Part shown: positions 1 to 64,000 of the stretch, piece by piece
Position numbering within the stretch: the first letter of the stretch is position 1
Layout: every line of letters begins with the position of its first letter
Virus record (IMG/VR): IMGVR_UViG_3300042558_004148
Coordinates: 1 to 64,000 of that record
DNA: 64,000 bases
Direction: 5' to 3' (one strand)
The notes under the pieces: model-generated
What the model saw: only the letters and a program-made list of their open reading frames with translations
Told to the model about the DNA's origin: nothing
Databases searched by the model: none
Program-made: the position numbers and the translations under genes

Positions 1-2
1 CT

Positions 3-848
3 TCAGGTACTGATGGAACTTCAGGTACCGATGGAACAAGCGGAACAAGTGGTACCGATGGAACTTCTGGAACAAGTGGTACTGATGGAACTTCTGGAAC
101 AAGTGGTACTGATGGAACTTCAGGTACTGATGGAACAAGCGGAACTTCAGGTACTGATGGAACTTCTGGAACAAGTGGTACTGACGGAACAAGCGGAACA
201 AGTGGTACCGATGGAACTTCTGGAACAAGTGGTACTGATGGAACAAGTGGTACTGATGGAACAAGTGGTACTGATGGAACAAGCGGAACAAGTGGTACCG
301 ATGGAACTTCTGGAACAAGTGGTACTGATGGAACAAGTGGTACCAATGGAACTTCTGGAACATCAGGTACTGATGGAACAAGCGGAACAAGTGGTACTGA
401 TGGAACTTCTGGAACAAGTGGTACTGATGGAACTTCTGGAACAAGTGGTACTGATGGAACTTCAGGTACCGATGGAACAAGTGGTACCGATGGAACTTCT
501 GGAACAAGTGGTACTAATGGAACTTCTGGAACAAGTGGTACTGATGGAACCTCAGGAACTGATGGAACATCTGGAACCTCAGGAACTGATGGAACCTCAG
601 GAACTGATGGAACAAGTGGTACTGATGGAACAAGTGGTACTGATGGAACAAGTGGTACTGATGGAACAAGTGGTACTGATGGAACAAGTGGTACTGATGG
701 AACAAGTGGTACCGATGGAACAAGTGGTACCGATGGAACAAGTGGTACTAACGGTACATCGGGAACTGATGGAACTAATGGAACATCAGGTACTAACGGA
801 TCTTCAGGTACTAACGGAACATCAGGAACAGCTGGAACTAGCGGCGTA
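3..848 (+). repeat. Collagen-like Gly-X-Y block 1 (GTS/GTD-dominated)
   Basis: Tandem GGAACTTCA/GGTACTGAT/GGAACAAGT 9-mers encoding GTS-GTD; GTN appears only from about 745. Confidence 0.95.
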
Positions 849-3800
849 GATGGAATATCATCAGGTCAAATATATTTTTTCAATGAAAGTATTAATTCGG
901 ACGTTTCAGGTTACAAAGAATTAAGTTTAAATCCAACATCTACGGGTCAAGTAACGGTAACTACAAATTTAACAGGTAGTCAAACTGGTGCTTTAGTTCA
1001 AGATTTTATGACACCTGAATTAGGATTTTCAATAATACCTGGTGGTGTACAAAGATTTAAGTTATATTATTTACTACCTGCGGTAAACGCTGATGTTGAA
1101 GGGTATGTTGAAATCCAATTGGCTGATTCATCGGGGTCTTTAATGGGACCTACAATAACTTCTAATGTTAGTGCATTGCCTTATGTTGACCCAACTAATC
1201 CGGGATTACTTGAGGTTGATATAGTATTACCTACAACATCAATATCCACAACTGATAGAATGGCGATAAGACTTTATCTTAATAATTTAGATTCGACAAG
1301 TCGTAGTGTTGTATTTTATACTGAAGGTAATGCTAACTATTCATATATAATAACATCAGTTGGTCAAATCGCTGGTACATCAGGAACTTCAGGTACTAAC
1401 GGATCATCGGGATCAAACGGAACTTCAGGTACTAACGGTACTGACGGAACATCGGGAACTAATGGAACTTCAGGTACTAACGGTACTAATGGAACATCAG
1501 GTACTAACGGAACTAATGGAACTTCAGGTACTAACGGAACTAGTGGAACGGATGGTACGTCAGGAACTAATGGTACGTCAGGTACAAACGGAACCAATGG
1601 AACATCAGGAACCAATGGAACATCAGGAACCAATGGAACATCAGGAACAAACGGAACCAATGGTACCTCAGGTACTGACGGAACTTCAGGGACTGATGGA
1701 GGTAATTTAACAGCATCTAATTACGTTGCTAAAGGAGTTAAAGGAGGTACCATTCAAACAATAACAAATGGAAGTGACCAAGTTGTAACATTTGTTGATG
1801 AGTTTGACCCTAATGGTTGGATAACATCCAATAAATTCCAACCAAACATTGAAGGGTATTATATTATTCAAGTTTCGGTATGGTGGTATCCTGCGTCAAC
1901 AGTATCAGGGCAAAATAATATCCAACTTAGAAAAAATGGTAGTACACAAGTTGCGATTCAACAATTTCCACTTGTTACTACTGAAGGGTACGGTCAAGAA
2001 ATTGATATTATAGTATATTTTAATGGTTCTACTGATTATATCGAGGTTACTGCTTACACCTCTAATCCAACATCGCAAGACATACACGGTGAGAGTTCAG
2101 GTACTTGGATTACCGGATCATTAGTTGTTGGTGGCGGAACTTCAGGTACTGATGGAACTTCAGGTACTAATGGAACCAACGGAACATCAGGAACCAATGG
2201 AACCAATGGAACCAATGGTACTTCAGGTACTGACGGAACTTCAGGAACCAATGGAACATCAGGTACTAACGGAACATCAGGTACTAATGGATCCTCAGGA
2301 ACCAATGGAACATCAGGTACTAACGGTACTAACGGAACCTCAGGTACTAATGGATCCTCAGGAACCAATGGAACATCGGGTACTAACGGTACTGACGGAA
2401 CATCAGGTACTAACGGAACCTCAGGTACTAATGGATCCTCAGGTACTAACGGTACTGACGGAACATCAGGAGCCAATGGAACTTCAGGTACTAACGGTAC
2501 TAACGGAACCTCAGGTACTAACGGAACATCAGGTACTAACGGAACATCAGGAACTAACGGAACATCGGGTACTAACGGTACCAATGGAACATCAGGTACT
2601 AATGGATCCTCAGGTACTAACGGAACATCAGGAACCAATGGAACATCAGGTACTAACGGTACTAATGGAACATCAGGTACTAATGGAACATCAGGAACCA
2701 ATGGAACATCAGGAACCAATGGTACTGACGGAACATCAGGAACCAATGGAACATCAGGTACTAATGGATCCTCAGGTACTAACGGTACTAATGGAACATC
2801 AGGTACTAATGGAACATCAGGAACTAATGGAACCAACGGAACATCAGGTACTAATGGATCCTCAGGAACCAATGGAACATCAGGTACTAACGGTACTAAT
2901 GGAACATCTGGTACTAATGGATCCTCAGGAACCAATGGAACATCAGGTACTAACGGTACTAATGGAACATCTGGTACTAATGGATCCTCAGGAACCAATG
3001 GATCCTCAGGAACCAATGGAACATCAGGTACTAATGGAACCAACGGAACATCGGGTACTAATGGATCCTCAGGAACTAATGGAACATCAGGTACTAATGG
3101 AACCAACGGAACATCGGGTACTAATGGATCCTCAGGAACTAATGGAACATCAGGTACTAACGGTACTAATGGAACATCAGGAACCAACGGAACTAATGGA
3201 ACTTCAGGTACTAATGGAACTTCAGGTACTAATGGAACTTCAGGAACCAATGGAACTTCAGGAACTAACGGAACCAATGGAACTTCAGGAACCAATGGAA
3301 CATCAGGTACTAATGGAACTTCAGGAACCAATGGAACCAATGGAACTTCAGGTACTAACGGAACTTCAGGAACTAATGGAACCTCAGGAACCAACGGAAC
3401 TAATGGAACTTCAGGAACCAACGGAACTAATGGAACTTCAGGAACCAATGGAACTTCAGGAACCAATGGAACTAATGGAACCTCGGGTACTAACGGAACT
3501 TCGGGAACCAATGGAACCAATGGAACTTCAGGTACTAACGGAACTTCGGGAACCAATGGAACCAATGGAACTTCAGGTACTAACGGAACTTCAGGAACTA
3601 ATGGAACCTCAGGAACCAACGGAACTAATGGAACTTCAGGAACCAACGGAACCAATGGAACTTCAGGTGCTAACGGAACTTCAGGTACTAACGGTACTAA
3701 TGGATCTTCAGGTACTAATGGAACATCGGGTGTAAGCGGATTAAACGGTACTAATGGAACATCAGGTACTAATGGTACTAACGGAACATCGGGTACTAAC

Positions 3801-5582
3801 GGAACATCGGGTACTAACGGAACATCGGGTACTAACGGAACTAATGGAACTTCAGGAACTAATGGGACATCAGGTACTAACGGTACTAATGGAACTTCAG
3901 GAACTAATGGGACATCAGGTACTAACGGTACTAATGGAACTTCAGGAACCAATGGGACATCAGGTACTAATGGAACTTCAGGTACTAATGGAACTTCAGG
4001 TACTAATGGAACTTCAGGTACTAATGGAACATCAGGTATCAATGGTGTAGATGGTGCATCTGGAACATCGGGAACTAATGGAACTAATGGAACTTCAGGT
4101 ACTAACGGTAGTCCAGGTAGTCCAGGTAGCCCAGGAACATCTGGTACTAACGGTACTAACGGAACCTCAGGTACTAATGGAACTTCAGGTACTAACGGTA
4201 GTCCAGGTAGTCCAGGTAGCCCAGGAACATCAGGTACTAATGGTACTTCAGGTACTAGTAGTGGTGGTGCAGCTGCAGTTATTGTATTAGGTGGCGGTAT
4301 TTGTTCATCAATTAGATGTGGTGCGAATAACCAGGCAACTGCAAATTACAGTGCAGCCCTAAGCGGTAGATGCAATTCTTCAGGAGCTGCTTTTTCAGTA
4401 ATCAGTGGAGGTTGCTATAATCGAACAACTAACCTATCCTGTAATTCAGTAATCGGTGGAGGCCTTGTTAACTATATTAGCTCCTGTTATTCAACAATTG
4501 GTGGTGGTTGTCTTAACAGAGTTTGTATTCCAAGAGCTACCATTTCGGGAGGGTTATGTAACCTTATAACTGGTGCTTGCTCAACTATTGGTGGTGGATT
4601 TGATAATTCCATAGCTAGTCGTAGGGCAACTATCGGTGGAGGTAATACCAATAGTGCTGCAGGTGATTCAGATCTTGCAACAATTGGTGGTGGATGTGGA
4701 AATGAGATAGGTAGTTGTGGTATAGCTGCTGTGATTTCAGGAGGATATCAAAATTCCGTGGACGCTGGTTATTCAGCAATCGGAGGGGGAGCTTCAAATC
4801 AGATTGGTTCTGCTAGCCATAAATTTATCGGAGGAGGAAAGGGCAACTTTGTAACTAAAAACACAGGATGCTCCTCAGTTGTTGGAGGACAGGATAATGC
4901 CATTGATGGTGATGCCATAAGATCATTTATTGGAGGTGGATATGGAAATATTATCACTGGTTATGCTTGTCTTAGTTCGATCGCTGGTGGAAGGCAGAAT
5001 GCAATATATCAGGGTGCTTGCCATTCTTTTATCGGGGGCGGAAGATATCATAAAATTCGAAGTGGTTCATGTTATAGCTCCATAGGAGGTGGTTTTAATA
5101 ATGATACAGCAGGTTGCTATAATGTGCATATGTTAGGAAGTAATCTTACTGCTAATCAAAATAACGCAACATTTGTCCAATATATTGTTAAAACTGGTGG
5201 TGGTACTTTTAGTATTGACCACCCAAACCCTAAATTAAGTGATGAATTGAGATTAAATCACTCTTTTGTTGAATCACCAACAGCAGGGGATAATATTTAT
5301 AGATTTAATATTGTAGTTGTTAACGGGGAAGCAATAATTGACTTACCAGATTATTTCAAATATCTAAATAAAGACGCTCAAGTTTGGATAACACCTAAAA
5401 ATGGATTTGGAATTGCTTATGGTGTTATAGACGACACGTATTCAAAGATAACAATTAAGGCAAATCTTGATATAGAATATGATGTACTTGTTATAGGTAC
5501 AAGGAAAGATAAGAATACTAAATTCTGGAAAGGCGCTGAAACACCACAACCCAAAAGAACTGAAACCCCGCAATCAGAATAA
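3..5582 (+). CDS. Giant collagen-like tail or virion fibre protein, 5'-truncated by the window edge (at least about 1,860 aa)
   Basis: Frame 3 is open from base 3 through the listed ATG at 1008 (...GTSGVDGISSGQIYFFNESINSDVSGYKELSLNPTSTG...VQDF-MTPELG), so 1008 is an internal Met. Order: three G-T-[S/D/N] triplet blocks separated by globular domains, a GG beta-roll repeat, then a C-terminal FSIDHP...HSFVESP...IDLPDYF domain of the kind seen at phage fibre ends. Confidence 0.85.
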   Translation, partial: SGTDGTSGTDGTSGTSGTDGTSGTSGTDGTSGTSGTDGTSGTDGTSGTSGTDGTSGTSGTDGTSGTSGTDGTSGTSGTDGTSGTDGTSGTDGTSGTSGTDGTSGTSGTDGTSGTNGTSGTSGTDGTSGTSGTDGTSGTSGTDGTSGTSGTDGTSGTDGTSGTDGTSGTSGTNGTSGTSGTDGTSGTDGTSGTSGTDGTSGTDGTSGTDGTSGTDGTSGTDGTSGTDGTSGTDGTSGTDGTSGTDGTSGTNGTSGTDGTNGTSGTNGSSGTNGTSGTAGTSGVDGISSGQIYFFNESINSDVSGYKELSLNPTSTGQVTVTTNLTGSQTGALVQDFMTPELGFSIIPGGVQRFKLYYLLPAVNADVEGYVEIQLADSSGSLMGPTITSNVSALPYVDPTNPGLLEVDIVLPTTSISTTDRMAIRLYLNNLDSTSRSVVFYTEGNANYSYIITSVGQIAGTSGTSGTNGSSGSNGTSGTNGTDGTSGTNGTSGTNGTNGTSGTNGTNGTSGTNGTSGTDGTSGTNGTSGTNGTNGTSGTNGTSGTNGTSGTNGTNGTSGTDGTSGTDGGNLTASNYVAKGVKGGTIQTITNGSDQVVTFVDEFDPNGWITSNKFQPNIEGYYIIQVSVWWYPASTVSGQNNIQLRKNGSTQVAIQQFPLVTTEGYGQEIDIIVYFNGSTDYIEVTAYTSNPTSQDIHGESSGTWITGSLVVGGGTSGTDGTSGTNGTNGTSGTNGTNGTNGTSGTDGTSGTNGTSGTNGTSGTNGSSGTNGTSGTNGTNGTSGTNGSSGTNGTSGTNGTDGTSGTNGTSGTNGSSGTNGTDGTSGANGTSGTNGTNGTSGTNGTSGTNGTSGTNGTSGTNGTNGTSGTNGSSGTNGTSGTNGTSGTNGTNGTSGTNGTSGTNGTSGTNGTDGTSGTNGTSGTNGSSGTNGTNGTSGTNGTSGTNGTNGTSGTNGSSGTNGTSGTNGTNGTSGTNGSSGTNGTSGTNGTNGTSGTNGSSGTNGSSGTNGTSGTNGTNGTSGTNGSSGTNGTSGTNGTNGTSGTNGSSGTNGTSGTNGTNGTSGTNGTNGTSGTNGTSGTNGTSGTNGTSGTNGTNGTSGTNGTSGTNGTSGTNGTNGTSGTNGTSGTNGTSGTNGTNGTSGTNGTNGTSGTNGTSGTNGTNGTSGTNGTSGTNGTNGTSGTNGTSGTNGTNGTSGTNGTSGTNGTSGTNGTNGTSGTNGTNGTSGANGTSGTNGTNGSSGTNGTSGVSGLNGTNGTSGTNGTNGTSGTNGTSGTNGTSGTNGTNGTSGTNGTSGTNGTNGTSGTNGTSGTNGTNGTSGTNGTSGTNGTSGTNGTSGTNGTSGTNGTSGINGVDGASGTSGTNGTNGTSGTNGSPGSPGSPGTSGTNGTNGTSGTNGTSGTNGSPGSPGSPGTSGTNGTSGTSSGGAAAVIVLGGGICSSIRCGANNQATANYSAALSGRCNSSGAAFSVISGGCYNRTTNLSCNSVIGGGLVNYISSCYSTIGGGCLNRVCIPRATISGGLCNLITGACSTIGGGFDNSIASRRATIGGGNTNSAAGDSDLATIGGGCGNEIGSCGIAAVISGGYQNSVDAGYSAIGGGASNQIGSASHKFIGGGKGNFVTKNTGCSSVVGGQDNAIDGDAIRSFIGGGYGNIITGYACLSSIAGGRQNAIYQGACHSFIGGGRYHKIRSGSCYSSIGGGFNNDTAGCYNVHMLGSNLTANQNNATFVQYIVKTGGGTFSIDHPNPKLSDELRLNHSFVESPTAGDNIYRFNIVVVNGEAIIDLPDYFKYLNKDAQVWITPKNGFGIAYGVIDDTYSKITIKANLDIEYDVLVIGTRKDKNTKFWKGAETPQPKRTETPQSE
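1374..1700 (+). repeat. Collagen-like Gly-X-Y block 2 (GTS/GTN)
   Basis: GTSGTSGTNGSSGSNGTSGTNGTD... in the fibre frame. Confidence 0.95.
1713..2127 (+). other. C1q/TNF-like (BclA C-terminal-like) trimerisation domain inside the fibre
   Basis: Beta-rich ~140 aa between collagen blocks with the pattern F-x-P-x3-GYY-x-I...IQLRKNG...IVYFNGSTDYIEV...TWITGSLV, typical of C1q-like jelly rolls. Confidence 0.65.
2136..4259 (+). repeat. Collagen-like Gly-X-Y block 3 (~700 aa, GTS/GTN, two GSP inserts)
   Basis: About 2.1 kb of near-uninterrupted Gly every third residue; GSPGSPGSPG occurs twice near 4110 and 4200. Confidence 0.95.
4350..5115 (+). repeat. Cys-rich ~15-17 aa GG beta-roll repeats (adhesin-head-like)
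   Basis: About 15 repeats of [SA]-[TVF]-I-[GS]-G-G-x2-N, e.g. SVISGGCYN, STIGGGCLN, ATISGGLCN, SFIGGGYGN. Confidence 0.8.
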
Positions 5583-5589
5583 ATAATTT

Positions 5590-5617
5590 GAAATTTTTTT
5601 CATCAATCGCAGTATAA
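5590..5617 (+). promoter_or_regulatory. Candidate middle (ECF-type) promoter GAAAT-N18-TATAA
   Basis: Same motif and spacing recur upstream of several non-structural genes (34335, 41476, 45611, 46543, 59518). Confidence 0.45.
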
Positions 5618-5634
5618 TAATAAAAACATCTCGA

Positions 5635-6456
5635 TTGATGAAAAAAATAATATTCAACTCATCATTACCTAGATCTGGATCAACACTTTGGCAAAATATA
5701 ATTGCACAAAATCCTGATTTCTATTGCACTCCCACTTCGGGACTTGCTGACATGGTGCTTTCCTCCAAGAACGCTTATAATAATTCGCAAGCTGTTTTAG
5801 CTCAGGATCCGGAGGTCATGAAGAAAGCTTTCATAGGATATTGTATGGCAGGAATTCAGGGATATTTTAATGACATAACGGACAAACCATTTGTACTCGA
5901 AAAAAGTAGGGAATGGGGAGTAAATTACGGACTTCTTAATATGCTCCAGCACGAACCCAAGGTTGTCTGTATGGTTAGGGATCTTAGATCCGTATATTCA
6001 TCAATGGAGAAGAATTTTAGAAAAAACCCACATCGCGAGAATCATGTGCAGAATGTTCCGGAATTGGTCGGTACAACTCTCAGAAAAAGAATAGATATTT
6101 GGGCTGATGGTGTACCTGTTGGTGTTTCTGTTGATAGATTGAGAGATATAATAGATCAGGGAATAGATAAAAATATACTTTTTATTAGATACGAGGACCT
6201 TATGAGCGATCCAGAATCAGAGGTTAAAAGATTCTACGACTATATAGGGATTGACTATTATCCAGGACATAATTTTAAAACAATCGAGCAGGTAACACAT
6301 GAAAATGATTTAATTCATGGAATATACGGTGATCATAAATTAAGAACCGAATTTAAAAGACTACCTGATGATTATGAGGAGATATTAGGATTTGAGCTTT
6401 CTCAGGCAATCAAGAATACCTATGGATGGTTCTATGATTATTTTGAATATGTGTAA
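5635..6456 (+). CDS. PAPS-dependent sulfotransferase
   Basis: N-terminal 5'-PSB loop SSLPRSGSTL; 3'-PB-like MVRDLRSVYSS; IRYEDL motif. Confidence 0.85.
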   Translation: MMKKIIFNSSLPRSGSTLWQNIIAQNPDFYCTPTSGLADMVLSSKNAYNNSQAVLAQDPEVMKKAFIGYCMAGIQGYFNDITDKPFVLEKSREWGVNYGLLNMLQHEPKVVCMVRDLRSVYSSMEKNFRKNPHRENHVQNVPELVGTTLRKRIDIWADGVPVGVSVDRLRDIIDQGIDKNILFIRYEDLMSDPESEVKRFYDYIGIDYYPGHNFKTIEQVTHENDLIHGIYGDHKLRTEFKRLPDDYEEILGFELSQAIKNTYGWFYDYFEYV

Positions 6457-6485
6457 TAAATAATCGATAATTAATTTTTATAATA

Positions 6486-6935
6486 ATGGCAATTTATATA
6501 CTAACCGGTCAACCTCATTCAGGAAAAACAACCCTCGCTAATCATTTAAAAAATTCTTTGGATAAATCTTTCGTTATAGATGGTGACGATCTGAGGGAAA
6601 TACTGAATAATAAGGATTATTCTGAAGCGGGAAGAAGAAAGAACATAGAGACAGCTCATTCGATAGCTAAATACTTATCTAGGCAGGACGTTAATAACAA
6701 TATAATAATATCATTGGTTAGCCCGTATAAAGATCTTAGAGACAGTCTAAAATGCGAAAATGGAGCTGTCGAATTTTATATACATACTTCTGAAATAAGG
6801 GGAAGAGAATCTTTTCATGTAGCAGAATATCAAAAACCTACTGAAGATTTTACTGATATTGACACTACTGGAATATCAGAAACTGAATCACTAAAACAAA
6901 TATTATGGAAAATTGGTCAAAAAAAGTCCATGTAA
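6486..6935 (+). CDS. cysC: Adenylyl-sulfate (APS) kinase, compact form
   Basis: P-loop LTGQPHSGKTT; IDGDDLR; RRKNI; SLVSPY; YQKP. Confidence 0.85.
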   Translation: MAIYILTGQPHSGKTTLANHLKNSLDKSFVIDGDDLREILNNKDYSEAGRRKNIETAHSIAKYLSRQDVNNNIIISLVSPYKDLRDSLKCENGAVEFYIHTSEIRGRESFHVAEYQKPTEDFTDIDTTGISETESLKQILWKIGQKKSM

Positions 6936-7309
6936 AATCATCACTGCAGCCTAAAGATAGTCAATATGCTATGTTTATTGGTAGATGGCAACCACTTCAT
7001 CCAGGTCACAAAGCTATGTTTCAACAAGCTATAAACGATGGTAAGAAGGTATTAATTGCAATCAGAGATATTGAGCCAGATGAAAAAAATCCTTGGACTC
7101 CCAACGAAGTTATGCTTAATATACATTCCGAGATTAGAGATCTAGTTAGTGAAAGGCTAGCAAAGATCATAATAATTCCAGATATATGCTCAGTTGAATT
7201 TGGTAGAGGTGTTGGTTACGATATAATCGAACATATCCCACCAACTGAAATAGCCAATATATCAGCAACTGCGGTTAGAGAGGAATTAAGGAAAGAAGGA
7301 AAATTATAA
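6905..7309 (+). CDS. HxGH (cytidylyltransferase-like) nucleotidyltransferase
   Basis: FIGRWQPLHPGH and ISATAVR signature motifs; overlaps the APS kinase by 31 nt in the -1 frame. Confidence 0.8.
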   Translation: MENWSKKVHVKSSLQPKDSQYAMFIGRWQPLHPGHKAMFQQAINDGKKVLIAIRDIEPDEKNPWTPNEVMLNIHSEIRDLVSERLAKIIIIPDICSVEFGRGVGYDIIEHIPPTEIANISATAVREELRKEGKL

Positions 7310-7563
7310 TGGAAACTAATCAGGAAATTCTAAAAAAGTCAGATAGAAAAGAAAATAGATCTAATATGATAAGACACATATTAAAAACACTTTCTTATAG
7401 AATATTAGGCACGATGACAACTGTAATTACTGCATATATGTTAGGAGCTTCGGTAGAATTAGCATCATTACTAGGTATGGGAGAGATTGTTTTCAAGCCT
7501 ATTATATATTTTTTGCATGAGAGAATTTGGTATAAATTCATCAGGATAGGATCAAAAAAATAA
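7309..7563 (+). CDS. DUF2061-like small membrane protein
   Basis: RHILKTLSYRILGT...IYFLHERIW pattern with two hydrophobic stretches; ATG overlaps the upstream stop. Confidence 0.75.
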   Translation: METNQEILKKSDRKENRSNMIRHILKTLSYRILGTMTTVITAYMLGASVELASLLGMGEIVFKPIIYFLHERIWYKFIRIGSKK

Positions 7564-7567
7564 GCAC

Positions 7568-8443
7568 ATGAATATAATATTGGAGGTTTCTGGTGGATTG
7601 GGTAAAAGCTTTATGTCCACCGCTGTAGTAAAAGCTTTACGTAAACAGTATACTAGAGATAACATAATAGTGGTAACATCATATCCCGATGTTTTTAAAG
7701 GTAATAATAATGTTAATAGAATTATTACCCACGCAAATGCGGGTCCAATTTATAGGGATTTTATTAACAACAAGGAAGCTAAAGTATTTATTACCGATCC
7801 ATACACAACCTCCGATTTTATAACGGAAAAAAAACATCTTATCGAGATATGGTGCGATTTGTGTGGTGTCCCTTATGATGGGGAACTGCCTGAATTATTT
7901 ATAAGTAAATCTGAAAGACAATATTATGAGCAGTTTTATAAATTAGATAAGCCTATAATGGCTATACATCCGAATGGTGGAAGCATAGAGCAACCTCTAA
8001 AATATAGCTGGACCCGAGATATTCCGCAACCAATAATTGAGAATATTATAGAGCACTATAAAGATGATTATTCCGTGGTACATATAAGAAGGGAAGATCA
8101 ATTTCAATATGATAACACAATTTCTGCATTGGATAATTTTAGAAGCATTGCAATTATGCTGACCCTTTCAGAAAAAAGACTTCTTATAGACTCATCTGCG
8201 ATGCATATAGCATCTTCCCTGGGTTTACCGTCAACAGTTGCCTGGATCGGAACAAATCCCAAAGTTTTTGGCTATAATATACATGATAATATAATTGCTA
8301 ATCCACATACGGAAAAGCACGATATATCGAATAATTACTATCAGAAATATATGTTATTTGAGGATATCAGTAGAATACCATATTCCGATATGAATGACAT
8401 TTTTAATATTAGCGATATTATAGATAGCATAAATAAACAATAA
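7568..8443 (+). CDS. GT9-like (ADP-heptose-type) glycosyltransferase
   Basis: SGGLGK...TAVVKALRK N-terminus; LLIDSSAMHIASSLGLPSTVAW C-terminal GT-B motif. Confidence 0.7.
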   Translation: MNIILEVSGGLGKSFMSTAVVKALRKQYTRDNIIVVTSYPDVFKGNNNVNRIITHANAGPIYRDFINNKEAKVFITDPYTTSDFITEKKHLIEIWCDLCGVPYDGELPELFISKSERQYYEQFYKLDKPIMAIHPNGGSIEQPLKYSWTRDIPQPIIENIIEHYKDDYSVVHIRREDQFQYDNTISALDNFRSIAIMLTLSEKRLLIDSSAMHIASSLGLPSTVAWIGTNPKVFGYNIHDNIIANPHTEKHDISNNYYQKYMLFEDISRIPYSDMNDIFNISDIIDSINKQ

Positions 8444-8454
8444 AAATAAAAAAT

Positions 8455-8730
8455 ATGGAAAATGAATTAAAATTACCTGAAGATCTAATTTTAGAAATTC
8501 AAAATCTGAAAGAGGTTTTGATGGATAATATAATTAAAGTGGGTAGATTAAGTGTACAGAAATCCTTTTACGAGAAGGACCTTTCCGCTATAAACAACGA
8601 ATTAGAATCCTTACATAACGAAGCTTCTGACATATATGCTAGGGAGGAAGCTTTGCAGGAGAAGGTAGTCGGTAAATACGGTAAAGGTAAACTCGATTTT
8701 GAGACTGGATTATTTACGAAGGATATGTAA
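8455..8730 (+). CDS. Small acidic coiled-coil hypothetical protein
   Basis: Clean ORF with A-rich leader inside the operon; heptad-like helix. Confidence 0.6.
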   Translation: MENELKLPEDLILEIQNLKEVLMDNIIKVGRLSVQKSFYEKDLSAINNELESLHNEASDIYAREEALQEKVVGKYGKGKLDFETGLFTKDM

Positions 8731-8736
8731 TTCCTT

Positions 8737-9669
8737 ATGAAGAAACTCTGTATAGATATAAGCGAGGCTAGAGCTATTGGCGATACATTATGTGTATCGC
8801 CAGTTTTGCGTAAACTATATTACTCATATGGTAGAAAAATATCTATAATAACTCATCATACAGATATATTTAGAAATAATCCATATGTTGATTCTCTATA
8901 TCTTCCTGGTGATCTTGATTTGGATGATGATTTCGAAATATTTAGAACTTTCGATGTAAACTATAAATCCGATGGCATATGCAATAAGCATAATACTATT
9001 GACATTAGGCAGTTCCATGCAATTAGCCTTGGATTCATGTTAAATCAGGAGGAACTTACTTTGGATTTTTTCCCTTCTGATTTTGAAGAAATACAGGGAC
9101 TTCCCGATAGATACGTTCTTATACATCCCGTACAAAACTGGGAATCCAGAACATGGGATAGAGAAAAATGGATTCTATTAGTCAGAGCTTTGAATGCGGG
9201 CGGAATAAGTGTGGTTTCTGTCGGAAAGGAGTCATCCGAAATGGGTGGATCCAATGTTCAAAAGCCAACCTTTAATTTTGATATTGAATTGGGTATGAAT
9301 TTACAGAACAAAACATCATTATCTCAGACGTGGTGGCTGATTGAAAAAAGTGAATGCTTCGTTACTATGGATTCTGGTCTTCTACATTTAGCAGGTACTA
9401 CCGATTCTGAAATAATTCAATTAGGCAGTTCAATAGATAATAAGTTTAGAGCACCATATAGAAAGGGATCTCAGGAATATAAATACCATTATGTTTCTGG
9501 TGGATGTAATTTGAAATGTGCGTCTGATATAAAATATGGTGTAAGAGAATGGAACACGATACAGGGAATACCTTCGTTGGTCGGATGTCTGGAGGGAAAG
9601 AAAACTTTCGAATGCCATCCAAGCGTAATGAGTGTTTATAATAAAATAATGTCCACTGTTAATAAATAA
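8737..9669 (+). CDS. GT9-family glycosyltransferase with C-terminal Cys cluster
   Basis: AIGDTLCVSPVLRKL; FVTMDSGLLHLAG; C-x3-C...C-x8-C near the C-terminus. Confidence 0.8.
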   Translation: MKKLCIDISEARAIGDTLCVSPVLRKLYYSYGRKISIITHHTDIFRNNPYVDSLYLPGDLDLDDDFEIFRTFDVNYKSDGICNKHNTIDIRQFHAISLGFMLNQEELTLDFFPSDFEEIQGLPDRYVLIHPVQNWESRTWDREKWILLVRALNAGGISVVSVGKESSEMGGSNVQKPTFNFDIELGMNLQNKTSLSQTWWLIEKSECFVTMDSGLLHLAGTTDSEIIQLGSSIDNKFRAPYRKGSQEYKYHYVSGGCNLKCASDIKYGVREWNTIQGIPSLVGCLEGKKTFECHPSVMSVYNKIMSTVNK

Positions 9670-9677
9670 GTATCCGG

Positions 9678-10607
9678 ATGGGTAATAAAATAATATTGAT
9701 TAGTTCATATTGCGATAATGAGGAAAAGATTAGTGTATTAGAATCTAATATAAGAACACTAAAAAATCTCGGTCTGGATGTTATGCTTAATAGTCCTATT
9801 GATATACCAAATAGGGTCTCCTCATTATGCGATTATTATATAAGAACTAAAGATAATCCGATTATCGACTGGCCAATTAAATCGGTATCGGTTTGGTCTG
9901 AATATCGATGTAAAGGGAAGAAAATAATTATGAATAGATGTCTACCTGATTACGGATGGGCAAATATCCATCAGGTAAAAAAATTATCAGAATATGCATT
10001 AACGTATGATTATGAATATTTCTACCATATAATATATGATATAAAAATTGACGATACCGTTTTGAGTGGTATACTATCCGATGCGGAATGTAATTTCTAT
10101 CATTTCCATGAGCATTGGGTAAGTCTACATTTTATGCTATTTGATAGGAAAAACTTAGTATCATTTATATCTGGATTAAATATAAATGAATATATTGAAT
10201 TTTGTGGAATTGCTGAAACCTGGCTAAAAAACTACCTGGAGAATTCAGATTTGCCGTATAAAGTGGATGATTGTTATGTTGATGACCATATACTTTTTCA
10301 TAATGGAGTAGATCTTTTTAATTATTCGGGATTTTCTGAATTTAGGTATTTCATAGCTAAAAATGCTATGGAAAATAATTCTATTAAAATTTATTTCTAT
10401 GGTGTTAAAAATCATATTGATTTAAAAATCCACCTTAATTCAACCACAAAAATATACGAAATAGCTGATAGAGATATAATAGATCTTGAATTATCTCGCG
10501 ATGACATGATATCTGTCATAATTGAATATAACGGATTAACCGAAGATATAACTGAAAAAATAAGATCCATAACACACAATAATATTAATTTATATGAAGA
10601 GAATTAA
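9678..10607 (+). CDS. Hypothetical protein in the glycosylation cluster
   Basis: 309-aa ORF overlapping the next gene; no confident family. Confidence 0.6.
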   Translation: MGNKIILISSYCDNEEKISVLESNIRTLKNLGLDVMLNSPIDIPNRVSSLCDYYIRTKDNPIIDWPIKSVSVWSEYRCKGKKIIMNRCLPDYGWANIHQVKKLSEYALTYDYEYFYHIIYDIKIDDTVLSGILSDAECNFYHFHEHWVSLHFMLFDRKNLVSFISGLNINEYIEFCGIAETWLKNYLENSDLPYKVDDCYVDDHILFHNGVDLFNYSGFSEFRYFIAKNAMENNSIKIYFYGVKNHIDLKIHLNSTTKIYEIADRDIIDLELSRDDMISVIIEYNGLTEDITEKIRSITHNNINLYEEN

Positions 10608-13473
10608 ACTATTATATTTAACCCCACATCTATCAACCGGTGGAATGCCTCAGTTCGCACTGAAGAGAATACAGAAACTTAATGAATATAGTGATGAGAT
10701 AGAAATCTTTGTTGTCGAGTACTCCAAATTTAGTGATACCTATGTTGTCCAAAGAAATTCAATACTTGAAATGATTGACAGTGATCATTTCTTTACACTG
10801 GGGGATACATCCGATACTAGAAGAAAATATGAGATAATTCAGATAATTAAGGATAATGATATAGATTTAGTTCATTCAGAGGAAATATTAGAGGGATTTG
10901 AAAGTTTTAATAAGATCCCTGCTGATTTAATTAACATGTTATATTCCGATGATAGAAGCTGGAGAATGATTGAAACCTGTCATAATATTTGGTTTGATCC
11001 GAAAGAATTTAAAAAATTAAAACCTGATGCATATTCATTAATTTCACCACATCATACGGAAAAAACATTCGCATCTGAGTCCTCATATAAGGAGCTTCAT
11101 CTATATCCATATGAGAATAAAACAGATATAAGAATAAAAAATAGGAAGAATTCTATCAAAAAACTGGGATTTGATAGAAATAAGAAAAACGTTCTCAATG
11201 TTGGATTATGGACTAGTGGAAAGAATCAGGGAGAGGGAATAGAAATTGCTAGATTCATAGAATCATCTAGTCCTGATGTATTTTTTCATTTTGTAGGTAA
11301 TTTAGCTCCAAATTTCGAAAATTACTGGGGAGATATAACAAAGAATCTACCAAGCAATGTTAAGATATGGGGGGAGCGTGACGATGTTGATGAATTCATG
11401 ATAGCATGTGACGCCATGATGTTTAATTCTACCTGGGAATGCAATCCTTTAGTTATAAGAGAAGCCATAGGATATGGCATGAAGATATTAGCCAGAAATC
11501 TACCGCAATATTATAACATGTATGATGGATACATCACTCCGATAGAGGGTGATATAAAAGAAATATCGGGACGACTTATTGATATGCTTGAATCTGATAT
11601 TGAATATCAGGTACCTGATGATTCTAATTTTGGTAGGACATTATTGGATTTCTATAGGAAGGTAATGGAGATAGAAATAACACCACAGCCTAAAATAGAA
11701 AATGACTACGAGTTTATACAACATTTTGTTGGTCAGCCCTATTTCGAATTAAGAGGCAGTAGTAGTAATAAATTTAAGGTGGAATTCTCTGATGGTGGAA
11801 AAATTATACATTCGGATCTCCTAAATTTTAATAGCTGGTCGAAATTAAACAGAAAATATTATACCAAATGGGACACAACGGTATATGAAAATGGTGAAAT
11901 AATATATAAGAATTCATTAGATCTTAGGGACAGAAGAGTTTATATTGCATTTGGATCTAAATCTCTAGGTGATACTCTTGCGTGGATACCTTACATGGAG
12001 GAATTTAGAAAAATTCATAATTGCGAATTGATAGTTTCTACGTTCATTAATCACTTATTCATTGAACAGTATCCCAATATTACTTTTGTCAATCCAGGGG
12101 AAACTGTAAATAATTTATATGCCCAATATAATATTGGATGGTATTATGACAGTAACGGAAATATTGATTATAATAAGGTTCCAAACGACTTTAGAAAACA
12201 ACCTTTACAGAAGACAGCCACTGATATACTCGGTCTCGAATATAAGGAAATAAAGCCTCGTTTAAATTTACCTAACGTGAAAAAAAAGAAAAAAGTTGGG
12301 ATAGGATTTCATTCAACTGCTCAGGCCAAATACTGGAACAATCCTAACGGATGGCAAGAGGTAATTGATCATCTTAATTCGATTGGTTATGAATGCATGA
12401 TATATTCCAGAGAGGGAGACGGATATATGAATAATGCATATCCAAAAAATGTTGATGTGTTTAAAGGCGGAAATCTACAGGATGTAATAAATGATCTGTG
12501 TGAGTGTGAATTTTTCATTGGCTTGGGCTCTGGATTAAGTTGGCTAGCTTGGTCATGTAAATTACCAATCATTTTGATTTCTGGATTTAGTGAAAGATTT
12601 TCTGAAACTTCATCCGACACATATAGAATTATTAACGAGGATGTTTGCCACGGATGCTTTAATTCGGAAATGCTAGATGCTGGAGATTGGAATTGGTGTC
12701 CATTACATAAAAATTCGGAGAGAATGTTTGAGTGTACAAAACAAATTAATTCTAATATGGTTACCAAGGAAATAGATAGATTAATTGGGGAAAATCACAT
12801 ACCAAATTTTGATTGGGGTTGGATGAACGATGGTAGTTCTAATGGTAATTATCACAAGAAACTTATGTATAATGAGATATTTGAGCAAAAAATATATGAG
12901 AGATTCTTTGAAGTTGATCATTCCGATATTGTATTGGATGTTGGTTCTAGCGTCGGCCCATTCACATATTCGATATTAAAGAAAAATCCTAAACATGTAT
13001 TTTGTATAGAACCTAGTGAGAGTGAATTTACTACACTAGTTAAAAATACATTAGGTAATCCGGTTACTCATATAAATAAGGGATTATCAGATATAAATGG
13101 AGTTATCGAATATGATCAATTATTTGGAGGAGAAACACATATGGAATCCATTACCTTTGATAAGCTCGTTAAATTATACGGTCTGAATAGGATAGATTTC
13201 ATGAAAACTGATTGTGAGGGCGGTGAATATGAGATTTTTAAGAAAGATAATCTTGACTTTATTAAAAAAAATATAAAGAAGATTGCCGGCGAATGGCATT
13301 TAATGAGTAAAGAAAATAAAGAAAAATTCAGGGATTTCCGGGATAATATATTAATAGAGTTCGATCGATATGAGGTATTATCATTAGATGGTATTGATAT
13401 AAAATGGGATCTATGGAACGAACATTTTATAGAGTATTATAATGAGGTCCTTATATACATAGATAATAGATAG
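10594..13473 (+). CDS. Three-domain enzyme: GT4 glycosyltransferase + Aah/TibC-type (BAHT) protein O-heptosyltransferase + FkbM-family methyltransferase
   Basis: GT4: PHLSTGGMPQ, GERDDV, ECNPLVIREA. BAHT: RVYIAFGSKSLGDTLAWIPY and the iron-finger VCHGCFN...WNWCPLHK...FECTKQI. FkbM: VLDVGSSVGPF, IDFMKTDCEGGEY. Confidence 0.8.
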   Translation: MKRIKLLYLTPHLSTGGMPQFALKRIQKLNEYSDEIEIFVVEYSKFSDTYVVQRNSILEMIDSDHFFTLGDTSDTRRKYEIIQIIKDNDIDLVHSEEILEGFESFNKIPADLINMLYSDDRSWRMIETCHNIWFDPKEFKKLKPDAYSLISPHHTEKTFASESSYKELHLYPYENKTDIRIKNRKNSIKKLGFDRNKKNVLNVGLWTSGKNQGEGIEIARFIESSSPDVFFHFVGNLAPNFENYWGDITKNLPSNVKIWGERDDVDEFMIACDAMMFNSTWECNPLVIREAIGYGMKILARNLPQYYNMYDGYITPIEGDIKEISGRLIDMLESDIEYQVPDDSNFGRTLLDFYRKVMEIEITPQPKIENDYEFIQHFVGQPYFELRGSSSNKFKVEFSDGGKIIHSDLLNFNSWSKLNRKYYTKWDTTVYENGEIIYKNSLDLRDRRVYIAFGSKSLGDTLAWIPYMEEFRKIHNCELIVSTFINHLFIEQYPNITFVNPGETVNNLYAQYNIGWYYDSNGNIDYNKVPNDFRKQPLQKTATDILGLEYKEIKPRLNLPNVKKKKKVGIGFHSTAQAKYWNNPNGWQEVIDHLNSIGYECMIYSREGDGYMNNAYPKNVDVFKGGNLQDVINDLCECEFFIGLGSGLSWLAWSCKLPIILISGFSERFSETSSDTYRIINEDVCHGCFNSEMLDAGDWNWCPLHKNSERMFECTKQINSNMVTKEIDRLIGENHIPNFDWGWMNDGSSNGNYHKKLMYNEIFEQKIYERFFEVDHSDIVLDVGSSVGPFTYSILKKNPKHVFCIEPSESEFTTLVKNTLGNPVTHINKGLSDINGVIEYDQLFGGETHMESITFDKLVKLYGLNRIDFMKTDCEGGEYEIFKKDNLDFIKKNIKKIAGEWHLMSKENKEKFRDFRDNILIEFDRYEVLSLDGIDIKWDLWNEHFIEYYNEVLIYIDNR

Positions 13474-13510
13474 TATTAAAAATATGATAAATAGAAAAAC
13501 TTTTTAATTT

Positions 13511-13882
13511 ATGCGAATAGACGTTTCTGTGGGAGAAATTGTTGATAAGTTATCAATATTAGAAATTAAGAAAAATAATATATCGGATAGGGATAAACTT
13601 GTTAATATAAACAGTGAGTTTGAATACCTCTATTCGATTGTATTTAACGATCTTTTGATTGATTACGAAGATTTTTCCGGACTTGTTTTAATCAACGAGG
13701 AATTATGGAAGATAGAGGATAGGATAAGAATAAAGGAAAGAAGAAAAATATTTGACTCGGAATTTATATCTTTGGCTAGATCAGTTTATATAACTAATGA
13801 CAAAAGGTCAGAAATTAAAAAGTATATAAATTTAAAATATGGTTCTATTTTTACCGAGGAAAAATCATACGAAAAATACTAA
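13511..13882 (+). CDS. DUF6165-like protein
   Basis: VSVGEIVDKLSILEIK...NEELWKIEDRIR...ARSVYITNDKR pattern, typically found in glycosyltransferase clusters. Confidence 0.7.
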   Translation: MRIDVSVGEIVDKLSILEIKKNNISDRDKLVNINSEFEYLYSIVFNDLLIDYEDFSGLVLINEELWKIEDRIRIKERRKIFDSEFISLARSVYITNDKRSEIKKYINLKYGSIFTEEKSYEKY

Positions 13883-13895
13883 GTATTAGAAATTG

Positions 13896-13932
13896 AGAAA
13901 ATGCTGGATCATAAGTCCAGCATTTTCTTTTT
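13896..13932 (+). terminator. Rho-independent terminator closing the modification operon
   Basis: 13-bp perfect stem AGAAAATGCTGGA/TCCAGCATTTTCT followed by a T tract. Confidence 0.8.
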
Positions 13933-13933
13933 A

Positions 13934-13941
13934 GATATATA
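13934..13941 (+). promoter_or_regulatory. Candidate late promoter GATATATA
   Basis: 17 nt upstream of the neck gene; motif recurs before structural genes. Confidence 0.6.
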
Positions 13942-13958
13942 CATAAATAATTAAAAAG

Positions 13959-16448
13959 ATGAGTTTCGTACCAGAAGATAAGTTTCCAAAGCCAACCACT
14001 CCTGTATACAATACCAGTGGTGAGCAATATAATCTATCGGATCAGAGATTTAATTATCATGATGGACTACAGAATACAGACAAAGTAAAAAGCTCATCAA
14101 CTGATAATATATTCTCTACCCCCGAGGGTGCAATGGCTAGATCACAGCAGATAGGCTGTGGTGGATATCATCAGGTAACAATAAACGGGGAAACCTTTTA
14201 CAAACCGTGCGAGGATTCATCTTACTATGATCTAAGAATAGAACAATTAGATAGTGCATTAAACTTCACCTATATAGGTAATTATAGGGTGTTATCATGG
14301 GATAAACCTTTCGAGAATGTTACTAAATTTAATGGATGGATAATAGATGCATCGAATAGTAATAACTCAGGATCTATATTAGATGCGAATGACATATCAA
14401 TAGATTTTAGATATAGTATAGATGGTAAAAGCTGGTCTTTATGGACAAACGTAGGTACTGCTTTAGGTGGACTAACTAATGAATTTTCCTCTCTCTTTGA
14501 TATAGCATTAGATCCCAATAACAAATTCTATCCCGAATTTAGATTTACCTCGGTTCTAATTAATGATGACGGGACTATAATCTATAATACCGAGGAACCC
14601 ATAGATCCTACTATAGTTATAGTTTCTTTTGAATTGGACCTAGATTATGGGCCAACCCCGGAGGTTGTTATTTATAAACCAGCACCAGTTTGCACAAATG
14701 AGGTTTCATCTAGGCCGGTTGTATTTTCAAACTGTAATTTTACTTTTAATCCATATGCTGTTAATCGTGCTCTAAATTTATATCAGGATCTTAGTTTAAT
14801 GGTTAATAATGTTTTTGGACTGGAAGCAAACTATTATTCAATACAACCGCAAGCCCGAGGGAAAGATGTTATACTTAGGGAATATACTTTATTCAATGTA
14901 GTTGACGAGAAATGTGTTAAGATAGTGGTTCCGCAAAATCAGTTTCCTGACAATAAAATGAACTTTGACCCATTCGGTCTTCAGTTTGAAGAACCTTTTG
15001 AAATACAGATTGACAAAAGATATTTCGAGAGTATATTTGGTAAGGGATCGCAACCAAGGAAGAGAGATATTCTTTATTTTCCTATTGCAAATAGAATATA
15101 TGAAATAAATTCTACATATCTTTTTAGAGATTTTATGAATTCCCCTGTTTACTTTAAGGTTGAGCTTAAAAAATACACACCTAAAAGTAATACGTATTTT
15201 CAGGACCCAGCTTATAAAGAGGAGCTGGAGGGAATATCTTTAACAACAAGCGATCTATTTGGAGCTGAAACTAGAGACGAGGAAACTAAAGCTACCAAAC
15301 CACAGCAATACGCAACCACAATAACACAATTGTCTCAAGATCCTATAAGATCATATATCTATAAGGAGCTTCAAACAATTGAATATGACCTAAATAATAA
15401 CTGGACCATAGTTGCTAATAATTATTATGATTTATCTGCATCATTTAATGATGATTCTGAATTCGGGTATGACCCGGACAGATATAGAAATGCAATTAGA
15501 TATAAATTCTTACCAAAATCCGATTCGTCCACAGAATTAGCATTTACTACATGGTTTAATATAAGAAATTACTATGACAATCAGCAATTATTAAGAAGAC
15601 CATATCCTGTAATAAACTTGACCCTAGAGAATTCTACCGATGATTTATTATACTTTAATTCATTCCCTAAAAGACATAGACTTGAGAGCTGGCAATCATA
15701 CGCATCAAATCCTAATGGATATGTAGCTATTAAAGGTGACAAACATCATTCGGGTGGATATCAGGTAGTCTCAGTTTTGGATGAATATAGATTCACTGTT
15801 GTTAATAACACCACAGTTTTTTCCGAAGGCACCATAATATGGAGAATGCAAAAAGCACAAAGTCGAAATTTGATTAGTGGTTTATATCAGGATATGGATG
15901 ATTCGATAAAAGGATTCAGAGTGGATATAGTTCATTCCGGAGTAATGGATGATACAGGTAACCAGTTTTTAGAGACTGGTAGTTTAGTGATAAGATTGAA
16001 TGATACAATAATAAACTCACCTCTCCAATTTACACCAGTTTACGGTGATTGGTATTCAATCGTTGTAAACTTCTCCAATGTTTATAAGCAGATTTCTGCA
16101 AATGTATGGGAAATGTCATATGATCCGGTAAATCCTAATGAGCAGACTAGTAAACTTAACAAGGTTCACGAGGTTGTAAGAATGTTTACCGATCCTATAT
16201 TATTCAATGCTCCATCTGTAATAAATAACGATACAGCTAGTCCGTTCTATGGTACCGATGATAATTCATATAAAATATTTACTGGTCCGATATTCTTAAC
16301 TAATATTAGATTATTTAAGAATATGATAGATATAGATACACAATCTACAGTTCTGAATCAGAATGTAGTTAGAGATGCACAATTAGCACATATAATAGAT
16401 AACGCAAAACCATTATTAAAAGCACCTAAGTTTGCTAGAAATAGATAA
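13959..16448 (+). CDS. Neck/head-closure protein (T4 gp14-like core) with long N- and C-terminal extensions
   Basis: Central DVILREY...PFGLQFEEPFEIQIDKRYF...RDILYFPIANRIYEI resembles gp14; lies directly upstream of the terminase genes. Confidence 0.6.
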   Translation: MSFVPEDKFPKPTTPVYNTSGEQYNLSDQRFNYHDGLQNTDKVKSSSTDNIFSTPEGAMARSQQIGCGGYHQVTINGETFYKPCEDSSYYDLRIEQLDSALNFTYIGNYRVLSWDKPFENVTKFNGWIIDASNSNNSGSILDANDISIDFRYSIDGKSWSLWTNVGTALGGLTNEFSSLFDIALDPNNKFYPEFRFTSVLINDDGTIIYNTEEPIDPTIVIVSFELDLDYGPTPEVVIYKPAPVCTNEVSSRPVVFSNCNFTFNPYAVNRALNLYQDLSLMVNNVFGLEANYYSIQPQARGKDVILREYTLFNVVDEKCVKIVVPQNQFPDNKMNFDPFGLQFEEPFEIQIDKRYFESIFGKGSQPRKRDILYFPIANRIYEINSTYLFRDFMNSPVYFKVELKKYTPKSNTYFQDPAYKEELEGISLTTSDLFGAETRDEETKATKPQQYATTITQLSQDPIRSYIYKELQTIEYDLNNNWTIVANNYYDLSASFNDDSEFGYDPDRYRNAIRYKFLPKSDSSTELAFTTWFNIRNYYDNQQLLRRPYPVINLTLENSTDDLLYFNSFPKRHRLESWQSYASNPNGYVAIKGDKHHSGGYQVVSVLDEYRFTVVNNTTVFSEGTIIWRMQKAQSRNLISGLYQDMDDSIKGFRVDIVHSGVMDDTGNQFLETGSLVIRLNDTIINSPLQFTPVYGDWYSIVVNFSNVYKQISANVWEMSYDPVNPNEQTSKLNKVHEVVRMFTDPILFNAPSVINNDTASPFYGTDDNSYKIFTGPIFLTNIRLFKNMIDIDTQSTVLNQNVVRDAQLAHIIDNAKPLLKAPKFARNR

Positions 16449-16451
16449 ATT

Positions 16452-17240
16452 ATGCCAAGAAGAAAACCAAAACCGGAAAAAGTTCTGGAAGAAAAAATTA
16501 AAGAAAGCTTAGATTCCATTATAATGGAGGAAGCATTGGATAATATAGCAGCTGATACTGAAGATCTGCCAAGATTAAAAAGTACGGAAGTTATGGATTT
16601 TGCAACAGAAAAATCCACTGCATTATCGGAGGCAAAGGCTCTTTTAGATTCAATATCCAATTTTTATTTAGATAATTTATCTAAGAACGATGCTACCCAT
16701 GTTGAGTTTAAAAAAAAGATGGACACCATGAATATATCAGCGATGATGTTTCAGCTAAAGTCATCTCAACATGCAATTACCAAATTACTAGAGGAAATAG
16801 ATCTTGGTAACATGCACCCTAGACTGTTCGAAGTTCTTGCACAATTACAATCCCAAATCATGCAGATGCCCAAGGATTACCAGGGATATCTCGAGAAGAT
16901 GGAACAAAATTACAAGAAAACTAGGATTGAGTCGGACGAAAAAAGACATTCTAGTGGTGTTGTGATGGACCAAGAATATACCTCGGATGGATCTTATGCT
17001 CCAGCTATGAATAATGGCGATGGTATTAGATCCAGAGGAACTAGAGGTATAATGGAGGGTTTAAGAGATATTATAAATAGCTCTGAGGTTGTTGATTTAA
17101 CTCCCGAGATAGTCGATCCTAATTCGGTGGTAAATGCTAGACAGAAAAAGATAATAGATATTAATAATCCTAGAAGTATACAGGAAGATTTAGATTCTGG
17201 TATGGAGGATTATTCAGTTGAGGACGATATATTAGAATAA
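16452..17240 (+). CDS. Putative terminase small subunit
   Basis: Helical 262-aa protein immediately before the large terminase; assignment mainly from synteny. Confidence 0.4.
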   Translation: MPRRKPKPEKVLEEKIKESLDSIIMEEALDNIAADTEDLPRLKSTEVMDFATEKSTALSEAKALLDSISNFYLDNLSKNDATHVEFKKKMDTMNISAMMFQLKSSQHAITKLLEEIDLGNMHPRLFEVLAQLQSQIMQMPKDYQGYLEKMEQNYKKTRIESDEKRHSSGVVMDQEYTSDGSYAPAMNNGDGIRSRGTRGIMEGLRDIINSSEVVDLTPEIVDPNSVVNARQKKIIDINNPRSIQEDLDSGMEDYSVEDDILE

Positions 17241-17248
17241 TTGGATCA

Positions 17249-19069
17249 ATGAGTAATTTACCCGCAGCAGAGCAACAAGAAACATCCTACTGGACAACAG
17301 CCAGAGTTGATGAATTATTAAGAAGAGTCGATGAGGATGGATTGGATTATAAAGAGGTTGACAATCCCTTTCATGACCAGGATCCTGAACTGAAGAGATC
17401 TAATATTCTTTGGGAATATACCGGTGATGAAATATTAGAGATGAAAAAATGTGCGGAGGACGTTAGTTATTTTGCTAAGTATTGTAAAGTAATGACTGAC
17501 ACCGGATTGGATTATATACGTCTTAGAGATTACCAATCATCAGTTCTTAGAGAATACCAGAATAATAGATTTAATATATTCTTAGCACCCCGACAGGTTG
17601 GTAAATCTATAACTTCCTCGATTATATTAGTTTGGTATCTACTTTTCAATCACGATAAAAATGCGATGATTCTTGCTAACGTCGGTGACACTGCGGAGGA
17701 ATTAATGGATAAGATAAAATCAATTATAAAGGGACTTCCCTTTTACATGAAACCCGGTATGGTTGTCAATAATGTTATGACAATGAGATTTGATAATGGG
17801 TGTAGGGTATTAGCTAAAACCACAACTAAAACTTCAGGTATTGGTTTTACCATACATTTTCTATACATGGATGAGTTTGCCCATATTAATCCTAATTTTA
17901 TGGAGGCTTTCTTTAGATCGACTTACCCGACCGTATCATCATCCAAGGTTTCCCGAATAATAATAACATCGACCCCAAATGGAATGAATAAGTTCTATGA
18001 CATTTATCAGGGTGCAATAACGGGGGAAAATAGTTTTAATCCGATCAGAGTTGACTGGTGGCAAGTTCCAGGCAGGGATGATGAATGGAAAAAGAGGGAG
18101 ATTGGTAACCTTGGAAGCGAGGAATTATTTAATCAGGAGTACGGTAATCAATTTTTAAGCTCTTCGAGTTTACTTTTAGGTTCAGATGAATTAAAAAAGA
18201 TTAGAAGAAACGAGGTTGAGTATGAATGGAGGGAATTAAGTGCTCTTCATTATGGTGATGTAAATTACGAGAATCTATTATGGCATCCAAAGTTTGATAT
18301 AGATAAATGTAATCAGCCGGGGAAAAAATTTGTTATATCAATAGATCTAAGCGGTGGCGGTAGCGGTGACTTTACTGTTATAAATATATTTAAAGTAACG
18401 CCTCTTCCTAAGTTTATAATAGAAAAAATAGAAGAGTTTGAAGATGAAGCTGATTTTTTCGGCCTTGTCCAGGTTGGTGTGTTTAGGGATAATGAGATAA
18501 AATTAGAAGAGGTAACGAAGCTTCTTCAATTATTATGTAGCGAAATCCTTACTGTGGATAGAGTTAAAATAGCTCTCGAGATGAATTATAAAGGTGAATT
18601 GCTTTATGAGAAATTGATGGCGAGGGAGGATTTTTTCGATGAGATGTTTTTATTTACCAAGCACACAGAAGCTGCTAGAGTCATGAAAGTTGGTATAAAG
18701 TACAACGAGAAAAATAAAATGAAATATTGCGAGGTACTAAGAGGATTGATAAAAAGCGATAGAATACTGGTAAATGATAAAAAATGGACGGTACCTGAAC
18801 TTTTCACCTTTGGTCTAAATAACAGAGGCACATATTCTAGCCAGAGTGGACACGATGACGTTGCAATGACACTGGTTAATCTTCCCGGATTATTCGAGGG
18901 ATATGACTTTAACCAATTGGTCGGGGAGGTATTTGACGAACTTGAAGATAATTCATATAAGGATCTCATAATAAAAAAACTTGAGGATGGACAAACTGGA
19001 GAAGAAGACGGAAGAGGTCCAAGTACGAAGGACGGTAAAATGTTTGGAGACTTTAATAGCATGATGTAA
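17249..19069 (+). CDS. gp17: Terminase large subunit (T4 gp17-like)
   Basis: Walker A APRQVGKS, Walker B LYMDEFA, ITSTPNG motif, nuclease SIDLSGG...DF and HDD. Confidence 0.95.
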   Translation: MSNLPAAEQQETSYWTTARVDELLRRVDEDGLDYKEVDNPFHDQDPELKRSNILWEYTGDEILEMKKCAEDVSYFAKYCKVMTDTGLDYIRLRDYQSSVLREYQNNRFNIFLAPRQVGKSITSSIILVWYLLFNHDKNAMILANVGDTAEELMDKIKSIIKGLPFYMKPGMVVNNVMTMRFDNGCRVLAKTTTKTSGIGFTIHFLYMDEFAHINPNFMEAFFRSTYPTVSSSKVSRIIITSTPNGMNKFYDIYQGAITGENSFNPIRVDWWQVPGRDDEWKKREIGNLGSEELFNQEYGNQFLSSSSLLLGSDELKKIRRNEVEYEWRELSALHYGDVNYENLLWHPKFDIDKCNQPGKKFVISIDLSGGGSGDFTVINIFKVTPLPKFIIEKIEEFEDEADFFGLVQVGVFRDNEIKLEEVTKLLQLLCSEILTVDRVKIALEMNYKGELLYEKLMAREDFFDEMFLFTKHTEAARVMKVGIKYNEKNKMKYCEVLRGLIKSDRILVNDKKWTVPELFTFGLNNRGTYSSQSGHDDVAMTLVNLPGLFEGYDFNQLVGEVFDELEDNSYKDLIIKKLEDGQTGEEDGRGPSTKDGKMFGDFNSMM

Positions 19070-19100
19070 TAGTATAACACATAATTCCCATTTTGTTTTT

Positions 19101-19108
19101 GATATATA
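19101..19108 (+). promoter_or_regulatory. Candidate late promoter GATATATA
   Basis: 30 nt upstream of the sheath start. Confidence 0.6.
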
Positions 19109-19138
19109 GTCTAGAAGCAAAAATATCTTTAATAAATA

Positions 19139-22100
19139 ATGGCAAATAAGGTAAAAATAGACTATTCTCAATTCAGAGCATCTGGAGTCTACACACTTGA
19201 GTTTGACGCATCTCAGAATGTTATATTAACATCACAAACGATAAGACTGGTTGTTGGATTTTCTAACAAAGGTCCTTTTAATACTCCGGTTTATATACCG
19301 GATGTTACTACAATGATATCGATCTTTGGAGATGTTGATAGATCATTAGAAAACAAAGGATCTTTTTTCCAAAGATCCATACTAACATGTTTAAATACAG
19401 GTCCTGTTTTCGCGTTAAATCTTTTAAGATTAAATGATGATGAGGAGACTGCAAATCCTGATGAAGTTACGTATCAGTCATATTCACTTGATACCGAAGA
19501 ATATAACGGTGAAGTAACCAGTAGGTTATATTCATCATACTATAACAAGGAGAGATTTTGGTTCGCTGATCCAAATTATTTTCTTGCTACATTAAGTGTT
19601 GCTGATCAGGGTAAACTATTCAATCTAACAAATCTTGGTAAGTCACCTATGAGTATAATTACTAGAAAATCTACGGATTCGTCTAGACCACTTAGAGGAT
19701 ATGATATTTTTGCTATTGATTGGTATGGTGCAGATAACGTTCCTAGTTTTATGCATCCATATGACTATATGGCTGATTATTTCATAGACGTTATCGCAAT
19801 ATATGGTGATTGGACAAATTATCAAGCATTAGCTCTAGATCCTAAATGGAGCACGTACTTTACTGATAATGGATTTATAAAAAGTAGAATTGATAATTTC
19901 CTATCTGAACCTGATGTATCTATAGTTACTTCAGTTACTGGATGTATCATACCTGATTTCGTTGATCTTAATGGTGTTACTCAATACATTCAGGTATTAA
20001 TAAATAACAGTACTCCTTCAACAGGGTTATTTTGTGCAATAGATGAACAAGCTTTCGATGACATATGTGCTAATGGATCTAAAATAGATTTAGTAGGTAA
20101 TCACCTTATCGATGAATTAACCGGTGATAGTGATCTAGCTACTCCAAGAATAAATTTCTTAAGTTATGATCAGGTTCTTGTTTCTGACTACCTTTATACA
20201 CAGAACGTAATAGGAGTAACAGGAGCTACTGGATTTAATAGTGCTACTGGAGCAACTGTTTATACTACTGGATCTAAAGTGGGTACGCTATATACACTAA
20301 CCGGAAATTCTGGAGCAACAGCTGGTATCGTTCAGCAATCATTCTTACCTTATGATGCTAATGCATATGATGGTGGATTACACTATCTACAAACTAGTGG
20401 AACGTACGGAACAACAGCGGGATATTTACAGAATGCAGCTAATGTTAATTCACTTAAGACTTTCTTAACTGTAACATCGTCTAATGACGAGAAATTCATA
20501 TTGGGTGTTGTTTCTGGATATACTGGAGGTTTAACTGGCGCATTACTTAACCAATTTGCAGAGGCAGATTTAGTTAAACTTAAAGTTACTGGTACCAGAG
20601 ATATCTCGGGGGCACTTAGAATTTTCTGGACTCATCCATTAGATACATCATTCTATAGAGGACAGGGTATAACGGTTACACCTACTTTTAATTTAACGTC
20701 ATATAATACGGGAGCTTCTGGAAGTAATCCTTCATTCTATACTAATGCTTACCAATTTGGTAATTCCGATTATCTTGATATTATCAACGTAGCTACACCT
20801 AGTGGGGTTACAGGACCGGGAGCACCTACTGGAACATCAAATGTGCTTGTCGGATATAATGCTTCTGCTCTTTTCCAGGATAACAAATATGCTGAAATAA
20901 CTGATGGAGATATCGCTTGGACCAGCTCGGACGGAACTTCACTTAGATACTTAGGTTTTGAATCAACAGTTGATAAGGACCAGTTTAATATGGTTTATAC
21001 CAGAGCATTTAGTAATGTATCAAGAGCTAACGAAACAATTACAAACATACCGGCATTTGCTAGCACATATGCTTCAAATAATATAGGTCTTCCAGTAGGA
21101 ACACAAGATTTTGATATAATTTCTCAGGAAGGTTCAATTAACCAATTTGTAGATTGTACTAAAATAGACGTTACCACATTCTTGGTTACACTGGATAGTA
21201 ATAGTAACGTTCCATTCTCGGTAGGAGATTTGGTAGTTTCTACTGATCTTGATATATGTGAACCTGCTACGGGTAACAGACAAAGCAGATTAGCAAAGAT
21301 AACATCTGTTGCTATGACAACAACATTAGGAACTTATAGAGTTACCTCAGCTAGACCTGTACTTTATTATACATCAGGAACAGGAATTAGAGTTCAGAAA
21401 TTCAAATCAATTGCACAGTTTACAAGATCTTTTGATTTTAGTTATCTAAGCGGATTTACTATGAACGAATCTCATAGACCAAACGGAAGCGACGCTAGAA
21501 TTTCTGAAATATTGGATGTTATGTATGACACTAATATAGCTAAAACACTGGCTGCTAAGGACGTTATATCATTCAGATACATCGTGGATACTTTCTCTGG
21601 TCAAATATTACCTAACTCTAAATACCAATTAAGTAGATTGGCTAAGCTTAGACAACAGGCATTAGCATTAATAAACGCTCCTTCAATGGCTCAATTTAGA
21701 GCAAGTACGGATCCTAGATTTACTGATGCACCTACAGCGGCTAACCCATATCCAAGATTAAATACTGCTTATATTGTAGATGGTGGTAATTTATCTTTGA
21801 ATCCATCTTATACATTTAGTTTACCTAGTGAGGACGAAGGAGCTAAGTATGCTGCTTTCTATTCTCCTTATATCACAGTAAGAGAAAATAATAGAAACGT
21901 GGAGGTTCCACCTTCTGCTTACGTTTCTAATAACTTCCTAAGAAAATTTGCAAACGGTGAACCTTATGCAATTATAGCAGGACAGAAAAGAGGGGTTATC
22001 AGTGGAGGTAATATAGTTGGTGTTGAATATGATTTTACCGACGAGGATAGAGGAAATCTTGAACCATTCGGTATTAACCCAATTATAAAAAGAAGAGGTA

Positions 22101-22492
22101 TTGGAGTAGTTATTTTCGGTAACCAAACTGCATATCAGCAAGTTAATTCCGCATTTAACCTTGTTCACGTTAGAGATTTGCTAATCAGCGTAGAAAATGA
22201 CGTACAGGAAATATTAGCAAATTATCTATTTGACTTCAATGACGATTCTATCAGACTTGAAATAAAAACATTAGTGGATAACTACCTAGATGGAGTTAGA
22301 GCAGGTGGAGGTATTTATGCTTATCAGACTGTTATGGATGCTTCGAATAATACCCCTGCAATCATCGATATGAATATGGGAATAATCGACATCATAATCG
22401 AACCAGCTAGAGGTATACAGAAATTCATTAATAGAATCACTGTTACTAGAACTGGCGGAATCGCATCAGGAGGATTTATACAATTTGCATAA
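19139..22492 (+). CDS. gp18: Contractile tail sheath protein (gp18-like), enlarged to 1117 aa
   Basis: ASGVYTLEFD N-terminus; C-terminal VPPSAYVS, FGINPI...VIFGNQT, VHVRDLL sheath motifs. Confidence 0.92.
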   Translation: MANKVKIDYSQFRASGVYTLEFDASQNVILTSQTIRLVVGFSNKGPFNTPVYIPDVTTMISIFGDVDRSLENKGSFFQRSILTCLNTGPVFALNLLRLNDDEETANPDEVTYQSYSLDTEEYNGEVTSRLYSSYYNKERFWFADPNYFLATLSVADQGKLFNLTNLGKSPMSIITRKSTDSSRPLRGYDIFAIDWYGADNVPSFMHPYDYMADYFIDVIAIYGDWTNYQALALDPKWSTYFTDNGFIKSRIDNFLSEPDVSIVTSVTGCIIPDFVDLNGVTQYIQVLINNSTPSTGLFCAIDEQAFDDICANGSKIDLVGNHLIDELTGDSDLATPRINFLSYDQVLVSDYLYTQNVIGVTGATGFNSATGATVYTTGSKVGTLYTLTGNSGATAGIVQQSFLPYDANAYDGGLHYLQTSGTYGTTAGYLQNAANVNSLKTFLTVTSSNDEKFILGVVSGYTGGLTGALLNQFAEADLVKLKVTGTRDISGALRIFWTHPLDTSFYRGQGITVTPTFNLTSYNTGASGSNPSFYTNAYQFGNSDYLDIINVATPSGVTGPGAPTGTSNVLVGYNASALFQDNKYAEITDGDIAWTSSDGTSLRYLGFESTVDKDQFNMVYTRAFSNVSRANETITNIPAFASTYASNNIGLPVGTQDFDIISQEGSINQFVDCTKIDVTTFLVTLDSNSNVPFSVGDLVVSTDLDICEPATGNRQSRLAKITSVAMTTTLGTYRVTSARPVLYYTSGTGIRVQKFKSIAQFTRSFDFSYLSGFTMNESHRPNGSDARISEILDVMYDTNIAKTLAAKDVISFRYIVDTFSGQILPNSKYQLSRLAKLRQQALALINAPSMAQFRASTDPRFTDAPTAANPYPRLNTAYIVDGGNLSLNPSYTFSLPSEDEGAKYAAFYSPYITVRENNRNVEVPPSAYVSNNFLRKFANGEPYAIIAGQKRGVISGGNIVGVEYDFTDEDRGNLEPFGINPIIKRRGIGVVIFGNQTAYQQVNSAFNLVHVRDLLISVENDVQEILANYLFDFNDDSIRLEIKTLVDNYLDGVRAGGGIYAYQTVMDASNNTPAIIDMNMGIIDIIIEPARGIQKFINRITVTRTGGIASGGFIQFA

Positions 22493-22522
22493 TATCCCAA
22501 CCAAAGATAAATATTAATAACT

Positions 22523-23077
22523 ATGGCAGGATTACCACATTTTCAAAATTCACTTTCAGGAACAAACAGATTTGAACCTGTTTACCTGAATCAATTTGAA
22601 GTTACTATAATCCCACCAGCTGCAGTAGCTGGTGGTGATCTTTTATTGCAACATGTAACTAAAGTTAGTGGTTTATCTTTAGATAAACACCCTGGATTGG
22701 CTACTCAGAAATATAAGTTTGCTAAAAGAAATTATGCTGGTGCTAAACCAGACCAAACATACCTTGATTTAAGTTTAAGCTTCAATGTCAATCTTAATGA
22801 TGACAATTCGATGTATGTATTTAAGACTTTAAGACAATGGTCAGACCTTATATACAACCCATTAACTGGAGCTATGGGTCTTAAAAATGATTATGTTGGA
22901 ACCATAGTAATATCAATTTTCAATAAGCAAGGTGACGTTTACAGAAGAATCACATGTAAGGATGCTTTTATAACTAAACCAATAAGTCCGATGAATCTTA
23001 ACTATACCTCAACGGATCTTTATAAAATAGACGATCTTCAGTGGGCGGTTGATTATTGGGAAGATTTATTCCTATAA
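22523..23077 (+). CDS. gp19: Tail tube protein, copy 1 (gp19-like)
   Basis: Follows the sheath; NQFEV, LRQWSDLIYNP, VDYWE motifs; GATAAATA at 22506-22513. Confidence 0.85.
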   Translation: MAGLPHFQNSLSGTNRFEPVYLNQFEVTIIPPAAVAGGDLLLQHVTKVSGLSLDKHPGLATQKYKFAKRNYAGAKPDQTYLDLSLSFNVNLNDDNSMYVFKTLRQWSDLIYNPLTGAMGLKNDYVGTIVISIFNKQGDVYRRITCKDAFITKPISPMNLNYTSTDLYKIDDLQWAVDYWEDLFL

Positions 23078-23093
23078 AAATTAAAAAATATAA

Positions 23094-23669
23094 ATGGCAG
23101 GATTACCACATTTTACGAACTCTAGAGCAGCGATAAACAATTTTGAACCTGTTTATCTTAACCAGTTTGAGGTTATTATTAACCCACCTGCTGGTATAAT
23201 CGATGCATCAACTACATTCAATGGTGAGGGTATATTAGCTCAGCAAGTTAAATCTATCACAGGTTTAGCTGTTGATATAACTGCTAATGACCCAATACAG
23301 CAAAATTATAAATTTGCTACCAGAAGATATGCTGGCGGTGAACCATCAACAACAGATATGACATTATCAATGGAATTTGAGGTCAATCTAAATGATGCTA
23401 ATTCAATGACCGTATATAAGATACTTAGACAGTGGTCGGATTTAATATACAATCCATTAACTGGAGCAATGGGACTTAAATCTGATTATGTTGGATCCAT
23501 GAGTATATCAATATTTAATAAAAGAGGTGATGTATTCAGAAGAATTAGAATACCTTCTTGCTTTTTAAGTGAGGCAATAAACCCGATGGAGCTTGATTAT
23601 GAAACACCAGCAATATACACAATTAATGCTAGCTGGATATGTGATTACTGGGAAGATTTATTCCTATAA
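23094..23669 (+). CDS. gp19: Tail tube protein, copy 2 (gp19-like paralog)
   Basis: Shares MAGLPHF, FEPVYLNQFEV, LRQWSDLIYNPLTGAMGLK and DYWEDLFL with copy 1. Confidence 0.85.
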   Translation: MAGLPHFTNSRAAINNFEPVYLNQFEVIINPPAGIIDASTTFNGEGILAQQVKSITGLAVDITANDPIQQNYKFATRRYAGGEPSTTDMTLSMEFEVNLNDANSMTVYKILRQWSDLIYNPLTGAMGLKSDYVGSMSISIFNKRGDVFRRIRIPSCFLSEAINPMELDYETPAIYTINASWICDYWEDLFL

Positions 23670-23692
23670 TACTTTTTTTTATAATATTTTAA

Positions 23693-23721
23693 AAAAAGAG
23701 GTCAAATTTTGGCCTCTTTTT
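23693..23721 (+). terminator. Rho-independent terminator after the tube genes
   Basis: AAAAAGAGGTCA/TGGCCTCTTTTT stem with one G-U pair. Confidence 0.7.
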
Positions 23722-23759
23722 CTGTGTTTGGTTATATAATAAATAAAATTATATAAAAT

Positions 23760-24821
23760 ATGGACAACATATCGCCGGAACAAATATTAAAGGAAAAAGA
23801 ATTATCTAGTGGATTCGTTTACGATGATCCAGTGGAGGATGACAACAAGAGTGATGAATCTGTAAATAGAACATTACAGCAGCCAATTACTGAGGAATTC
23901 AATAAAGCTAGCGAACCTATTAAAACTGAGAAAATTGAAAATCCGGTTACATCTATGGGTAAGGCACAGTCGGTCGGTCCTTCATTCGATAGCGGATGGA
24001 AAAACGTACCAGTTACCATATTACCTTCAAGCGGTTTATTTTATCCAGATGGAACTAGAATAGCTATCCGTGCTGCTGAAGTAAGAGAGATAAGACACTT
24101 TTCTACCATCGACGAAGATGATAGATTGGATATAGAAGAAAAGTTAAGCTACGTGCTCGAAAGATGCCTTAGAATGGATTTCCCTGGTGAGGGAGTGGTT
24201 AGCTATTTGGACATCAAGCAGGAGGATAGGTTTTTTCTGATATTGGCCATAAGAGATTTAACCTTTGTGAAGGGGGAGAATTCAATAATATTAAGGACGA
24301 ATAAAAAATGTAAGGAAACCCCGGAATGTCCTTTTAATGACGGGATAGAATTAAGAACTGGTGTTCTTAATTCATATGACATAGATCCCAAGATAATGTC
24401 ATATTATAATTCAGAAACTAGAAGCTTTGTATTTGATGTAAAGAAAATAAATAAGGTAATAGAAATGACTGTCCCTAGTATAGGGGTTTCTAATAAGATC
24501 AGTGAATTTGTAATAAACTCAGGAATAAAAGGATTAGATATAGACGAAGGATTTTTAAAAATTGCTCCATTTATATTTAAGGAATGGAGGGATCTAACAA
24601 TTGATTCAATCAAGATAAAAATGAGGGAATCTGATTATTGGACAAAGGAGGAATACAGCTTATATTATGAACTTTCCGATAAAATTAGAATAGGCACTAA
24701 TTTGGAGGTTAAACAAAAATGCCCAGTATGCGGTGATGAGGAGGTCACCGCTGATATCAACTTTCCCAGCGGGCTCAGATCTCTTTTCGTTATTTCAGAT
24801 ATCTTTGGAGAACTTCTTTGA
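23760..24821 (+). CDS. Baseplate hub subunit (T4 gp26-like)
   Basis: LPSSGLFY...IAIRAAEVRE N-terminal motif; C-terminal CPVC and GLRSLF end as in gp26-like proteins. Confidence 0.7.
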   Translation: MDNISPEQILKEKELSSGFVYDDPVEDDNKSDESVNRTLQQPITEEFNKASEPIKTEKIENPVTSMGKAQSVGPSFDSGWKNVPVTILPSSGLFYPDGTRIAIRAAEVREIRHFSTIDEDDRLDIEEKLSYVLERCLRMDFPGEGVVSYLDIKQEDRFFLILAIRDLTFVKGENSIILRTNKKCKETPECPFNDGIELRTGVLNSYDIDPKIMSYYNSETRSFVFDVKKINKVIEMTVPSIGVSNKISEFVINSGIKGLDIDEGFLKIAPFIFKEWRDLTIDSIKIKMRESDYWTKEEYSLYYELSDKIRIGTNLEVKQKCPVCGDEEVTADINFPSGLRSLFVISDIFGELL

Positions 24822-24993
24822 TATTAAATTTAGATTATGGAAAGAACATGGATTAGATCCTGAATGGGTAGAATCCATACCATATTATGAATATCAGATA
24901 TGGATCGATAAGCTTAATTCGGCTATAGATCTGGAAAATGCGGAAAATCAAGCAGCCGGAGGACTTACTCAATTATTTAGCTTTACTAAATAA
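24805..24993 (+). CDS. Baseplate hub assembly catalyst (T4 gp51-like)
   Basis: LENFFDIKFRLWKEH...ESIPYYEYQIWI matches the gp51-type pattern; overlaps gp26 in the +1 frame. Start taken as TTG 24805, uncertain. Confidence 0.6.
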   Translation: MENFFDIKFRLWKEHGLDPEWVESIPYYEYQIWIDKLNSAIDLENAENQAAGGLTQLFSFTK

Positions 24994-25020
24994 AAAATTG
25001 AATATATACATTAATAAATT

Positions 25021-26595
25021 ATGGCAGACCAGAAATTAATATCGAGCATATTTGATCTCACTAAAAATGTGGATAAACTTTCTGGCGACATTAAAAAGAA
25101 TGCTGCTAGTACTTCCGAATTGGTAGCAGCTCAAGAAAAAAGCGCAGAGAGCACCAAGGATCTTGGTAAAGTTGCAGAGAGCATAAAGGGATTGGATCTG
25201 AAGAGTCTGAAGGGTGAATTTTCAGAGCTTACTAAAAGCATCGGAGGACTTGATTTTAAGGGTCTTTCCGGTGATCTTAAAGCACTTGATTTTAAAGGAC
25301 TTACCAAGGATCTAAAATCATTGGACTTTAAAGGATTAACTCAGGGATTAAAAGGACTTGATTTAAAGGGAATTGTAGGTGGAGCTAAAGGATTAGATCT
25401 TAAGGGCATTTCCGGGTCATTAGGAGACATCGGATCTCTTAAGGATACAATATCAGGATCACTTGGTGGATTATTAAAAGGCGGAGGAAAGGGAATATTA
25501 GGTGCTTTTGCAGAGGGTGGTGATGTTAAAAAGACTGGTAATTATCTTGTTGGAGAAAAAGGACCCGAAGTAGTTAAAATAAAGGCTGGAGCTGCTGTTA
25601 TACCTAATAACATTTTAAAGGAAAGACAGGATATTTTAAAAAAACTAGGATCTGATGCTCCTAGCGAAAAAGAAATATCCAGAAAAAGAAATGAACTTAT
25701 TGCTGAGGATCCCTCATATTATGAGGATGAGCCAGGCTGGCTAGAGGAGGACCTTAATTCGTATCTAGCGGGACTTCAGGGAAAAGCAACATCTGAATTT
25801 ACGCAAGAGGATTTAAAGAAATTATCTAAGCCCGTAGATAATAAGGCTGAAGAATTGGTGAACCCTTCAGCAGCTCCAGTAAAAACCGACAAAAAGGGAA
25901 AAAGTGAGGAAGATAAAGCCAAACTGAAGGAAAAAAAGGATGGATTATTTTCTAAGATTTTTGGAAAGAAAGATAAGGATGAAGCTGAGAGTGGTGATAA
26001 GAAATCAAAGTTCTCCGATCTAATATCTAAGGGTGGTGATCTACTAAAGGAAAATAAGGATGCACTTAAAGGAAAGGCTTCTGAATTAGGATTAGGTGGA
26101 ATAACAGATATTTTTAAATCCAAAAAAGATGGCGGTGGTCCGGGTGGAATGTTAAATTCTCTTAAAGGTTTAAATAAAAAATCTGGTGAAGACGGAGCTG
26201 GTGGATTATTAAGTTCTATTAAGGGACTGGGTAAAAAATCTGGTGATGGCGAATCAGGTGGCATTAAGAGTGATATAGTGAAGCTATCAAAAAAAGAGAA
26301 TAAATCTGGAACACCTGGTGATTCTCCTTCCGCACCAACAAATCAAGCTACTGATAATAAAAAATCAACAACAGTTTCATCAGCCACTCCATCCACTGAA
26401 TCTTCTAGCCCAACTACAGGAAAAGAAAAATCAGATGCATCCGCTGCAGCATCTTCCATGGACGGAGGTCAATTAACAGCAGCAGACGGAGCTGAAATAA
26501 AGATACTTTTAGCAAGAATGGCATCTGCACTGGAAGGTACGTTAACCGTTTCCTCACTAGAATCACCATTTAGACCGGATTCTAGAAAATTCTAA
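25021..26595 (+). CDS. Tape-measure-like / baseplate hub protein
   Basis: AFAEGG-x-V...YLVGEKGPEVV motif common in tape-measure proteins; position after gp26/gp51; N-terminal 12-aa repeats. Confidence 0.55.
   Translation: MADQKLISSIFDLTKNVDKLSGDIKKNAASTSELVAAQEKSAESTKDLGKVAESIKGLDLKSLKGEFSELTKSIGGLDFKGLSGDLKALDFKGLTKDLKSLDFKGLTQGLKGLDLKGIVGGAKGLDLKGISGSLGDIGSLKDTISGSLGGLLKGGGKGILGAFAEGGDVKKTGNYLVGEKGPEVVKIKAGAAVIPNNILKERQDILKKLGSDAPSEKEISRKRNELIAEDPSYYEDEPGWLEEDLNSYLAGLQGKATSEFTQEDLKKLSKPVDNKAEELVNPSAAPVKTDKKGKSEEDKAKLKEKKDGLFSKIFGKKDKDEAESGDKKSKFSDLISKGGDLLKENKDALKGKASELGLGGITDIFKSKKDGGGPGGMLNSLKGLNKKSGEDGAGGLLSSIKGLGKKSGDGESGGIKSDIVKLSKKENKSGTPGDSPSAPTNQATDNKKSTTVSSATPSTESSSPTTGKEKSDASAAASSMDGGQLTAADGAEIKILLARMASALEGTLTVSSLESPFRPDSRKF
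25249..25428 (+). repeat. Five tandem 12-aa repeats LD[FL]KG[LI]xxx[LA]Kx
   Basis: LDFKGLSGDLKA / LDFKGLTKDLKS / LDFKGLTQGLKG / LDLKGIVGGAKG / LDLKGISGSLGD. Confidence 0.85.
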
Positions 26596-26637
26596 AAATA
26601 AACATCATTTTTATTTTTTTTTATCGATTTAGTTTCT

Positions 26638-26645
26638 TATATTTG
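26638..26645 (+). promoter_or_regulatory. Bacteroidota-type -7 promoter box TAnnTTTG (TATATTTG)
   Basis: Intergenic, upstream of the dCMP deaminase-sigma operon; identical 8-mer before DNA ligase. Confidence 0.55.
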
Positions 26646-26667
26646 TAAGAAATTAATATACCAGAAA

Positions 26668-27237
26668 TTGATACCAAGTAAAGATCCATATAATTACCAA
26701 CAATATTACAAAAGTGACCTGGATTTTTTGGATCAGGATTTTTTAAATATCCCGAATTGGAGGATAAGAAAAAATGTAGATGGACAGGAATCATACGAGA
26801 TCACTGTGGGTAAAATATCAGATATAATTAGTCATAGAAGTGACGAGATATATTTAGAGATGTCCGGAGTCTGGTCAAAAAATTCACATTGTAAAAGAAT
26901 GCAGGTTGGATGCCTGATTGTTAAAAATAAATCAATTATTTCTGATGGCTATAATGGATCGCCATCAGGGTTTCCGAATGTATGTGAATCCGATACGAAT
27001 GATACCTTACCATATGTTTTACACGCTGAGGCAAATGCAATAACAAAGTTAGCTAGAGGAACACAGAGTTCCAATAATTCAACACTATATGTTACATTAT
27101 CACCATGTTTTGAATGCTCCAAACTAATAATACAATCCGGAATAAAACGGGTTTTATTTTCCGAAGTATATAGGAAACCCGAATCAATTGCTTTTTTAGC
27201 AGAGGCTGGAATAGAAATAATCAAATTGACCAAATAA
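26668..27237 (+). CDS. dCMP deaminase
   Basis: HAEANAI and SPCFEC Zn ligands; CKRMQVGC, SDGYNGSPSG. True start may be downstream. Confidence 0.9.
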   Translation: MIPSKDPYNYQQYYKSDLDFLDQDFLNIPNWRIRKNVDGQESYEITVGKISDIISHRSDEIYLEMSGVWSKNSHCKRMQVGCLIVKNKSIISDGYNGSPSGFPNVCESDTNDTLPYVLHAEANAITKLARGTQSSNNSTLYVTLSPCFECSKLIIQSGIKRVLFSEVYRKPESIAFLAEAGIEIIKLTK

Positions 27238-27241
27238 AAAC

Positions 27242-27874
27242 ATGCAAAAGAAAGAGAAAAACATCCAAAAATTAGCAGAAGATTTCATAGTAGCTAGAAC
27301 TGATTCGTCATTTAGCCTATTATTCGAAAGACTTAGACCAGGAATACTCAATCACTGTTTCCTTATTGTAAAAGAGCAAGAATTGGCACAGGATGCTTTT
27401 CTAAACACCATGACAAAGATATGGACAAAAATTGAACAGTATAACGGTGAGCGTGGAAATTTTTCGACATGGTGCTATAATATAGCTAGAAATGAATCAT
27501 TACTTCTGATGAAATCTAGAAAAAGATATTATAATCACAGTGACAGCGAACTTGAATTTCTATCTTCCAAAAATACAATAGGTGATCTTGGAGGAATTTA
27601 TATGATAGAAGATGATCCAACAAATACCTTTTTTAATGACGGTGAAAGCTTGGATGTAATATACGAATCTGTTTTGGATGAGATTAGAGCACTACCCGAA
27701 TTATATAGGGACATAATGATAGATCGTGAGATAAATAATATGAAGTATAAGGACATAGCTGAAAAATACGACATAAAGAAAAGATCTATAGCTACCAGAA
27801 TAAGAAGGGCTAGATGTAAAATTAGAAAAAGTATAGACGGAAACATTACGCTTATGAGCGGATATAAAAAATAA
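27242..27874 (+). CDS. Sigma-70 family (ECF-like) sigma factor
   Basis: Region 2 AQDAFLNT...NFSTWCYNIARNE; region 4 helix-turn-helix MKYKDIAEKY...SIATRIRRAR. Confidence 0.88.
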   Translation: MQKKEKNIQKLAEDFIVARTDSSFSLLFERLRPGILNHCFLIVKEQELAQDAFLNTMTKIWTKIEQYNGERGNFSTWCYNIARNESLLLMKSRKRYYNHSDSELEFLSSKNTIGDLGGIYMIEDDPTNTFFNDGESLDVIYESVLDEIRALPELYRDIMIDREINNMKYKDIAEKYDIKKRSIATRIRRARCKIRKSIDGNITLMSGYKK

Positions 27875-27881
27875 AGCTTTT

Positions 27882-28316
27882 ATGTTAAGATTAATTAAAG
27901 TAATTAAGGAGATAATTCTCTATAGGGAATATTCCAGAATAATTAAGAAGGAATCAGAGAATGCACAGCTTTGGAGCAGAAGAAAATTAAGACTTGATTT
28001 TTTTAATAGAATATACACGGTTATAAATTTACCTCCTGAGGTTTTATATGCTACTGATTTACCCAAGGAATCAAGACCTTCCTTTGTTATAAGTGAAACT
28101 AAGGATATTAACGACTACCTTAAGGCCTTAAATCTCGAGGAATTACTTACAATGTGGATCGAACCAGTAAAGGATACTGATGAGGAGTCATATCTTGTTG
28201 TTTATCAGTTTTTATTTAGATATTTGAGCTGGCTTTGGTTAATCAGGTTTATACTTGAGATAGCTATAGTGGTAACGATACTTTGTAATCTAAATTGGAT
28301 AATATCACTATTTTAA
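27882..28316 (+). CDS. Hypothetical protein with C-terminal membrane anchor
   Basis: Hydrophobic C-terminal stretch WLWLIRFILEIAIVVTILCNLNWIISLF. Confidence 0.6.
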   Translation: MLRLIKVIKEIILYREYSRIIKKESENAQLWSRRKLRLDFFNRIYTVINLPPEVLYATDLPKESRPSFVISETKDINDYLKALNLEELLTMWIEPVKDTDEESYLVVYQFLFRYLSWLWLIRFILEIAIVVTILCNLNWIISLF

Positions 28317-29123
28317 ATGGTTACCGATAAATTCAAGGAGGATCTTGAAAAAAAATTAGAATTTTTCAATGATCCCAAATTTATATTCAATGAGGATATC
28401 CATGTTTATAGATATGATGGGATAAAGTTTGATTCAGTCACCACATTTTTAAAGAATTTCAAAACTGCTTTTGATAAAACATATTGGTCGAAAAGAAAAG
28501 CTCAGGAAAGAGGTGTAGACGTATCGGTAGTTCTTAATGAGTGGCAAAATAAGGCTGATGTTGCTAATGACCTAGGTACAAGAGTTCATAAGTTTATAGA
28601 AGATTTTTGGAGCGGTTTAAATCCAATAAATCCTAATGATGGTAGCGAATACGCTAAAAGAATAGATAAATTTATGGTTGCCTATGATAAGGTACTAAAG
28701 CATATGGTACCTCTCAAATCGGAACTTAGAGTATTTTCTAAAAAATGGAGAATAGCTGGTACAATAGACCAACCATTTCTTTTCTACGATAAGAAGAGAG
28801 ACAAAATATTTCTTATTATAGGTGATTGGAAAACTAATGGTGAATTTAAGGATGATAACCACCCTAAGGGGAGATATCAGAAATTACTAAGACCTTTTAC
28901 TAATCTATATGCAAACCACCATAATGAGTATTCCATACAAATAAGCATGTATAGATTAATTCTTGAGGAGGAATTGGGGATAGAAACCGAGAGTGGATTC
29001 CTTTGTCATATTGGACCTGATGATGCTCCCAGAATATTCCCAGCAAAGGATTTAAGAGAACCCTTAAGAGCTTATTTAAACCAAAATAGAGAAAATAATT
29101 TAGATATTTTTGATCTAAATTAG
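28317..29123 (+). CDS. PD-(D/E)XK (Cas4/YqaJ-like) exonuclease
   Basis: SVTT, GTRVH, AGTID, IGDWKT and Y-x-x-Q motifs. Confidence 0.8.
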   Translation: MVTDKFKEDLEKKLEFFNDPKFIFNEDIHVYRYDGIKFDSVTTFLKNFKTAFDKTYWSKRKAQERGVDVSVVLNEWQNKADVANDLGTRVHKFIEDFWSGLNPINPNDGSEYAKRIDKFMVAYDKVLKHMVPLKSELRVFSKKWRIAGTIDQPFLFYDKKRDKIFLIIGDWKTNGEFKDDNHPKGRYQKLLRPFTNLYANHHNEYSIQISMYRLILEEELGIETESGFLCHIGPDDAPRIFPAKDLREPLRAYLNQNRENNLDIFDLN

Positions 29124-29167
29124 AAACAAATAGAGAATAATAACTAAAATAATAAAAATATAATATT

Positions 29168-29689
29168 ATGAACAAGAAAGAATCAGAAGCAATGGAAAAT
29201 CAATTCCCTGGAGGATCTACTGAGATCGATTTTAGTAACGATCCTATCATGAGCAGTCTTAATATCGACAATGAATTGGTAAAATCTTTGGAGAATTCTA
29301 TTTCTGAAAAAAAGGAGGAAATAAAAAATAAAGTTTATGCAGTTTCTTTTGACGATAAACTTTTTGCTGAGTATGATAAATTTATTGCTGATTATGCAGA
29401 ATGGACTTCTACTGAGGCATTAGGAATTGTACAAGTTAATAAAACTATCCAGAAAATTAAAAAAGAGGGAATCAAAGACGGTGTAATCTATCTAGGTGCT
29501 TTACCTCTTGAGGCAAGTCACTATTTTCTTTCTAAATCTAAAGGAACAGGAAAGGAAAGTGCAGAATCTTTCATAAGACTTTATAAACCTTTAGATATGG
29601 CATTATCAGATGCTAAATCTGATGTAGCTGAGGTTAAAGATCTAGAAAAACAACTAGCTGCAGCAATGCAGGGTGTTACATTGGGATAA
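29168..29689 (+). CDS. Hypothetical protein
   Basis: Clean ORF with A-rich leader, followed by a terminator. Confidence 0.65.
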   Translation: MNKKESEAMENQFPGGSTEIDFSNDPIMSSLNIDNELVKSLENSISEKKEEIKNKVYAVSFDDKLFAEYDKFIADYAEWTSTEALGIVQVNKTIQKIKKEGIKDGVIYLGALPLEASHYFLSKSKGTGKESAESFIRLYKPLDMALSDAKSDVAEVKDLEKQLAAAMQGVTLG

Positions 29690-29712
29690 TCCAGAATTTA
29701 TATATAGATTTT

Positions 29713-29739
29713 AAAAGCTAGCATTTGCTAGCTTTTTTT
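29713..29739 (+). terminator. Rho-independent terminator
   Basis: AAAAGCTAGCA/TGCTAGCTTTT inverted repeat plus T tract. Confidence 0.75.
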
Positions 29740-29744
29740 ATGTG

Positions 29745-29752
29745 GATATATA
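29745..29752 (+). promoter_or_regulatory. Candidate late promoter GATATATA
   Basis: Just after the terminator, 25 nt before 29778. Confidence 0.6.
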
Positions 29753-29777
29753 ATGAATAAATTAAAATAAATTAGTT

Positions 29778-30062
29778 ATGTTAGAAAAAATTAAAAACAA
29801 TTCTTGGTCAATAAACATGGTTTTACTACTATTAGTATTATTGAGACAATGTGGTGTTAATAGCGACATTGATAGACTTGAGAAAAATTCAAAATCTACA
29901 AAGGCTGTAGTTGATTCGTTACTTATTATTACTCCTTCTAATACGGAGATAAAAGAGGAAATGAATCAGACAATGTTTAATTTCCTGATATATGAAGATG
30001 ATTTTGATAAAGGAAAAACTTCACTATCCGAAATAAAATCAAAGATAAATGAATCAAAATAA
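29778..30062 (+). CDS. Small membrane-anchored (possibly lipoprotein) protein
   Basis: N-terminal hydrophobic helix VLLLLVLLRQC followed by a coiled coil. Confidence 0.55.
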   Translation: MLEKIKNNSWSINMVLLLLVLLRQCGVNSDIDRLEKNSKSTKAVVDSLLIITPSNTEIKEEMNQTMFNFLIYEDDFDKGKTSLSEIKSKINESK

Positions 30063-30699
30063 AAGAGAATCCACCATAAAGTGGTTTATCATTGGTACCT
30101 TCGTTACATTATATCTAATAGTTTCGATCATATCAACTATCCACGTTATTGATTTTTTTAGATTATCCAATCCCGAATGGTTAGCTATATCTCTGGCGTT
30201 AGCATTTGAGATAGGTGCTGCTGCATCTTTGGCATCGCTAATAGCTCTGGATAAAATGAATAAAACTATAGTTTGGATGCTATTTATTATTCTTACTTTA
30301 ATGCAAGCTATGGGTAATACTTATTATGCATATACGAATCTCTCAGATTTTTCTAAATGGAGCGAGCTATTTGGCTTAGTCGAGGAAGAAATAATATATC
30401 AAAAAAGAATTTTGTCACTGATAAGCGGTGCTATACTTCCTTTAGTTTCTTTAGGATTCATAAAATCACTGGTTGATTATATAAGACCAGAAGCTAAAGA
30501 AACAACTAATTATACTCATGTAGATTCAGACGAACCGGATTCCGTACAGATTAAAGAGGCTGATGAGATCATGGAAACACCCATTGTCGATAGTTCTAAT
30601 GAAATAGATTTAAAGTCAATTGACGCTGGAGGGAGCGGATCTGAATTAAAGGACCTAATATATAAGGATGGTCATGTGGATCCAACCAGTCTTAGATAA
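30049..30699 (+). CDS. Multi-pass membrane protein
   Basis: About four hydrophobic helices and an acidic C-terminal tail. Confidence 0.65.
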   Translation: MNQNKRESTIKWFIIGTFVTLYLIVSIISTIHVIDFFRLSNPEWLAISLALAFEIGAAASLASLIALDKMNKTIVWMLFIILTLMQAMGNTYYAYTNLSDFSKWSELFGLVEEEIIYQKRILSLISGAILPLVSLGFIKSLVDYIRPEAKETTNYTHVDSDEPDSVQIKEADEIMETPIVDSSNEIDLKSIDAGGSGSELKDLIYKDGHVDPTSLR

Positions 30700-30722
30700 A
30701 TATGTAAAAAAATTATAAAGAT

Positions 30723-31400
30723 TTGTCAAATACAGAAACCCAAAACATAGATAATTTCGACGGAGGATCTGCAGCATCTTCCGGACCAATCGAATTTATA
30801 GGTGGTTCATCAGAATTTGCTACCGATCCTCTAGGTGGTGCTACTGCAGGATTCGATACATTATATACTAATATTGCTCTTACTTACTCTGATATTGATA
30901 GGGTAAAAGCAACATTTGAGAGATTTAATGATCCTAGTGAGATTAGATTTATAAAAGAAGCTCTCACAGTAACAAAGCAGTCACAAACATTAAATAAACT
31001 TGATTTGGTTGATTTTTTTCACCCATTGCAGGATTTTTCTGAATATCAGAAACAGAGTATGATAATAGGTCCAAGATCATCAGTCAATATAGATGCTGGA
31101 TCTTTTTATGGCACTACAGGTGAGGTTTCAATGTTTATCGCTAAGGCAAATTATCTGCCGGAGGCTGAAGATAACGATAGAATTTTATTCTGGGATTATA
31201 AGGCTAATGTCAGAAATATTATGGGAAGTATAATGATCCTAACCGGTGCGGTAAAAGATGGTTCTCAATGGAGAGGGTGGGACATTGATCCATTTTCAAC
31301 ATATGGACATACTGGGAATGCTAATAGTTCCCAAGGAGGTTTTATATTCACTAATCCAACGGATTATAGTGTTAACCTAACAGTAATAGCAGCTAATTAA
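30723..31400 (+). CDS. Late hypothetical (probable virion) protein, paralog A
   Basis: TTG start after GATAAATA (30695-30702); C-terminal half similar to 31402-31887. Confidence 0.6.
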   Translation: MSNTETQNIDNFDGGSAASSGPIEFIGGSSEFATDPLGGATAGFDTLYTNIALTYSDIDRVKATFERFNDPSEIRFIKEALTVTKQSQTLNKLDLVDFFHPLQDFSEYQKQSMIIGPRSSVNIDAGSFYGTTGEVSMFIAKANYLPEAEDNDRILFWDYKANVRNIMGSIMILTGAVKDGSQWRGWDIDPFSTYGHTGNANSSQGGFIFTNPTDYSVNLTVIAAN

Positions 31401-31401
31401 T

Positions 31402-31887
31402 ATGGCAACACAACCAATAACTTGCCCATATCTGGTAGACGAAGGATTTAGATTCTATAACGGTAATCTAGTATTAGATAACGGGCAGACCAATAATCCA
31501 CCAGTATATTTACCTATGAATGACCTCGAATTAAAAGTAGATACATTTGCAAGGAATAGAGCGATACTAAGAGTATCCAGCTGTTTTCTTTTAAGTCAAG
31601 GTGATATTGCTAATTCCGATGGCTATGTTGATCTTATAGCAGTAAAAGCGATATTCCCAGCTAATATAGTGGAATCTAAGAAATATATAACGTGGGAATA
31701 TCAAGGTGTCACCAATTATATGGGTGAATTAATGGTTCTTAGTGGAAAGATGCTTTCGTCGACAGATTCAACTTACGAGGGGTGGAATTTAGCTAAACCT
31801 GGCACTGCTTTTAATAACGGCGGTATAACTTTCTGTAATCCACATACCGATATAGAGATAAGATTAGAAATATTAATAGGATCCTAA
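31402..31887 (+). CDS. Late hypothetical (probable virion) protein, paralog B
   Basis: W[DE]Y...[IY]MG-x-[IL]M-x-L-x-G...GW...GG-x2-F-x-NP shared with paralog A. Confidence 0.6.
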   Translation: MATQPITCPYLVDEGFRFYNGNLVLDNGQTNNPPVYLPMNDLELKVDTFARNRAILRVSSCFLLSQGDIANSDGYVDLIAVKAIFPANIVESKKYITWEYQGVTNYMGELMVLSGKMLSSTDSTYEGWNLAKPGTAFNNGGITFCNPHTDIEIRLEILIGS

Positions 31888-31939
31888 AAATCGCTATTAA
31901 AATGAAATATATAATGTAAAAGTTTCTTGTCCCTTGATG

Positions 31940-31947
31940 GATATATA
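31940..31947 (+). promoter_or_regulatory. Candidate late promoter GATATATA
   Basis: 22 nt before 31970. Confidence 0.6.
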
Positions 31948-31969
31948 AACTGTAAAAAAAAATTTAACC

Positions 31970-34141
31970 ATGGACTTCATAAACCAAGTAAAAAAATTAA
32001 AAGAAGTAACTAAATCACCTGAGGTTAGAACTCTATGTGAAAGTTTTCTTAACGGGGGATCAGTTTCGGAGAGCGATCTAGTTAAATCTATTAATGAACA
32101 TAATATAACTCCAGACTTCGTATCAAATACGCAAAACCATTTAGATATGATAAGAAAAGAGGAAGCAGAACTTTCTAAAAAGAATGCTGCAGCTCTTATG
32201 GAATCTTGGGGAGGTTTGAAAAATGCATCTTTAAATAATGCAGGATCATACATCTCTAGGAAAGAAGAAAAAGAAGACGTATCACTTTTAGAGAGCTTAT
32301 CGCAATTAGAAGGAAGTGATTTGGATTCTACCGCTAAGTCATTTATTAAATCGCAAGAAGTAAATAATCTAGGAATAAGATTAGCATTAAATTCTATTAA
32401 GGAATCTTCAATTTATAGCTATCCGAAAGCTAAGATTATGGTTGAACAATACAGTAATCTTTTGGAAAATAAAGGAGTTCCTGAATTTTCATTAGTTCAT
32501 AATTTCCTAAATGATATTAAATCTTTATCATGGGATAAAGACGTAGCACAAGTTGCTGAATCTGTTAAGGAGAAATGTGAATCATTGAGCAGAGAAATAG
32601 AGGTAGCTAAAGTTTTGGAAGCTCTAAAGAATAGTGGTAACTCTTCATTCTATTCTGAATTGAACGAAACGTTGAATGCTTGGTTAGTATCGGAAAAAAA
32701 ATCTAATGGTCTACTTGTTAAGAATATTTCAAAATGGAATTTTAATCCAATGGTTAGAGGATTAATAAATTATCTTAATGTTAATGAAACTGAGGATAAA
32801 AGAAAACTTGAAATACCTGAAACTATACAGGGTGAATCTAGCGTATCAAGGGTATATTCTCCAGTTTTATTAGAAAATGGTAGATCACTATTTTACCTTG
32901 GTGGATTTATATTCGAGGCTAATGAGGAAGGTTTAAGAAAAATATCTGATAAAGAAATATCAGCATTGCCACAAGAATATCTTTCATTAGTTTATACATA
33001 CGGTAAAAAACATGTTAGAGTTAACGAAAACGGTATCTTTATTAAATTAGGAAAAAGCATAGTTAGATTGGTTGAAGAAAATGACGAGGTAACTGCTTAT
33101 ATGGGAAAAACTAGATTGAAATTTAGTGATCCTAGTGGTCTTGCTAAGATTGTTGGATTGGAATCCGGATCTTATTTCGGAGTTAATGAATCCGATGTGG
33201 TTAATGACATAATGAATCTTTATACTAATTATAGTAACATCGTAGAATTAGACTTTGCTAAAAGTTTAACTTCAAATGTATATGAAGGTGTTGGTGTTAA
33301 TTTATTCAAATGGATGGATCAAATTTATCTTCAGAAGATAAATGATTCAATGAATGAGAATTCAATACACAAAGTAACTGGAACACAAGCAGTTTCGGTT
33401 GTTAAAAATTATCTTAGATACGATATCTCAGAAGGTTTAACAGAATTCTTGGAAGGTGAGAGCAAGGTTAAATCCGTTATGATTAACGATAGAGAGAAAG
33501 TCATTTCAAACATATCTAAAGTTGATGAGGAATTAAATAAAATAAATACCCTAATAGGATCAAGTCCATTGTACGGAGAATCAGATCAGATCAAAACAGC
33601 TAAAAGAATGCTTGAGTCTGAACTTGTTATGCTAAGAGAAAAATGGAACCAAATAAATCTTGAAATTGAAAAAATAGAGCTTGATATTAATATGAGCGGA
33701 AGCTTAGATCTATTCGAGGATGAAAAATTCAATATCGGTTCTTATATAAAAGTTAAAGAGTCTGGTGAGACTGGAAAAATTATATCTATGGATGGTACAT
33801 CAGGAAGATATACAGTATTATTAGACAATGGCAAAACCTCAGACTTCCTAATAAATGAAATTAGTGACCTTGAGGAAGCATTATCTCAGGCAGCTGAAAA
33901 GAATGCTGAATCATCTGATGAGGACGGTGAGGAAGAAGTTAAAGAATCTAACAATCTTAATAAATCTGACCTTTCAATAGAGGAGCAAAAAAATATACTA
34001 AAGAATTTTGCTGATATGCACGGATTTACTAAAGCTCCTAAAGGTGAAACAGAAGAAAAAATAGAATTAGGTCTAGATAGCTTACATGGTTACAATATAT
34101 CAATGAACGAAGAATCTAGTGAAGATTTAAAAAAAAAGTAA
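31970..34141 (+). CDS. Large late head-associated protein with C-terminal SH3/KOW-like domain; probably extended by -1 frameshift to 34296
   Basis: IGSYIKVKESGETGKIISMD...RYTVLLDNG SH3-like motif; several [LI]-x-E protease-type sites; ends in TTA AAA AAA AAG TAA. Confidence 0.7.
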   Translation: MDFINQVKKLKEVTKSPEVRTLCESFLNGGSVSESDLVKSINEHNITPDFVSNTQNHLDMIRKEEAELSKKNAAALMESWGGLKNASLNNAGSYISRKEEKEDVSLLESLSQLEGSDLDSTAKSFIKSQEVNNLGIRLALNSIKESSIYSYPKAKIMVEQYSNLLENKGVPEFSLVHNFLNDIKSLSWDKDVAQVAESVKEKCESLSREIEVAKVLEALKNSGNSSFYSELNETLNAWLVSEKKSNGLLVKNISKWNFNPMVRGLINYLNVNETEDKRKLEIPETIQGESSVSRVYSPVLLENGRSLFYLGGFIFEANEEGLRKISDKEISALPQEYLSLVYTYGKKHVRVNENGIFIKLGKSIVRLVEENDEVTAYMGKTRLKFSDPSGLAKIVGLESGSYFGVNESDVVNDIMNLYTNYSNIVELDFAKSLTSNVYEGVGVNLFKWMDQIYLQKINDSMNENSIHKVTGTQAVSVVKNYLRYDISEGLTEFLEGESKVKSVMINDREKVISNISKVDEELNKINTLIGSSPLYGESDQIKTAKRMLESELVMLREKWNQINLEIEKIELDINMSGSLDLFEDEKFNIGSYIKVKESGETGKIISMDGTSGRYTVLLDNGKTSDFLINEISDLEEALSQAAEKNAESSDEDGEEEVKESNNLNKSDLSIEEQKNILKNFADMHGFTKAPKGETEEKIELGLDSLHGYNISMNEESSEDLKKK

Positions 34142-34296
34142 GTCGTAACTTTTATTTTGCTCCTAAAGGGGAAAATCAAAATAAACCAGGCGAGACTTTC
34201 GTTCAATCTTCGGATGGTAAATTAAGTAAAGCTCCTGACGGTAAAGAAATTGAATCCTCTGATGAAAACGAGGAGGATGAAGAAGATAAAGAATAA
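34138..34296 (+). other. -1-frame coding extension (52 codons) after the A_AAA_AAG slippery site
   Basis: VSRNFYFAPKGENQNKPGETFVQSSDGKLSKAPDGKEIESSDENEEDEEDKE*; no own start codon; ends just before a terminator. Confidence 0.65.
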
Positions 34297-34298
34297 TT

Positions 34299-34332
34299 AA
34301 AGAATGTAGCTCATAAGCTACATTCTTTTTTT
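34299..34332 (+). terminator. Rho-independent terminator
   Basis: 13-bp perfect stem AAAGAATGTAGCT-cata-AGCTACATTCTTT plus T tract. Confidence 0.85.
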
Positions 34333-34334
34333 AT

Positions 34335-34362
34335 GAAATCATTTATCTATTTTATACTAAAA
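34335..34362 (+). promoter_or_regulatory. Candidate middle promoter GAAAT-N18-TAAAA upstream of the late sigma gene
   Basis: Directly after the terminator; same spacing as the other members of the motif class. Confidence 0.45.
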
Positions 34363-34387
34363 CTATAAACCAACCAAATAACAAACA

Positions 34388-34747
34388 ATGGCTAAAGAAT
34401 ATGTTAAAAACAGCGAGCTTTTAGCAGCTGTAATAGAATCTAAAAGTAAGGGTCAACTTACACCCGATACAATAGATATGTTTATGTTAATGATAAACGG
34501 AATATCTAAAAAAATGTCATATAAGGATCCGGAAGATAAGGAGGATTGTATGGCATTTGCAATGGAGGATCTTTGTAAATATTGGAATAGATTTAACCCA
34601 GAGAAATCAAATAATCCATTTGCTTATTATACACAGATAGCTAAAAATGGATTTGCTAAGGGATGGAAAAAAATACATCCGCCAAAAAATCCTAAAACAA
34701 TACCTTTCAGCTATATAACTGGTGAGGATAATTCGTATAACGTTTAA
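34388..34747 (+). CDS. gp55: Late-transcription sigma factor (T4 gp55-like), very short (119 aa)
   Basis: EYVKNSELL and RFNPEKSNNPFAYYTQIAKN signature motifs. Confidence 0.8.
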   Translation: MAKEYVKNSELLAAVIESKSKGQLTPDTIDMFMLMINGISKKMSYKDPEDKEDCMAFAMEDLCKYWNRFNPEKSNNPFAYYTQIAKNGFAKGWKKIHPPKNPKTIPFSYITGEDNSYNV

Positions 34748-34753
34748 TCTATT

Positions 34754-35239
34754 ATGGTAGATATAAAGAAAGTAAAACCTAACGGAGATCATAAATCTGG
34801 AAAATATGCACCAAGAAATCCGGATAAGTATATAGGAGATATACACAATATCATCTATAGATCTTCGTGGGAATATAGATTCTGTATCTACTGTGATACT
34901 AATGATTCTATATTAAAGTGGAGCTCAGAACCAGTTGCTATAGATTATTATAACCCTCTTGATAAAAAAGATCACAAGTATAATGTTGATTTTTATATAA
35001 AGGTGCAAAGGGAAGATCAAACCGAACAGGACTGGATAATAGAAATAAAACCAGAAAATCAAACGAAGAAACCCATATATGAGGGGGTTAATACATTAGC
35101 AAAACTTAAATCATATAATAGAAATATGCAGATTTGGATAACAAATCAGGCAAAATTCAAATCTGCCAAAGTATGGGCGGAGAAGAGAGGATATAAATTT
35201 GGTGTTGTTGATGAGAATTTTTTATTTAAAAGTAAATAA
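34754..35239 (+). CDS. gp4: Head completion nuclease (T4 gp4 / TnsA-N-like)
   Basis: IIYRSSWE, WSSEP, Y-x-VDFY, IEIKP, NQAK...AK motifs. Confidence 0.85.
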   Translation: MVDIKKVKPNGDHKSGKYAPRNPDKYIGDIHNIIYRSSWEYRFCIYCDTNDSILKWSSEPVAIDYYNPLDKKDHKYNVDFYIKVQREDQTEQDWIIEIKPENQTKKPIYEGVNTLAKLKSYNRNMQIWITNQAKFKSAKVWAEKRGYKFGVVDENFLFKSK

Positions 35240-35841
35240 TGTATTCTAATCTTGTTTTGGAATATAGAGATTCCATTGAAATTGGTAAAAACGTATTTAC
35301 CGAGACCGATTTATATTTTTCTGACAATTACTTCTTTTCTAATAAGGAAATAATACAATTTAAACCACCGTTTATACCGGGTACAATATATAATTTTAAT
35401 TACTTAACTGATACCAGGTTAAGTGAGACCAGAAAATTCATAGATAGAAGACCATTGATATTATGTACAAATGTATACCAGAATCCAAGTTCAGGCACGA
35501 TTATAGAAGGAATAGATATTATAACAGTTCCACCCCGCATAAGAATAGATATAATAGGAAATTTTTATGACCAATTCTATTCTCAGGTAGAATCCAATTA
35601 TCTATCATTTCAGACAGGAGGTGCAATTACCCCTGTTAATTTAAAAAAGCCAATATTAGAAAATCTACTAAGGAATACCGGATATAATTTCTCACTGTTC
35701 GGTTTTAAATATAAATTTATAAGAAATCCAAGAATAATATCCAATAAAGATTGGGCTAAAATTCCATATCTTACTGATAGTAACATAGAGGGGTTAAGCT
35801 TACAAACGATATATAAGGAATATCAATCGAAATTAATTTAA
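35239..35841 (+). CDS. DNA end-protector-like protein (T4 gp2-like)
   Basis: PG-x-IY-x-F-x-Y...D-x2-PL pattern; synteny between gp4 and the portal. Confidence 0.55.
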   Translation: MYSNLVLEYRDSIEIGKNVFTETDLYFSDNYFFSNKEIIQFKPPFIPGTIYNFNYLTDTRLSETRKFIDRRPLILCTNVYQNPSSGTIIEGIDIITVPPRIRIDIIGNFYDQFYSQVESNYLSFQTGGAITPVNLKKPILENLLRNTGYNFSLFGFKYKFIRNPRIISNKDWAKIPYLTDSNIEGLSLQTIYKEYQSKLI

Positions 35842-35878
35842 TCTTTTGACTAGAATAAAACATATACTTTATAAATAA

Positions 35879-37477
35879 ATGGCAGGTTTTGTAGATAATA
35901 ATGATCCTTCTCAAACTCCGGTAATACAGAGAATTAGAGATTCTGTAAGAAAAATTAGTTCATTTGGTATGAAATACGATGACATGGTCATCCGTAATTC
36001 ACAGGCTGTCGGTGTTACTGAGGCTGCTTTTCTTAATAAGAATAAGTCCAACGTTGAGGATGAAAGCATGCTATGGACTTTAGCGAAGCAGGATATATCA
36101 TCCAGACAATTCATAGGATATTTTGACAAGGATTATAAAGGAAAAAGAGACTATCTTAGAAAATTCTCATTAAACCCTGAAGTTGAATGGGTTCTTGATA
36201 CCATATGTGACGAAGCAATATCTTACGATCCATCAAATTTCTTTGCATATCCTGATTTCATAGATCTTAGCGACGTTAATGAAAAAATCAAGGATGATTT
36301 ATATGACTCGTATAAAAAACTTTACGATGTTTGGGGATTTTCTGATGACATAACAGCTTGGCAATATTTTAGACAATTTATAGTAGATGGATTTCTCTCA
36401 TTTGAAATAATATATGATAATAAAGGTGAAAATATAATCGGATTTAAGGAACTAGATCCAATTACACTTATACCTAGTGTTGAGAAACAAATAGACGGTA
36501 GCTATCTTAGTACATGGACGCAATATCCTCAGGATCCCAAAAGAAAAAGAGTATTATATGATCCGCAGATTATATACATTTCATATGCAAAGGGAAATAG
36601 CATATCAAGAGTTAGCTACATAGAGAGATTAATAAGACCTTATAATATTCTAAGAATTATAGAATATACTAGGGTTATATGGTCAGTCATGAATGCATCG
36701 TTTAAACTTAAGATGACCATTCCAATAGGAAGCAAATCTCAGCAGAAGGGTATGCAAACTCTGGGTGAACTGATGAGCATCTATAAGGAGGATATCCAAT
36801 TGAATGATGATAGTGGCGAGCTTACAGTCGACGGTAGACCTAAAATACAGTTTTATAAAAACTATTTGATGCCTTCCGGTGTTAACGGAACTCCAACCAT
36901 AGAGCCTATAAACACTGAGGGACCAAATCTTAATGATCCACAACCTTTATCATATTTCTTTGACAAATATATTTTAGAATCTAAAGTTCCTCCCTCCAGA
37001 TTTCATAATCCAGACGGCGGAACAACTTCACCATATTCGAATGGTGCGGAAGGGCTTGATAAGGAAGAAATTAGATTTGCCAAATTTATAGATAGACTTA
37101 GATCAGTATTCCAGGAGATATTATTAAAACCTTTATGGATACAAATGGTTAAAAAGCATAAATCACTTGACGATGATTTTATGTTTAAGAGTCAGCTTGG
37201 ATTGGATTATGTTTCCGATAACCCATTCAAGTTAAATCAGGAGATGGATTTAATAAATAAAAGGAAGGAAGCAGTTGTCGCAATGACTGGATTAATGGGT
37301 GATGAGGAAAAACCATATTTTTCTAGTGCATTTCTTATAGAGACTTTTCTTGGAATATCCAAACAGGATATTGATGCAAATAAAGAAGCATTGGAAAGAA
37401 AAGAAAAAGAGAAGAAAAAAGAGGAAGGTAAAAAAGAAGAGGGCGGAGAAGAGGAAGCTCCGGAAGTAACACTATAA
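35879..37477 (+). CDS. gp20: Portal protein, copy 1 (T4 gp20-like)
   Basis: PEVEWVLDTICDEAI, FRQFIVDG, YIERLIRPYNILRIIE, SKVPPSR, EEIRFAKFIDRLR. Confidence 0.9.
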   Translation: MAGFVDNNDPSQTPVIQRIRDSVRKISSFGMKYDDMVIRNSQAVGVTEAAFLNKNKSNVEDESMLWTLAKQDISSRQFIGYFDKDYKGKRDYLRKFSLNPEVEWVLDTICDEAISYDPSNFFAYPDFIDLSDVNEKIKDDLYDSYKKLYDVWGFSDDITAWQYFRQFIVDGFLSFEIIYDNKGENIIGFKELDPITLIPSVEKQIDGSYLSTWTQYPQDPKRKRVLYDPQIIYISYAKGNSISRVSYIERLIRPYNILRIIEYTRVIWSVMNASFKLKMTIPIGSKSQQKGMQTLGELMSIYKEDIQLNDDSGELTVDGRPKIQFYKNYLMPSGVNGTPTIEPINTEGPNLNDPQPLSYFFDKYILESKVPPSRFHNPDGGTTSPYSNGAEGLDKEEIRFAKFIDRLRSVFQEILLKPLWIQMVKKHKSLDDDFMFKSQLGLDYVSDNPFKLNQEMDLINKRKEAVVAMTGLMGDEEKPYFSSAFLIETFLGISKQDIDANKEALERKEKEKKKEEGKKEEGGEEEAPEVTL

Positions 37478-37481
37478 TAAG

Positions 37482-39098
37482 ATGGCAGGATTTTTAGACT
37501 TTTTAAAACCGAATCAATCAGCTTTAGGTAATATACTAAAGAATCTTGGAAACATATCAAAATTTGGTATGGAGTACGATGATATGGTTGTAAAAAATTC
37601 TCAGGCTATTGGTAAGACTGAGGGATTTTTCTATAATCAGGATGGTAATGGATTTACAGAAAATGATGCTTTCTATTGGACATCATCTTATCAGGACACT
37701 AAGGTAAGAAAATATATTGCATATTTTGACCGTGATTATATTGAGAAAAGAAATTATCTTAGAAAATTTTCACTTAATGGCGAAATAGAGTTCATATTAG
37801 ATACAATAACTGATGAAGCCATAGTATATGATGATAGAAATTATTTTGCTCAGCCTTCGTTCGTAAATCTGGATCTTAAGGATAAAGTAAAGGATAAGAT
37901 ATCAGAACATTATAATAAGATTTATAATGTATTTGGGTTTCAGAACACAATACTAGGATGGCAATATTTTAAGCAGTTTTTAATTGATGGATTTCTTGCA
38001 TTTGAAATAATATATGACAGTAAGGGAAAAAATGTGATAGGATTTAAAGAATTGGATCCAACTTCACTTCAGCCCATAGTCGAAAAGGTAGGGGAAGAGG
38101 AACATAAACAATTTTGGATACAATATCCAAAGAATCCTCAGATGACCAGGAAGTTGACCAACGAGCAGGTAATTTATATTTCTTATGCTAAAGGAAATAT
38201 GATAACTAGAGTTAGCTATGTTGAGAGATTAGTTAGATCATATAATATTCTTAGAATAATGGAAAATTCCAGAATTATATGGAACGTAATGAACTCGTCA
38301 TATAGATTAAAATTCATTATACCTATAGGTACCCAATCACAGCAAAAAGCAATGCAGAATCTTGGTCAATTAATGTCAAACTACAAGGAGGACATTAATA
38401 TCAATGATTCATCTGGTGAATTAACAATAAACGGTAAACCTAAAATTCAATTCTACAAGAATTATTTATTTCCCGAAAAGGATGGACAAAGTCCACAAAT
38501 AGAATCCCTTAATCCTAGTGGTCCTGATTTCAACGTAATGGAAAATGTGGTTTATTTTTTCAATAAGCTTAAAATGGATTCTAAGATACCCTACGCTAGA
38601 TTTGCGTCTAGAAACAGCACTCCTGGGAATTATCAGACAAGCATAGATCAATTGGAGAGAGATGAAATTAGATTCGAGAAGTTTCTGAGAAGACTTAGAT
38701 CAATTTTTCAGGAAATATTAACGAAGCCACTCTATATCCAGATGTGTCTGGATAATCCTGAATTGTCCAGAGATAAGAACTTTAAAGCAAATATAGGACT
38801 TAATTATAATAGGGATAGCGAATTTGAGGAAATGGTCGAGATGACCAATTACACAAAAAGAACCGAATTTATAAATGGTCTTGGCGAGCTCAAAGTTAAG
38901 ATAGGCGAGGAGGAGAAAGGATATTTTGATAAGAACTTTTTAATACAAAGATTCCTTGGTATGAATCCGGATCAAATAAGAATGAACGAGAAGTATAAGG
39001 AAGCTGAAGAAAAATTAGCTGAAAAAGCGGGAGGTGAAAAACCTGCTGAGGGTGAAGCCCCTGCTGAGGGAGAAGAAGCACCGGAAGTAACACTATAA
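37482..39098 (+). CDS. gp20: Portal protein, copy 2 (T4 gp20-like paralog)
   Basis: Same motif set as copy 1 (EIEFILDTITDEAI, YVERLVRSYNILRIME, DEIRFEKFLRRLR); both end EEAPEVTL. Confidence 0.9.
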   Translation: MAGFLDFLKPNQSALGNILKNLGNISKFGMEYDDMVVKNSQAIGKTEGFFYNQDGNGFTENDAFYWTSSYQDTKVRKYIAYFDRDYIEKRNYLRKFSLNGEIEFILDTITDEAIVYDDRNYFAQPSFVNLDLKDKVKDKISEHYNKIYNVFGFQNTILGWQYFKQFLIDGFLAFEIIYDSKGKNVIGFKELDPTSLQPIVEKVGEEEHKQFWIQYPKNPQMTRKLTNEQVIYISYAKGNMITRVSYVERLVRSYNILRIMENSRIIWNVMNSSYRLKFIIPIGTQSQQKAMQNLGQLMSNYKEDININDSSGELTINGKPKIQFYKNYLFPEKDGQSPQIESLNPSGPDFNVMENVVYFFNKLKMDSKIPYARFASRNSTPGNYQTSIDQLERDEIRFEKFLRRLRSIFQEILTKPLYIQMCLDNPELSRDKNFKANIGLNYNRDSEFEEMVEMTNYTKRTEFINGLGELKVKIGEEEKGYFDKNFLIQRFLGMNPDQIRMNEKYKEAEEKLAEKAGGEKPAEGEAPAEGEEAPEVTL

Positions 39099-39126
39099 AT
39101 TATTAATCTTTAATCTTCATTAAATT

Positions 39127-40095
39127 TTGGATTTATTAGATAAATTTAGATCTGTTAGAATATTGATTGTTGGCGATGTGATGCTGGATCATTATGTCCA
39201 TGGTAGCGTTACAAGAATCTCACCGGAGGCACCTGTCCCTATATTGGATGTAATACGCTCTGAATATTATTTGGGCGGATCTGGTAATATTTTACGTAAT
39301 ATAAAATCGATGGGAGGTAATGCTGATATAATTACTACGGTTGGCGATGATATTCACGGAAATACTATAAAAAATCTAGTAGCTGAATACAGCGACAATT
39401 CATTTATTTTTGAAGATTCTACCAGAAGAACAACACTAAAATCAAGATACATTTCAGGATCAAATCATCAATTATTTAGAGTCGATGACGAAAACCGTAA
39501 TTATATTGACTCGTTAACAGAAGAAATTATAATTTCTAGATTTAACGAGATGTACATTAATTATGATTGCGTTTTAATTGAGGATTATAATAAAGGTCTT
39601 TTGACACCAGCTATGATATCTAATATAATATCAAAATGTAATATTTCTGGTATTCCAGCTATAGCAGACCCCAAGATTTTAAATATTCCTAGTTATTCAG
39701 GTTGTAGCTTACTCAAGCCAAATCTATCTGAATTTTCTAACATGACTGGATTTAATGGTTCTAATTTGGATCTAATTAGTATAGAGCAGCATGCTAGGAA
39801 ATTTATATCCGATAATGATATTGATTCAATATTGGTAACCTTATCAGAAAGAGGATTAATCTATATCAACAAGGATGAATCCGTTTATGATCCTGGATAT
39901 CCAATGGATGTATATGATGTTTCGGGAGCGGGAGACACTGTTATATCGATTTTATCATTATGCATGGTAAGTAATATAGGGATCAGGGAATCATTATCGA
40001 TTTGTAATATAGCTGCTTCCATAGCTTGTTCTAAATCAGGAACTGTTGCTGTCGATATTAATGATATTTTAAATTCAAAATTTTATACATTCTAA
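39127..40095 (+). CDS. rfaE: D-glycero-D-manno-heptose-7-phosphate kinase (RfaE/HldE domain I, PfkB family)
   Basis: ILIVGDVMLDHY-x2-GSVTRISPEAPVP, EDYNKG, DVSGAGDT signature motifs. Confidence 0.9.
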   Translation: MDLLDKFRSVRILIVGDVMLDHYVHGSVTRISPEAPVPILDVIRSEYYLGGSGNILRNIKSMGGNADIITTVGDDIHGNTIKNLVAEYSDNSFIFEDSTRRTTLKSRYISGSNHQLFRVDDENRNYIDSLTEEIIISRFNEMYINYDCVLIEDYNKGLLTPAMISNIISKCNISGIPAIADPKILNIPSYSGCSLLKPNLSEFSNMTGFNGSNLDLISIEQHARKFISDNDIDSILVTLSERGLIYINKDESVYDPGYPMDVYDVSGAGDTVISILSLCMVSNIGIRESLSICNIAASIACSKSGTVAVDINDILNSKFYTF

Positions 40096-40119
40096 TTTTT
40101 TTGATTCGTATATTTTTTC

Positions 40120-40127
40120 TATATTTG
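40120..40127 (+). promoter_or_regulatory. Bacteroidota-type -7 promoter box TATATTTG
   Basis: 16 nt upstream of DNA ligase; TTG about 16 nt further upstream. Confidence 0.55.
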
Positions 40128-40143
40128 TGAAAAAATAAATAAG

Positions 40144-41475
40144 ATGATAAAGGAAATTAGAATTTTTTGTAGTTTAGAAAAAATGACCGGCAACGGATCT
40201 CAAAAATCTAAGCAAGATCTCATAAGGGAATCAATGAATGATAGAATGGAATACATTCTTGATGTTTGCTTCAACCCATTTGTTACTACAAAGCTACATA
40301 GGATAGGATTTAACGCTGTATTATCCGAACCTAATGAAAATCTATGGAACGATTTTAAAAGCCTTGTAGAGGACTTAAAAAAAGCTCCAGCTGCTAACGA
40401 TCTTTTAAGGGAGAGAGCTCAATTATTAATATCTACCAGGATTTCGGATAATCAGGAGGAGGATCTGGAACTTAGAACGATATTGATGAAGATCATTACC
40501 AAAAGAATGAATATTGGGATTGGAGCAAAATTAATCAATAAAGCTGTGGGGAAGGAATTAGTACCTGATCCTTCATTAATGCTAGCAACCGACGATGAGA
40601 AGGTAATGGCTTCTTGGGATTCTGTTTACTGTGAAGAAAAATATGACGGAGTCCGTGTTATAGCTCTATATAAGGATGGCGAATTTTCATATTTCACTAG
40701 AGCATTTAACGAACTGGATTCCTGTTATTTCCCTGCTATAACATTCGCATTAAAAACAGCTATTATAAATAGCGGAATAATGGGTGATTGGTTTTTTGAT
40801 GGTGAGTTAACTGATCTTAATAGAAAATCAGTTAGCGGAAAAGTTACTCAAATACTTAGAGGCACCGCTAATAGTAATATTGAGGAGGGATTCCTATTCA
40901 ATGTTTTTGATTTTGAAGAGCACTCAACTCTTTCCCATGGTTCTGGTGTAATTGATTACCTAACCAGAAGAGATACGCTGGAGAAAATATTATCATATGT
41001 TCCGGAAGATTCCCCTGTAAAATTAGCACAATTATGGAAACTAGATTCTGTTTCCGAAGTTACTAAAATCTATAATGATATAGTAGCACTTGGCGGGGAA
41101 GGCGTTATATGTAAATCAAATTCGGTCTATGAATGTAAGAGATCCAAGACATGGATTAAGATAAAGGAAGTTAATGAATGTGATCTTGAGATTTGTGGAT
41201 GGTATCCTGGTGAAGGAAAAAGAGAGGGTCTTATAGGAGGATTTATATGCACAGATAAATCCAAGACATTAAATGTTAAAGTTGGTTCAGGATTTAGCGA
41301 CGATGATCTTAAATTATTTAGCACCAATCCAGATTCTTATATAGGGAAAATAATTGCTGTTCAATACAATGTTGTTATAACGGATAAGCATGATAATAGA
41401 TCATTATTCCTTCCTAGACTTGTTGAAGTTAGATATGATAAAAATGAATCTGACGATCTTTCCTCGAAATTTTAA
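40144..41475 (+). CDS. lig: ATP-dependent DNA ligase
   Basis: Motif I EEKYDGVR; FDGE, VFD, EGVICK, WIKIK; OB-fold VKVGSGF, LFLPR. Confidence 0.93.
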   Translation: MIKEIRIFCSLEKMTGNGSQKSKQDLIRESMNDRMEYILDVCFNPFVTTKLHRIGFNAVLSEPNENLWNDFKSLVEDLKKAPAANDLLRERAQLLISTRISDNQEEDLELRTILMKIITKRMNIGIGAKLINKAVGKELVPDPSLMLATDDEKVMASWDSVYCEEKYDGVRVIALYKDGEFSYFTRAFNELDSCYFPAITFALKTAIINSGIMGDWFFDGELTDLNRKSVSGKVTQILRGTANSNIEEGFLFNVFDFEEHSTLSHGSGVIDYLTRRDTLEKILSYVPEDSPVKLAQLWKLDSVSEVTKIYNDIVALGGEGVICKSNSVYECKRSKTWIKIKEVNECDLEICGWYPGEGKREGLIGGFICTDKSKTLNVKVGSGFSDDDLKLFSTNPDSYIGKIIAVQYNVVITDKHDNRSLFLPRLVEVRYDKNESDDLSSKF

Positions 41476-41503
41476 GAAACAACTTACCCAATTAGCGATA
41501 AAA
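41476..41503 (+). promoter_or_regulatory. Candidate middle promoter GAAAC-N18-TAAAA
   Basis: Upstream of the clamp-loader operon. Confidence 0.4.
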
Positions 41504-41508
41504 ATAGT

Positions 41509-42453
41509 ATGATAAAAGAATTATTGACAGAAAAACTTAGACCGAAAGAACTAAGACATATGATTCTGCCTTCCAGAATCTCTAAGATATTTGAGAATGG
41601 CCTTGGACATAATGTATTATTAAGCGGACCTCCCGGCTGTGGAAAAACAACATTAGCTAAAATATTAGCTTCACCGTATCCTAGCCTATTTATAAATGTT
41701 TCGGATGAGAGCTCAGTTGAAACTATTAGAGTTAAGATAACTGATTTTTGCTCAACCATCTCGGTAATGGACGGTAAATCATCTAAGAAAATAGTAATCT
41801 TAGATGAGTTCGATGGTGCATCGGACCAATTCTATAAAGCACTTAGAGGAACTATAGAAAAGTTTGCTACAAATACAAGATTTGTTGCTACCTGTAACTA
41901 TATAAATAAGGTTCCCGATGCTATACAGAGTAGATTTGAAGTAATTGATTTCAACCCGGTAACTACTGAGGAGGATGATGCATTAAAGCAAGAATGGAGA
42001 AAAAGAGTTAATCTTATATTATCCAAGCTTAATATATCAATTGACGAAGATTCAATATTGGAATTTCAGAAAAATTATTATCCTGACTTTAGATCAGCAT
42101 TAAACAAAATACAAACATGGACTCTGGAAGGTGTTACTGTTGTAGATTCTGCAAAGATAAAAGAATTTGGATGGTCTTATGAGGAATTATATTCTCTTAT
42201 TGTTACTTCAAAGGATCCAGTTAAGAATTATCAGGCTATAGTGGGAGAATATCAAGGCAAGGTTGACGAGGTTATGTCAGCCTTAGGTGAGGAGTTTATT
42301 GATTGGATAATAAACAATAAGCCGGATCTTATTAAGATAATTCCCGCGGTGGTGGTATTGGTTGCTGAGCATCAGGCTCAAAGAATACAAGTCATAGATC
42401 CTATGGTATCCCTTCTTTCACTAGTATTTCAGATACAAAAATTAGTTGCGTAA
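41509..42453 (+). CDS. gp44: Sliding clamp loader ATPase subunit (T4 gp44 / RFC small-like)
   Basis: EKLRP, GPPGCGKTT, ILDEFD, IQSRF sensor motif. Confidence 0.92.
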   Translation: MIKELLTEKLRPKELRHMILPSRISKIFENGLGHNVLLSGPPGCGKTTLAKILASPYPSLFINVSDESSVETIRVKITDFCSTISVMDGKSSKKIVILDEFDGASDQFYKALRGTIEKFATNTRFVATCNYINKVPDAIQSRFEVIDFNPVTTEEDDALKQEWRKRVNLILSKLNISIDEDSILEFQKNYYPDFRSALNKIQTWTLEGVTVVDSAKIKEFGWSYEELYSLIVTSKDPVKNYQAIVGEYQGKVDEVMSALGEEFIDWIINNKPDLIKIIPAVVVLVAEHQAQRIQVIDPMVSLLSLVFQIQKLVA

Positions 42454-42999
42454 ATGGAGAAGAAAAGAGTTATATTGGTAGGAAAGGGTGGATCTGGTAA
42501 GGATCATGCTAGAAAAGTATTGGAAGATATGGGATTTAGATATTGTGTATCACACACCACGAGACCTCCAAGAGATGGTGAGGTTGATGGGAAGGATTAC
42601 CATTTCATATCAAGAGATTCTGCTGCACATCAATTCGCAGCTAAGGGTCTTTTTTATGAGTATGTGATATTCAATGGATGGGTGTATGGAACTTCACGGG
42701 ATGAATTTGATACTGCTGATCTTTTCATAATGACCCCTTCAGGTATATCGAAGATAGAACCGGAGGACAGGAAAGAATCATTCATAATCTACCTTGATAT
42801 TCAGGAGGATGTAAGGAAAGAAAGATTATCCGGAAGAAGAGATGCTGATGATGTCTCAAGGAGATTGGATGCCGATGACCTGGATTTTGCTGAGTTTAAT
42901 GATTTCGATTTTAGAGTTATAGACCCATTGTTTGATATAAAATCAACTTGGGAGAAAATAAAGGTGGAGTATTCCATTAAAATAAAGGATAAGCTATGA
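42454..42999 (+). CDS. Guanylate kinase-like nucleotide kinase
   Basis: GKGGSGKD; SHTTRPPRDGEVDGKDYHFIS; YGT. Confidence 0.85.
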   Translation: MEKKRVILVGKGGSGKDHARKVLEDMGFRYCVSHTTRPPRDGEVDGKDYHFISRDSAAHQFAAKGLFYEYVIFNGWVYGTSRDEFDTADLFIMTPSGISKIEPEDRKESFIIYLDIQEDVRKERLSGRRDADDVSRRLDADDLDFAEFNDFDFRVIDPLFDIKSTWEKIKVEYSIKIKDKL

Positions 43000-44135
43000 T
43001 TAATATATTGGTTGACGGGAATTACATATTCCATAAGACGTTTGGCGTTTTTGGAGGATACGGGAAAGCTGATCCTGGTAAGATATTAAAATCTAAAAGC
43101 GAGCAAGGTGCTTTTATCAGGAAAGTTTCTACTGATTTGTGTTCCTCTCTTAAACTTTTGCCAACTGGTGGGAGAATGATATTTACTACTGATAGTAGGA
43201 GCTGGAGAAAAGACGTTGAGATAGAAGATGGTGGATATAAATCAGGTAGGGTCAGAGATGATGAAACTGATTGGACTATATTTTTTGAACTCATGAAATC
43301 TTTTGGAGATCATATGGAGAAGATGGGATTTATTTTTTCCAGAGTTGATGGTGCAGAGGGTGACGATCTTTTAATGTATTGGAGTAATTATTTCAATGGT
43401 AATGGTGAAAATTGTATTATTATAACAGGTGATAAAGATTTACATCAGTTATCTAGAAATACTGACAGCTCATGGACAGCAGTATGGAATAACAATTCTA
43501 AGAAAAATGTTCTATCGGTTCCCCAGGGATGGAAAGAATCTTGGCTAAATAGGGACGAGAGTGTTAGTATATTTAACATGGCTTCTGCTATTTCGCCTGA
43601 AAAAGAATCATTTAAGGTTTTTCTGAAGAAGGTTGAAATAGAGGAAATTGATAGTGACTTCTTCATATTGAATAAAGTGCTGGTTGGTGATAAGGGGGAT
43701 TCAGTACCTAGTGTCTGGGAAACTCTTAGCGGTACAAGAACTATGGGATTTACTCCTAAGAAAGCTGAATCGGTTCATGAGGCATTCAAATCCTCTGAAT
43801 GGAAATCTTTGGATTTTAAACAGATGCTAGATTCTGCAGATTTTCTGGATTGGCTAGCTGGAATGGTTCTAAGATCATCGAAATCTGTCGATAGCTCGGA
43901 TAATAGGAAAAAAGTAAAAGCAAACATTGAGAGAAATTTTAAACTTATGTGGCTTAATCAGTTAATGATACCTGATTTTGTTGCCTCTGGTTGTAATTTG
44001 GAAATAGAAAGAGGTATATCCCTACTTAGAAAACCAATAACACTAGACAGGATAAAGATATTAGAGGGAACCGAGTGGATTACCTCTGGTTACCAACCTA
44101 AAGGTTTTGATCCATTTGAACATATACTGGACTAA
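42996..44135 (+). CDS. 5'-3' exonuclease / RNase H (T4 Rnh, PolI-exo-like)
   Basis: LVDGN, D-SRSWRK, EGDD, TGDKDLHQL, GDKGDSVP acidic motifs. Confidence 0.88.
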   Translation: MINILVDGNYIFHKTFGVFGGYGKADPGKILKSKSEQGAFIRKVSTDLCSSLKLLPTGGRMIFTTDSRSWRKDVEIEDGGYKSGRVRDDETDWTIFFELMKSFGDHMEKMGFIFSRVDGAEGDDLLMYWSNYFNGNGENCIIITGDKDLHQLSRNTDSSWTAVWNNNSKKNVLSVPQGWKESWLNRDESVSIFNMASAISPEKESFKVFLKKVEIEEIDSDFFILNKVLVGDKGDSVPSVWETLSGTRTMGFTPKKAESVHEAFKSSEWKSLDFKQMLDSADFLDWLAGMVLRSSKSVDSSDNRKKVKANIERNFKLMWLNQLMIPDFVASGCNLEIERGISLLRKPITLDRIKILEGTEWITSGYQPKGFDPFEHILD

Positions 44136-44137
44136 CT

Positions 44138-44560
44138 ATGCAGCTTTTTGATATAATAAAGAATATATTTTCCACCAATAATAAAACGTGGGATCAAGTG
44201 GGTAGAATAGATAAGTCTAGAAATTTTTTCATGATTAATCGGATTATGGCTATTCAATTTCCGGTACAGGCAAACCAATTTAATAGAATGCGTATAGTAC
44301 CTGGTCCTGTAGTAGATTGGTGGAGAAGTACATTGTCTGGCAGATATTCGAAACCACCTAATTGGATATACACAAAAACAAAAAAGATATCATCTGAAGA
44401 TAAAATAAAGGAAACTAAGAATTTTGACCAGGTAGAGATCTTTATAAGGGAAAAATATTCTGTTTCAAAGAGGGAACTTTCCGATATAAAAAACTTTTAC
44501 CCTGATAGATATAATAAATGGATATCCGATGTTGCTGATCAGCTAGGTATTCAAAAATAA
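44138..44560 (+). CDS. Clamp loader small subunit (T4 gp62-like)
   Basis: FFMINRIM...ANQFN and WIYTKTKK patterns; located near gp44. Confidence 0.6.
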   Translation: MQLFDIIKNIFSTNNKTWDQVGRIDKSRNFFMINRIMAIQFPVQANQFNRMRIVPGPVVDWWRSTLSGRYSKPPNWIYTKTKKISSEDKIKETKNFDQVEIFIREKYSVSKRELSDIKNFYPDRYNKWISDVADQLGIQK

Positions 44561-44572
44561 GATATATAAGAG

Positions 44573-45109
44573 ATGAAGGGTAAAAACAGTAAGTTAATAG
44601 ACAAAGTTATTCTGAGTCTGGACTGGGATACAATTTTTGAGGTTAATAAATGCTTTAAAATAGGTGTCGGAGAGGGAATTTCAGGAATCCCTGGGCTTAA
44701 AAGGAAACCCTTTCTGACTGGGGTAACCAAAAATGATATAAAAAACGAGCTTAAAAATTTACTTAAGCACGTAATCGATAACGATATATCTGAATTTATA
44801 TACAGTCACTGGATGATTTTTTGGAATAATGCTGAATGGTCACTAGAGGAACTAAATAAGATAAAGGATGAGATGGATGATCCTGAAGATTATTACGATG
44901 ATCATTTGATAATAGATTCCACATTAGAGGTTATATATTCCCCACAGAGAGTATTAGCTATGGAACCAGTTTCCATAACCAGTATATCGGGTGAGGATTC
45001 AGATGAAAGTAAGCTAGAAGAAATGCTAAAGAAAGCTCTGGAAAATGAGCACTATGAATTGGCTTCAAAAATTAGGGATGTACTGAAGGTGCAGAAAAAC
45101 CAGCAATAA
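44573..45109 (+). CDS. Hypothetical protein with C-terminal UVR (UvrB/UvrC) motif
   Basis: LEEMLKKALENEHYELASKIRD; GATATATA at 44561-44568. Confidence 0.65.
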   Translation: MKGKNSKLIDKVILSLDWDTIFEVNKCFKIGVGEGISGIPGLKRKPFLTGVTKNDIKNELKNLLKHVIDNDISEFIYSHWMIFWNNAEWSLEELNKIKDEMDDPEDYYDDHLIIDSTLEVIYSPQRVLAMEPVSITSISGEDSDESKLEEMLKKALENEHYELASKIRDVLKVQKNQQ

Positions 45110-45127
45110 CAAAGGATACATACTCTA

Positions 45128-45610
45128 ATGAAACACTTAAAATCTATATACGAATTTGATTCTGCCTTTGGTGATAGCTACGGGTATGGAGGTGCTAATG
45201 GGGTTCTTAAAATAAACTATAAACCATTTAGCGATTTATCGGTATCTGTAGGACAGGATCCTAATATCGAAACAACTGTGAAGGGTTCACAATTTACTAT
45301 AGGTGATATAGTTATTGCTAGCCCTATAGATTCTGATTCTAAGAAGAAAGTAATTGGTGTGATAGTTAGATCATTTAGAAATCCTGATAATAAACAATAT
45401 AGGTATTTTATACAAGTTTATAATAAGGGTAAAGAAACTGAGAGAGTAATAGAGGTAAAATCAGATTCTATAAAATTTGCTCCAGGCGGGGAACATGGAA
45501 ACATGGAAACTGTATCTAAAATGAAGGCAAGCGATGTACCTGCTTCAGCATATAATTCAAAAACGGTATATAGTGCGAGTGAACTCGGGCTTGAAACTAC
45601 CGGTGGATAA
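45128..45610 (+). CDS. Late hypothetical protein, SH3/KOW-like, with capsid-targeting-like N-terminus
   Basis: MKHLKSIYEF start; FTIGDIVIA...VIGVIV beta-barrel; GATACATA at 45115-45122. Confidence 0.6.
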   Translation: MKHLKSIYEFDSAFGDSYGYGGANGVLKINYKPFSDLSVSVGQDPNIETTVKGSQFTIGDIVIASPIDSDSKKKVIGVIVRSFRNPDNKQYRYFIQVYNKGKETERVIEVKSDSIKFAPGGEHGNMETVSKMKASDVPASAYNSKTVYSASELGLETTGG

Positions 45611-45651
45611 GGAACCAAAACAGCTTTATACGGTACAATAATAAAAAGATT

Positions 45652-46551
45652 ATGGTATCAGGAAGCAATCCAAATATTTCATATTTAGGTTTACCTAAGG
45701 CTCTAGCACTAGGAAGTTTTTATATTAGATCCCACGAGGAAATATTAACCCTTATATTAGACCTTGCAAATACAAACTTTTCTATAGGATCCAATATGAT
45801 TTGTTTGGATCTTAATGAGATGGATTTCCACGAGGATTTTTTTAATACGGTCAGCGACGAGGAAAATCCTAAATTGTCCTCCATAATAGATTCCATAAAT
45901 TTAATATTAAATAAGAATTCAATTAGGGTATCCTTTTTCATAGGAAAAGAATATTTTATGGGCAGTCAATTAGAAGGTGTTAAGGAATCAACGATAAGAG
46001 TGATAAATTCAATCTCTGCACTGCTGGACTTAATTGGTGTGGATTATCCTTCGATAATAATTAGAATTGGATCAGCATATGGTAACAGGAAGCAAACAAT
46101 GTCTAATTTCTGTAATAGAATAAAATTACTAGATAAAAATGCAGTAAATAAATTATGCGTTACTAATGACGAAAAACCAAGTTTATTTTCTGTGACCGAT
46201 TTACTTACTGGAATATATTATGAAACTAAAATACCTATATGTTTTAGAACATTAGCTCATCATTTTAATAATGGTGGATTAAGTATAAGGGAAGCAATGT
46301 TTTTGAGTTCTTCCACATGGAAAGATGAACACGTTCCATTTTTTATACACTCTGAATCCGTTGATATTAATGAAGATGGCGTATCATTGTCACCTAATCC
46401 ATCAGCGTATTTAAAAAATAGAATACCCACTTTCGGTCTTTCCTGCGATATTATAATAGAATCTCCAGAAAGAGAAAATAGCTATATTCATTATATCAAA
46501 AATCAAAAATCCTTACCTCCCGTTGTAATTAATAAAATATCAGGAAAATAA
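45652..46551 (+). CDS. UV-damage endonuclease (UvdE/UvsE)-like protein with degenerate active site
   Basis: GSAYGNRK...FC, NDEK-x-SLFSV-x-DL, IPI-x-F, GGLS, STW, HSES scaffold motifs; the metal ligands appear substituted. Confidence 0.7.
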   Translation: MVSGSNPNISYLGLPKALALGSFYIRSHEEILTLILDLANTNFSIGSNMICLDLNEMDFHEDFFNTVSDEENPKLSSIIDSINLILNKNSIRVSFFIGKEYFMGSQLEGVKESTIRVINSISALLDLIGVDYPSIIIRIGSAYGNRKQTMSNFCNRIKLLDKNAVNKLCVTNDEKPSLFSVTDLLTGIYYETKIPICFRTLAHHFNNGGLSIREAMFLSSSTWKDEHVPFFIHSESVDINEDGVSLSPNPSAYLKNRIPTFGLSCDIIIESPERENSYIHYIKNQKSLPPVVINKISGK

Positions 46552-46601
46552 TTTTTTAATTCCGTTATAATATATTAAATTTACAGCTTAATGTAAATAA
46601 G

Positions 46602-47303
46602 ATGTTAAGAAAAGAAGCAATACACAATCTCCTATATTTTGATGTTGAAACTGCAGCATTGTATCCAAATATAGAAACCCTACATGACGAAAATCCAAGA
46701 CTTTATCATCTCTGGAGAAAGAGAGATGAATATTATAGAGGAGCTTATCCTGCATTAGCCAATGAGTCTGACGAATCGGTGTATAAACAGAAAGCAGGCT
46801 TGGAGCCGGAATTTTCAAGAGTTGTCTGTGTTTCATTTGGTTCTTTTACTGAGGACGGAGATCAAAAATATGTTTCCTTCTCTGGTAATGACGAAAGGGA
46901 AATATTAAATAAAGCAAACAAGGTTTTTAATAACGCTATGGCCAAGGGATGGAAACTTTGCGGACATAACATAAAAGGTTTCGACGTGCCTTGTTTGGGC
47001 AAGAGAATGATCTATAATGGTATAAATCCTTCCGGTAATCTTCAGATATGGGATAAGAAACCATGGGAAGTTCCTTATATGGACACATCGGATATATTTG
47101 CATTCGGAAGCTGGACACACCAGAAATACTTGAGTCTGGACCTTTTAACTTGTTCACTTGGTATAGATTCACCAAAGGGTGATATGGACGGATCTAAGGT
47201 TAATGATGTTTTCTGGATCGATAAGGATTTCGAAAAAATAGAATCATACTGTGAAGCTGATGTTAGAGCAGTTATGACAGTAATGGAAAAAATTTGTTTC
47301 TAG
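46602..47303 (+). CDS. 3'-5' exonuclease (DnaQ/PolB-exo-like)
   Basis: ExoI FDVET, ExoII GHNIKGFD, ExoIII YCEADV. Confidence 0.88.
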   Translation: MLRKEAIHNLLYFDVETAALYPNIETLHDENPRLYHLWRKRDEYYRGAYPALANESDESVYKQKAGLEPEFSRVVCVSFGSFTEDGDQKYVSFSGNDEREILNKANKVFNNAMAKGWKLCGHNIKGFDVPCLGKRMIYNGINPSGNLQIWDKKPWEVPYMDTSDIFAFGSWTHQKYLSLDLLTCSLGIDSPKGDMDGSKVNDVFWIDKDFEKIESYCEADVRAVMTVMEKICF

Positions 47304-47363
47304 ACAAACGATAATTTAAAATAATATGCTTGCGTAATATAATATAAAATAGCTAATACATTT

Positions 47364-47399
47364 AAAAGCTTTCCTTGATATATAGAGGAAAGCTTTTTT
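47364..47399 (+). terminator. Terminator hairpin whose loop carries the late-promoter motif
   Basis: 12-bp perfect stem AAAAGCTTTCCT/AGGAAAGCTTTT with loop TGATATATAG, then a T tract. Confidence 0.75.
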
Positions 47400-47400
47400 C

Positions 47401-48216
47401 GTGAATACAGTATTAGATTTTAATGATTTTTTAAATAATAATGGGATTGCTCTTAATGAAAGGGAGAATAGTCCATATTACCATGATGTGCTAAATCCAG
47501 TTTTTTGGACTCAGAAAAAAACAAAATCTGGTGAGATATCCTGGGTTTTTGACCAGAGAGTCAGAAGAAAACTTATTAGGATAGCGGAAGATTTTTATAC
47601 AAAATTTGAAGATATTCTGGGAGATAGAGCAATAAGGGACATTCAATTAACTGGATCATTAGCAAATTTTAACTACACTGATTTTTCTGATCTTGATGTT
47701 CATGTTCTTATTAACATGGATGGCATAGACGATGATAATCCAAAAATACTAAAATCCGCAATCGACGGTATTAAATTCGTATGGAATCTTAGACATAACA
47801 TAACAATAAGAGGTTATGATGTTGAACTATATCTGCAGGATCAGCATGAACCACATACGGCATCCGCATTGTTTTCTTTAAAAAATAATGATTGGATAAG
47901 AAAGCCTGTTTATAATTTTCCCGAGGTTGACGATATGGACGTGGAGAAAAAATATTCAGCCATAGTTTCGGATATAGAGGAATTACAGACAAGACTTATA
48001 ACCACGGACATTTTGCCATCAAATGCTAAGTCTTTATATAACAGAGCATCTAAACTAAAATCAAAAATTCAGAAAATGAGAAAAGAAGAGCTTGCTAAGG
48101 GCGGAGAAATGGCAATCGGTAATCTTGTTTTTAAAAAGCTTAGAAATTCTGGATATATAGAAAAATTAATAGATTTGATTTCCAAATCTTATGATAAAAT
48201 TTACACTGAAAAATAA
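47401..48216 (+). CDS. Pol-beta-superfamily nucleotidyltransferase
   Basis: LTGSLANFNY...SDLDVHV (GS...DxD) plus third Asp in YDVELY; GTG start. Confidence 0.85.
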   Translation: MNTVLDFNDFLNNNGIALNERENSPYYHDVLNPVFWTQKKTKSGEISWVFDQRVRRKLIRIAEDFYTKFEDILGDRAIRDIQLTGSLANFNYTDFSDLDVHVLINMDGIDDDNPKILKSAIDGIKFVWNLRHNITIRGYDVELYLQDQHEPHTASALFSLKNNDWIRKPVYNFPEVDDMDVEKKYSAIVSDIEELQTRLITTDILPSNAKSLYNRASKLKSKIQKMRKEELAKGGEMAIGNLVFKKLRNSGYIEKLIDLISKSYDKIYTEK

Positions 48217-48223
48217 TTAGATT

Positions 48224-50815
48224 ATGATAATATTATTACCAGCAGGAACTAGATATAAAATAGGAAATAATTTTCCTCTTATGACAATCCCGTTAGATAT
48301 GCCAAATGCTCAAAGTACTTCATTCGAAGATTTTCAGTGGTGGGCATTATCTTCAGATTTTCAAAAATGGTTAAAAAAGAATCCTAGAAAATGGGTGGCT
48401 GAATCTAACGATCTTGGTAAATATGAGGGATCTGTTTCGGAATATTTGAAAGAAAACTACAGCTTCTTAGAACCACTATACAATGATATTAATGAATCTG
48501 ATGTTCTGTCATTCGAAGATTTTTCTAGAGAAAAAATGGTTTTCGAAGATGAGCAGGGTGATGCTGATAGTGCGGAGTATAAAGAAGCTATAAAATTTCA
48601 CTTTGCATATAATAGTTTAAAAAGTAAAGGTAAGATAGTTGATTCAATGACCGCATCGGATATCAAGAAGGGTGACGATAAAGCGGTTTTCTTATTATTA
48701 GAGGATCCTGCTAACGGTGAAAACATGATGGAAACAATGAAAGCCTATAGAATGACGGGCTATATTGATGTTGACGGTAAATCTAAGATAAGACTCATTG
48801 ATGTTAGTGAAATGCTACCAGGCGGACCAATAAAGGACGACGAGAAAACTGAGGATGTTATAGGTAAGGTTGTACAGGATGCTGCAGTAATAGCTGCTGC
48901 TGGTGGAGTAGGACTTGTTCTTTATAGCGCTTTGAAAATTGCTGGAGGCGGATTAGCTGCTAGAGCTTTACTTAAAACGATACAAGGATTTTCTCCTAAT
49001 GCAGCTAGCGCAGGAGCTTCCGCTGCTCCTTCTCTTCTGGGTAAAATAAGAGCAGGTGGAGTTAAAGGTATTAAAAGTCTATGGGGAGGCGTTAAAGATA
49101 TCGCTACATTAAAAAATACAAGAGCTTTGGTAACCAGAGGGTTTAAAGGTGCTAAGGCAGCTTATACTTTAGGTAAAGTTGGAGTTGGTGGTGCTATTAA
49201 GGCTTTTGCTAAAGGAGTAACGAGAGGAGGTAGCAAACTAGGAAGTAGAGCAATACCTTTTGTTGGCGAGGTACTTATGATTATAGATGCTGTTGGATCT
49301 ACATGGAATTGGTACAGTGATAACCAGGCACCAAGATATGGTGAAGTTGAATCTTTTGCAAAAAATGAAATGAATCCAGCCAATCTTCCGGTTGGTGTTC
49401 CTATTACTGTATGTTGGTCACAACCAGCTGGTGGAGCTTTAGGTACAGGTATAAGTTTCCTATTCAGTAACGAAACTAGAACAACTGCGGAACTTATTAA
49501 GATAGGAGATAAAAATGGCGAGTCAATATTCATAATGACCCAGATTAACTCTAAGGAAGTCCAAAAGGAACTTGCAAGTCATGATTTAACTTTGATATCA
49601 TTGGATAATAGCAATGTAGTTAATGACCAGGCATCATCTAAGGAAGGTGTACTTGCTCAAATAGGTACAGCTATACAAAGAACTTTTGATAACGAGGATC
49701 TTGATTTTAAGATATCTCACGTAGACGGAATAAATGATATTGCTGCTATGTTTAATTTTCAAGGTATCTGTGACTGGAGCGAATTTGAAACTGCTTACCA
49801 GTCAGCTGGAGATCAGTTAATAGTAGTTGATCCGAATGCACCTGAAACTTATGAATTTTACTACAAGGATAATGAAGAAAATGTAGTAAACGTATCAGGT
49901 AGAATAGTATCAAATGATGAACTTAAAAATTCAAATCCGGAGGAACTTCAAAAAATATTCTATTCTGAGGAAATAGAAGGATCAGCAGAAAAAAAGAATG
50001 AAGAACATGACAATTCTGCTATTCTGGGTGAACTAATTAATGAATCCACAGTGATAACTAGTTTTGATGATTTCAGTGGTAGATTAGCGGGAATATACGA
50101 GAATAAGGATATTGATTCTAAAAAAGAAAAAACAACTCTTGAATTAAGTCGTGAGCAATCAAGTACTCCAGCAGAGGTTGCTGTATATGTAGTTACCGAG
50201 AGAGAATATGCAGATCCCGAACTTAGAAAATACAAAGTTGGTGTATTTAGAAACTTTATGATAAATGCAGATGATTATAAGGCTAAGGTTAATTCACCGA
50301 TTGATGTTGAGACGAATACAGTTAACGAAGATATAGATGAACCTAAAAGAGGAGTTTATGTATTTAAGAAAGAAGCAGATAAAGTTAAACCTAAGCCTAG
50401 CGAGGAAGAAGAAATTAAAAGAAATACCCAACCTTTAACTGATGAGGATCCTAAGCAGGATGATCAGAAAGTAAAGGATGATTATTACATAACCGTTGAT
50501 CCGAAGGACGTTATCATAAAGGATAAGAAGAATTCAACTGTAATAAGGGATAATAGTTTTGCTGGTGGTATTAATCTGGTTGATACCTTCCTTACTGATA
50601 AGGATAAGGAGATTATGAACATAGCAAATTGGAAAGCGGTATCATATGCTAAGGCATCATTGGATACAAGAGGAGATATAATAGAGGTTAAGATAAAAAA
50701 TAAATTTGCACCATTTGGTGATAAGGTAAGAAAGTTTAAAGTATCTGATGGTGAAGCATTCGAGATAGCTAAAAAATTTGCTACTGAAGTTGAAAGTAGA
50801 ATAAAATATCAATAA
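48224..50815 (+). CDS. Large late protein with Gly/Ala-rich hydrophobic segments (candidate internal or ejection protein)
   Basis: AAVIAAAGGVGLVLYSALKIAGGGLAARALL and AIPFVGEVLMIIDAVG segments; internal INES...SF[ED]DF motifs. Confidence 0.55.
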   Translation: MIILLPAGTRYKIGNNFPLMTIPLDMPNAQSTSFEDFQWWALSSDFQKWLKKNPRKWVAESNDLGKYEGSVSEYLKENYSFLEPLYNDINESDVLSFEDFSREKMVFEDEQGDADSAEYKEAIKFHFAYNSLKSKGKIVDSMTASDIKKGDDKAVFLLLEDPANGENMMETMKAYRMTGYIDVDGKSKIRLIDVSEMLPGGPIKDDEKTEDVIGKVVQDAAVIAAAGGVGLVLYSALKIAGGGLAARALLKTIQGFSPNAASAGASAAPSLLGKIRAGGVKGIKSLWGGVKDIATLKNTRALVTRGFKGAKAAYTLGKVGVGGAIKAFAKGVTRGGSKLGSRAIPFVGEVLMIIDAVGSTWNWYSDNQAPRYGEVESFAKNEMNPANLPVGVPITVCWSQPAGGALGTGISFLFSNETRTTAELIKIGDKNGESIFIMTQINSKEVQKELASHDLTLISLDNSNVVNDQASSKEGVLAQIGTAIQRTFDNEDLDFKISHVDGINDIAAMFNFQGICDWSEFETAYQSAGDQLIVVDPNAPETYEFYYKDNEENVVNVSGRIVSNDELKNSNPEELQKIFYSEEIEGSAEKKNEEHDNSAILGELINESTVITSFDDFSGRLAGIYENKDIDSKKEKTTLELSREQSSTPAEVAVYVVTEREYADPELRKYKVGVFRNFMINADDYKAKVNSPIDVETNTVNEDIDEPKRGVYVFKKEADKVKPKPSEEEEIKRNTQPLTDEDPKQDDQKVKDDYYITVDPKDVIIKDKKNSTVIRDNSFAGGINLVDTFLTDKDKEIMNIANWKAVSYAKASLDTRGDIIEVKIKNKFAPFGDKVRKFKVSDGEAFEIAKKFATEVESRIKYQ

Positions 50816-50849
50816 TTGAGAAAGTATTAAAATTATTCGAATTTGAATT

Positions 50850-50857
50850 GATATATA
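50850..50857 (+). promoter_or_regulatory. Candidate late promoter GATATATA
   Basis: 26 nt before the protease/capsid operon. Confidence 0.65.
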
Positions 50858-50883
50858 AATAACATAAAAAACACAATTAAGAA

Positions 50884-52854
50884 ATGCCAACAACCCAAAA
50901 GCTTAATGAAGATTTAGTTTTCATCCTTGAGAGACAGGAGAGAGTACTTGAATCTAAGAAGACAGATTCTGAGGATGATTATGTTCTGGAAGGTATAGCA
51001 GCTGTTTTCGGAAAGGAAAACAATAATAATAGAATATACGAGGAAAATGAATATTTACCTCATTTGGACTATCTTAAAGACAAAATTGCACAGAAGAGAT
51101 TAGTTGGTGAATTAGATCATCCTGAAAAATTCGACGTTTCTCTTAAGAACATTTCACATATCATCGAAGATCTTGCATACGATAAGGATAAGAGAGAACT
51201 TAAAATAAAAGTTAGACTTTTAGATACGCCAGCAGGTATTATAGCTAAAAAATTAGTTGATGCCGGAGTACCACTTTCAATATCATCAAGAGCAGCTGGT
51301 TCGGTTGGCAATGATAAGAAGGTTCAGATCAAGAAAATATTTACATATGATTTAGTTGCTGATCCTGGTTTTCAGGATGCACAATTGGAAAGAGTATACG
51401 AAAGTGCAGGATTTAGTTTCGAAGACGTTTATAAAATGAGAAATAATACAATTCTAAACGGATTAACTTGTGTTAATGAATCTTTCGGTCTTAAAAATGA
51501 ATCTTCAATGAAGATATATAAAGTTGAAAATAACGAAGAATTCAACAATCTCGTAACAAAAACAGAAAAAAATAAAGAAATCCTTATGGAGAATAAAGAA
51601 TTTGTTACTGCTGATGACCTAAATCAATATTCTATTTTCTTGAAGAAAGAAATGGATTCAATGAAATCGGCTATAGCAGAAATTAACGAAAAGAGAGACT
51701 CAATTCAAGAATCTGAAAAAACATCTAATGAGGATGTTGTTACAGCATTAGAAGAAAGAGTAGCTAAATTGGAAAAATATTCTGAGTACTTAGCTGAAAA
51801 CTTGGATAATGCAATTAAGTATGGAGAATACGTTGCTGAAAATCTAGATCAAAACATAACTTATTCTAAGTATTTAGCTGAGAATTTGGATAAAAATATT
51901 TCTTATTCTAAATATTTAGCTGAGAATGTTGACAAATCTATATCTTATTCTGAATATGTAGCAGAGAGTGTAGATAAGAACATAGAATATTCTAAATATT
52001 TAGCTGAAAAAGTAGATCAAAATATTTCTTATTCTGAATACTTAGCTGAGAATGTAGATAATAGTATTTCTTACAGTGAACATTTAGCAGAAAACCTAAA
52101 TAAAGGTATTGCTTATACTGAATACGTTGCAGAGAAACTAAATGATGGTATCGAATACGCAGAGTATTTAGGTGAGAACTTGAATAAGAATATACAATAT
52201 TCAGACTATTTAGCTGAAAATCTAAACAAAGGTTTAGATTATTCTGAATACTTAGCTGAAAAAGTTAAAAGATCTATATCTTACAGTGAATATATAGCAG
52301 AAAGTTTAAACAATTCTGATATGAAAGCAGTAGGACAAGATTTAATGGAAAGTGCATCAGTATCAGCATCAGCAGGTTTAAACGAATCTGGATTTGCAGG
52401 TAATTACGATAACCTTTCAGACAAAATTGATAGTTTGGTAGAATCAGTTAAAACACAAAAAACTGAATCAAATATAAACGAAGCTTCAAAATCATTTGAA
52501 GCGCCAGCCAACACACAAAAGGCACAAGAATCAGCTCTTAATGAAAACGAGAGCACAACAAAAACAGGTCTTAAGTTTATTGACGAAATGCCTGAAGAAT
52601 TTGCACAAGTTTGGGAATCACTTAATGAAGGACACAAGCAATCAATAGTTGCTCAGAGTAACTTCTATAGATTAGATTCTCCTTACCAAATCAAAAACTT
52701 CTGGTCTACAAGACAACTTGGAACTAAAACAGTTGGAGTTCAAAAATTGAACGAGAGCGAAGAAACAGTGCCAAGTGCAACAACTCAAGGTTATTCAAGC
52801 GATTATATGGCTTCAATAGCTGCTGCACTAGAGCAAAAATTTCCAAAAAGATAA
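50884..52854 (+). CDS. gp21: Prohead protease (gp21-like) fused to scaffold/core protein (gp22-like)
   Basis: N-terminal NNNNRIY, GELDHP (catalytic His), ISSRAAGS (catalytic Ser), YDLVADPG; C-terminal coiled-coil repeats; directly upstream of the major capsid gene. Confidence 0.88.
   Translation: MPTTQKLNEDLVFILERQERVLESKKTDSEDDYVLEGIAAVFGKENNNNRIYEENEYLPHLDYLKDKIAQKRLVGELDHPEKFDVSLKNISHIIEDLAYDKDKRELKIKVRLLDTPAGIIAKKLVDAGVPLSISSRAAGSVGNDKKVQIKKIFTYDLVADPGFQDAQLERVYESAGFSFEDVYKMRNNTILNGLTCVNESFGLKNESSMKIYKVENNEEFNNLVTKTEKNKEILMENKEFVTADDLNQYSIFLKKEMDSMKSAIAEINEKRDSIQESEKTSNEDVVTALEERVAKLEKYSEYLAENLDNAIKYGEYVAENLDQNITYSKYLAENLDKNISYSKYLAENVDKSISYSEYVAESVDKNIEYSKYLAEKVDQNISYSEYLAENVDNSISYSEHLAENLNKGIAYTEYVAEKLNDGIEYAEYLGENLNKNIQYSDYLAENLNKGLDYSEYLAEKVKRSISYSEYIAESLNNSDMKAVGQDLMESASVSASAGLNESGFAGNYDNLSDKIDSLVESVKTQKTESNINEASKSFEAPANTQKAQESALNENESTTKTGLKFIDEMPEEFAQVWESLNEGHKQSIVAQSNFYRLDSPYQIKNFWSTRQLGTKTVGVQKLNESEETVPSATTQGYSSDYMASIAAALEQKFPKR
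51778..52323 (+). repeat. 13 tandem 14-aa (42-nt) repeats YS[EK]Y[LV]AE[NK][LV][DN]xxI[SE]
   Basis: YSEYLAENLDNAIK through YSEYIAESLNNSDM, read directly from the translation. Confidence 0.92.
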
Positions 52855-52870
52855 AAAATAAAAACAAATC

Positions 52871-54574
52871 ATGAAATTGATCAACGAACAAGAAATCTAT
52901 GATACATGGTCTCCGATTATCGAGAGCAAAGCTGGTATCACAGAAGAAGGAAAAAAAGGATGGTTGACTAAATATTGTCATTATCATTCATTAAACGAGT
53001 CTGCAGGTGCTTATAACACTTTAGGAGTTGTTAACGGTATGGGTGCAGTTGCGCCTCCAACATACCCAGGAATGGGTTCATTCTCAGGTTCTAATGCTAA
53101 CGCTGGTTTCTATAACACAGCAAACCAAGGATCTGGTGACAAATTCCCATCATTATTACCATTAGCTATTCAGGTAGCTGCTAAGACTGTAGGTTTTGAT
53201 ATCGTTCCTGTTATCCCTATGTCAGGACCAACTGGTATCTTATCTTACTTAGATTACGTATACTCAGGTGGTAAACTTGCTGGTGCTACATCTGCTACTT
53301 CAGGAGATTCATTAGCTAAAGCTCCTACAATGATTAAATTCCCAGTTGCACAAGGATCTTCTGCAGGTCTTACAGGTGCTACTGCTGGTTCATTCCAAGT
53401 AGGTGCTTCTTATACAGTTACTAATGGAGGTGTATTAACACTTAAATTCGTAGGTTTATCAAGAATCGATGGTTTCCCAATCTACGAGATTGAAAACATT
53501 ACGGATGGTTACAACGTAGCTGGTATTATCACAGCTTCAGGAAGCTTCCAAGTTACTGGAGGTTCTCCAGCTTCAACTCTTTTTACTGCAGGTTCTGCAC
53601 AATTAGTTAAAGCTTTAGAAGATCATATCCAAGGTTTCTCTGGTGCTGGTTTCAACAACACTACAGATTGGCAAGGTCCTTACGTAGATGGTACTAAAAC
53701 TTACAACCCTATGTTAAGAGGAGTTGGTGAGTCTACTTACTACAACTCAATGGGTCTTTCTACTTTCACTAAATTCGTGGAGGCTGAAACTTTCCAAGTT
53801 GCTGCTTCAGTTACAACTGAGCAAATCCAAGATCTTAACAAACAATTCGGTATCGACGTTATCTCAATGATCGAGAACGCATTGGTTAATGAGGTTTCTC
53901 AAGCAATTAACAAACACATCTTATCAAGAGCATTCGCTTTAGGTTGGTCTAACCATAACCAATTCTTCAATGTTGAAAACCAAAACCTTAACTTGAACTT
54001 AGTTCTTGGTGGTGCTGCTGGTACAACTTCAGCTTATGTTAACAAATCGGATGCTACACAATCTATGCCTATCCCAGCTGGTCCAGCTACAGGAGGTTAC
54101 GAGAACTTATCAACTCTACAAAGAAGATTATTCTCAAGAATCCTTGCTGGTGCTAACGTGGTAGCTAATAGAGGTAGAAGAGGTCCTGCTAATTTCGTAG
54201 TAACGAATGCTGCAGTTGCAAGTGCACTTCAAGATATTTCTCAGTTCACTTTCGCTCCATTCTCTAATACACTTACTCAAAATAACGGTACTTTATACCC
54301 TGTAGGTTCTCTTGCTGGTATGACAGTTTACGTAGATCAGAACATGAACTACAGCGATACAAGAGTATTAATTGGTAGAAAAGGTGGTGATGATGAGCCA
54401 GGATTAAAATTCATGCCTTACATGATGGCAGAATCAATTCAGACTATCTCTGAAGGTACTATGTCACCTAAAATCGCAGTTAAATCTAGATATGCTTTAG
54501 TAGAAGCTGGTTTCTTACCTGAAACTATGTACTTAACATTATACGTTAACGTACCTGCTGGTGGTTTAGCATAA
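52871..54574 (+). CDS. gp23: Major capsid protein (T4 gp23-like)
   Basis: GFDIVPVIPMSGPTG, EVSQAINKHIL, ANRGRRGPANF, YPVGSL...VYVD, KSRYALV. Confidence 0.93.
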   Translation: MKLINEQEIYDTWSPIIESKAGITEEGKKGWLTKYCHYHSLNESAGAYNTLGVVNGMGAVAPPTYPGMGSFSGSNANAGFYNTANQGSGDKFPSLLPLAIQVAAKTVGFDIVPVIPMSGPTGILSYLDYVYSGGKLAGATSATSGDSLAKAPTMIKFPVAQGSSAGLTGATAGSFQVGASYTVTNGGVLTLKFVGLSRIDGFPIYEIENITDGYNVAGIITASGSFQVTGGSPASTLFTAGSAQLVKALEDHIQGFSGAGFNNTTDWQGPYVDGTKTYNPMLRGVGESTYYNSMGLSTFTKFVEAETFQVAASVTTEQIQDLNKQFGIDVISMIENALVNEVSQAINKHILSRAFALGWSNHNQFFNVENQNLNLNLVLGGAAGTTSAYVNKSDATQSMPIPAGPATGGYENLSTLQRRLFSRILAGANVVANRGRRGPANFVVTNAAVASALQDISQFTFAPFSNTLTQNNGTLYPVGSLAGMTVYVDQNMNYSDTRVLIGRKGGDDEPGLKFMPYMMAESIQTISEGTMSPKIAVKSRYALVEAGFLPETMYLTLYVNVPAGGLA

Positions 54575-54594
54575 TCTTAACCAACTTAAATATT

Positions 54595-54626
54595 AAAACC
54601 CTAGGATTAGTCCTAGGGTTTTTTTT
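54595..54626 (+). terminator. Rho-independent terminator after the major capsid gene
   Basis: AAAACCCTAGGA-ttag-TCCTAGGGTTTT plus T tract. Confidence 0.88.
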
Positions 54627-54634
54627 ATTGTTGG

Positions 54635-54642
54635 GATATATA
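54635..54642 (+). promoter_or_regulatory. Candidate late promoter GATATATA
   Basis: 25 nt before 54668. Confidence 0.6.
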
Positions 54643-54667
54643 GATTATAAAAATTAAAGAATTCAAT

Positions 54668-55810
54668 ATGAAAAATTTACCTTCATTCGAAGAATATAAA
54701 AAATACGATCATTTTCTGGAAAGAACCGAAAGTGATTTAGTTGCTGAACTTAGATCACTCGAAACTGCTGATCCATATCATTCTGTTAATGAGGGACAAA
54801 TTATGAATTCGCTAAAAAATACATTATCCAAGTTCTTTTTGGGTTCAGCTTCCAGAGTAAGTATGCTGGACGAGGCTAGAAAGATAATACTTGAGCTTGA
54901 GCTTGATTTAATAGAGAAAAGAAATGAATTCGAATTAGCTGTTGATAAAATAAATTCACAGATTGACGAATTAAGTAAAACCGAAGAGAATGATAAAGTC
55001 GTTGCACTTGGTAAAGAAAGAGAAGCTAAAGCTAAAGAAATGGAGGCTTATATAAAGGCTCAGAGACTTAAAATTAAAAAATCCAAAGAAGTTGCTAATA
55101 AATTAGTTGATGGTAATGCCAGAAGAAGAGAATATCTTATGGCAGGATATTCTGAGGATGAGATTGCTATTGCTGAATTGGAATATAAATTAGCTAAGGA
55201 AAGATCTGAAGAATCATCAGTTCTTAAAGATTATGAGGATAAGATAAAAACTGCCAAAGCTGAATATGAGGAAAAAAGTTCGGATCTTAAATCAAAAATG
55301 GAGGATGTAGAAAAGGAAAAAGCGGACGATGAATCAACCGGTAATTTAAGAGTGGATCCACGAGAGGAGAAAAAGAAAATCTCCAGCAGAAAAGGTAGAG
55401 ATATTATACAAAGAAAGAATGAATTGGAAAAAGATATAGCTGATATTAGATCGTCCATTGAGAGAAAGCTAAATAGATTATCTGATAAAATAAGCAAATC
55501 AAAAACACCAATTAGTGCTAGATCCGTGAATCCATATAAGATGGATCTTTTAGAATTGGCATCATCCCTTGATTCAAAAACAAATCTTCTAGCACTATTT
55601 AGAAATTTAGGTAAAACAGAGAATGAAATAACTAACAGTCTTAAAGGTGAATCAGATTTTACTAAGATGGCAAATCAGATAAATCAAGTTATAAGTGATG
55701 GTAACGATGCTAATTCTGGTACTAAGAAGATCATAAGTGAAGTATTTTCAGGGGGTAATACAGTTACTGTTGATATCATAAATTCAGCTAGGAAAAAACT
55801 AAATAAATAA
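54668..55810 (+). CDS. Coiled-coil late protein (candidate internal head protein)
   Basis: MKNLPSFEEY start, SVNE site, charged helical sequence. Confidence 0.6.
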   Translation: MKNLPSFEEYKKYDHFLERTESDLVAELRSLETADPYHSVNEGQIMNSLKNTLSKFFLGSASRVSMLDEARKIILELELDLIEKRNEFELAVDKINSQIDELSKTEENDKVVALGKEREAKAKEMEAYIKAQRLKIKKSKEVANKLVDGNARRREYLMAGYSEDEIAIAELEYKLAKERSEESSVLKDYEDKIKTAKAEYEEKSSDLKSKMEDVEKEKADDESTGNLRVDPREEKKKISSRKGRDIIQRKNELEKDIADIRSSIERKLNRLSDKISKSKTPISARSVNPYKMDLLELASSLDSKTNLLALFRNLGKTENEITNSLKGESDFTKMANQINQVISDGNDANSGTKKIISEVFSGGNTVTVDIINSARKKLNK

Positions 55811-55816
55811 TAAATA

Positions 55817-56707
55817 ATGACTCTTAAATTTAAAGAATGGAATGAGCTGAATGAAGCTAATATCTTTGATAAGGTTAAAGATTGGTTTAGTGTCAATTTC
55901 GGAGGTGCCCTAAATAAGATGGAGAATCTAATAACTGAATATAGATCTGCCGAGGAAGAGTATATTGATGAGTGGGAAAAGGTTAATATAGAATTGGATA
56001 AACTAGATCTACAAAAGGATCAGACCAAATCGGATCCTGCTGAATATAAGAAAATCGAAAGATACGTACAAAGAAATCAGGAATTGCTTTCTAATATGAA
56101 GAAATCACATGTTAAGAAGATAGATCACATAATGGTCAAGGTAAAATCCCTAATAAATGACAATGCTAAACTTAGAACATACTGGGAAGTTAATAAGACA
56201 CGAGTTGATTCGGAGATAGCTGAAGACATGTACAAAAGATCCAAAGATCTTGCTGACGAGACATTGTCTAGAGACCTTTATAATAAATACAAGGATTCTG
56301 TATTAAAAGCAAAGAAAAAGGATGATGAATTCAAGGAAAAGTATGGTGATCTATTAAAGGGTTCTTATAAAAAAACTCAGACCGCTCAACAAAAAACTAC
56401 CTCAAAATCTGGTATATCGGAGGCAACTCTAGATCTTTACATAGCCATGTCACTTAGTGAATTTACTAAGGAAATAGAATCTCTGGATCCTAAGGAGAGA
56501 AGAGAATTGACAAATCTTCTGATAAAGAACCGAAATGAGCTATATGTTCAGATGGATATGGAAAGAGAAAATATAAACTCTTTGATATCTAAGGGCCAAT
56601 TAACAAAAGAGGAGGCTTCCAAAGAACTAAAAGACATCAGAGAGAAGCACATGAGTGATATAAGAGAATTAAGATCTAAAATAACAATATCTAGAAAGAA
56701 TGCTTAA
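55817..56707 (+). CDS. Coiled-coil late protein (candidate internal head protein), related to 54668
   Basis: MTLKFKEWNELNE start; FF/WF...G...[ML]D/N pattern followed by a charged coiled coil, as in 54668. Confidence 0.6.
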   Translation: MTLKFKEWNELNEANIFDKVKDWFSVNFGGALNKMENLITEYRSAEEEYIDEWEKVNIELDKLDLQKDQTKSDPAEYKKIERYVQRNQELLSNMKKSHVKKIDHIMVKVKSLINDNAKLRTYWEVNKTRVDSEIAEDMYKRSKDLADETLSRDLYNKYKDSVLKAKKKDDEFKEKYGDLLKGSYKKTQTAQQKTTSKSGISEATLDLYIAMSLSEFTKEIESLDPKERRELTNLLIKNRNELYVQMDMERENINSLISKGQLTKEEASKELKDIREKHMSDIRELRSKITISRKNA

Positions 56708-56954
56708 TTTCAAAGATTTTAAAATGAATGAAATCGAAGGAAAGGGTAGAGTTCAAGAAATTAAACTCGAAATAACAAAAAAATTCGATGATATAAAGGA
56801 AGCTAAAGCTTCTAAAAAAGAGGGGGATGTTAATTCTGAAGTTTCCAGTATAGATAAGCAAGCATTAATATATGCTGAGATTTCTGGACTTATGAAAGAA
56901 TTATCTGCAGAGATTAAAAAATTACCAAAGGATGAGTCCTCTAATATATACTAA
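56700..56954 (+). CDS. Small late protein (candidate internal head protein)
   Basis: MLNFKDFKMNE start. Confidence 0.55.
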   Translation: MLNFKDFKMNEIEGKGRVQEIKLEITKKFDDIKEAKASKKEGDVNSEVSSIDKQALIYAEISGLMKELSAEIKKLPKDESSNIY

Positions 56955-56956
56955 AT

Positions 56957-59449
56957 ATGATGAATAAGAAGAACCCATATATTAATAATCCAGTAGCTTC
57001 AATGCTTTTTGAAAGCTATAATTCAGGCATATTGGAAAATGAAAAAGTTGATGCATTATTAAATAAAATAGCAGATAATGCTCTTAATACATTTAAAATA
57101 TTAACATTCGATCTAGCTCCTAAAAGAGATAGGAATCCTGATGTTATGAGAGTTAAATTATCGGACATATCTAATTCAACTAGTGTTAAAGAGCTTACCG
57201 CAAAACTTGTTGATTATTCCGATGATAATGAACTTTCAAATTCAAAATATGCTGAGGCTAAAAGACTCTATTTACAGTCATTAAATAAGTTTGCTGAAGC
57301 TTTAAATAGAGCTTCAGAGATTTCTAAGAGTAAGGACGAGGTCATTCTAAAAAGCTTTAAATTAGCTCCTATGAAGCTTCAAAGCAGTCTTGATAATATC
57401 GCTAAGCAGGCTGAGGATGAAGCAAAAATAAAAGCAACTAGTGAATCTTTCGAATATCTGGGTGATTCTATAAATGAATCTATATTTACTGGATATAGAG
57501 GAAGGATAGAGAAGCTAAAAAAATTGTTAACAAATCTTATTTCATCTGCTGAGGGAAAAAATCAAAAGAATGGATATGGTAGGGACTGGAAAAGAACTTT
57601 CATTGATCTTGACGAGAAAAGAAAGGTTCTTGATACAACCAGATCTGGATTTGGCGAGAAGGACAAAAAATCTTTGGATGAACTGGAGAAGCAAGTAAAT
57701 AAATTTCAGGACGAATTCAATAACGTTTTAGTTCAAACTGCTAATAGATCCCTACAAGCACTAGAGGATGATGAAGAAATTTATACCACATATAGTGATG
57801 TCGGAGAGTTAACAAATGTGGCATTAGATTTATTAACAAGAGCAAAAGCACAGTACACATTAGCTGATAAGGAAATTGTTGATGATTATGATGCTCAGGA
57901 GTCGACATTCAATAAAACTTTATTTCCTTTAAAGAGAGGTGATAGAGACTCTGATAAAAAAATGAAAGGCAGCGGACTTGTTTATGCTATACAGAATGCT
58001 ATATCAAACGGGATACCTTCGGCTGGAAAATTAATCAGATCTAAAGGTGGACCTAATGGAATATATGGTCCTGCTACAACGTCTGTTATCACAACCATAC
58101 AGAAGCTATCAGGAAATAAGAATGCTAATGGTGAGATAGATAAGAATTTATTAGAGGATATAATAGCATCTGACTGGGTTTCGGAAAAAGATAAAAAAGC
58201 AATACAGAAGTCGATAGATTCAGCTAGAATAAAGATGAACGAGTCAGCTTTTGGTAGTTTCGGATTTGTTGGTATAGATTCCTTTATGTCTCCAATAAAC
58301 GAAGGTAAGATAGTAATTAATAATTCTGAATTTGAGAAAGAATTAGGTAATCAATACAAGGAGGTCAAGGCAAAAACACCATCAGGAGATGGATCTGGAG
58401 TTAAAAAGTCCGCTAATTCTAGTGGTACTGTTAAGGAACTTGCTAAAGCTCTAAGGCAAAACTATAGTCTTAAGGTTGAGTCTGATGATTTTCTTAAAAC
58501 TGACGGTTCCCTTAAGGCATCATTCACACCTCAATTTATCGGTGCTTGGAATAAAGCTGTAAATAAGGTGGAAAAAACGAAGGATGATTATTCATATTTC
58601 TTTTTCTCTGGTGGTGTATATCCAATCAAATTATCATCTACTTCACTTAAAAATCCTGCCAACTGGAACAAATGGGCAGATTCAAGACAGCTAAAAGGAT
58701 TGGGTAATGATGATGCGGTTGATTTTCTTAGTGATTATCTTAGAAATTGGAAAACATTTGGTATGGTTAAACCCGATAGCAGATGGAATGGTATAAAATC
58801 TGTGATCAAAGTAAGAGAAAATTCGGATCTTGCTTCAGGCTATGAAATGATGGAGACATCAATACAGAATAAAGGAATCCCTTTTATTGATTTTGATAAT
58901 TTAAAGGGTGATATAACAAAGGCATTCAATATGGCTTTGCAAAAGTCTGAAAAATCACCGGATCTTGGTGTTGAAGATTTTACTGCAGTAAATGATTTCA
59001 TGGTAATGCTATCCAATGCCGTATCATTTGACGGAAAGAAATTCATAAGTTGTATAAAATGGATACATGACCATGTGCTTGGTGAAGCAACATCTAAAAG
59101 AATAGCTAAGGATTCCATCTATATGGAGAAAAGCTTATCTGAGGATGAAATATTAAGTTACGTTGGAAGCGATATTAAATTAGTTAAAAGATCTTCAATA
59201 GGTACGGGATGGGGAAAAAATTTAGCAGATAGTAAGAATAGTCCTAGTGAGGATCTTTCTGGATTTTCTCCGCTAATATATTTGAAAGATAGCGATTCGA
59301 AATATAAAAAAGTTCTTGGGGTAAACGTATTCTATATTGCAGCTGATATTTATCCTTCACTTAAATCACATATTAGAAGAATGAATGCTACTAACTTTGA
59401 ACAGGTTCCTCAATTTAAACCTTTTAAATGTGTGGACGTTAATCTATAA
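56957..59449 (+). CDS. Large late protein with a peptidoglycan-binding-like domain
   Basis: LKRGD...AIQ...NGIYGPATTSVITTIQ...NGEID resembles PG_binding_1; several [IM]NE sites. Confidence 0.55.
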   Translation: MMNKKNPYINNPVASMLFESYNSGILENEKVDALLNKIADNALNTFKILTFDLAPKRDRNPDVMRVKLSDISNSTSVKELTAKLVDYSDDNELSNSKYAEAKRLYLQSLNKFAEALNRASEISKSKDEVILKSFKLAPMKLQSSLDNIAKQAEDEAKIKATSESFEYLGDSINESIFTGYRGRIEKLKKLLTNLISSAEGKNQKNGYGRDWKRTFIDLDEKRKVLDTTRSGFGEKDKKSLDELEKQVNKFQDEFNNVLVQTANRSLQALEDDEEIYTTYSDVGELTNVALDLLTRAKAQYTLADKEIVDDYDAQESTFNKTLFPLKRGDRDSDKKMKGSGLVYAIQNAISNGIPSAGKLIRSKGGPNGIYGPATTSVITTIQKLSGNKNANGEIDKNLLEDIIASDWVSEKDKKAIQKSIDSARIKMNESAFGSFGFVGIDSFMSPINEGKIVINNSEFEKELGNQYKEVKAKTPSGDGSGVKKSANSSGTVKELAKALRQNYSLKVESDDFLKTDGSLKASFTPQFIGAWNKAVNKVEKTKDDYSYFFFSGGVYPIKLSSTSLKNPANWNKWADSRQLKGLGNDDAVDFLSDYLRNWKTFGMVKPDSRWNGIKSVIKVRENSDLASGYEMMETSIQNKGIPFIDFDNLKGDITKAFNMALQKSEKSPDLGVEDFTAVNDFMVMLSNAVSFDGKKFISCIKWIHDHVLGEATSKRIAKDSIYMEKSLSEDEILSYVGSDIKLVKRSSIGTGWGKNLADSKNSPSEDLSGFSPLIYLKDSDSKYKKVLGVNVFYIAADIYPSLKSHIRRMNATNFEQVPQFKPFKCVDVNL

Positions 59450-59468
59450 CAATCCCATTAAATTTTAT

Positions 59469-59495
59469 AAAAACGGTCCAAATTGGGCCGTTTTT
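59469..59495 (+). terminator. Rho-independent terminator
   Basis: AAAAACGGTCCA/TGGGCCGTTTTT stem with one G-U pair. Confidence 0.75.
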
Positions 59496-59517
59496 AGTGT
59501 TTATAAGAAAAATATAT

Positions 59518-59545
59518 GAAATCATATTGTTTTAATTGCATATAA
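59518..59545 (+). promoter_or_regulatory. Candidate middle promoter GAAAT-N18-TATAA
   Basis: After the terminator, upstream of the kinase-AsnB pair. Confidence 0.45.
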
Positions 59546-59561
59546 CTTCTAAACTTTAAGA

Positions 59562-60131
59562 ATGATTTATGTATTCGAAGGGGTCAGAAACTCCGGTAAA
59601 ACCTACCTGTCAAATCACATAGCCGATGAATTTGGAATAGAAAGATTCCAATTCAATTTCGGATCTTATTTTAATTTACTTGACTTGGAAAGCAAAAACA
59701 ATAGGGAAGCTCACTCGTTCTCTATGGGTAAGGAACTTATGCTAATGCAACTGTCTAAGGACCTATCCAACAAATCAATTGGTAATTTTATACATGACAG
59801 AGGTATACTTACGGTTTTATCCTGGGGATTATCAGAAAATAGAATAAGTAAGGATGATGTAATTAAACAGCTTGAATTTATAAGGGACAATGAACTACTT
59901 TCAGAAATAACAATAATCCACATATGTGGAAATAATCCAAATACTGGTGACAGAAATAAAGATCAGTGGGATTATGCTGATAGCAGCGATTCTGAATCAA
60001 TAGCATTCGATTATGTTAAGACAAAACTTATTGAAATATGTAATCCTGAGATTCATACATTTCAGAATGCATTCGATGTAGAATCAACATCTTCTCTTGA
60101 TCTTTTATTTAAAACCATAATACATAATTAA
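59562..60131 (+). CDS. P-loop dNMP/thymidylate kinase-like protein
   Basis: FEGVRNSGKT; IHDRG motif. Confidence 0.75.
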   Translation: MIYVFEGVRNSGKTYLSNHIADEFGIERFQFNFGSYFNLLDLESKNNREAHSFSMGKELMLMQLSKDLSNKSIGNFIHDRGILTVLSWGLSENRISKDDVIKQLEFIRDNELLSEITIIHICGNNPNTGDRNKDQWDYADSSDSESIAFDYVKTKLIEICNPEIHTFQNAFDVESTSSLDLLFKTIIHN

Positions 60132-60132
60132 T

Positions 60133-61542
60133 ATGTGCGGAATACTACTAACAACCGGAGCAAAGGCTAATCCAGAAATATTAGATTCAATAAGTCATAG
60201 AGGTATAGAGAAATCTATTGAGACTGTAGGTAACGTAACGATGTGCCATCATAGATTACCTATACAGACATTGGATGGTGATGACTGGAGTCAACCAATA
60301 GAAATGTCGGAGGGAGTATATCTCATGTTCAACGGTGAAATATTTAATTATGATTCTAGCCTATTTGAATCTGATACCGAATACCTCTGCAATTTATTTG
60401 GAAATTTTAAAAGTGGTGGTACGCTGGGATTTTTTATTGCAATGTATCTTCCGTATATAGTTAAATGGGATGGGTTTTGGGCCATTGTTATATACGATTC
60501 TAAGACAGGAAACATAATAACTTTTACCGATCCTCTTGGTAAGAAATGTTTATATAAAAATGAGCTTGGTGAGATTTGTTCAGAAATGAAGGGATTATAT
60601 ACGGACAATTCCGATATAGACGATAAATTTATAAGCTCCGTTAGAAAATGGGGATATAATAAAGATGATCGGACACCATATACGAATATAAAAAGATTGC
60701 TACCTAATAAGATATATTCGTATAATATCGGATCTCCGTTATTTGAAAATATCTATCATGAATATTATAGATCTTGGAATCTACCAATTCCAGAACTTAT
60801 CGATGCGGACTACGATACCCATATGGAATGGCTATGGTCGAAAATGATCGAAAGTGTTCAGAATAGATTGGTATCTAGAAATTATCCAATATCAATATTA
60901 GTTTCGGGTGGATTGGATTCTGCTATCATAGCCGGTATACTTAAGGAGATGAATGCTAATGTAACATGGTTTAGTATAGAGAATGGTGAGACACCATTTG
61001 TTAATGATTTAAGCAGCCATTTAAGCACTCCTGTTAATTTTCTGGACTATTCTATGGATAGCGATAAAAATGCTCTTATATACGCTAAATGGAATGAAAG
61101 TCCGATAGATTTAGGATCTGTTATCCCGCAGTATCATTTATTTGAGGCTATTAAGAAAAATACCGATTATAGAATTGTTATAAGCGGTGACGGATCGGAT
61201 GAATTATTTGGCGGATACTCAAGAATACATGAGTATGATTCACAAAAATCAGATATATTCGAGGAACTTAGCTTTTATCATTTACCAAGACTCGATAAAA
61301 TGTCAATGGCTCATACGCTGGAGCTCAGAAGTCCTTTCCTAAATCTAGATATAGTTAGATTCGCTATGCATCTTCCTTTGGAATGGAGGAAGGATAAAAA
61401 AATACTGAAGGATACGTTCGGTCCTCTTTTACCGACGTCCATCGTGGATAGAAAGAAGGAGGCACTTAAAAATCCTGAAATAAAGCAGGACAAAATAGCA
61501 TACAGATATAAGGCGGTGGATCTTTTCCTTTCCCTGGCTTAG
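60133..61542 (+). CDS. asnB: Asparagine synthetase B-like glutamine amidotransferase
   Basis: N-terminal MCGI (Ntn Cys), HRG, FNGEIFNY, PP-loop SGGLDS, SGDGSDELFGGY, LELRSPFL. Confidence 0.9.
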   Translation: MCGILLTTGAKANPEILDSISHRGIEKSIETVGNVTMCHHRLPIQTLDGDDWSQPIEMSEGVYLMFNGEIFNYDSSLFESDTEYLCNLFGNFKSGGTLGFFIAMYLPYIVKWDGFWAIVIYDSKTGNIITFTDPLGKKCLYKNELGEICSEMKGLYTDNSDIDDKFISSVRKWGYNKDDRTPYTNIKRLLPNKIYSYNIGSPLFENIYHEYYRSWNLPIPELIDADYDTHMEWLWSKMIESVQNRLVSRNYPISILVSGGLDSAIIAGILKEMNANVTWFSIENGETPFVNDLSSHLSTPVNFLDYSMDSDKNALIYAKWNESPIDLGSVIPQYHLFEAIKKNTDYRIVISGDGSDELFGGYSRIHEYDSQKSDIFEELSFYHLPRLDKMSMAHTLELRSPFLNLDIVRFAMHLPLEWRKDKKILKDTFGPLLPTSIVDRKKEALKNPEIKQDKIAYRYKAVDLFLSLA

Positions 61543-61566
61543 TGAATGTTTATTATTTTCTGATTG

Positions 61567-61574
61567 GATATATA
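61567..61574 (+). promoter_or_regulatory. Candidate late promoter GATATATA
   Basis: 19 nt before 61594. Confidence 0.6.
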
Positions 61575-61593
61575 GTTTAAATAAAAAAATAAG

Positions 61594-62256
61594 ATGCAGA
61601 GAATACTTAGACTAGATCAATTTAAGAGCAATGCTATATCTTTAGATGAGAATATAGATATTTCAGGAATACTTGGTAAGGTTATACCCTCATTAGGAAC
61701 TGGATTTATTAAAACACTTAAACAAAAATTAGCAGCAGTGCTAATGGAAAAAATAGGGGTTAAGGAAAATTCAAAATTTTCTATTATTATACAGGAATTA
61801 GTAGATTCAATAGAATTTAAAGAAATGCCAGGTTTAATAACTGGTGAAAATGCAAATGCAGAATTTCTAGCACCTAGACTAGCTCAGGCTGTTCAGGAAT
61901 ATATACAAAGGAAAGGTATGGATTCACTAATCGAGCCTTTTGGTTTGGAACCTAACGGATGGATGTACTCAACTATTAGAGAATCCCTACAAGGTGAATT
62001 AGGTAAAGAAAAATTAACAGCATTTTTCATGTCCGCATTTTCTGATGAACCTATAGGAGCAAAAACTATCTCATCATTAAGCGATAAAGAAAAAGAAGCA
62101 TTTAAGGGTGAATTTTTACAAAAAGCTTCTAAAGCTTATCCAACATCGGCTTCTGCAAGAAACATAACTTCTGATAAAAAAGAAAATGGTGGCGGTGGCG
62201 TATTGGATACGTTATCTGGAATTTGGGACGGTTTTGTGGCAGGAGCTAAAAAATAA
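61594..62256 (+). CDS. Late hypothetical protein (candidate internal head protein)
   Basis: MQRILRLDQF...SLDE N-terminus. Confidence 0.6.
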   Translation: MQRILRLDQFKSNAISLDENIDISGILGKVIPSLGTGFIKTLKQKLAAVLMEKIGVKENSKFSIIIQELVDSIEFKEMPGLITGENANAEFLAPRLAQAVQEYIQRKGMDSLIEPFGLEPNGWMYSTIRESLQGELGKEKLTAFFMSAFSDEPIGAKTISSLSDKEKEAFKGEFLQKASKAYPTSASARNITSDKKENGGGGVLDTLSGIWDGFVAGAKK

Positions 62257-62283
62257 AATAAAATAAAATAAAATAAAATAAAT
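62250..62283 (+). repeat. (AAAAT)6+ microsatellite in the leader of a small ORF
   Basis: Six perfect AAAAT units at 62250-62279 plus AAAT. Confidence 0.9.
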
Positions 62284-62284
62284 T

Positions 62285-62356
62285 ATGAAAACTATTTGCA
62301 ATTTAATAACCAAAATGACCTTCGGTATTGTTTGTTTCGGTTTATGTAAAAAATAA
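62285..62356 (+). CDS. 23-aa Cys-containing cationic microprotein MKTICNLITKMTFGIVCFGLCKK (absent from the ORF track)
   Basis: ATG after an A-rich leader like those of the neighbouring genes; fills the gap between two late genes. Confidence 0.5.
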   Translation: MKTICNLITKMTFGIVCFGLCKK

Positions 62357-62367
62357 AATTATAGAAT

Positions 62368-62715
62368 ATGAACGTACAGGACGTAGAAAAAAGAGAGGTT
62401 CTTGATTATAAACAATTTTTAGGTAAAGTACATGACGATACCTATAAACCTTTCGCAGCGGACAATCAAAAAGATTCCAGTGATAGAACGGGTCTTTCAG
62501 TAATAAAAAGAGAACCAGCTTTTGATTTTGTTGGATATGCAGATTCTGTATTTGGTAATAAATCCAAAATAGATGTACCTGCTTATAGAATAGATATGGA
62601 CGGAAAGCAAGGTGAAGTAGATGCTCAGCAATTTGGAAATGTTTTTAATATGGATACTAGTGAATCCGCTAACAATTCAGGCTATTCATTTATAAAAAAT
62701 CTTAGTGATTTTTAA
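62368..62715 (+). CDS. Late hypothetical protein
   Basis: VLDYKQFL near the N-terminus and FIKNLSDF at the C-terminus. Confidence 0.6.
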   Translation: MNVQDVEKREVLDYKQFLGKVHDDTYKPFAADNQKDSSDRTGLSVIKREPAFDFVGYADSVFGNKSKIDVPAYRIDMDGKQGEVDAQQFGNVFNMDTSESANNSGYSFIKNLSDF

Positions 62716-62733
62716 ATCTAATATAAGTATAAA

Positions 62734-62766
62734 AAAAAGGCTTCGTTTTTAAACGAAGCCTTTTTT
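62734..62766. terminator. Bidirectional terminator between convergent genes
   Basis: AAAAAGGCTTCGTTT/AAACGAAGCCTTTTT with an A tract before and a T tract after. Confidence 0.85.
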
Positions 62767-63490
62767 ATGATATTTTTTCTATGAATTTTTCTTTTGCTAA
62801 TCTATATATTTCTGAATTTTCCTCAAAATTTTCATATATCTGAATTACATATAGACTCGGAGATGATTTTTTTTCTAGATTAGCCTCAGCCAATATTTCA
62901 TGATAGATGTATTCATAATTTAGAGAAAATTTGGAATTCTTTAAATATATTCTTTTTAATATACATATTTCCTTGTCTCCATCATCGGTTTTCATCGTTA
63001 ATGATCCTTGCCAATGATAAGGTATGATTTTATCGTTTATCATGTTTCTAATTATAAGAATTCCTGAATTTGGTTTTTTGGTAGAATTCTTTTCTATTTC
63101 CGTTTCAACCTCAAATATTTTTATCTTTGATTCCTCATCCTTTAGTATATCCATACATATTTCTGAATATTCATATAATGTTTCCAATGAGCTATCTACT
63201 ATATTTAATATCTTCTCCTGAGTTGGTTCGTCAAGGGCATTAAATTTAAAATTGGCTATAATATCTCTATCCTCGGGTTTCCACCCATTGAATGATTTTA
63301 ATTCCACCGAATTTTTTGATTTAAAATTTGTTAATATTCTAAGTAATCTAGAAACCTCCCTTAGCGTGGAGTAGCAATTCCCAGAGTTTAAATTTTTACT
63401 GAGCTCTTTTAGATAATCCAGTAGGATATACTCTTTGTGCTCCTGATCGATCGGTTCTTTTATGAACCAAATTGGACTTATATTTTTCAT
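62765..63490 (-). CDS. Hypothetical protein, the only convincing minus-strand gene
   Basis: Likely start MKNISPIWFIKEPIDQEHKEYILLDYL at 63490; the longer listed start overlaps the next gene's promoter. Confidence 0.7.
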   Translation of the reverse strand: MKNISPIWFIKEPIDQEHKEYILLDYLKELSKNLNSGNCYSTLREVSRLLRILTNFKSKNSVELKSFNGWKPEDRDIIANFKFNALDEPTQEKILNIVDSSLETLYEYSEICMDILKDEESKIKIFEVETEIEKNSTKKPNSGILIIRNMINDKIIPYHWQGSLTMKTDDGDKEICILKRIYLKNSKFSLNYEYIYHEILAEANLEKKSSPSLYVIQIYENFEENSEIYRLAKEKFIEKIS

Positions 63491-63544
63491 TTCTTTTAAA
63501 TGGAATCTTATTTTATATATTTGACTAGATAAAAAGTTACGAAT

Positions 63545-63552
63545 GATATATA
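63545..63552 (+). promoter_or_regulatory. Candidate late promoter GATATATA
   Basis: 24 nt before ATG 63577. Confidence 0.55.
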
Positions 63553-63576
63553 CAATAACTAAAATAAAATTCAAAT

Positions 63577-64000
63577 ATGGCTAAAATATATGATTATGCT
63601 GCATTCGCTGGTAGTTCTAAAGGTGCTAAATATAACGATTACTCATTCGGAGTTGAATTAAAGTATATTGACGTGGACATATATGATAGACCGGAGGAGT
63701 ATGCTGATATTTCTGATGCTAAAGTTTTTATTGATTATTCAGTTGATCTTGTTGTTAATAAATCTGGGATAGAGGGAATGAATTTTAGTGTTAGTTCGGT
63801 TGAGCTTGAGTTTATGGTTGACGATCACCCAAACGAAGACAAGGAGTTTGATATAGATCTAATACCTGGTAAAACTATAGACTTTAGTCAGCTTAAAATT
63901 GATGCCAAGGAAAATACAATACCGTCATATCCAACAAATGTATCTATCAATATGAGAAACTCGACGGATCCTAAGAATTTTGAAATAACCGTGGAGTTCG
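63577..64000 (+). CDS. Hypothetical acidic beta-rich protein, 3'-truncated by the window edge
   Basis: Open from ATG 63577 (MAKIYDYAAFAGSSKGAKYNDYSFGVELK...) to the end of the window. Confidence 0.7.
   Translation, partial: MAKIYDYAAFAGSSKGAKYNDYSFGVELKYIDVDIYDRPEEYADISDAKVFIDYSVDLVVNKSGIEGMNFSVSSVELEFMVDDHPNEDKEFDIDLIPGKTIDFSQLKIDAKENTIPSYPTNVSINMRNSTDPKNFEITVEF

Follow-up and report, generated by a model that had tools for sequence, protein, structure and literature searches.

A candidate small ATP sulfurylase in a sulfation gene cassette of a jumbo phage

Gene content of the cassette

The region of interest lies in a 64,000-nt window, positions 1 to 64,000 of the 373,485-bp virus record IMGVR_UViG_3300042558_004148, which has terminal repeats. 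It encodes a PAPS-type sulfotransferase, a short APS kinase, a small HxGH nucleotidyltransferase and a DUF2061 protein (Table 1), as originally predicted, and the genes are tightly coupled. There are 29 nt between the sulfotransferase and kinase genes, the kinase and HxGH genes overlap by 31 nt, the HxGH and DUF2061 genes overlap by 1 nt, and a 4-nt gap then leads to a fifth conserved gene. The original prediction also held that no Sat or CysDN is present in the window, and this is true of the whole virus record, where neither PF01747 nor PF01507 gives a match. The window has no tRNA, and a blastn search of the cassette against GenBank phages found nothing.

Table 1. Features of the cassette and its surroundings (window coordinates)
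Position	Strand	Length (aa)	Assignment	Profile matches
1008..5582	+	1524	Collagen-like (G-T-S/N triplet) repeat protein with a C-terminal 'IGGG..N' repeat region; probably a tail fibre	
5635..6456	+	272 (from ATG at 5638)	PAPS-type sulfotransferase	PF13469, 60.5 bits; PF00685, 50.3 bits; phrog_27463, 1.9e-32
6486..6935	+	149	Short APS kinase (CysC-like, truncated lid)	PF01583, 48.4 bits (cut-off 21.1); TIGR00455, 48 bits (cut-off 138.7)
6905..7309	+	134	HxGH nucleotidyltransferase; candidate minimal ATP sulfurylase (sulfate adenylyltransferase)	PF01467, 27.3 bits (cut-off 21)
7309..7563	+	84	DUF2061 small membrane protein; probable membrane tether or partner	PF09834, 58.1 bits
7568..8443	+	291	Conserved fifth gene; probably a divergent GT9-like glycosyltransferase	No Pfam hit
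8737..9669	+		GT9 heptosyltransferase-like glycosyltransferase	PF01075, 51.2 bits; TIGR02201 and TIGR04414, weak

The sulfotransferase reading frame opens with a TTG that is followed at once by an ATG, which is the likelier start and gives a protein of the same length as its homologues. The translation contains 'PRSGST' and 'RDLRSVYSS', which probably correspond to the 5'-phosphosulfate loop and the 3'-phosphate motif of sulfotransferases. The kinase matches PF01583 only over residues 4-97, so the lid is short, and because of the shortened lid region it does not reach the full-length equivalog cut-off of TIGR00455. Its best solved relatives are all APS kinases (8a8h, 3cr7 and 1d6j), and the P-loop, DGD..R, YS..R..N and SP motifs are aligned to those of 8a8h and 3cr7.

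The DUF2061 protein has two hydrophobic segments, at about residues 32-50 and 52-70. The fifth gene is probably GT9-like, since a language-model feature search places 66 of its 100 nearest named clusters in viral GT9 families, and it has two collinear weak matches to the GT9 protein further downstream; this hints that the acceptor is a glycan. A profile search of this gene product against PDB sequences found nothing useful. The putative tail fibre upstream is a possible target of modification, and in related loci the cassette lies next to fibre-like, sheath and tube genes.

Sequence and predicted structure of the HxGH protein

The HxGH protein belongs to the HxGH nucleotidyltransferase superfamily. 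H32 and H35 of its HPGH motif are nearly invariant across 70 diverse relatives, and R125 of the C-terminal ISATAVR motif is invariant. The family motifs are GRWQPxHxGH, (I/V)RD, DExNP, YGRxVGY and ISATxIR. A first AF2 model, built from 20 close sequences, was poor in its C-terminal half (pLDDT 69.6) and was replaced by a model built from 70 sequences, with pLDDT 95. The predicted fold is Rossmann-like alpha/beta, with VIA Z scores of 8-10 to NMNAT, PPAT and NadR over 111-115 residues. A complex prediction for the kinase and the HxGH protein scored 0.00, which is evidence neither for nor against binding.

By sequence and fold the protein is nearest to NadM-type NMNAT and to PPAT, not to Sat. 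The highest VIA scores are to 1f9a (Z 10.0) and 4nah (Z 9.9), and the best Foldseek match is NadM 2qjo, which is also matched at E 8.6e-6 in the PDB sequence search. Sat ranks only tenth (Z 7.6 to 1v47), there is no PF01747 match, and no Sat appears in the PDB sequence search even at E<=10. The similarity to NadM (TIGR01527, PRK01153) includes the GR(F/W)QPxHxGH motif, an NP(F/W) turn and the SxTxxR motif, but only the ATP-binding half (residues 19-95) is matched, and Foldseek aligns only 76-85 residues well. NCBIfam NadM models score 30-36 bits, and the best scores in the NadM/NadR group, 36.1, 33.2 and 26.7 bits, are 3-10 times below the cut-offs of 409, 127 and 181. In the alignment 'RD' stands where NMNATs appear to have a small 'GS' after strand 2, and the glycine-rich YGRxVGY loop follows strand 4, where NMNATs seem to differ.

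Sat-type enzymes (PF01747; for example T. thermophilus 1v47 and yeast 1j70) share the superfamily (VIA Z 6-7.6), an HxxH-type motif and an ISxTxxR-type motif with the phage protein. However, the Sat chains matched are 343-529 residues long, and the PUA-like N-terminal domain that Sat seems to carry cannot fit in 134 residues. The phage sequence has GRWQPLHPGH and EFGRGVGYD in place of the QxRNPxHxxH and GRDHAG motifs that appear to be typical of Sat, and only a shared HxxH and a Gly-Arg loop remain. The phage protein is not a member of the Sat family itself.

Conservation and fusions

Relatives are encoded in 490 viral loci, of which 80 were fetched. The kinase-HxGH-DUF2061 order recurs in 76-77 of these 80, so that the arrangement is not due to chance: the kinase is present, adjacent to HxGH, in 76, DUF2061 in 77 and the sulfotransferase in 61, in fixed order. 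The fifth gene is syntenic in 54 of 80 loci, while the GT9 gene at 8737..9669 is seen in only 8 and is not part of the widely conserved cassette. DUF2061 is often duplicated or tandem-fused.

The family holds 2274 representatives at E<=1e-3, which include kinase-HxGH, HxGH-kinase and HxGH-DUF2061 fusions, the last in two proteins. The fused kinases are canonical APS kinases, scoring 231, 139 and 172 bits in three examples. DUF2061 is also fused to a canonical APS kinase in a Chitinophagaceae locus and lies in a Mesorhizobium nodH-nodPQ locus. These fusions support a role as a membrane partner, as originally proposed. Distant fused homologues in cultured Xylella, Stenotrophomonas and Xanthomonas phages, however, lie among DNA-metabolism genes with no sulfotransferase nearby.

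Relatives in cellular genomes

Cellular genomes were scanned with a 13-sequence alignment, since the 70-sequence alignment was too diverse to seed the search. The Chitinophagaceae locus has the same parts as the phage, in the order DUF2061-APS-kinase fusion (161 bits), HxGH and sulfotransferase, and its genome has no Sat or CysD. BLAST showed no homology between the neighbour in this locus and the fifth gene of the phage cassette. Within Chitinophagaceae HxGH is in 1 of 81 sampled genomes, and CysD is in 50 of 80 genomes without HxGH and in 0 of 2 with it; with only two carriers, this contrast is too thin to be significant.

Of 32 HxGH-carrying cellular genomes, Sat is in 1 and CysD-like genes are in 2. 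Sulfotransfer_3 is over its cut-off in 23 of them, against 2 of 14 control genomes. In four of the five HxGH-carrying genomes checked the only APS-kinase homologue is the one beside HxGH, and the fifth has a second copy on another contig. CysQ-like Inositol_P genes lie in 12 loci, and sulfatases flank the fusion in one locus. HxGH is not always the only route to APS, since in an Acidobacteriota locus (L091) the HxGH-APS-kinase fusion (172 bits) lies beside cysD-cysN, and the two routes can therefore coexist.

In three SAR11 loci the gene order is HxGH, an aprM-like membrane protein, AprB, AprA, a 116-aa ORF and TauE, and in four further loci the kinase-HxGH pair abuts aprMBA. This position immediately upstream of aprM-aprB-aprA is one that sat seems to occupy in other sulfur oxidizers. 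In 151 Pelagibacterales genomes, HxGH is in 122 and AprA in 122, with both in 116 and neither in 23 (odds ratio 74, p 2e-16, uncorrected for phylogeny), while Sat is in 6. These statistics are confounded by shared ancestry and by streamlined lineages that lack sulfate assimilation anyway. In most SAR11 genomes the pair has no sulfotransferase beside it, and the SAR11/SAR86 clade, which provides the apr evidence, is separated from the phage clade by a long branch and is only about 40% identical. P. ubique has been noted to have aprBA, cysC and cysQ but no sat or cysDN (PMC5069961).

Predicted function

The original prediction was that the small HxGH protein makes APS and so completes a path from sulfate to a sulfo-acceptor. 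Comparative genomics supports this inference, and the protein is probably a minimal sulfate adenylyltransferase of a previously unnamed family within the HxGH superfamily, although this rests on context alone, without biochemical evidence. It would therefore be a new family carrying out a known reaction. In the inferred mechanism, the HxGH motif (H32, H35) and the ISATxIR motif (R125) hold ATP, as in other members of the superfamily, while family-specific invariant basic and glycine-rich elements, R54 in '(I/V)RD' and R101 in 'YGRxVGY', hold sulfate and replace the pocket that NMNAT uses for NMN. Transfer of AMP to sulfate would give APS and PPi. This reaction is thermodynamically uphill, and the enzyme would therefore always be coupled to the adjacent APS kinase, by translational coupling or by fusion, with the kinase pulling APS on to PAPS. 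The sulfotransferase would then use PAPS, the acceptor being probably a glycan built by the neighboring GT9-like transferases, on the virion fibre or on the host envelope, and DUF2061 may tether the enzymes to the membrane. In SAR11 the same family probably runs in reverse next to AprBA, turning APS and PPi into ATP and sulfate.

The same logic, in which the kinase pulls an unfavorable first step, applies to the bifunctional PAPS synthases (metazoan PAPSS1/2, Aquifex and Thiobacillus Sat-APS kinase, and CysN-CysC), where a sulfate-activating domain is likewise coupled or fused to APS kinase. Here the activating domain is neither Sat nor CysDN, the whole two-enzyme unit is only about 280 residues in the phage, and there is an added small membrane partner. 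The proposed product, APS, is the same as that of the GTP-driven CysDN (NodPQ) enzyme, which is also found with sulfotransferase and DUF2061 genes, but its fold (PAPS-reductase-like plus GTPase) is unrelated and there is no GTPase subunit here.

Alternative functions

The alternatives are all weaker. The least unlikely is a different APS- or PAPS-linked adenylyl transfer, such as an APS:phosphate adenylyltransferase (ADP-sulfurylase) or a salvage or regulatory step on APS, PAPS or PAP, since the genomic context ties the family to APS and PAPS metabolism without fixing the co-substrate or the direction. The presence of CysDN beside the fusion in L091 suggests a role that does not duplicate CysDN, and there is a weak HxGH-DHHA1 fusion, DHHA1 being a family that seems to include the NrnA-type pAp phosphatases. 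On the other hand, HxGH enzymes appear to use NTP and release PPi, most carriers have no other route to APS, and fusions resembling PAPS synthases are what would be expected of the first step of the pathway. An adenylyl transfer that, together with the kinase, builds another 3'-phospho-ADP-X compound, in the manner of PPAT plus dephospho-CoA kinase, has parallel chemistry (adenylyl transfer to an oxyanion, then 3'-OH phosphorylation); PPAT is as close structurally as NMNAT, and in SAR11 the pair lies near genes for CoA-dependent enzymes. This is the most doubtful option, since all five carriers checked have a canonical CoaD over its cut-off, the kinases belong to the APS-kinase family and not to CoaE, with the residues that apparently bind APS conserved, and the links to the sulfotransferase, CysQ-like genes, sulfatases and Apr all point to sulfate.

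The two alternatives raised with the original prediction, NMN adenylyltransferase and heptose-1-P adenylyltransferase (the missing RfaE domain II), are weakened. An NMN (or NaMN) adenylyltransferase of the NadM/NadR type, serving phage NAD+ salvage, would fit the closest known family, and the phage also encodes a 505-aa NAPRTase-family protein next to a NADAR-domain gene about 230 kb away, with no NMNAT beside it. However, the shared GRWQPLHPGH signature probably contacts ATP and says nothing about the acceptor, the protein is shorter than NMNATs (168 aa or more), and no NAD gene is linked to it in 80 viral or 80 cellular loci. Four of five carriers checked have a canonical NadD, the phage genome has another NMNAT-like domain in a 693-aa protein, and NMNAT activity explains neither the fusions to APS kinase or DUF2061 nor the apr linkage. 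Activation of a sugar or polyol phosphate for the neighboring glycosyltransferases, as by RfaE domain II/HldC or glycerol-3-phosphate cytidylyltransferase, is similarly improbable. GT9-like genes follow the cassette, and TagD and HldC are of similar size and share the fold (VIA Z 6.5 for 2b7l and 5.8 for 5x9q), but neither TIGR02199 nor TIGR01518 is among the 22 NCBIfam hits at E<=0.1, while a different gene of the same genome, at about 317 kb, scores 107.5 bits on TIGR02199. Across loci the constant partner is the kinase and not a glycosyltransferase, and this function does not explain the apr operon position in SAR11.

Implications for sulfur metabolism

Sat and CysDN appear to be the only sulfate-activating enzymes known, and literature searches on DUF2061, SAR11 and ATP sulfurylase, phage APS kinase with sulfotransferase, and novel ATP sulfurylases found no description of this family. 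It is somewhat more likely than not that the small HxGH protein defines a third, so far unrecognized class, and an enzyme of about 130 residues would change how sulfur metabolism is read from genomes. A PAPS-generating unit of about 280 residues could also be useful for enzymatic sulfation. In phages, the widespread cassette (at least 490 viral contigs) would be self-sufficient from sulfate to APS to PAPS to a sulfated product and would let a phage sulfate a target without relying on host sulfate activation, which matters if hosts lack that pathway. The cellular relatives would be the long-missing 'sat' of SAR11 and may play the same part in SAR86, MGII archaea and others. They would close the AprBA sulfite-oxidation route, with ATP gain, and feed orphan cysC, cysQ and sulfotransferase genes in organisms thought unable to activate sulfate.

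The sulfation cassette and its genome

The cassette lies in the first 64 kb of a 373,485-bp virus record with direct terminal repeats, a jumbo phage of about 33% G+C. Its four same-strand ORFs encode a sulfotransferase (PF13469 60.5 bits, PF00685 50.3 bits), a 149-aa APS-kinase-like protein (PF01583 48.4 bits, matched over residues 4-97 only), a 134-aa HxGH nucleotidyltransferase (PF01467 27.3 bits) and an 84-aa DUF2061 protein (PF09834 58.1 bits). The successive gaps and overlaps are +29, -31 and -1 nt, and the sulfotransferase probably starts at the ATG at 5638 rather than the TTG at 5635. The best solved relatives of the kinase are all APS kinases, and the P-loop, DGD..R, R..N and SP motifs align. 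Neither Sat (PF01747) nor CysD-type (PF01507) genes occur anywhere in the phage genome. The original prediction of a tightly coupled gene set without Sat or CysDN in the window stands, and a search of the whole genome for the canonical genes that would have contradicted its interpretation was negative.

Coordinates of the cassette and of other features noted in this study (L numbers are fetched loci; G000:C1 is the contig of the phage's own genome)
Feature	Location	Size
Collagen-like repeat arrays in putative fibre proteins	window:1-849 and 1008-5582	
Sulfotransferase, APS-kinase-like, HxGH and DUF2061 genes	window:5635-7563	
Probable divergent GT9-like glycosyltransferase gene	window:7568-8443	291 aa
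Multidomain protein	window:10594-13473	959 aa
Protein with RNA-ligase-like N-terminus and C-terminal HxGH domain	G000:C1:125241-127322 (L002:70-2151)	693 aa
NADAR-domain and NAPRTase-family proteins	G000:C1:235356-238180 (L167:4357-7181)	505 aa (NAPRTase-family protein)
RfaE-domain-II-like adenylyltransferase	G000:C1:317346-317624 (L001:1390-1803, - strand)	137 aa
HAD-like phosphatase inserted in a viral cassette	L035:369-710	113 aa
HxGH and apr genes, SAR11 SAG	L120:7959-13088	126 aa (HxGH)
Kinase-HxGH pair and neighbours, Ca. Pelagibacter sp. HIMB1495	L129:5694-9980	
Kinase-HxGH fusion and flanking sulfatases, Planctomycetota MAG	L144:5464-9914	

GC skew is positive in all 32 of the 2-kb windows, so cumulative skew rises steadily, and no tRNA gene was found in the 64 kb. 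In positions 1-14,000 the long ORFs are all on the + strand. The cassette follows a 1524-aa collagen-like repeat protein. The putative fibre proteins carry very long G-T-S/N triplet arrays with an 18-63-nt period and up to about 115 copies, and the C-terminus carries many 'IGGG..N' repeats. The large multidomain protein looks, by eye only, like a glycosyltransferase region followed by a C-terminal methyltransferase region, and its homologues lie near the cassette in 15 of 80 viral loci. The separate RfaE-domain-II-like adenylyltransferase (TIGR02199, 107 bits), together with the GT9 genes, suggests that the phage makes and transfers ADP-heptose.

Sequence and predicted structure of the HxGH protein

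Sequence searches place the 134-aa protein nearest NadM and archaeal NMN adenylyltransferases, but the match covers only the ATP-binding half, and the scores are far below the family cut-offs (36, 33 and 27 bits against 409, 127 and 181). PDB entry 2qjo matches at E 8.6e-6 over residues 19-79. An AlphaFold model built on 70 diverse relatives is confident, with pLDDT 95, and Foldseek aligns only 76-85 residues of it to NMNAT and PPAT. An exhaustive VIA search gave Z 10.0 for NMNAT 1f9a, 9.9 for PPAT 4nah, 9.4 for NadM and 8.2 for NadR, with the ATP sulfurylase 1v47 at rank 10 (Z 7.6) and other Sat entries at about Z 6. The protein is thus a bona fide HxGH-superfamily enzyme (H32xGH35 and I119SATxxR125), and is not a member of the Sat family. 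The family has its own invariant features, GRWQPxHxGH, (I/V)R54D, DExN62P63, YG100R101xVGY105 and ISATxIR125. R54 and the Gly-Arg loop are inferred to sit where NMNATs bind NMN, and would suit a small anion.

Conservation in viral genomes

A scan of viral contigs found 490 loci encoding relatives at 62-70% identity. Among the 80 that were fetched, the kinase is present in 76, DUF2061 in 77, the sulfotransferase in 61 and the 291-aa gene in 54. Gene order is conserved, most absences are at contig ends, and DUF2061 is often duplicated or tandem-fused. The cassette usually lies next to fibre-like, tail sheath and tail tube genes, and related loci have UspA1-repeat and ice-binding beta-roll fibre proteins beside it. 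In L035 and about 12 other viral loci a HAD-like phosphatase is inserted between the kinase, HxGH and DUF2061 genes, and could be a PAP phosphatase or a pyrophosphatase.

A profile search of 1.8 billion representative proteins found 2274 relatives at E<=1e-3. The best 150 include many fusions, which are of the kinase-HxGH, HxGH-kinase and HxGH-DUF2061 types, the last in representatives P0172 and P0289. The fused kinases include full-length canonical APS kinases, with P0190 at 231 bits and P0181 at 139 bits. P0190 sits on a phage contig and is followed by DUF2061, while P0172 sits in a cassette reading sulfotransferase, APS kinase, a 178-aa gene and then the HxGH-DUF2061 fusion. PHROG 10255, a 230-aa 'kinase', is such a fusion and matches both window proteins. 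Fusions in both orders are the pattern seen for Sat and APS kinase in PAPS synthases. Other fusions are methyltransferase-HxGH, HxGH-DUF6717, and HxGH with a weak DHHA1 match (NrnA-like) (P0239, P0275 and P0291), of which P0291 lies in a phage early-gene region next to Thy1.

Cellular relatives

A scan of one genome per prokaryotic species found at least 360 loci, of which eighty were kept. Most are from Pelagibacteraceae, and others are from SAR86, Bacteroidota, Marinimicrobia, Omnitrophota, Planctomycetota, Acidobacteriota, MGII and Halobacteriales. The kinase is adjacent or fused in nearly all. The Chitinophagaceae locus L093 encodes a DUF2061-APS-kinase fusion (161 bits), then HxGH, then a sulfotransferase. 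CysQ-like Inositol_P genes, the PAP phosphatase family, lie nearby in twelve loci. In the Planctomycetota locus L144 two sulfatase genes flank the kinase-HxGH fusion, suggesting that sulfate released from sulfated glycans may be re-activated. In the Acidobacteriota locus L091 an HxGH-APS-kinase fusion (172 bits) is divergent from cysD-cysN, which links the family to sulfate activation but also shows that it can coexist with CysDN. DUF2061 itself lies with nodH, nodP and nodQ in a Mesorhizobium nod locus (10.1101/2022.04.26.489235).

Across 32 carrier genomes Sat is in 1 and CysD-like genes are in 2, while Sulfotransfer_3 is over its cut-off in 23, against 2 of 14 control genomes. In four of the five carriers checked, the only APS-kinase homologue is the one beside HxGH, and the fifth (G001) has a second copy on another contig.

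Association with aprBA in SAR11

SAR11 genomes carry AprA (about 990 bits) but no Sat, although Sat does occur in 6 of a larger set of 151 Pelagibacterales genomes. In SAR11 loci L118, L120 and L127 the gene order is an MFS transporter, a TenA-like protein, HxGH, a 264-aa aprM-like protein with four hydrophobic segments, AprB, AprA, a 116-aa ORF and TauE, a sulfite-exporter-family gene. Lineage-I aprBA is reported to be always preceded by aprM (PMC2211403). HxGH thus lies immediately upstream of aprM, in what appears to be the position of sat in the sat-aprMBA clusters of other sulfur oxidisers. In L147, L148, L158 and L160 the kinase-HxGH pair abuts aprMBA and is convergent with it, and a tree shows the apr adjacency in two separate SAR11 subclades. 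In most SAR11 genomes, however, the pair sits between a methyltransferase, an M24 creatinase-like peptidase, a HalD-like Fe/2OG enzyme and an enoyl-CoA hydratase, with no sulfotransferase or DUF2061 beside it.

Co-occurrence of HxGH and AprA in 151 Pelagibacterales genomes of at least 85% completeness
	AprA present	AprA absent
HxGH present	116	6
HxGH absent	6	23

The two genes are associated in these genomes (odds ratio 74, p 2e-16), although the statistic is not corrected for phylogeny. At least 18 genomes have HxGH within about 2 kb of aprA. P. ubique has been reported to have aprBA, cysC and cysQ but to lack sat and cysDN (PMC5069961), and no paper assigning a function to the HxGH family was found.

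Proposed function

The nearest fold relatives are NMNAT and PPAT. The phage has the NAPRTase-family gene near a NADAR-domain gene, resembling phage NAD+ salvage or reconstitution genes, and the absence of an NMNAT beside them gives the NMNAT alternative a little support. The phage genome has another HxGH nucleotidyltransferase domain resembling NMNAT/NadD, at the C-terminus of the protein with an RNA-ligase-like N-terminus. Among the five cellular carriers checked, however, canonical CoaD is present in all five and NadD in four, so HxGH is not needed there as PPAT or NaMNAT. A long branch separates the phage and SAR11 clades, and CysDN coexists with the family in one MAG. Distant fused homologues in cultured Xylella, Stenotrophomonas and Xanthomonas phages lie in DNA-metabolism regions without a sulfotransferase. 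The kinase-HxGH fusions of Xylella phage Salvo (gp32) and Stenotrophomonas phage DLP_6 (AAY80_227), at 31-36% identity, are annotated only as 'kinase' or 'hypothetical protein' and lie among early and DNA-metabolism genes, which in Salvo include a MazG-like pyrophosphatase, with a cysteine dioxygenase gene about 3.5 kb upstream.

The simplest reading that fits the phage cassette, the fusions, the Bacteroidota cassette, the Apr operons and the pathway holes is that the family interconverts sulfate and ATP with APS and PPi. The original prediction that the small HxGH protein makes APS is supported by this evidence, which is indirect in the absence of an enzyme assay, and is considered more likely than not, though well short of certain. 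In the phage, the protein would supply APS to the coupled kinase, giving PAPS for the sulfotransferase. The acceptor may be a glycan made by the adjacent GT9-like enzymes, on the fibre or on the host envelope, and DUF2061 probably tethers the enzymes to the membrane. Rather than belonging to the Sat family, the protein most likely represents a new, minimal family that performs the same reaction as Sat.

What the first reader, a model, noticed from the sequence alone, without database searches (positions are those of the whole stretch)
10594..13473. Phage Aah/TibC-family protein O-heptosyltransferase fused between GT4 and FkbM domains
Seen: the middle third keeps the BAHT hallmarks, GSKSLGDTLAW and the four-Cys finger CHGC-x13-C-x11-C (VCHGCFN...WCPLHK...FECTK). 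Established: BAHTs are iron-containing dodecamers known from enteric and related bacteria that act on autotransporter adhesins. Inference: a single polypeptide that primes with heptose, extends with a GT4 sugar and caps with O-methyl would be an assembly-line glycosylation enzyme. I do not recall a characterised phage example.
Basis: partly seen in the sequence, partly recalled or inferred. Interest (0 to 1): 0.82.

Follow-up and report, generated by a model that had tools for sequence, protein, structure and literature searches.

The report
Phage fibre-glycosylating three-module heptosyltransferase enzyme
A giant bacteriophage encodes one 959-residue protein that joins a TibC/Aah-type protein heptosyltransferase to a second glycosyltransferase and a methyltransferase, and comparative genomics suggests it decorates the phage's own serine/threonine-rich collagen-like fibre rather than a bacterial autotransporter.

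Summary
Window 10594-13473 (+) is one uninterrupted 959-aa ORF made of three modules: GT4 (aa 1-358), a complete BAHT module (aa ~373-731) and FkbM (aa 742-959). The BAHT module scores 273 bits on TIGR04414 (cutoff 200), matches TibC at E 9e-66 and TM 0.81-0.84, and keeps the catalytic Asp and all four iron-finger Cys.

The genome is an uncultured ~373-kb jumbo myophage. The architecture is common: more than 3,000 metagenomic homologues exist, and the three modules occur fused, pairwise fused or as adjacent genes.

The gene lies in a late structural operon, 5 kb downstream of a ~2,700-aa fibre made of hundreds of proline-free G-T-(S/N/D) triplets. It is surrounded by two GT9-like genes, a sulfotransferase and an APS-kinase-like gene, and the phage also encodes a heptose-7-phosphate kinase homologue.

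Ser/Thr-rich G-X-Y genes accompany this BAHT subfamily in phages (40 of 75 loci) and in bacterial chromosomes (14 of 15 versus 0 of 20 loci, p = 6e-9).

My best reading is a phage-encoded glycosylation line for its own fibre. Neither the acceptor, the heptose donor, the order of steps, the iron nor the oligomer has been shown experimentally. I rate it a new variant of a known kind, interest 0.7.

The parts
10594..13473 (+). 959-aa three-module enzyme (GT4 - BAHT - FkbM). Its start overlaps the upstream ORF by 14 nt.
10594..11667 (+). Module 1 (aa 1-358): GT-B fold glycosyltransferase of family GT4. The E-x7-E motif is at aa 282-290.
   Evidence: PF00534 above GA. Foldseek matches to BshA, MshA, WaaG and PimB'. 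Motif position. E282 is invariant and E290 is >=90% conserved.
11710..11916 (+). N-terminal beta-barrel of the BAHT module (aa 373-441), seven of the eight strands modelled between aa 373 and 453.
   Evidence: DSSP on the model. The Foldseek alignment spans ~385 of TibC's 389 residues. TibC barrel role from PMC4358343.
11929..12786 (+). BAHT catalytic domain (aa 446-731). Key residues: D460 (TibC D110), T575, K579, W650, thumb tip Y611/M612, V631 in place of R286, G645 in place of P300.
12646..12735 (+). Four-Cys finger C685, C688, C702, C714, aligned with TibC C339, C342, C358 and C370, which bind Fe(III).
12817..13470 (+). Module 3 (aa 742-959): FkbM-family SAM methyltransferase. Motif I VLDVGSSVG is at aa 780-788. 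A low-confidence linker at aa 733-737 precedes it.
1..5582 (+). 3' part of a ~2,700-aa fibre gene that starts at the other end of the circular contig. It holds G-T-(S/N/D) triplet arrays, internal globular domains, a UspA1-head-like repeat region (about nt 4395-5200) and a C-terminal domain. This is the candidate acceptor.
5635..6456 (+). Sulfotransferase
   Evidence: PF13469 and PF00685
6486..6935 (+). APS-kinase-like P-loop kinase
   Evidence: PF01583 at 48 bits and TIGR00455
6905..7309 (+). Small HxGH nucleotidyltransferase that overlaps the kinase ORF. The two ORFs match the N- and C-terminal halves of a single PHROG family. Its role is open: sulfate or heptose-1-P adenylyltransferase.
7568..8443 (+). 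291-aa GT9-like protein, a lead only
   Evidence: ESM Atlas 0.98 to viral PF01075 clusters. No Pfam hit.
8737..9669 (+). 310-aa GT9 heptosyltransferase-family protein, conserved next to the fusion in 18 other loci
   Evidence: PF01075 at 51 bits. Weak hits to the LPS heptosyltransferase I-III models, below their cutoffs. Synteny.
9678..10607 (+). 309-aa virus-only module that elsewhere forms the N-terminus of multidomain phage glycosyltransferases
13511..13882 (+). DUF6165 protein, function unknown
39127..40095 (+). [quoted passage not shown]
   Evidence: TIGR02198 at 301.5 bits, E 6e-90, full length, cutoff 345. tblastn.

Best explanation
The ORF encodes a late-expressed, cytoplasmic, three-module enzyme that builds a short modified glycan on a phage structural protein. 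The most likely acceptor is the adjacent ~2,700-aa fibre, whose G-T-(S/N/D) triplets put a Ser or Thr at nearly every non-glycine position. The BAHT module is shown to be a close structural and sequence relative of TibC with the catalytic set intact. I infer that it transfers the first sugar, most probably a heptose from ADP-heptose, to Ser hydroxyls. I further infer that the GT4 module adds a second sugar and the FkbM module O-methylates it. The neighbouring GT9-like proteins and the sulfotransferase, fed by an APS-kinase-like gene, would elaborate the glycan further. The glycan coat would stabilise, stiffen or shield a proline-free collagen-like fibre, or tune how it binds receptors.
For: 1. 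Family membership of each module.
2. Catalytic residues: D460, K579, W650 and the four Cys are invariant or nearly so in 143 metagenomic cluster representatives and 79 cellular homologues.
3. Functional coupling: the three modules occur fused, pairwise fused or as adjacent genes.
4. Position: the gene lies on the same strand as the fibre, neck and terminase genes and overlaps its upstream neighbour. The terminase lies within 10 kb in 24 other loci.
5. Acceptor, phage side: 40 of 75 non-redundant BAHT-seeded viral loci carry a G-X-Y ORF in the flank, nearly all with X = T/S and Y = S/N/D, many of them within 2 kb of the BAHT gene.
6. Acceptor, reciprocal test: among fibre-seeded loci, a BAHT gene is present in 7 of 16 with Ser/Thr-rich fibres against 1 of 57 with other G-X-Y proteins (p = 5e-5).
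7. Acceptor, independent replicate in bacterial genomes: 14 of 15 full-flank loci of the phage-like BAHT group have an adjacent Ser/Thr-rich G-X-Y gene, against 0 of 20 for the rest of the homologues, which include Enterobacterales, Negativicutes and Lentisphaeria (p = 6e-9).
8. A minimal bacterial cassette sits between lgt/thyA/ppa and phoA-like genes: a BAHT gene next to a gene for a signal peptide plus about 40 GTS triplets. Most of the other adjacent bacterial G-X-Y proteins also begin with a signal-peptide-like or lipobox-like N-terminus, judged by eye.
9. Donor: an HldA-like kinase is in the window, and rfaE-domain-I/II-like genes are adjacent to the BAHT gene in 21 related loci.
10. Precedents: tibC-tibA adjacency and cytoplasmic Ser heptosylation (PMC4358343). 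sgtA lies immediately upstream of bclA3 and adds O-GlcNAc to Thr in GPT repeats (PMC7157674).
Against: There are no biochemical data of any kind. The adenine-contacting Arg of TibC (R286), whose Ala mutant loses activity, is Val here. The heptose-kinase hit is just below its equivalog cutoff, and no GmhA, GmhB or clear heptose-1-P adenylyltransferase was found in the 64 kb I could see. 35 of 75 BAHT loci show no G-X-Y gene in the flank; many of those are truncated, and one subgroup has an ordinary 2,800-aa fibre instead. Gene adjacency is circumstantial, because phage fibre regions often accumulate accessory genes. TibC modifies Ser in beta-helix loops, and recognition of a G-X-Y repeat has no experimental precedent. 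It is not shown that a proline-free G-T-S array forms a collagen triple helix at all. The N- and C-terminal fusions might be incompatible with the TibC-type dodecamer.
Confidence: 0.55

Rival explanations
1. Host-surface remodelling. The enzyme and its island modify host envelope molecules during infection, for example to block superinfection or alter receptors. Targets could be host G-(S/T)-S repeat lipoproteins, autotransporters or LPS core.
For: Bacteria have the BAHT plus exported G-(S/T)-S protein cassette, so a host may offer such acceptors. The GT9 neighbours belong to the LPS heptosyltransferase family. Phage-encoded serotype conversion is well known (established knowledge).
Against: The gene sits in the virion structural operon next to a fibre made of the same repeat type, and this pairing recurs across divergent phages. 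Jumbo lytic phages have little time to profit from envelope remodelling. No flippase, ligase or membrane GT was detected in the island; the only membrane-like ORF is an 84-aa DUF2061 protein.
Confidence: 0.15
2. Glycosylation of another virion protein (capsid, decoration, neck or sheath) rather than the fibre, as in mycobacteriophages whose capsid and tail-tube C-termini carry glycans.
For: The gene is flanked by neck and terminase genes. The mycobacteriophage precedent is cited in PMC12619734. A subgroup of loci lacks G-X-Y fibres.
Against: This does not explain the specific two-way association with Ser/Thr-rich G-X-Y genes in phages and bacteria.
Confidence: 0.15
3. The BAHT-like module is a protein O-glycosyltransferase that uses a donor other than ADP-heptose.
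For: Val replaces the adenine-N1-contacting Arg (R286). Only 42 of 143 metagenomic cluster representatives keep Arg, against 62 of 79 cellular homologues. Gly replaces the C6-stereochemistry determinant P300.
Against: All 21 loci with rfaE-like genes next to the BAHT gene also have Val or Leu at that position. This phage encodes a heptose-7-P kinase homologue. W650, T575 and K579, which contact the heptose and the beta-phosphate, are conserved. Gly at the P300 position also occurs in 3 of 6 Enterobacterales homologues.
Confidence: 0.25
4. DNA hypermodification or an anti-defence role for the glycosyltransferases.
For: Phage GTs often glycosylate DNA (discussion in PMC12619734). A related GT4-FkbM protein hits the 'GT4-conflict' Pfam family.
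Against: No base-modification genes are in the island. BAHT is a protein-Ser transferase family. There were no PADLOC hits. The genes sit in a late structural context.
Confidence: 0.03

Closest known systems
TibC / AAH bacterial autotransporter heptosyltransferases (BAHT; TIGR04414; PDB 4RAP, 4RB4; PMC4358343)
   Same: 36-39% identity over the whole ~385-residue enzyme, including the N-terminal beta-barrel. TM-score is 0.81-0.84. The catalytic Asp, the Thr/Lys/Trp donor contacts, the four Fe-binding Cys, the hydrophobic thumb tip and F368 are all present. The gene lies next to a long repetitive, exported or external protein.
   Different: Here the enzyme is fused to GT4 and FkbM modules. Val replaces the adenine-contacting Arg. 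The enzyme is encoded by a jumbo phage. The neighbouring candidate acceptor is a G-T-(S/N/D) collagen-like fibre, not a type Va autotransporter. Iron binding, the dodecamer and heptose transfer are untested.
SgtA-BclA3 of Clostridioides difficile and the BclA exosporium glycoproteins (PMC7157674)
   Same: A glycosyltransferase gene sits beside the gene for a collagen-like G-X-Thr repeat protein, and the enzyme O-glycosylates Thr/Ser within the repeats. The product is a hair-like surface fibre.
   Different: SgtA is an unrelated O-GlcNAc transferase that uses UDP-GlcNAc. The repeats there are GPT (proline-containing), and the system is bacterial.
Mimivirus collagen-modifying enzymes (L230, R699; PMC9546862, PMC12279948)
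   Same: A large virus encodes both collagen-like proteins and its own enzymes to glycosylate them. Related phage loci even carry P4H-type 2OG oxygenases and GT25 domains.
   Different: Mimivirus hydroxylates Lys and glucosylates hydroxylysine with GT families unrelated to BAHT, and it infects a eukaryote.
Mycobacteriophage virion glycosylation (Freeman et al. 2023, as cited in PMC12619734)
   Same: Phage-encoded glycosyltransferases decorate the phage's own structural proteins.
   Different: That system has different GT families, different acceptors (capsid and tail-tube C-termini) and no heptose, BAHT or collagen-like fibre.
LPS core heptosyltransferases WaaC/WaaF/WaaQ (GT9)
   Same: The BAHT catalytic core shares their fold family and ADP-heptose donor. 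Two further GT9-like genes are in the island.
   Different: Their acceptor is a lipid-linked oligosaccharide, and they have no beta-barrel, thumb or Cys4 finger. The fusion scores only 12.5 bits on the heptosyltransferase I model, against 273 bits on the BAHT model.

Membership tests
BAHT (Aah/TibC protein O-heptosyltransferases) | Scores above the curated cutoff of the equivalog HMM TIGR04414 | tested here: met
   273.2 bits against a cutoff of 200, E 3e-81, model positions 39-373 of 374
BAHT (Aah/TibC protein O-heptosyltransferases) | Protomer fold: N-terminal beta-barrel, two-lobe catalytic domain, beta-hairpin thumb and finger insertion | tested here: met
   AF2 model at pLDDT 88.8. Foldseek to 4RAP/4RB4 gives TM 0.81-0.84 over 370-389 columns.
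BAHT (Aah/TibC protein O-heptosyltransferases) | Catalytic base Asp (TibC D110) and donor contacts T226, K230, W305 | tested here: met
   D460, T575, K579 and W650 align and are invariant or nearly so in the family
BAHT (Aah/TibC protein O-heptosyltransferases) | Arg contacting adenine N1 (TibC R286), the proposed basis of ADP specificity | tested here: not met
   Val631 is at this position. Among the 28 full-length three-module homologues the majority residue there is Val. 62 of 79 cellular homologues have Arg.
BAHT (Aah/TibC protein O-heptosyltransferases) | Four Cys that coordinate Fe(III) (C339, C342, C358, C370) | tested here: met
   C685, C688, C702 and C714 have identical spacing. The metal itself cannot be tested in silico.
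BAHT (Aah/TibC protein O-heptosyltransferases) | Iron content and ring-shaped dodecamer | not testable with these tools
   Only indirect evidence exists: the hydrophobic thumb tip Y611/M612 (TibC F265/V266) and F712 (F368) are conserved. The effect of the N- and C-terminal fusions on ring assembly is unknown.
BAHT (Aah/TibC protein O-heptosyltransferases) | Donor is ADP-heptose | tested here: inconclusive
   An HldA-like kinase is in the window at 301.5 bits, cutoff 345. rfaE-like genes lie beside the BAHT gene in 21 related loci. There is no assay.
BAHT (Aah/TibC protein O-heptosyltransferases) | Acceptor is a type Va (AIDA-I/TibA-type) autotransporter encoded next door | tested here: not met
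   The neighbour is a phage fibre with collagen-type repeats. No autotransporter domain was found in the island by Pfam. The fibre does carry a trimeric-autotransporter (UspA1) head-like repeat region, but only in this phage.
BAHT (Aah/TibC protein O-heptosyltransferases) | Stand-alone enzyme of about 400 aa | tested here: not met
   959 aa with GT4 and FkbM modules. Stand-alone 382-aa versions exist in related phages.
GT4 retaining glycosyltransferases | Pfam PF00534 above GA, GT-B fold, E-x7-E motif | tested here: met
   33.8 bits against 26.4. Foldseek to BshA, MshA and WaaG at E ~1e-10 to 1e-11. E282-x7-E290. The donor and the anomeric outcome were not tested.
FkbM-family methyltransferases | PF05050 and TIGR01444 above cutoffs, SAM motif I | tested here: met
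   34.8 bits against 22.7 and 46.5 bits against 37.7. VLDVGSSVG at aa 780-788. The substrate was not tested.
Collagen-like triple-helix proteins (for the candidate acceptor fibre) | Uninterrupted G-X-Y repeats with Pro/Hyp that stabilise a triple helix | tested here: inconclusive
   Pfam Collagen at E 2e-114, and several hundred G-X-Y triplets (368 counted in the window part, plus about 180 in the part at the other contig end). X is about 92% Thr (337 of 368 triplets) and Y is Ser, Asn or Asp, with almost no Pro. Whether a triple helix forms is unproven.

The most novel reading that the evidence does not exclude
A whole subfamily of BAHT-type enzymes, in phages and in environmental bacteria, has a previously unrecognised acceptor class: exported or virion proteins built of proline-free G-(S/T)-(S/N) triplets. 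In this phage a TibC-like ring enzyme with on-board GT4 and methyltransferase modules would thread the fibre. It would coat it processively with a methylated (and, through neighbouring genes, sulfated) heptose-containing glycan, and the sugar would take over the stabilising role of hydroxyproline. The result would be a virus-made, mucin-like 'bottle-brush' fibre several hundred nanometres long.
Probability: 0.3. Interest if true: 0.85.

Novelty: new variant of a known kind. Interest (0 to 1): 0.7.

Why it matters
BAHTs are known only as virulence-associated enzymes that hyper-heptosylate enterobacterial autotransporter adhesins. Here, all of the 150 best-scoring family clusters score closer to this phage domain than TibC does, and most are multidomain proteins.

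A phage-like clade of the family is tied to Ser/Thr-rich collagen-like proteins in both phages and bacterial chromosomes. If the inference holds, it defines a new acceptor class and a new biological role for the family: self-glycosylation of phage fibres.

It would also offer a natural one-polypeptide glycosylation 'assembly line' for glyco-engineering. And it would show how a proline-free collagen-like fibre might be stabilised.

The idea is directly testable, because a cultured phage (Microcystis phage Mel-JY01) and a genome-sequenced strain listed without a MAG label (Methylomicrobium lacus 22M6SE5-12) carry relatives of the BAHT gene. Mel-JY01 also has Ser/Thr-rich G-X-Y genes close to it; no such gene passed my threshold in the M. 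lacus flank, but a Methylomicrobium MAG (L172) has one.

Tried and rejected
1. Megablast of the gene against GenBank phages found nothing. tblastn found only five records with partial matches: Microcystis phage Mel-JY01 and three uncultured huge phages matching the BAHT part, and Synechococcus phage DSL-LC02 matching only the FkbM part.
2. The UspA1-head-like beta-roll of the fibre looked like the natural 'autotransporter-like' acceptor. I rejected it as the general partner because the motif occurs only in this phage among 75 loci.
3. I considered the missing R286 as evidence against ADP-heptose. I rejected this because every locus with adjacent rfaE-like genes also lacks the Arg.
4. I suspected that ORF 8737 (GT9 with a C-terminal Cys cluster) was a second BAHT with a finger. 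BLAST against the BAHT module gave only E 0.05, and TIGR04414 scored 26.7 bits, far below cutoff, so this is unsupported.
5. A defence or anti-defence role found no support: there were no PADLOC hits.
6. The 'moraphage' paper (PMC12619734) mentions four core glycosyltransferase orthogroups but no heptosyltransferase or collagen. Whether it covers the same lineage is unresolved.
7. The 2,800-aa fibre next to stand-alone BAHTs shows no informative repeats.
I therefore made no read-level or expression check.
9. The first genome-contig query got no answer, and the repeat worked.
10. The AU test of one clade did not finish in time. I used bipartition and support values instead.
11. The ESM Atlas results for ORFs 7568 and 9678 are leads only.


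Full report

Yes. The ORF listing gives one uninterrupted ORF at 10594..13473 (+), 959 aa.
- Pfam finds Glycos_transf_1 (aa 184-336, above the gathering score) and FkbM/Methyltransf_21 (above the gathering score). It also finds a sub-threshold GT9 match in the middle.
- NCBIfam places the middle part in TIGR04414, 'autotransporter strand-loop-strand O-heptosyltransferase', at 273 bits against a curated cutoff of 200. The C-terminus falls in TIGR01444 (FkbM), above its cutoff.
- A sequence search of the PDB finds only TibC (4RAP/4RB4), at E 9e-66.

These scores are far beyond chance.

**2. Residue-level comparison with TibC**

Residue roles come from the TibC structure paper (PMC4358343).
- The catalytic base D110 aligns with D460.
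- The beta-phosphate and heptose contacts T226, K230 and W305 align with T575, K579 and W650.
- The four Fe(III) ligands C339, C342, C358 and C370 align with C685, C688, C702 and C714.
- The hydrophobic thumb tip F265/V266 aligns with Y611/M612, and F368 aligns with F712.
- In 28 full-length homologues these residues are invariant. Across 143 metagenomic 50%-cluster representatives and 79 homologues from cellular genomes, the Asp, Lys, Trp and Cys columns are essentially invariant.

Two positions differ.
- R286 contacts adenine N1, and its Ala mutant is inactive. It is Val631 here.
- P300 is the D,D-heptose selectivity determinant (Ser in AAH). It is Gly645 here.

Gly or Ser at the second position is common even in Enterobacterales. 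Arg at the first position is kept by 62 of 79 cellular homologues but only 42 of 143 metagenomic representatives.

**3. Structure**

An AlphaFold2 model built on a 58-sequence alignment has mean pLDDT 88.8. Its pTM of 0.52 is expected for beads on a string. It resolves:
- a GT-B domain (aa 1-358);
- a beta-barrel (strands modelled between aa 373 and 453);
- the BAHT catalytic domain (to aa 731);
- a disordered linker (aa 733-737);
- a Rossmann-type methyltransferase (aa 742-957).

Foldseek against the PDB returns all TibC chains first, with TM 0.81-0.84 normalised to TibC, 370-389 aligned columns and 36-39% identity. So the BAHT module is complete, barrel included. The next hits are retaining GT4 enzymes (BshA, MshA, WaaG, PimB') for the N-terminal module. 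The GT4 E-x7-E motif (aa 282-290) and the FkbM SAM motif I (aa 780-788) are present.

**4. What genome is this?**

The window carries a large terminase, a 1,117-aa tail sheath, a T4-type neck protein, two portal genes and a DNA ligase.
- The terminase is only 31-39% identical to those of metagenomic 'huge phages', Sphingomonas phage PAU, Lak phages and Tenacibaculum phage PTm1.
- An identical copy of the protein lies on IMG/VR contigs of 343-373 kb.
- The window is the first 64 kb of a 373,485-bp contig whose last 127 nt repeat its first 127 nt, so the assembly is circular.
- This is an uncultured jumbo myophage. Its host is unknown.

**5. The fusion is a family, not a one-off**

More than 3,000 metagenomic proteins match the whole protein. 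The best ~120 share 54-88% identity (most 59-68%) and contain the same modules. Some carry extra GT2, GT8, GT25 or methyltransferase domains, reaching 1,200-1,550 aa.

In 74 non-identical viral loci the modules appear in several arrangements:
- GT4-BAHT-FkbM;
- GT4-BAHT;
- a separate GT4 gene followed by BAHT-FkbM;
- a 720-aa GT4 protein followed by a stand-alone 382-aa BAHT;
- other N-terminal domains fused to BAHT.

This Rosetta-stone pattern argues that the three activities work on one product. An exhaustive HMMER search finds 1,439 clusters (at 50% identity) with a BAHT-like domain. The 150 best all score above TibC, and most are multidomain proteins. GenBank phage genomes hold very few: Microcystis phage Mel-JY01 and three metagenomic huge phages carry a BAHT-like part, and Synechococcus phage DSL-LC02 matches only the FkbM part. 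UniProt viral entries are auto-named only. I found no paper on a phage BAHT.

**6. The neighbourhood in the window**

All genes from base 1 to about 22.5 kb are on the + strand with short gaps or overlaps. In order they are:
- the fibre gene;
- a sulfotransferase (5635);
- an APS-kinase-like gene (6486);
- a small HxGH nucleotidyltransferase that overlaps it (6905);
- DUF2061 (7309);
- a GT9-like gene (7568);
- a 91-aa ORF;
- a GT9 gene (8737);
- a 309-aa virus-only module that elsewhere forms the N-terminus of multidomain GTs (9678);
- the fusion (10594);
- DUF6165 (13511);
- the neck protein, a 262-aa ORF and the terminase.

[quoted passage not shown] It scores 301.5 bits on TIGR02198 (E 6e-90), just under the 345-bit equivalog cutoff. 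In 21 related loci, rfaE-domain-I-like and/or domain-II-like genes lie beside the BAHT gene. All of those BAHTs have Val or Leu at the R286 position. The missing Arg therefore does not speak against ADP-heptose.

**7. The fibre**

The database call of 1,524 aa from Met at 1008 is wrong. The frame is open from window base 3, and the upstream 'ORF' 13..849 is an out-of-frame reading of repeat DNA. The gene starts at the other end of the contig (L086 nt 8900) and crosses the junction, giving about 2,700 aa.

It contains four arrays of G-T-(S/N/D) triplets. In the window part, 337 of 368 X positions are Thr, Y is Ser, Asn or Asp, and there is almost no Pro. The arrays are interrupted by globular domains. 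A Cys-rich region of ~15-residue 'S-x-I-G-G-G-x-x-N' repeats follows, which matches the head of the trimeric autotransporter adhesin UspA1 (PDB 3PR7, E 1e-12). A C-terminal domain ends the protein.

The UspA1-like region is suggestive, because TibC modifies Ser in N-S-G-G-type loops. It occurs only in this phage among 75 loci, however.

**8. Which partner is conserved?**

- *Forward test.* 40 of 75 non-redundant BAHT-seeded loci have a G-X-Y ORF within the flank, although many flanks are truncated. In nearly all, X = T/S and Y = S/N/D, and the ORF often lies within 2 kb.
- *Reverse test.* I seeded with the repeat. A BAHT gene is present in 7 of 16 loci whose longest G-X-Y run is Ser/Thr-rich, against 1 of 57 with other compositions (Fisher p = 5e-5). 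The de-duplication was rough.
- *Independent replicate in cellular genomes (GTDB scan).* The 25 homologues most like the phage domain are labelled Methylococcales, Burkholderiaceae, Bradyrhizobium, Pseudobdellovibrionaceae, Arenicellales, other Gammaproteobacteria and a few short MAG contigs of other labels. Among those with full flanks, 14 of 15 have an adjacent Ser/Thr-rich G-X-Y gene. Among the remaining homologues, which include Enterobacterales, Negativicutes and Lentisphaeria, 0 of 20 do (p = 6e-9). None of these loci has phage hallmark genes.
- *A minimal cassette.* On a 2.67-Mb Methylococcales contig the cassette sits between lgt, thyA and ppa on one side and an alkaline-phosphatase-like gene on the other (assigned by eye from the translations). 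It consists of a 371-aa BAHT gene convergent with a 293-aa protein made of a signal peptide, about 40 GTS triplets and a C-terminal domain. Most other examples begin with a signal-peptide-like or lipobox-like N-terminus, judged by eye.
- *Tree.* In an IQ-TREE analysis the phage sequences plus those 25 cellular ones form one side of a bipartition. That branch is itself unsupported, but a 50-row clade with 97% SH-aLRT contains only them.
- *A cultured phage.* Mel-JY01 shows the same pairing. G-(T/S)-S repeats lie on the + strand, under two minus-strand 'hypothetical protein' calls, 2.5-4.7 kb upstream of a 1,226-aa protein with a GT4-like N-terminal part, a methyltransferase-like middle part and a C-terminal BAHT domain. 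Only the BAHT part was confirmed by a search (tblastn, 46% identity over query residues 354-731); the other two parts were read by eye.

Related loci add a P4H-type 2OG oxygenase, a Skp1-type GlcNAc transferase (PF11397), GT25 domains and fibrinogen-C-like proteins. All of these point to protein modification, specifically of collagen-like proteins.

**9. Mechanism proposed**

*Shown:* there are three intact catalytic modules, and one of them is a genuine BAHT-family member by HMM, fold and catalytic residues.

*Inferred from comparative genomics:* the acceptor is the Ser/Thr-rich G-X-Y fibre, glycosylated in the cytoplasm before or during virion assembly. TibA and AIDA-I are likewise modified before export.

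*Inferred from family knowledge:*
- BAHT transfers heptose from ADP-heptose to Ser. TibC modifies Ser and not Thr, and Ser in the Y position followed by Gly is the common feature of the repeats.
- GT4 adds a further sugar.
- FkbM O-methylates.
- The neighbouring GT9-like proteins and the sulfotransferase extend and sulfate the glycan.

*Speculative:* the enzyme forms a TibC-like ring that acts processively on the fibre, and the glycan substitutes for hydroxyproline in stabilising a triple helix.

Precedents for glycosylated collagen-like surface fibres whose GT is encoded next door are SgtA-BclA3 (PMC7157674) and the Mimivirus collagen enzymes (PMC9546862).

**10. Caveats**

- Adjacency is not proof.
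- 35 of 75 loci show no G-X-Y gene in the available flank.
- I could see only 64 of 373 kb, so the heptose pathway is incomplete.
- G-X-Y without Pro may fold differently (polyproline-II or polyglycine-II type bundles exist), or it may be a disordered mucin-like stalk.
- Iron, the oligomeric state, the donor, the acceptor and the order of steps all need experiments.

**11. Verdict**

This is a member of the BAHT family by sequence and fold, but in a new architecture, a new host (a jumbo phage) and very probably with a new acceptor class. I rate it a new variant of a known kind, interest 0.7.

Noticed in passing
window 1-5582 and L086 8900-11547: The fibre gene is mis-called in public gene tables as 1,524 aa plus a 473-aa out-of-frame product. 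The true ORF starts near the other contig end, crosses the 127-nt terminal overlap of the circular assembly and ends at window 5582, giving about 2,700 aa. The assembly break lies inside the repeat, so the real repeat number is uncertain.
   Followed up: yes
window 4395-5200: The fibre's C-terminal region has about 12 Cys-rich ~15-residue 'S-x-I-G-G-G-x-x-N' repeats that match the head of the Moraxella trimeric autotransporter adhesin UspA1 (PDB 3PR7, E 1e-12). This region is present only in this phage among 75 related loci.
   Followed up: yes
window 5635-7309: A sulfotransferase is followed by an APS-kinase-like ORF and an overlapping small HxGH nucleotidyltransferase. The latter two match the N- and C-terminal halves of one PHROG family (phrog_10255), so they are fused in other phages. 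This may be a phage PAPS-synthesis module for sulfating the glycan or the protein.
   Followed up: partly
window 39127-40095: A full-length HldA-like heptose-7-phosphate kinase (TIGR02198, 301.5 bits) sits among replication genes (DNA ligase, clamp-loader-like), 25 kb from the glycosylation island.
   Followed up: partly
window 35879-37477 and 37482-39098: Two tandem T4-type portal (gp20-like) paralogues are 51% identical over their full length, which is unusual for a tailed phage.
   Followed up: partly
window 60133-61542: An asparagine synthase (GATase plus Asn_synthase domains) is encoded by the phage, a possible auxiliary metabolic gene. Asn is abundant in the fibre repeats.
   Followed up: no
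window 1-4400 (fibre repeats): Every G-T-N-G-T-S unit creates an N-G-T or N-G-S sequon, so there are hundreds of potential N-glycosylation sites. I noticed no HMW1C-type N-glycosyltransferase among the ORFs I scanned; there was no dedicated search.
   Followed up: no
L168 8001-10068 (Methylococcales MAG, 2.67-Mb contig); also L167, L171-L174, L178, L180, L182-L186 and L188: Bacterial chromosomes carry a minimal cassette between housekeeping genes. It is a stand-alone ~375-aa BAHT homologue next to a small G-(S/T)-S repeat protein that usually begins with a signal-peptide-like or lipobox-like N-terminus, judged by eye.
   Followed up: yes
L001 14-2280 (Microcystis phage Mel-JY01, PP395634.1): Two annotated minus-strand 'hypothetical protein' CDSs overlap plus-strand G-(T/S)-S collagen-like reading frames with GPP caps, so the deposited annotation probably has the wrong strand. 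A 1,226-aa protein with a confirmed C-terminal BAHT domain (and GT4-like and methyltransferase-like parts read by eye) lies 2.5 kb downstream.
   Followed up: partly
L033 13183-13797, L021 2141-3469 and L012 8378-12958 (related viral loci): Related islands carry a P4H-type 2OG-Fe(II) oxygenase (14 loci), a Skp1-type hydroxyproline GlcNAc transferase (PF11397, 13 loci) and GT25 domains. This toolkit resembles eukaryotic collagen and Skp1 modification.
   Followed up: partly
L072 791-9196: A 2,802-aa tail-fibre gene next to stand-alone BAHT genes has a sub-threshold Intein_splicing match (31 bits, GA 35.8) at about aa 2361-2498.
   Followed up: no
window 13511-13882: A DUF6165 protein (with a weak DUF4254 match) lies immediately downstream of the fusion. 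Its function is unknown, and it is conserved in only 3-4 other loci.
   Followed up: no

What the first reader, a model, noticed from the sequence alone, without database searches (positions are those of the whole stretch)
34121..34332. Probable programmed -1 frameshift (or A9 slippage) adding a 52-aa acidic tail to a late head protein
Seen: the 723-aa ORF ends TTA AAA AAA AAG TAA (A9 run; in-phase A_AAA_AAG at 34132-34138 directly followed by the stop). The -1 frame stays open for 52 protein-like codons (...FAPKGE...KAPDGK...EEDEEDKE*), echoing KAPKGE in the 0 frame. It has no start codon of its own and ends 2 nt before a perfect terminator. Established: frameshifted long and short forms of capsid and tail proteins occur in several phages. 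A homopolymer sequencing error (true A10) is the alternative.
Basis: partly seen in the sequence, partly recalled or inferred. Interest (0 to 1): 0.68.

Follow-up and report, generated by a model that had tools for sequence, protein, structure and literature searches.

The report
Conserved A9 recoding site, jumbo phage
A gene of unknown function in a 373-kb phage ends in a run of nine A's that every sampled relative keeps, and slipping back one base there adds a conserved 52-residue acidic tail, so this is very probably a programmed way of making a short and a long form of one protein and not a sequencing error.

Summary
ORF 31970-34141 (723 aa) ends TTA AAA AAA AAG TAA. The -1 frame then runs 52 codons (34138-34293), has no start codon, and stops 2 nt before a 13-bp terminator.

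Comparison settles the interpretation. All 76 related viral contigs that reach the gene's 3' end (49 distinct sequences, down to 43% protein identity) keep a run of at least nine A's and encode the same tail. In 44 of the 49 distinct sequences the tail lies in the -1 frame directly after the stop. The tail is under purifying selection (median dN/dS 0.31).

One subclade carries the tail fused in frame. Another has it as a separate small ORF. Within one common sequence context, 33 contigs have A9 and none has A8 or A10, which rules out a homopolymer error.

Long A runs are otherwise strongly avoided in this genome's coding sequence (4 observed against 27 expected). No conserved RNA structure or Shine-Dalgarno-like element flanks the site.

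I favour RNA polymerase slippage at the A9 run (0.55) over ribosomal -1 frameshifting at A_AAA_AAG/C plus the stop (0.33). No RNA or read data could be obtained. The "head protein" label is unsupported; the protein's function is unknown.

The parts
31970..34141 (+). 0-frame ORF of 723 aa (P0001), the short isoform. The model shows a helical N-domain, a beta domain of three similar strand-helix units, a coiled-coil hairpin, an SH3/KOW-like barrel and a disordered acidic C-terminus with one hydrophobic-x-x-A-P motif (FTKAP).
34129..34137 (+). A9 homopolymer, the proposed slippage site. A run of at least nine A's is present in all 76 related loci that reach the gene end.
34132..34138 (+). In-phase X_XXY_YYZ heptamer A_AAA_AAG. 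Most relatives have A_AAA_AAC.
34139..34141 (+). 0-frame TAA stop directly 3' of the heptamer. A stop directly follows the run codons in 44 of the 49 distinct related sequences.
34117..34122 (+). TAG TGA in the -1 frame. They close that frame upstream and confine a productive shift to 34123-34138.
34138..34296 (+). -1 frame extension of 52 codons plus a TAA stop. It holds two more hydrophobic-x-x-A-P motifs (FYFAP, LSKAP) and an acidic end, has no start codon, and is conserved under purifying selection.
34299..34332 (+). Intrinsic terminator: 13-bp stem, 4-nt loop and a T run. It lies after the tail, not after the 0-frame stop. An equivalent hairpin plus T run follows the tail stop in 34 of 49 relatives, with different stem sequences in different clades.

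Best explanation
The gene makes two isoforms from one promoter. Standard decoding gives the 723-aa short form, which ends in the family's conserved ...DLKKK or ...KKN C-terminus.

In a fraction of transcripts the RNA polymerase slips on the A9 run (34129-34137) and adds one extra A. The polymerase is probably the host enzyme, since the phage has a T4 gp55-type late sigma factor. Ordinary translation of that mRNA passes the TAA in the genomic -1 frame and adds 52 residues: two more hydrophobic-x-x-A-P motifs and an acidic end. The result is a long form of about 775 aa, and transcription ends at the terminator just after the tail. Other slippage products (+2, -1) stop within about 3 codons and count as short form.

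What is shown: the anatomy, its deep conservation, coding-type evolution of the tail, the natural fused and split variants, and avoidance of long A runs elsewhere in the genome.

What is inferred: that the long form is made at all (about 0.9), and that polymerase slippage rather than ribosomal slippage is the main route (0.55). The role of the tail is unknown. My guess is that it adds docking motifs of the kind already repeated in the 0-frame C-terminus, so that the slippage rate sets the ratio of the two forms.
For: 1. Run length. All 76 loci that reach the 3' end have a run of nine or ten A's and the tail-coding sequence. The 49 distinct sequences split as A9+C 35, A9+G 7, A10+G 5, A10+T 1 and A9+T 1.
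2. Selection on the run itself. The codon before the Lys codons varies in meaning (Leu, Val, Ser, Gln, Glu) but always ends in A. Yet GTA is only 30% of Val codons, TCA 24% of Ser and TTA 40% of Leu in these genes, and both Lys codons are always AAA although AAG makes up 25% of Lys codons.
3. Tail frame. Median pairwise dN/dS is 0.31 and third-position entropy is about twice that of positions 1 and 2. There is no start codon in 47 of 49 sequences.
4. Natural variants. In-frame fusions occur in L039/L040/L046 and in protein clusters P0038/P0040/P0050. These are the only fused forms among 5.8 billion protein clusters. A stand-alone ORF with its own ATG occurs in L036/L037/L044. All sit in one derived clade, sister to the window's clade.
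5. L018/L052 have no adjacent stop and only an A_AAA_AAA heptamer, yet still have A9 and a -1 tail.
6. No conserved RNA structure was found from -40 to +110 (0 pairs). No conserved Shine-Dalgarno-like element lies upstream, and Shine-Dalgarno motifs are depleted genome-wide.
7. Most sites are A_AAA_AAC, which in E. coli is much less shift-prone than A_AAA_AAG (PMC5009743).
8. Bacterial RNA polymerase slips efficiently at runs of 9 A or T (PMC5009743). The site meets the comparative criteria of PMC1088944 for functional slippage.
9. Synonymous-codon shuffles of 396 ORFs of this genome give, for sense-strand A runs in coding sequence: at least 9, 4 observed against 26.7 +/- 4.1; at least 10, 0 against 10.3; at least 8, 28 against 73.8. 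Long runs are selected against here, yet this one is kept.
10. The terminator follows the tail, not the 0-frame stop.
Against:
- The site also has every sequence feature of a bacterial -1 frameshift site: an in-phase heptamer and a 0-frame stop directly 3', kept in 44 of 49 sequences.
- In this phase, nine A's are exactly what two tandem in-phase heptamers need. The invariant run length therefore does not by itself separate the two mechanisms.
- The base after the run is C or G in 47 of 49 sequences, against codon preference in both frames (AAC is 34% of Asn codons, CTA 14% of Leu). Simple slippage does not explain this.
- Three other A9 runs lie inside ORFs of this genome with no alternative-frame extension. 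So either slippage is modest or truncated products are tolerated.
- The host and its polymerase are unknown.
Confidence: 0.55

Rival explanations
1. Programmed ribosomal -1 frameshifting. tRNAs on AAA-AAG (AAA-AAC in most relatives) slip back one base on A_AAA_AAG/C, helped by slow termination at the adjacent TAA, and translation continues into the tail. It may act alone or together with polymerase slippage.
For: The in-phase X_XXY_YYZ heptamer and a 0-frame stop directly 3' are kept in 44 of 49 distinct sequences. Nine A's in this phase give two tandem heptamers. C or G is conserved after the run. Late-gene -1 shifts that add a C-terminal extension are established in phages: T7 gene 10 (PMC5009743) and phage A2 head protein (cited in PMC10885494). 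The phage encodes its own tRNA-Lys(UUU) and two tRNA-Asn(GUU).
Against: There is no conserved downstream hairpin or pseudoknot and no upstream Shine-Dalgarno-like stimulator. Most sites use AAC, a weak A-site codon for -1 shifting in E. coli. L018/L052 lack the adjacent stop and have only A_AAA_AAA, yet keep the -1 tail. A run of 9 A's should make a typical bacterial RNA polymerase slip anyway.
Confidence: 0.33
2. Sequencing or assembly error: the true run is A10 and the gene is a single ORF of about 775 aa.
For: Homopolymers are error-prone on some platforms, and a single window cannot exclude this.
Against: In the context A-run + CTAAGYCGYAAYTT, 33 IMG/VR contigs from many samples have A9, none A8 and none A10. 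The window clade has A9 in 6 records and none with A10 in the metagenome collection. Clades down to 43% identity share the same stop and frame. The only fused forms arise from a different change (CCC to CCCC after the run) in one subclade.
Confidence: 0.01
3. Evolutionary relic: an ancestral in-frame C-terminal extension was cut off by a frameshift mutation, and the -1 ORF is decaying non-coding sequence.
For: Fused relatives exist.
Against: The fused state is derived and confined to one clade, whereas the shifted state occupies all deep branches. The tail stays open for 49-60 codons in 48 of 49 distinct sequences (77 in L017). It shows dN/dS of 0.31 and keeps its motifs across branches longer than 1 substitution per site.
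Confidence: 0.03
4. DNA-level phase variation: replication slippage switches the run between A9 and A10 in the phage population and turns the tail on or off heritably.
For: Homopolymer tracts are classic contingency loci, and long A runs are depleted genome-wide, which also fits avoidance of replication slippage.
Against: No A8 or A10 consensus was found in 33 + 6 contigs. No fused proteins exist outside one subclade among 5.8 billion clusters. Minority variants within samples could not be checked because no reads were available.
Confidence: 0.03
5. The tail is translated on its own, by internal initiation or by termination-reinitiation after the TAA.
For: In L036/L037/L044 the tail does stand as a separate ORF with its own ATG.
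Against: 47 of 49 distinct sequences have no ATG, GTG or TTG in the tail frame between the upstream stop and the conserved motif. The open part of that frame begins only 5 codons before the tail.
Confidence: 0.02

Closest known systems
Programmed transcriptional slippage at A9/T9 runs in bacteria: Thermus thermophilus dnaX, IS elements, Shigella type III secretion genes, Citrobacter rodentium tssM (PMC5009743, PMC1088944, PMC4256274)
   Same: A run of 9 identical A/T bases in the coding sense strand. Overlapping ORFs whose arrangement and run are both conserved among non-identical homologues. Homologues with a single fused ORF exist. No RNA structure is needed. Two length variants come from one gene.
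   Different: This case is in a dsDNA jumbo phage gene of unknown function, not a cellular or IS gene. In the papers searched I found no described programmed case in a tailed phage. Slippage itself is not demonstrated here.
T7/T3 gene 10A/10B and Lactobacillus phage A2 major head protein: -1 ribosomal frameshift near the 3' end of a late gene (PMC5009743; cited in PMC10885494)
   Same: A -1 shift within the last codons of a phage gene adds a C-terminal extension of some tens of residues to a fraction of the molecules, and a transcription terminator lies after the extension.
   Different: Those genes encode the major capsid protein, while P0001 matches no capsid family or fold. T7 uses G_GUU_UUC with a distant 3' element. 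This site is an A9 homopolymer with no conserved structure.
E. coli dnaX A_AAA_AAG -1 frameshift (PMC5009743)
   Same: The same heptamer as in the window, and a stop close to the shift site defines one of two isoforms made in a set ratio.
   Different: dnaX needs an upstream Shine-Dalgarno-like element and a downstream hairpin, and neither is conserved here. In dnaX the shift gives the shorter product, here the longer one. Most relatives here have AAC, not AAG.
Phage tail assembly chaperone G/GT frameshift (lambda and many others; PMC5009743, PMC10885494)
   Same: A deeply conserved -1 recoding in a tailed-phage gene gives short and long forms in a fixed ratio, and some lineages replace it by other arrangements.
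   Different: The gene is not between the tail tube and tape-measure genes, is 723 aa rather than about 100-150 aa, and its extension is a short disordered acidic tail rather than a folded T domain.

Membership tests
Functional transcriptional-slippage sites (comparative criteria of Baranov et al. 2005, PMC1088944) | Run of 9 or more A or T in the sense strand inside a protein-coding gene | tested here: met
   A9 at 34129-34137. A9 or A10 in 76 of 76 related loci.
Functional transcriptional-slippage sites (comparative criteria of Baranov et al. 2005, PMC1088944) | [quoted passage not shown] | tested here: met
   49 distinct sequences down to 43% identity. 44 have the run plus an adjacent stop and a -1 tail.
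Functional transcriptional-slippage sites (comparative criteria of Baranov et al. 2005, PMC1088944) | Homologues in which the transframe product is encoded by a single ORF | tested here: met
   L039/L040/L046 and P0038/P0040/P0050.
Functional transcriptional-slippage sites (comparative criteria of Baranov et al. 2005, PMC1088944) | The genome shows selection against such runs in coding sequence, meaning its polymerase is expected to slip | tested here: met
   Coding sense A runs of at least 9: 4 observed against 26.7 +/- 4.1. At least 10: 0 against 10.3, in 200 synonymous shuffles.
Functional transcriptional-slippage sites (comparative criteria of Baranov et al. 2005, PMC1088944) | A mixed mRNA population with extra A's while the DNA is uniform | not testable with these tools
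Bacterial -1 programmed ribosomal frameshift cassettes | In-phase X_XXY_YYZ slippery heptamer | tested here: met
   A_AAA_AAG at 34132-34138. A_AAA_AAC, AAG or AAA in relatives.
Bacterial -1 programmed ribosomal frameshift cassettes | Conserved 3' stimulatory hairpin or pseudoknot 5-9 nt downstream | tested here: not met
   RNAalifold on 28 diverse sequences from -40 to +110 gave 0 pairs.
Bacterial -1 programmed ribosomal frameshift cassettes | Upstream Shine-Dalgarno-like stimulator | tested here: not met
   No conserved GGAGG-like element in the alignment. Shine-Dalgarno motifs are depleted genome-wide: 19 of 330 gene starts against a 14.6% background.
Bacterial -1 programmed ribosomal frameshift cassettes | A 0-frame stop adjacent to the shift site, as an alternative stimulator | tested here: met
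   TAA at 34139-34141. An adjacent stop is kept in 44 of 49 distinct sequences.
Bacterial -1 programmed ribosomal frameshift cassettes | Transframe protein detected | not testable with these tools
   No proteomic data. No cultured relative carries the tail.
Frameshifted major capsid proteins (T7 10A/10B, phage A2 gp5A/5B) | The gene encodes the major capsid (HK97-fold) protein | tested here: not met
   No Pfam or PHROG family. No PDB sequence or fold match for the whole model or the beta domain. The model shows helical, beta-repeat, coiled-coil and SH3-like domains.
Frameshifted major capsid proteins (T7 10A/10B, phage A2 gp5A/5B) | A -1 shift in the last codons adds a C-terminal extension of tens of residues | tested here: met
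   52 codons at 34138-34293. Expression is inferred.
Tail assembly chaperone G/GT | A small gene between the tail tube and tape-measure genes, with the shift near its 3' end | tested here: not met
   The gene is 723 aa and lies about 5 kb downstream of the ORF with weak tape-measure similarity (25021-26595) and directly upstream of the gp55-like sigma gene.

The most novel reading that the evidence does not exclude
A widespread family of uncultivated jumbo phages with T4-type late genes has kept an exact A9 tract fixed over deep evolutionary time. The tract makes the host RNA polymerase stutter, so a set fraction of the mRNA encodes a tail-bearing isoform. This would be the first deeply conserved programmed transcriptional slippage in a tailed dsDNA phage. 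Its natural fused and split lineages act as built-in controls, and the isoform ratio might follow nucleotide pools or transcription speed during infection.
Probability: 0.5. Interest if true: 0.72.

Novelty: new member of a known kind. Interest (0 to 1): 0.6.

Why it matters
Gene callers truncate this protein in every genome of the family, and the tail-coding 156 nt are left as apparent 3' untranslated sequence. Recognising the site corrects the annotation of hundreds of metagenomic jumbo-phage contigs.

It also gives recoding research a clean natural test set. The same module occurs as a -1 overlap, as an in-frame fusion and as a separate ORF. That makes it possible to ask whether polymerase or ribosome slippage is used, and why a fixed ratio of isoforms is needed.

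It further shows that long A runs are counter-selected in this phage's genes, so a retained run is itself a signal worth scanning for.

Tried and rejected
- Megablast of the locus against GenBank phages found no match. tblastn of P0001 gave only weak hits, to a 462-kb uncultured phage and to Lak phages, whose genes lack the run and the tail. tblastn of the tail peptide found nothing.
- Pfam and PHROGs found nothing for P0001. A profile search against PDB sequences found nothing significant.
- Fold searches with the full model returned only generic coiled-coil hairpins and an SH3/KOW-like barrel. The ESM Atlas gave TM-scores below 0.3. The well-modelled beta domain (pLDDT 89) reached a best Z of only 5.8, which is within noise. 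So no function could be assigned.
- BFVD links the fold only to uncharacterised proteins of myoviruses and Tenacibaculum phages.
- An empirical null for "-1 frame open past the stop" across all genes of the genome was useless, because that frame often runs into the next gene.
- The two metagenome-contig scans had too few records to be informative: A10 gave 0 and A9 gave 1.
- The careful tree search did not finish, so the quick IQ-TREE tree was used.
- The large representative-protein search and complex prediction were not used, because no claim here rests on them.
- No alternative genetic code was invoked.
Full report
**1. What is in the window**

The window is the first 64 kb of a 373,485-bp viral record with direct terminal repeats. 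The record is 65% A+T and most of its genes lie on the + strand.

ORF 31970-34141 encodes 723 aa and ends GAT TTA AAA AAA AAG TAA. The run of nine A's is 34129-34137, the in-phase heptamer A_AAA_AAG is 34132-34138, and the stop is 34139-34141.

The -1 frame is closed by TAG TGA at 34117-34122. It is then open from 34123 and codes 52 residues beyond the run (34138-34293, stop 34294-34296). The +1 frame stops after 2 codons.

A 13-bp hairpin with a T run at 34299-34332 is the only terminator-like site on the + strand between 31700 and 34500. It lies 2 nt after the tail stop, about 155 nt after the 0-frame stop.

**2. Conservation**

A word-based protein search found 270 relatives. Close ones (88-96% identity) are also 723 aa. 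Nearly all family members end ...E-S-(D/E)-(D/E)-(L/V)-K-K-(N/K) whatever their length.

A scan of IMG/VR returned 80 loci at 43-100% identity. All 76 that reach the 3' end have a run of nine or ten A's and a conserved tail-coding sequence. They collapse to 49 distinct sequences:

| Run and next base | Distinct sequences |
|---|---|
| A9 + C | 35 |
| A9 + G | 7 |
| A10 + G | 5 |
| A10 + T | 1 |
| A9 + T | 1 |

In 44 of the 49 a stop follows the run directly and the tail is in the -1 frame. In two more (L018/L052 and L022/L023) the tail is also in the -1 frame, but the stop is not immediately adjacent.

The tail is 49-60 codons long, except 77 in L017. It reads (L/V)SRNFYFAPK ... QN.PG ... F(V/I)(Q/D) ... 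GK(L/F/M)(S/A)KAP(D/T)GK, followed by an acidic end.

**3. The tail evolves as coding sequence and the run itself is selected**

- Median pairwise dN/dS of the tail is 0.31 over 514 pairs. Summed column entropy by codon position is 46, 39 and 77.
- In 47 of 49 distinct sequences the tail frame has no ATG, GTG or TTG between its upstream stop and the conserved motif. The two exceptions are the fused and the split variants.
- The codon holding the first A of the run changes in meaning but always supplies an A: TTA 16, GTA 15, TCA 10, CTA 1, CAA 4, GAA 1. In these genes GTA is only 30% of Val codons, TCA 24% of Ser and TTA 40% of Leu.
- Both Lys codons are always AAA, although AAG makes up 25% of Lys codons in these genes.
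- The last codon is AAC in all 35 A9+C sequences, although AAC is only 34% of Asn codons.

**4. Three architectures**

- Most lineages have the -1 overlap.
- L039/L040/L046 and protein clusters P0038/P0040/P0050 carry the tail in frame. The junction reads ...TCA AAA AAA AAC CCC AGT CGT..., and A9 is retained.
- A search with the fused tail across 5.8 billion protein clusters found only those three clusters.
- L036/L037/L044 end the main gene earlier. They carry the last residues of the usual C-terminus plus the tail as a separate small ORF with its own ATG, again with A9.
- L018/L052 lack the adjacent stop (GAA AAA AAA ACC CAA...). Their 0 frame runs 14 codons out of register through the tail DNA, and the tail is still in the -1 frame.
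- In a quick maximum-likelihood tree these variants form one clade (support 100) that is sister to the window's clade. The canonical arrangement occupies all the deep branches, some longer than 1 substitution per site. So it is ancestral, and the fused and split forms are derived.

**5. Not a sequencing error and not consensus-level phase variation**

With the context A-run + CTAAGYCGYAAYTT, IMG/VR holds 33 contigs with A9, none with A8 and none with A10. The window's own clade has A9 in six records. No A10 version was found in the JGI metagenome collection, although only one A9 record was found there.

**6. Which mechanism**

RNAalifold on 28 diverse sequences from -40 to +110 around the run predicts no conserved pair. 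The alignment shows no conserved Shine-Dalgarno-like element upstream. Shine-Dalgarno motifs are in any case depleted before this genome's genes: 19 of 330 starts against a 14.6% background.

Most sites are A_AAA_AAC. In E. coli this is far less shift-prone than A_AAA_AAG (PMC5009743).

Bacterial RNA polymerase slips efficiently on runs of 9 A or T, and such runs are used productively in T. thermophilus dnaX, in IS elements and in Shigella secretion genes (PMC5009743; PMC1088944). This site meets the comparative criteria of PMC1088944: a conserved ORF arrangement plus a conserved 9-A run, with single-ORF homologues.

The phage has a T4 gp55-type late sigma factor directly downstream (34388-34747). 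So host core polymerase probably transcribes the gene.

Synonymous-codon shuffling of 396 ORFs shows steep avoidance of long sense-strand A runs:

| Run length | Observed | Expected from shuffles |
|---|---|---|
| at least 7 | 172 | 208 |
| at least 8 | 28 | 73.8 |
| at least 9 | 4 | 26.7 |
| at least 10 | 0 | 10.3 |

This is the signature that PMC1088944 links to slippage-prone polymerases. The other three coding A9 runs have no alternative-frame extension.

Against a clean verdict:
- The in-phase heptamer and the adjacent 0-frame stop are exactly what a stop-stimulated ribosomal -1 shift would need.
- Nine A's in this phase equal two tandem heptamers.
- The conserved C or G after the run is unexplained by simple slippage.

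I therefore put programmed recoding as such at about 0.9. Within that, polymerase slippage is 0.55 and ribosomal frameshifting 0.33. The two are not exclusive.

**7. What the protein is**

P0001 has no Pfam or PHROG family and no significant PDB sequence match.

The AlphaFold model (pLDDT 69) shows these parts:
- a helical N-terminal region
- a beta-rich domain at 283-486
- a coiled-coil hairpin at about 490-570
- a small SH3/KOW-like barrel at about 590-633
- a disordered C-terminus

The barrel gives weak PF20297 hits in homologues, and one subclade carries a peptidoglycan-binding-domain insert. Modelled alone, the beta domain reaches pLDDT 89 and consists of three similar strand-helix units. 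Its best structural match is only Z 5.8.

Whole-model searches return only generic helical hairpins and SH3-like hits. Among viral models, they return uncharacterised proteins of myoviruses and Tenacibaculum phages.

The disordered C-terminal region of the family carries repeated hydrophobic-x-x-A-P motifs, typically 4 per protein but only 1 in the window's clade. The tail carries 2 in 48 of 49 sequences and ends acidic, with a median net charge of -6 over the last 18 residues.

The tail thus looks like extra copies of a short linear motif already used in the 0 frame. What the motif binds is unknown. The label "late head protein" has no support beyond the neighbouring gp55-like, gp4-like and gp20-like genes.

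**8. Comparison and novelty**

- In mechanism the closest known systems are the A9/T9 transcriptional-slippage genes of bacteria.
- In outcome the closest are the C-terminally extended capsid isoforms of T7/T3 (10A/10B) and phage A2. The E. coli dnaX heptamer is also close.
- The site is not a member of the capsid or tail-chaperone frameshift families, because those defining features were tested and not met.
- I found no description of this family or of a programmed slippage site in a jumbo phage in the papers searched.
- No cultured phage in the GenBank set carries the tail.

I rate it a new member of a known kind. It is well supported by comparative evidence, and direct RNA or protein proof is outstanding.

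Noticed in passing
window 35879-37477 and 37482-39098: Two tandem T4 gp20-type portal genes (PF07230, E 6e-57 and 6e-69), 51% identical to each other over 523 residues. Both appear to end in a similar acidic ...APEVTL C-terminus. Two portal paralogues in one phage are unusual.
   Followed up: partly
whole record G000:C1 (the window is 1-64000): Sense-strand A and T runs are strongly depleted in coding sequence relative to synonymous shuffles (A runs of at least 9: 4 against 26.7; T runs of at least 8: 1 against 11.4). No run of 10 or more exists anywhere in 373 kb.
   Followed up: yes
G000:C1 174665-174673, 348722-348730, 353239-353247: These are the only other A9 runs inside long sense ORFs. 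None has an open alternative frame, so slippage there would truncate the product. The first two lie near the 5' ends, so the true starts may be downstream.
   Followed up: partly
window 31954-31962: A second A9 run lies 8 nt upstream of the ATG of the same gene, in its leader and just after a GATATATAAAC element. Similar ATATATA-type elements precede several neighbouring genes and may be late promoters.
   Followed up: no
G000:C1 303477-334905: A cluster of 33 tRNA genes includes Lys(UUU), two Asn(GUU) and two Leu(UAG). Leu(UAG) reads CUA, the rare first codon of the tail in most relatives.
   Followed up: no
whole record G000:C1: Shine-Dalgarno-like tetramers are rarer upstream of gene starts (5.8%) than at random positions (14.6%). 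This suggests a host with Shine-Dalgarno-independent initiation, such as Bacteroidota. Distant structural relatives are in Tenacibaculum phages and weak sequence relatives in Prevotella Lak phages.
   Followed up: partly
L036/L037/L044 (about 6807-7030 of L036) and P0038/P0049: One subclade has a peptidoglycan-binding domain (PF01471) inserted at about residue 120-172 of the protein. In this same subclade the tail is fused in frame or split off as a small ORF of about 70 codons with its own ATG.
   Followed up: partly
L017 about 6370-6600: In this relative the tail has lost its usual stop and runs on for 77 codons, and no terminator hairpin follows it.
   Followed up: no
window 32816-33427 (P0001 residues 283-486): A confidently modelled domain (pLDDT 89) is built of three similar units, each a four-stranded sheet plus a helix. 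It has no convincing PDB match (best Z 5.8) and may be an undescribed fold.
   Followed up: partly
window 19139-22492: A very large tail sheath homologue of 1117 aa. The sheath-family match covers only the last 340 residues or so.
   Followed up: no
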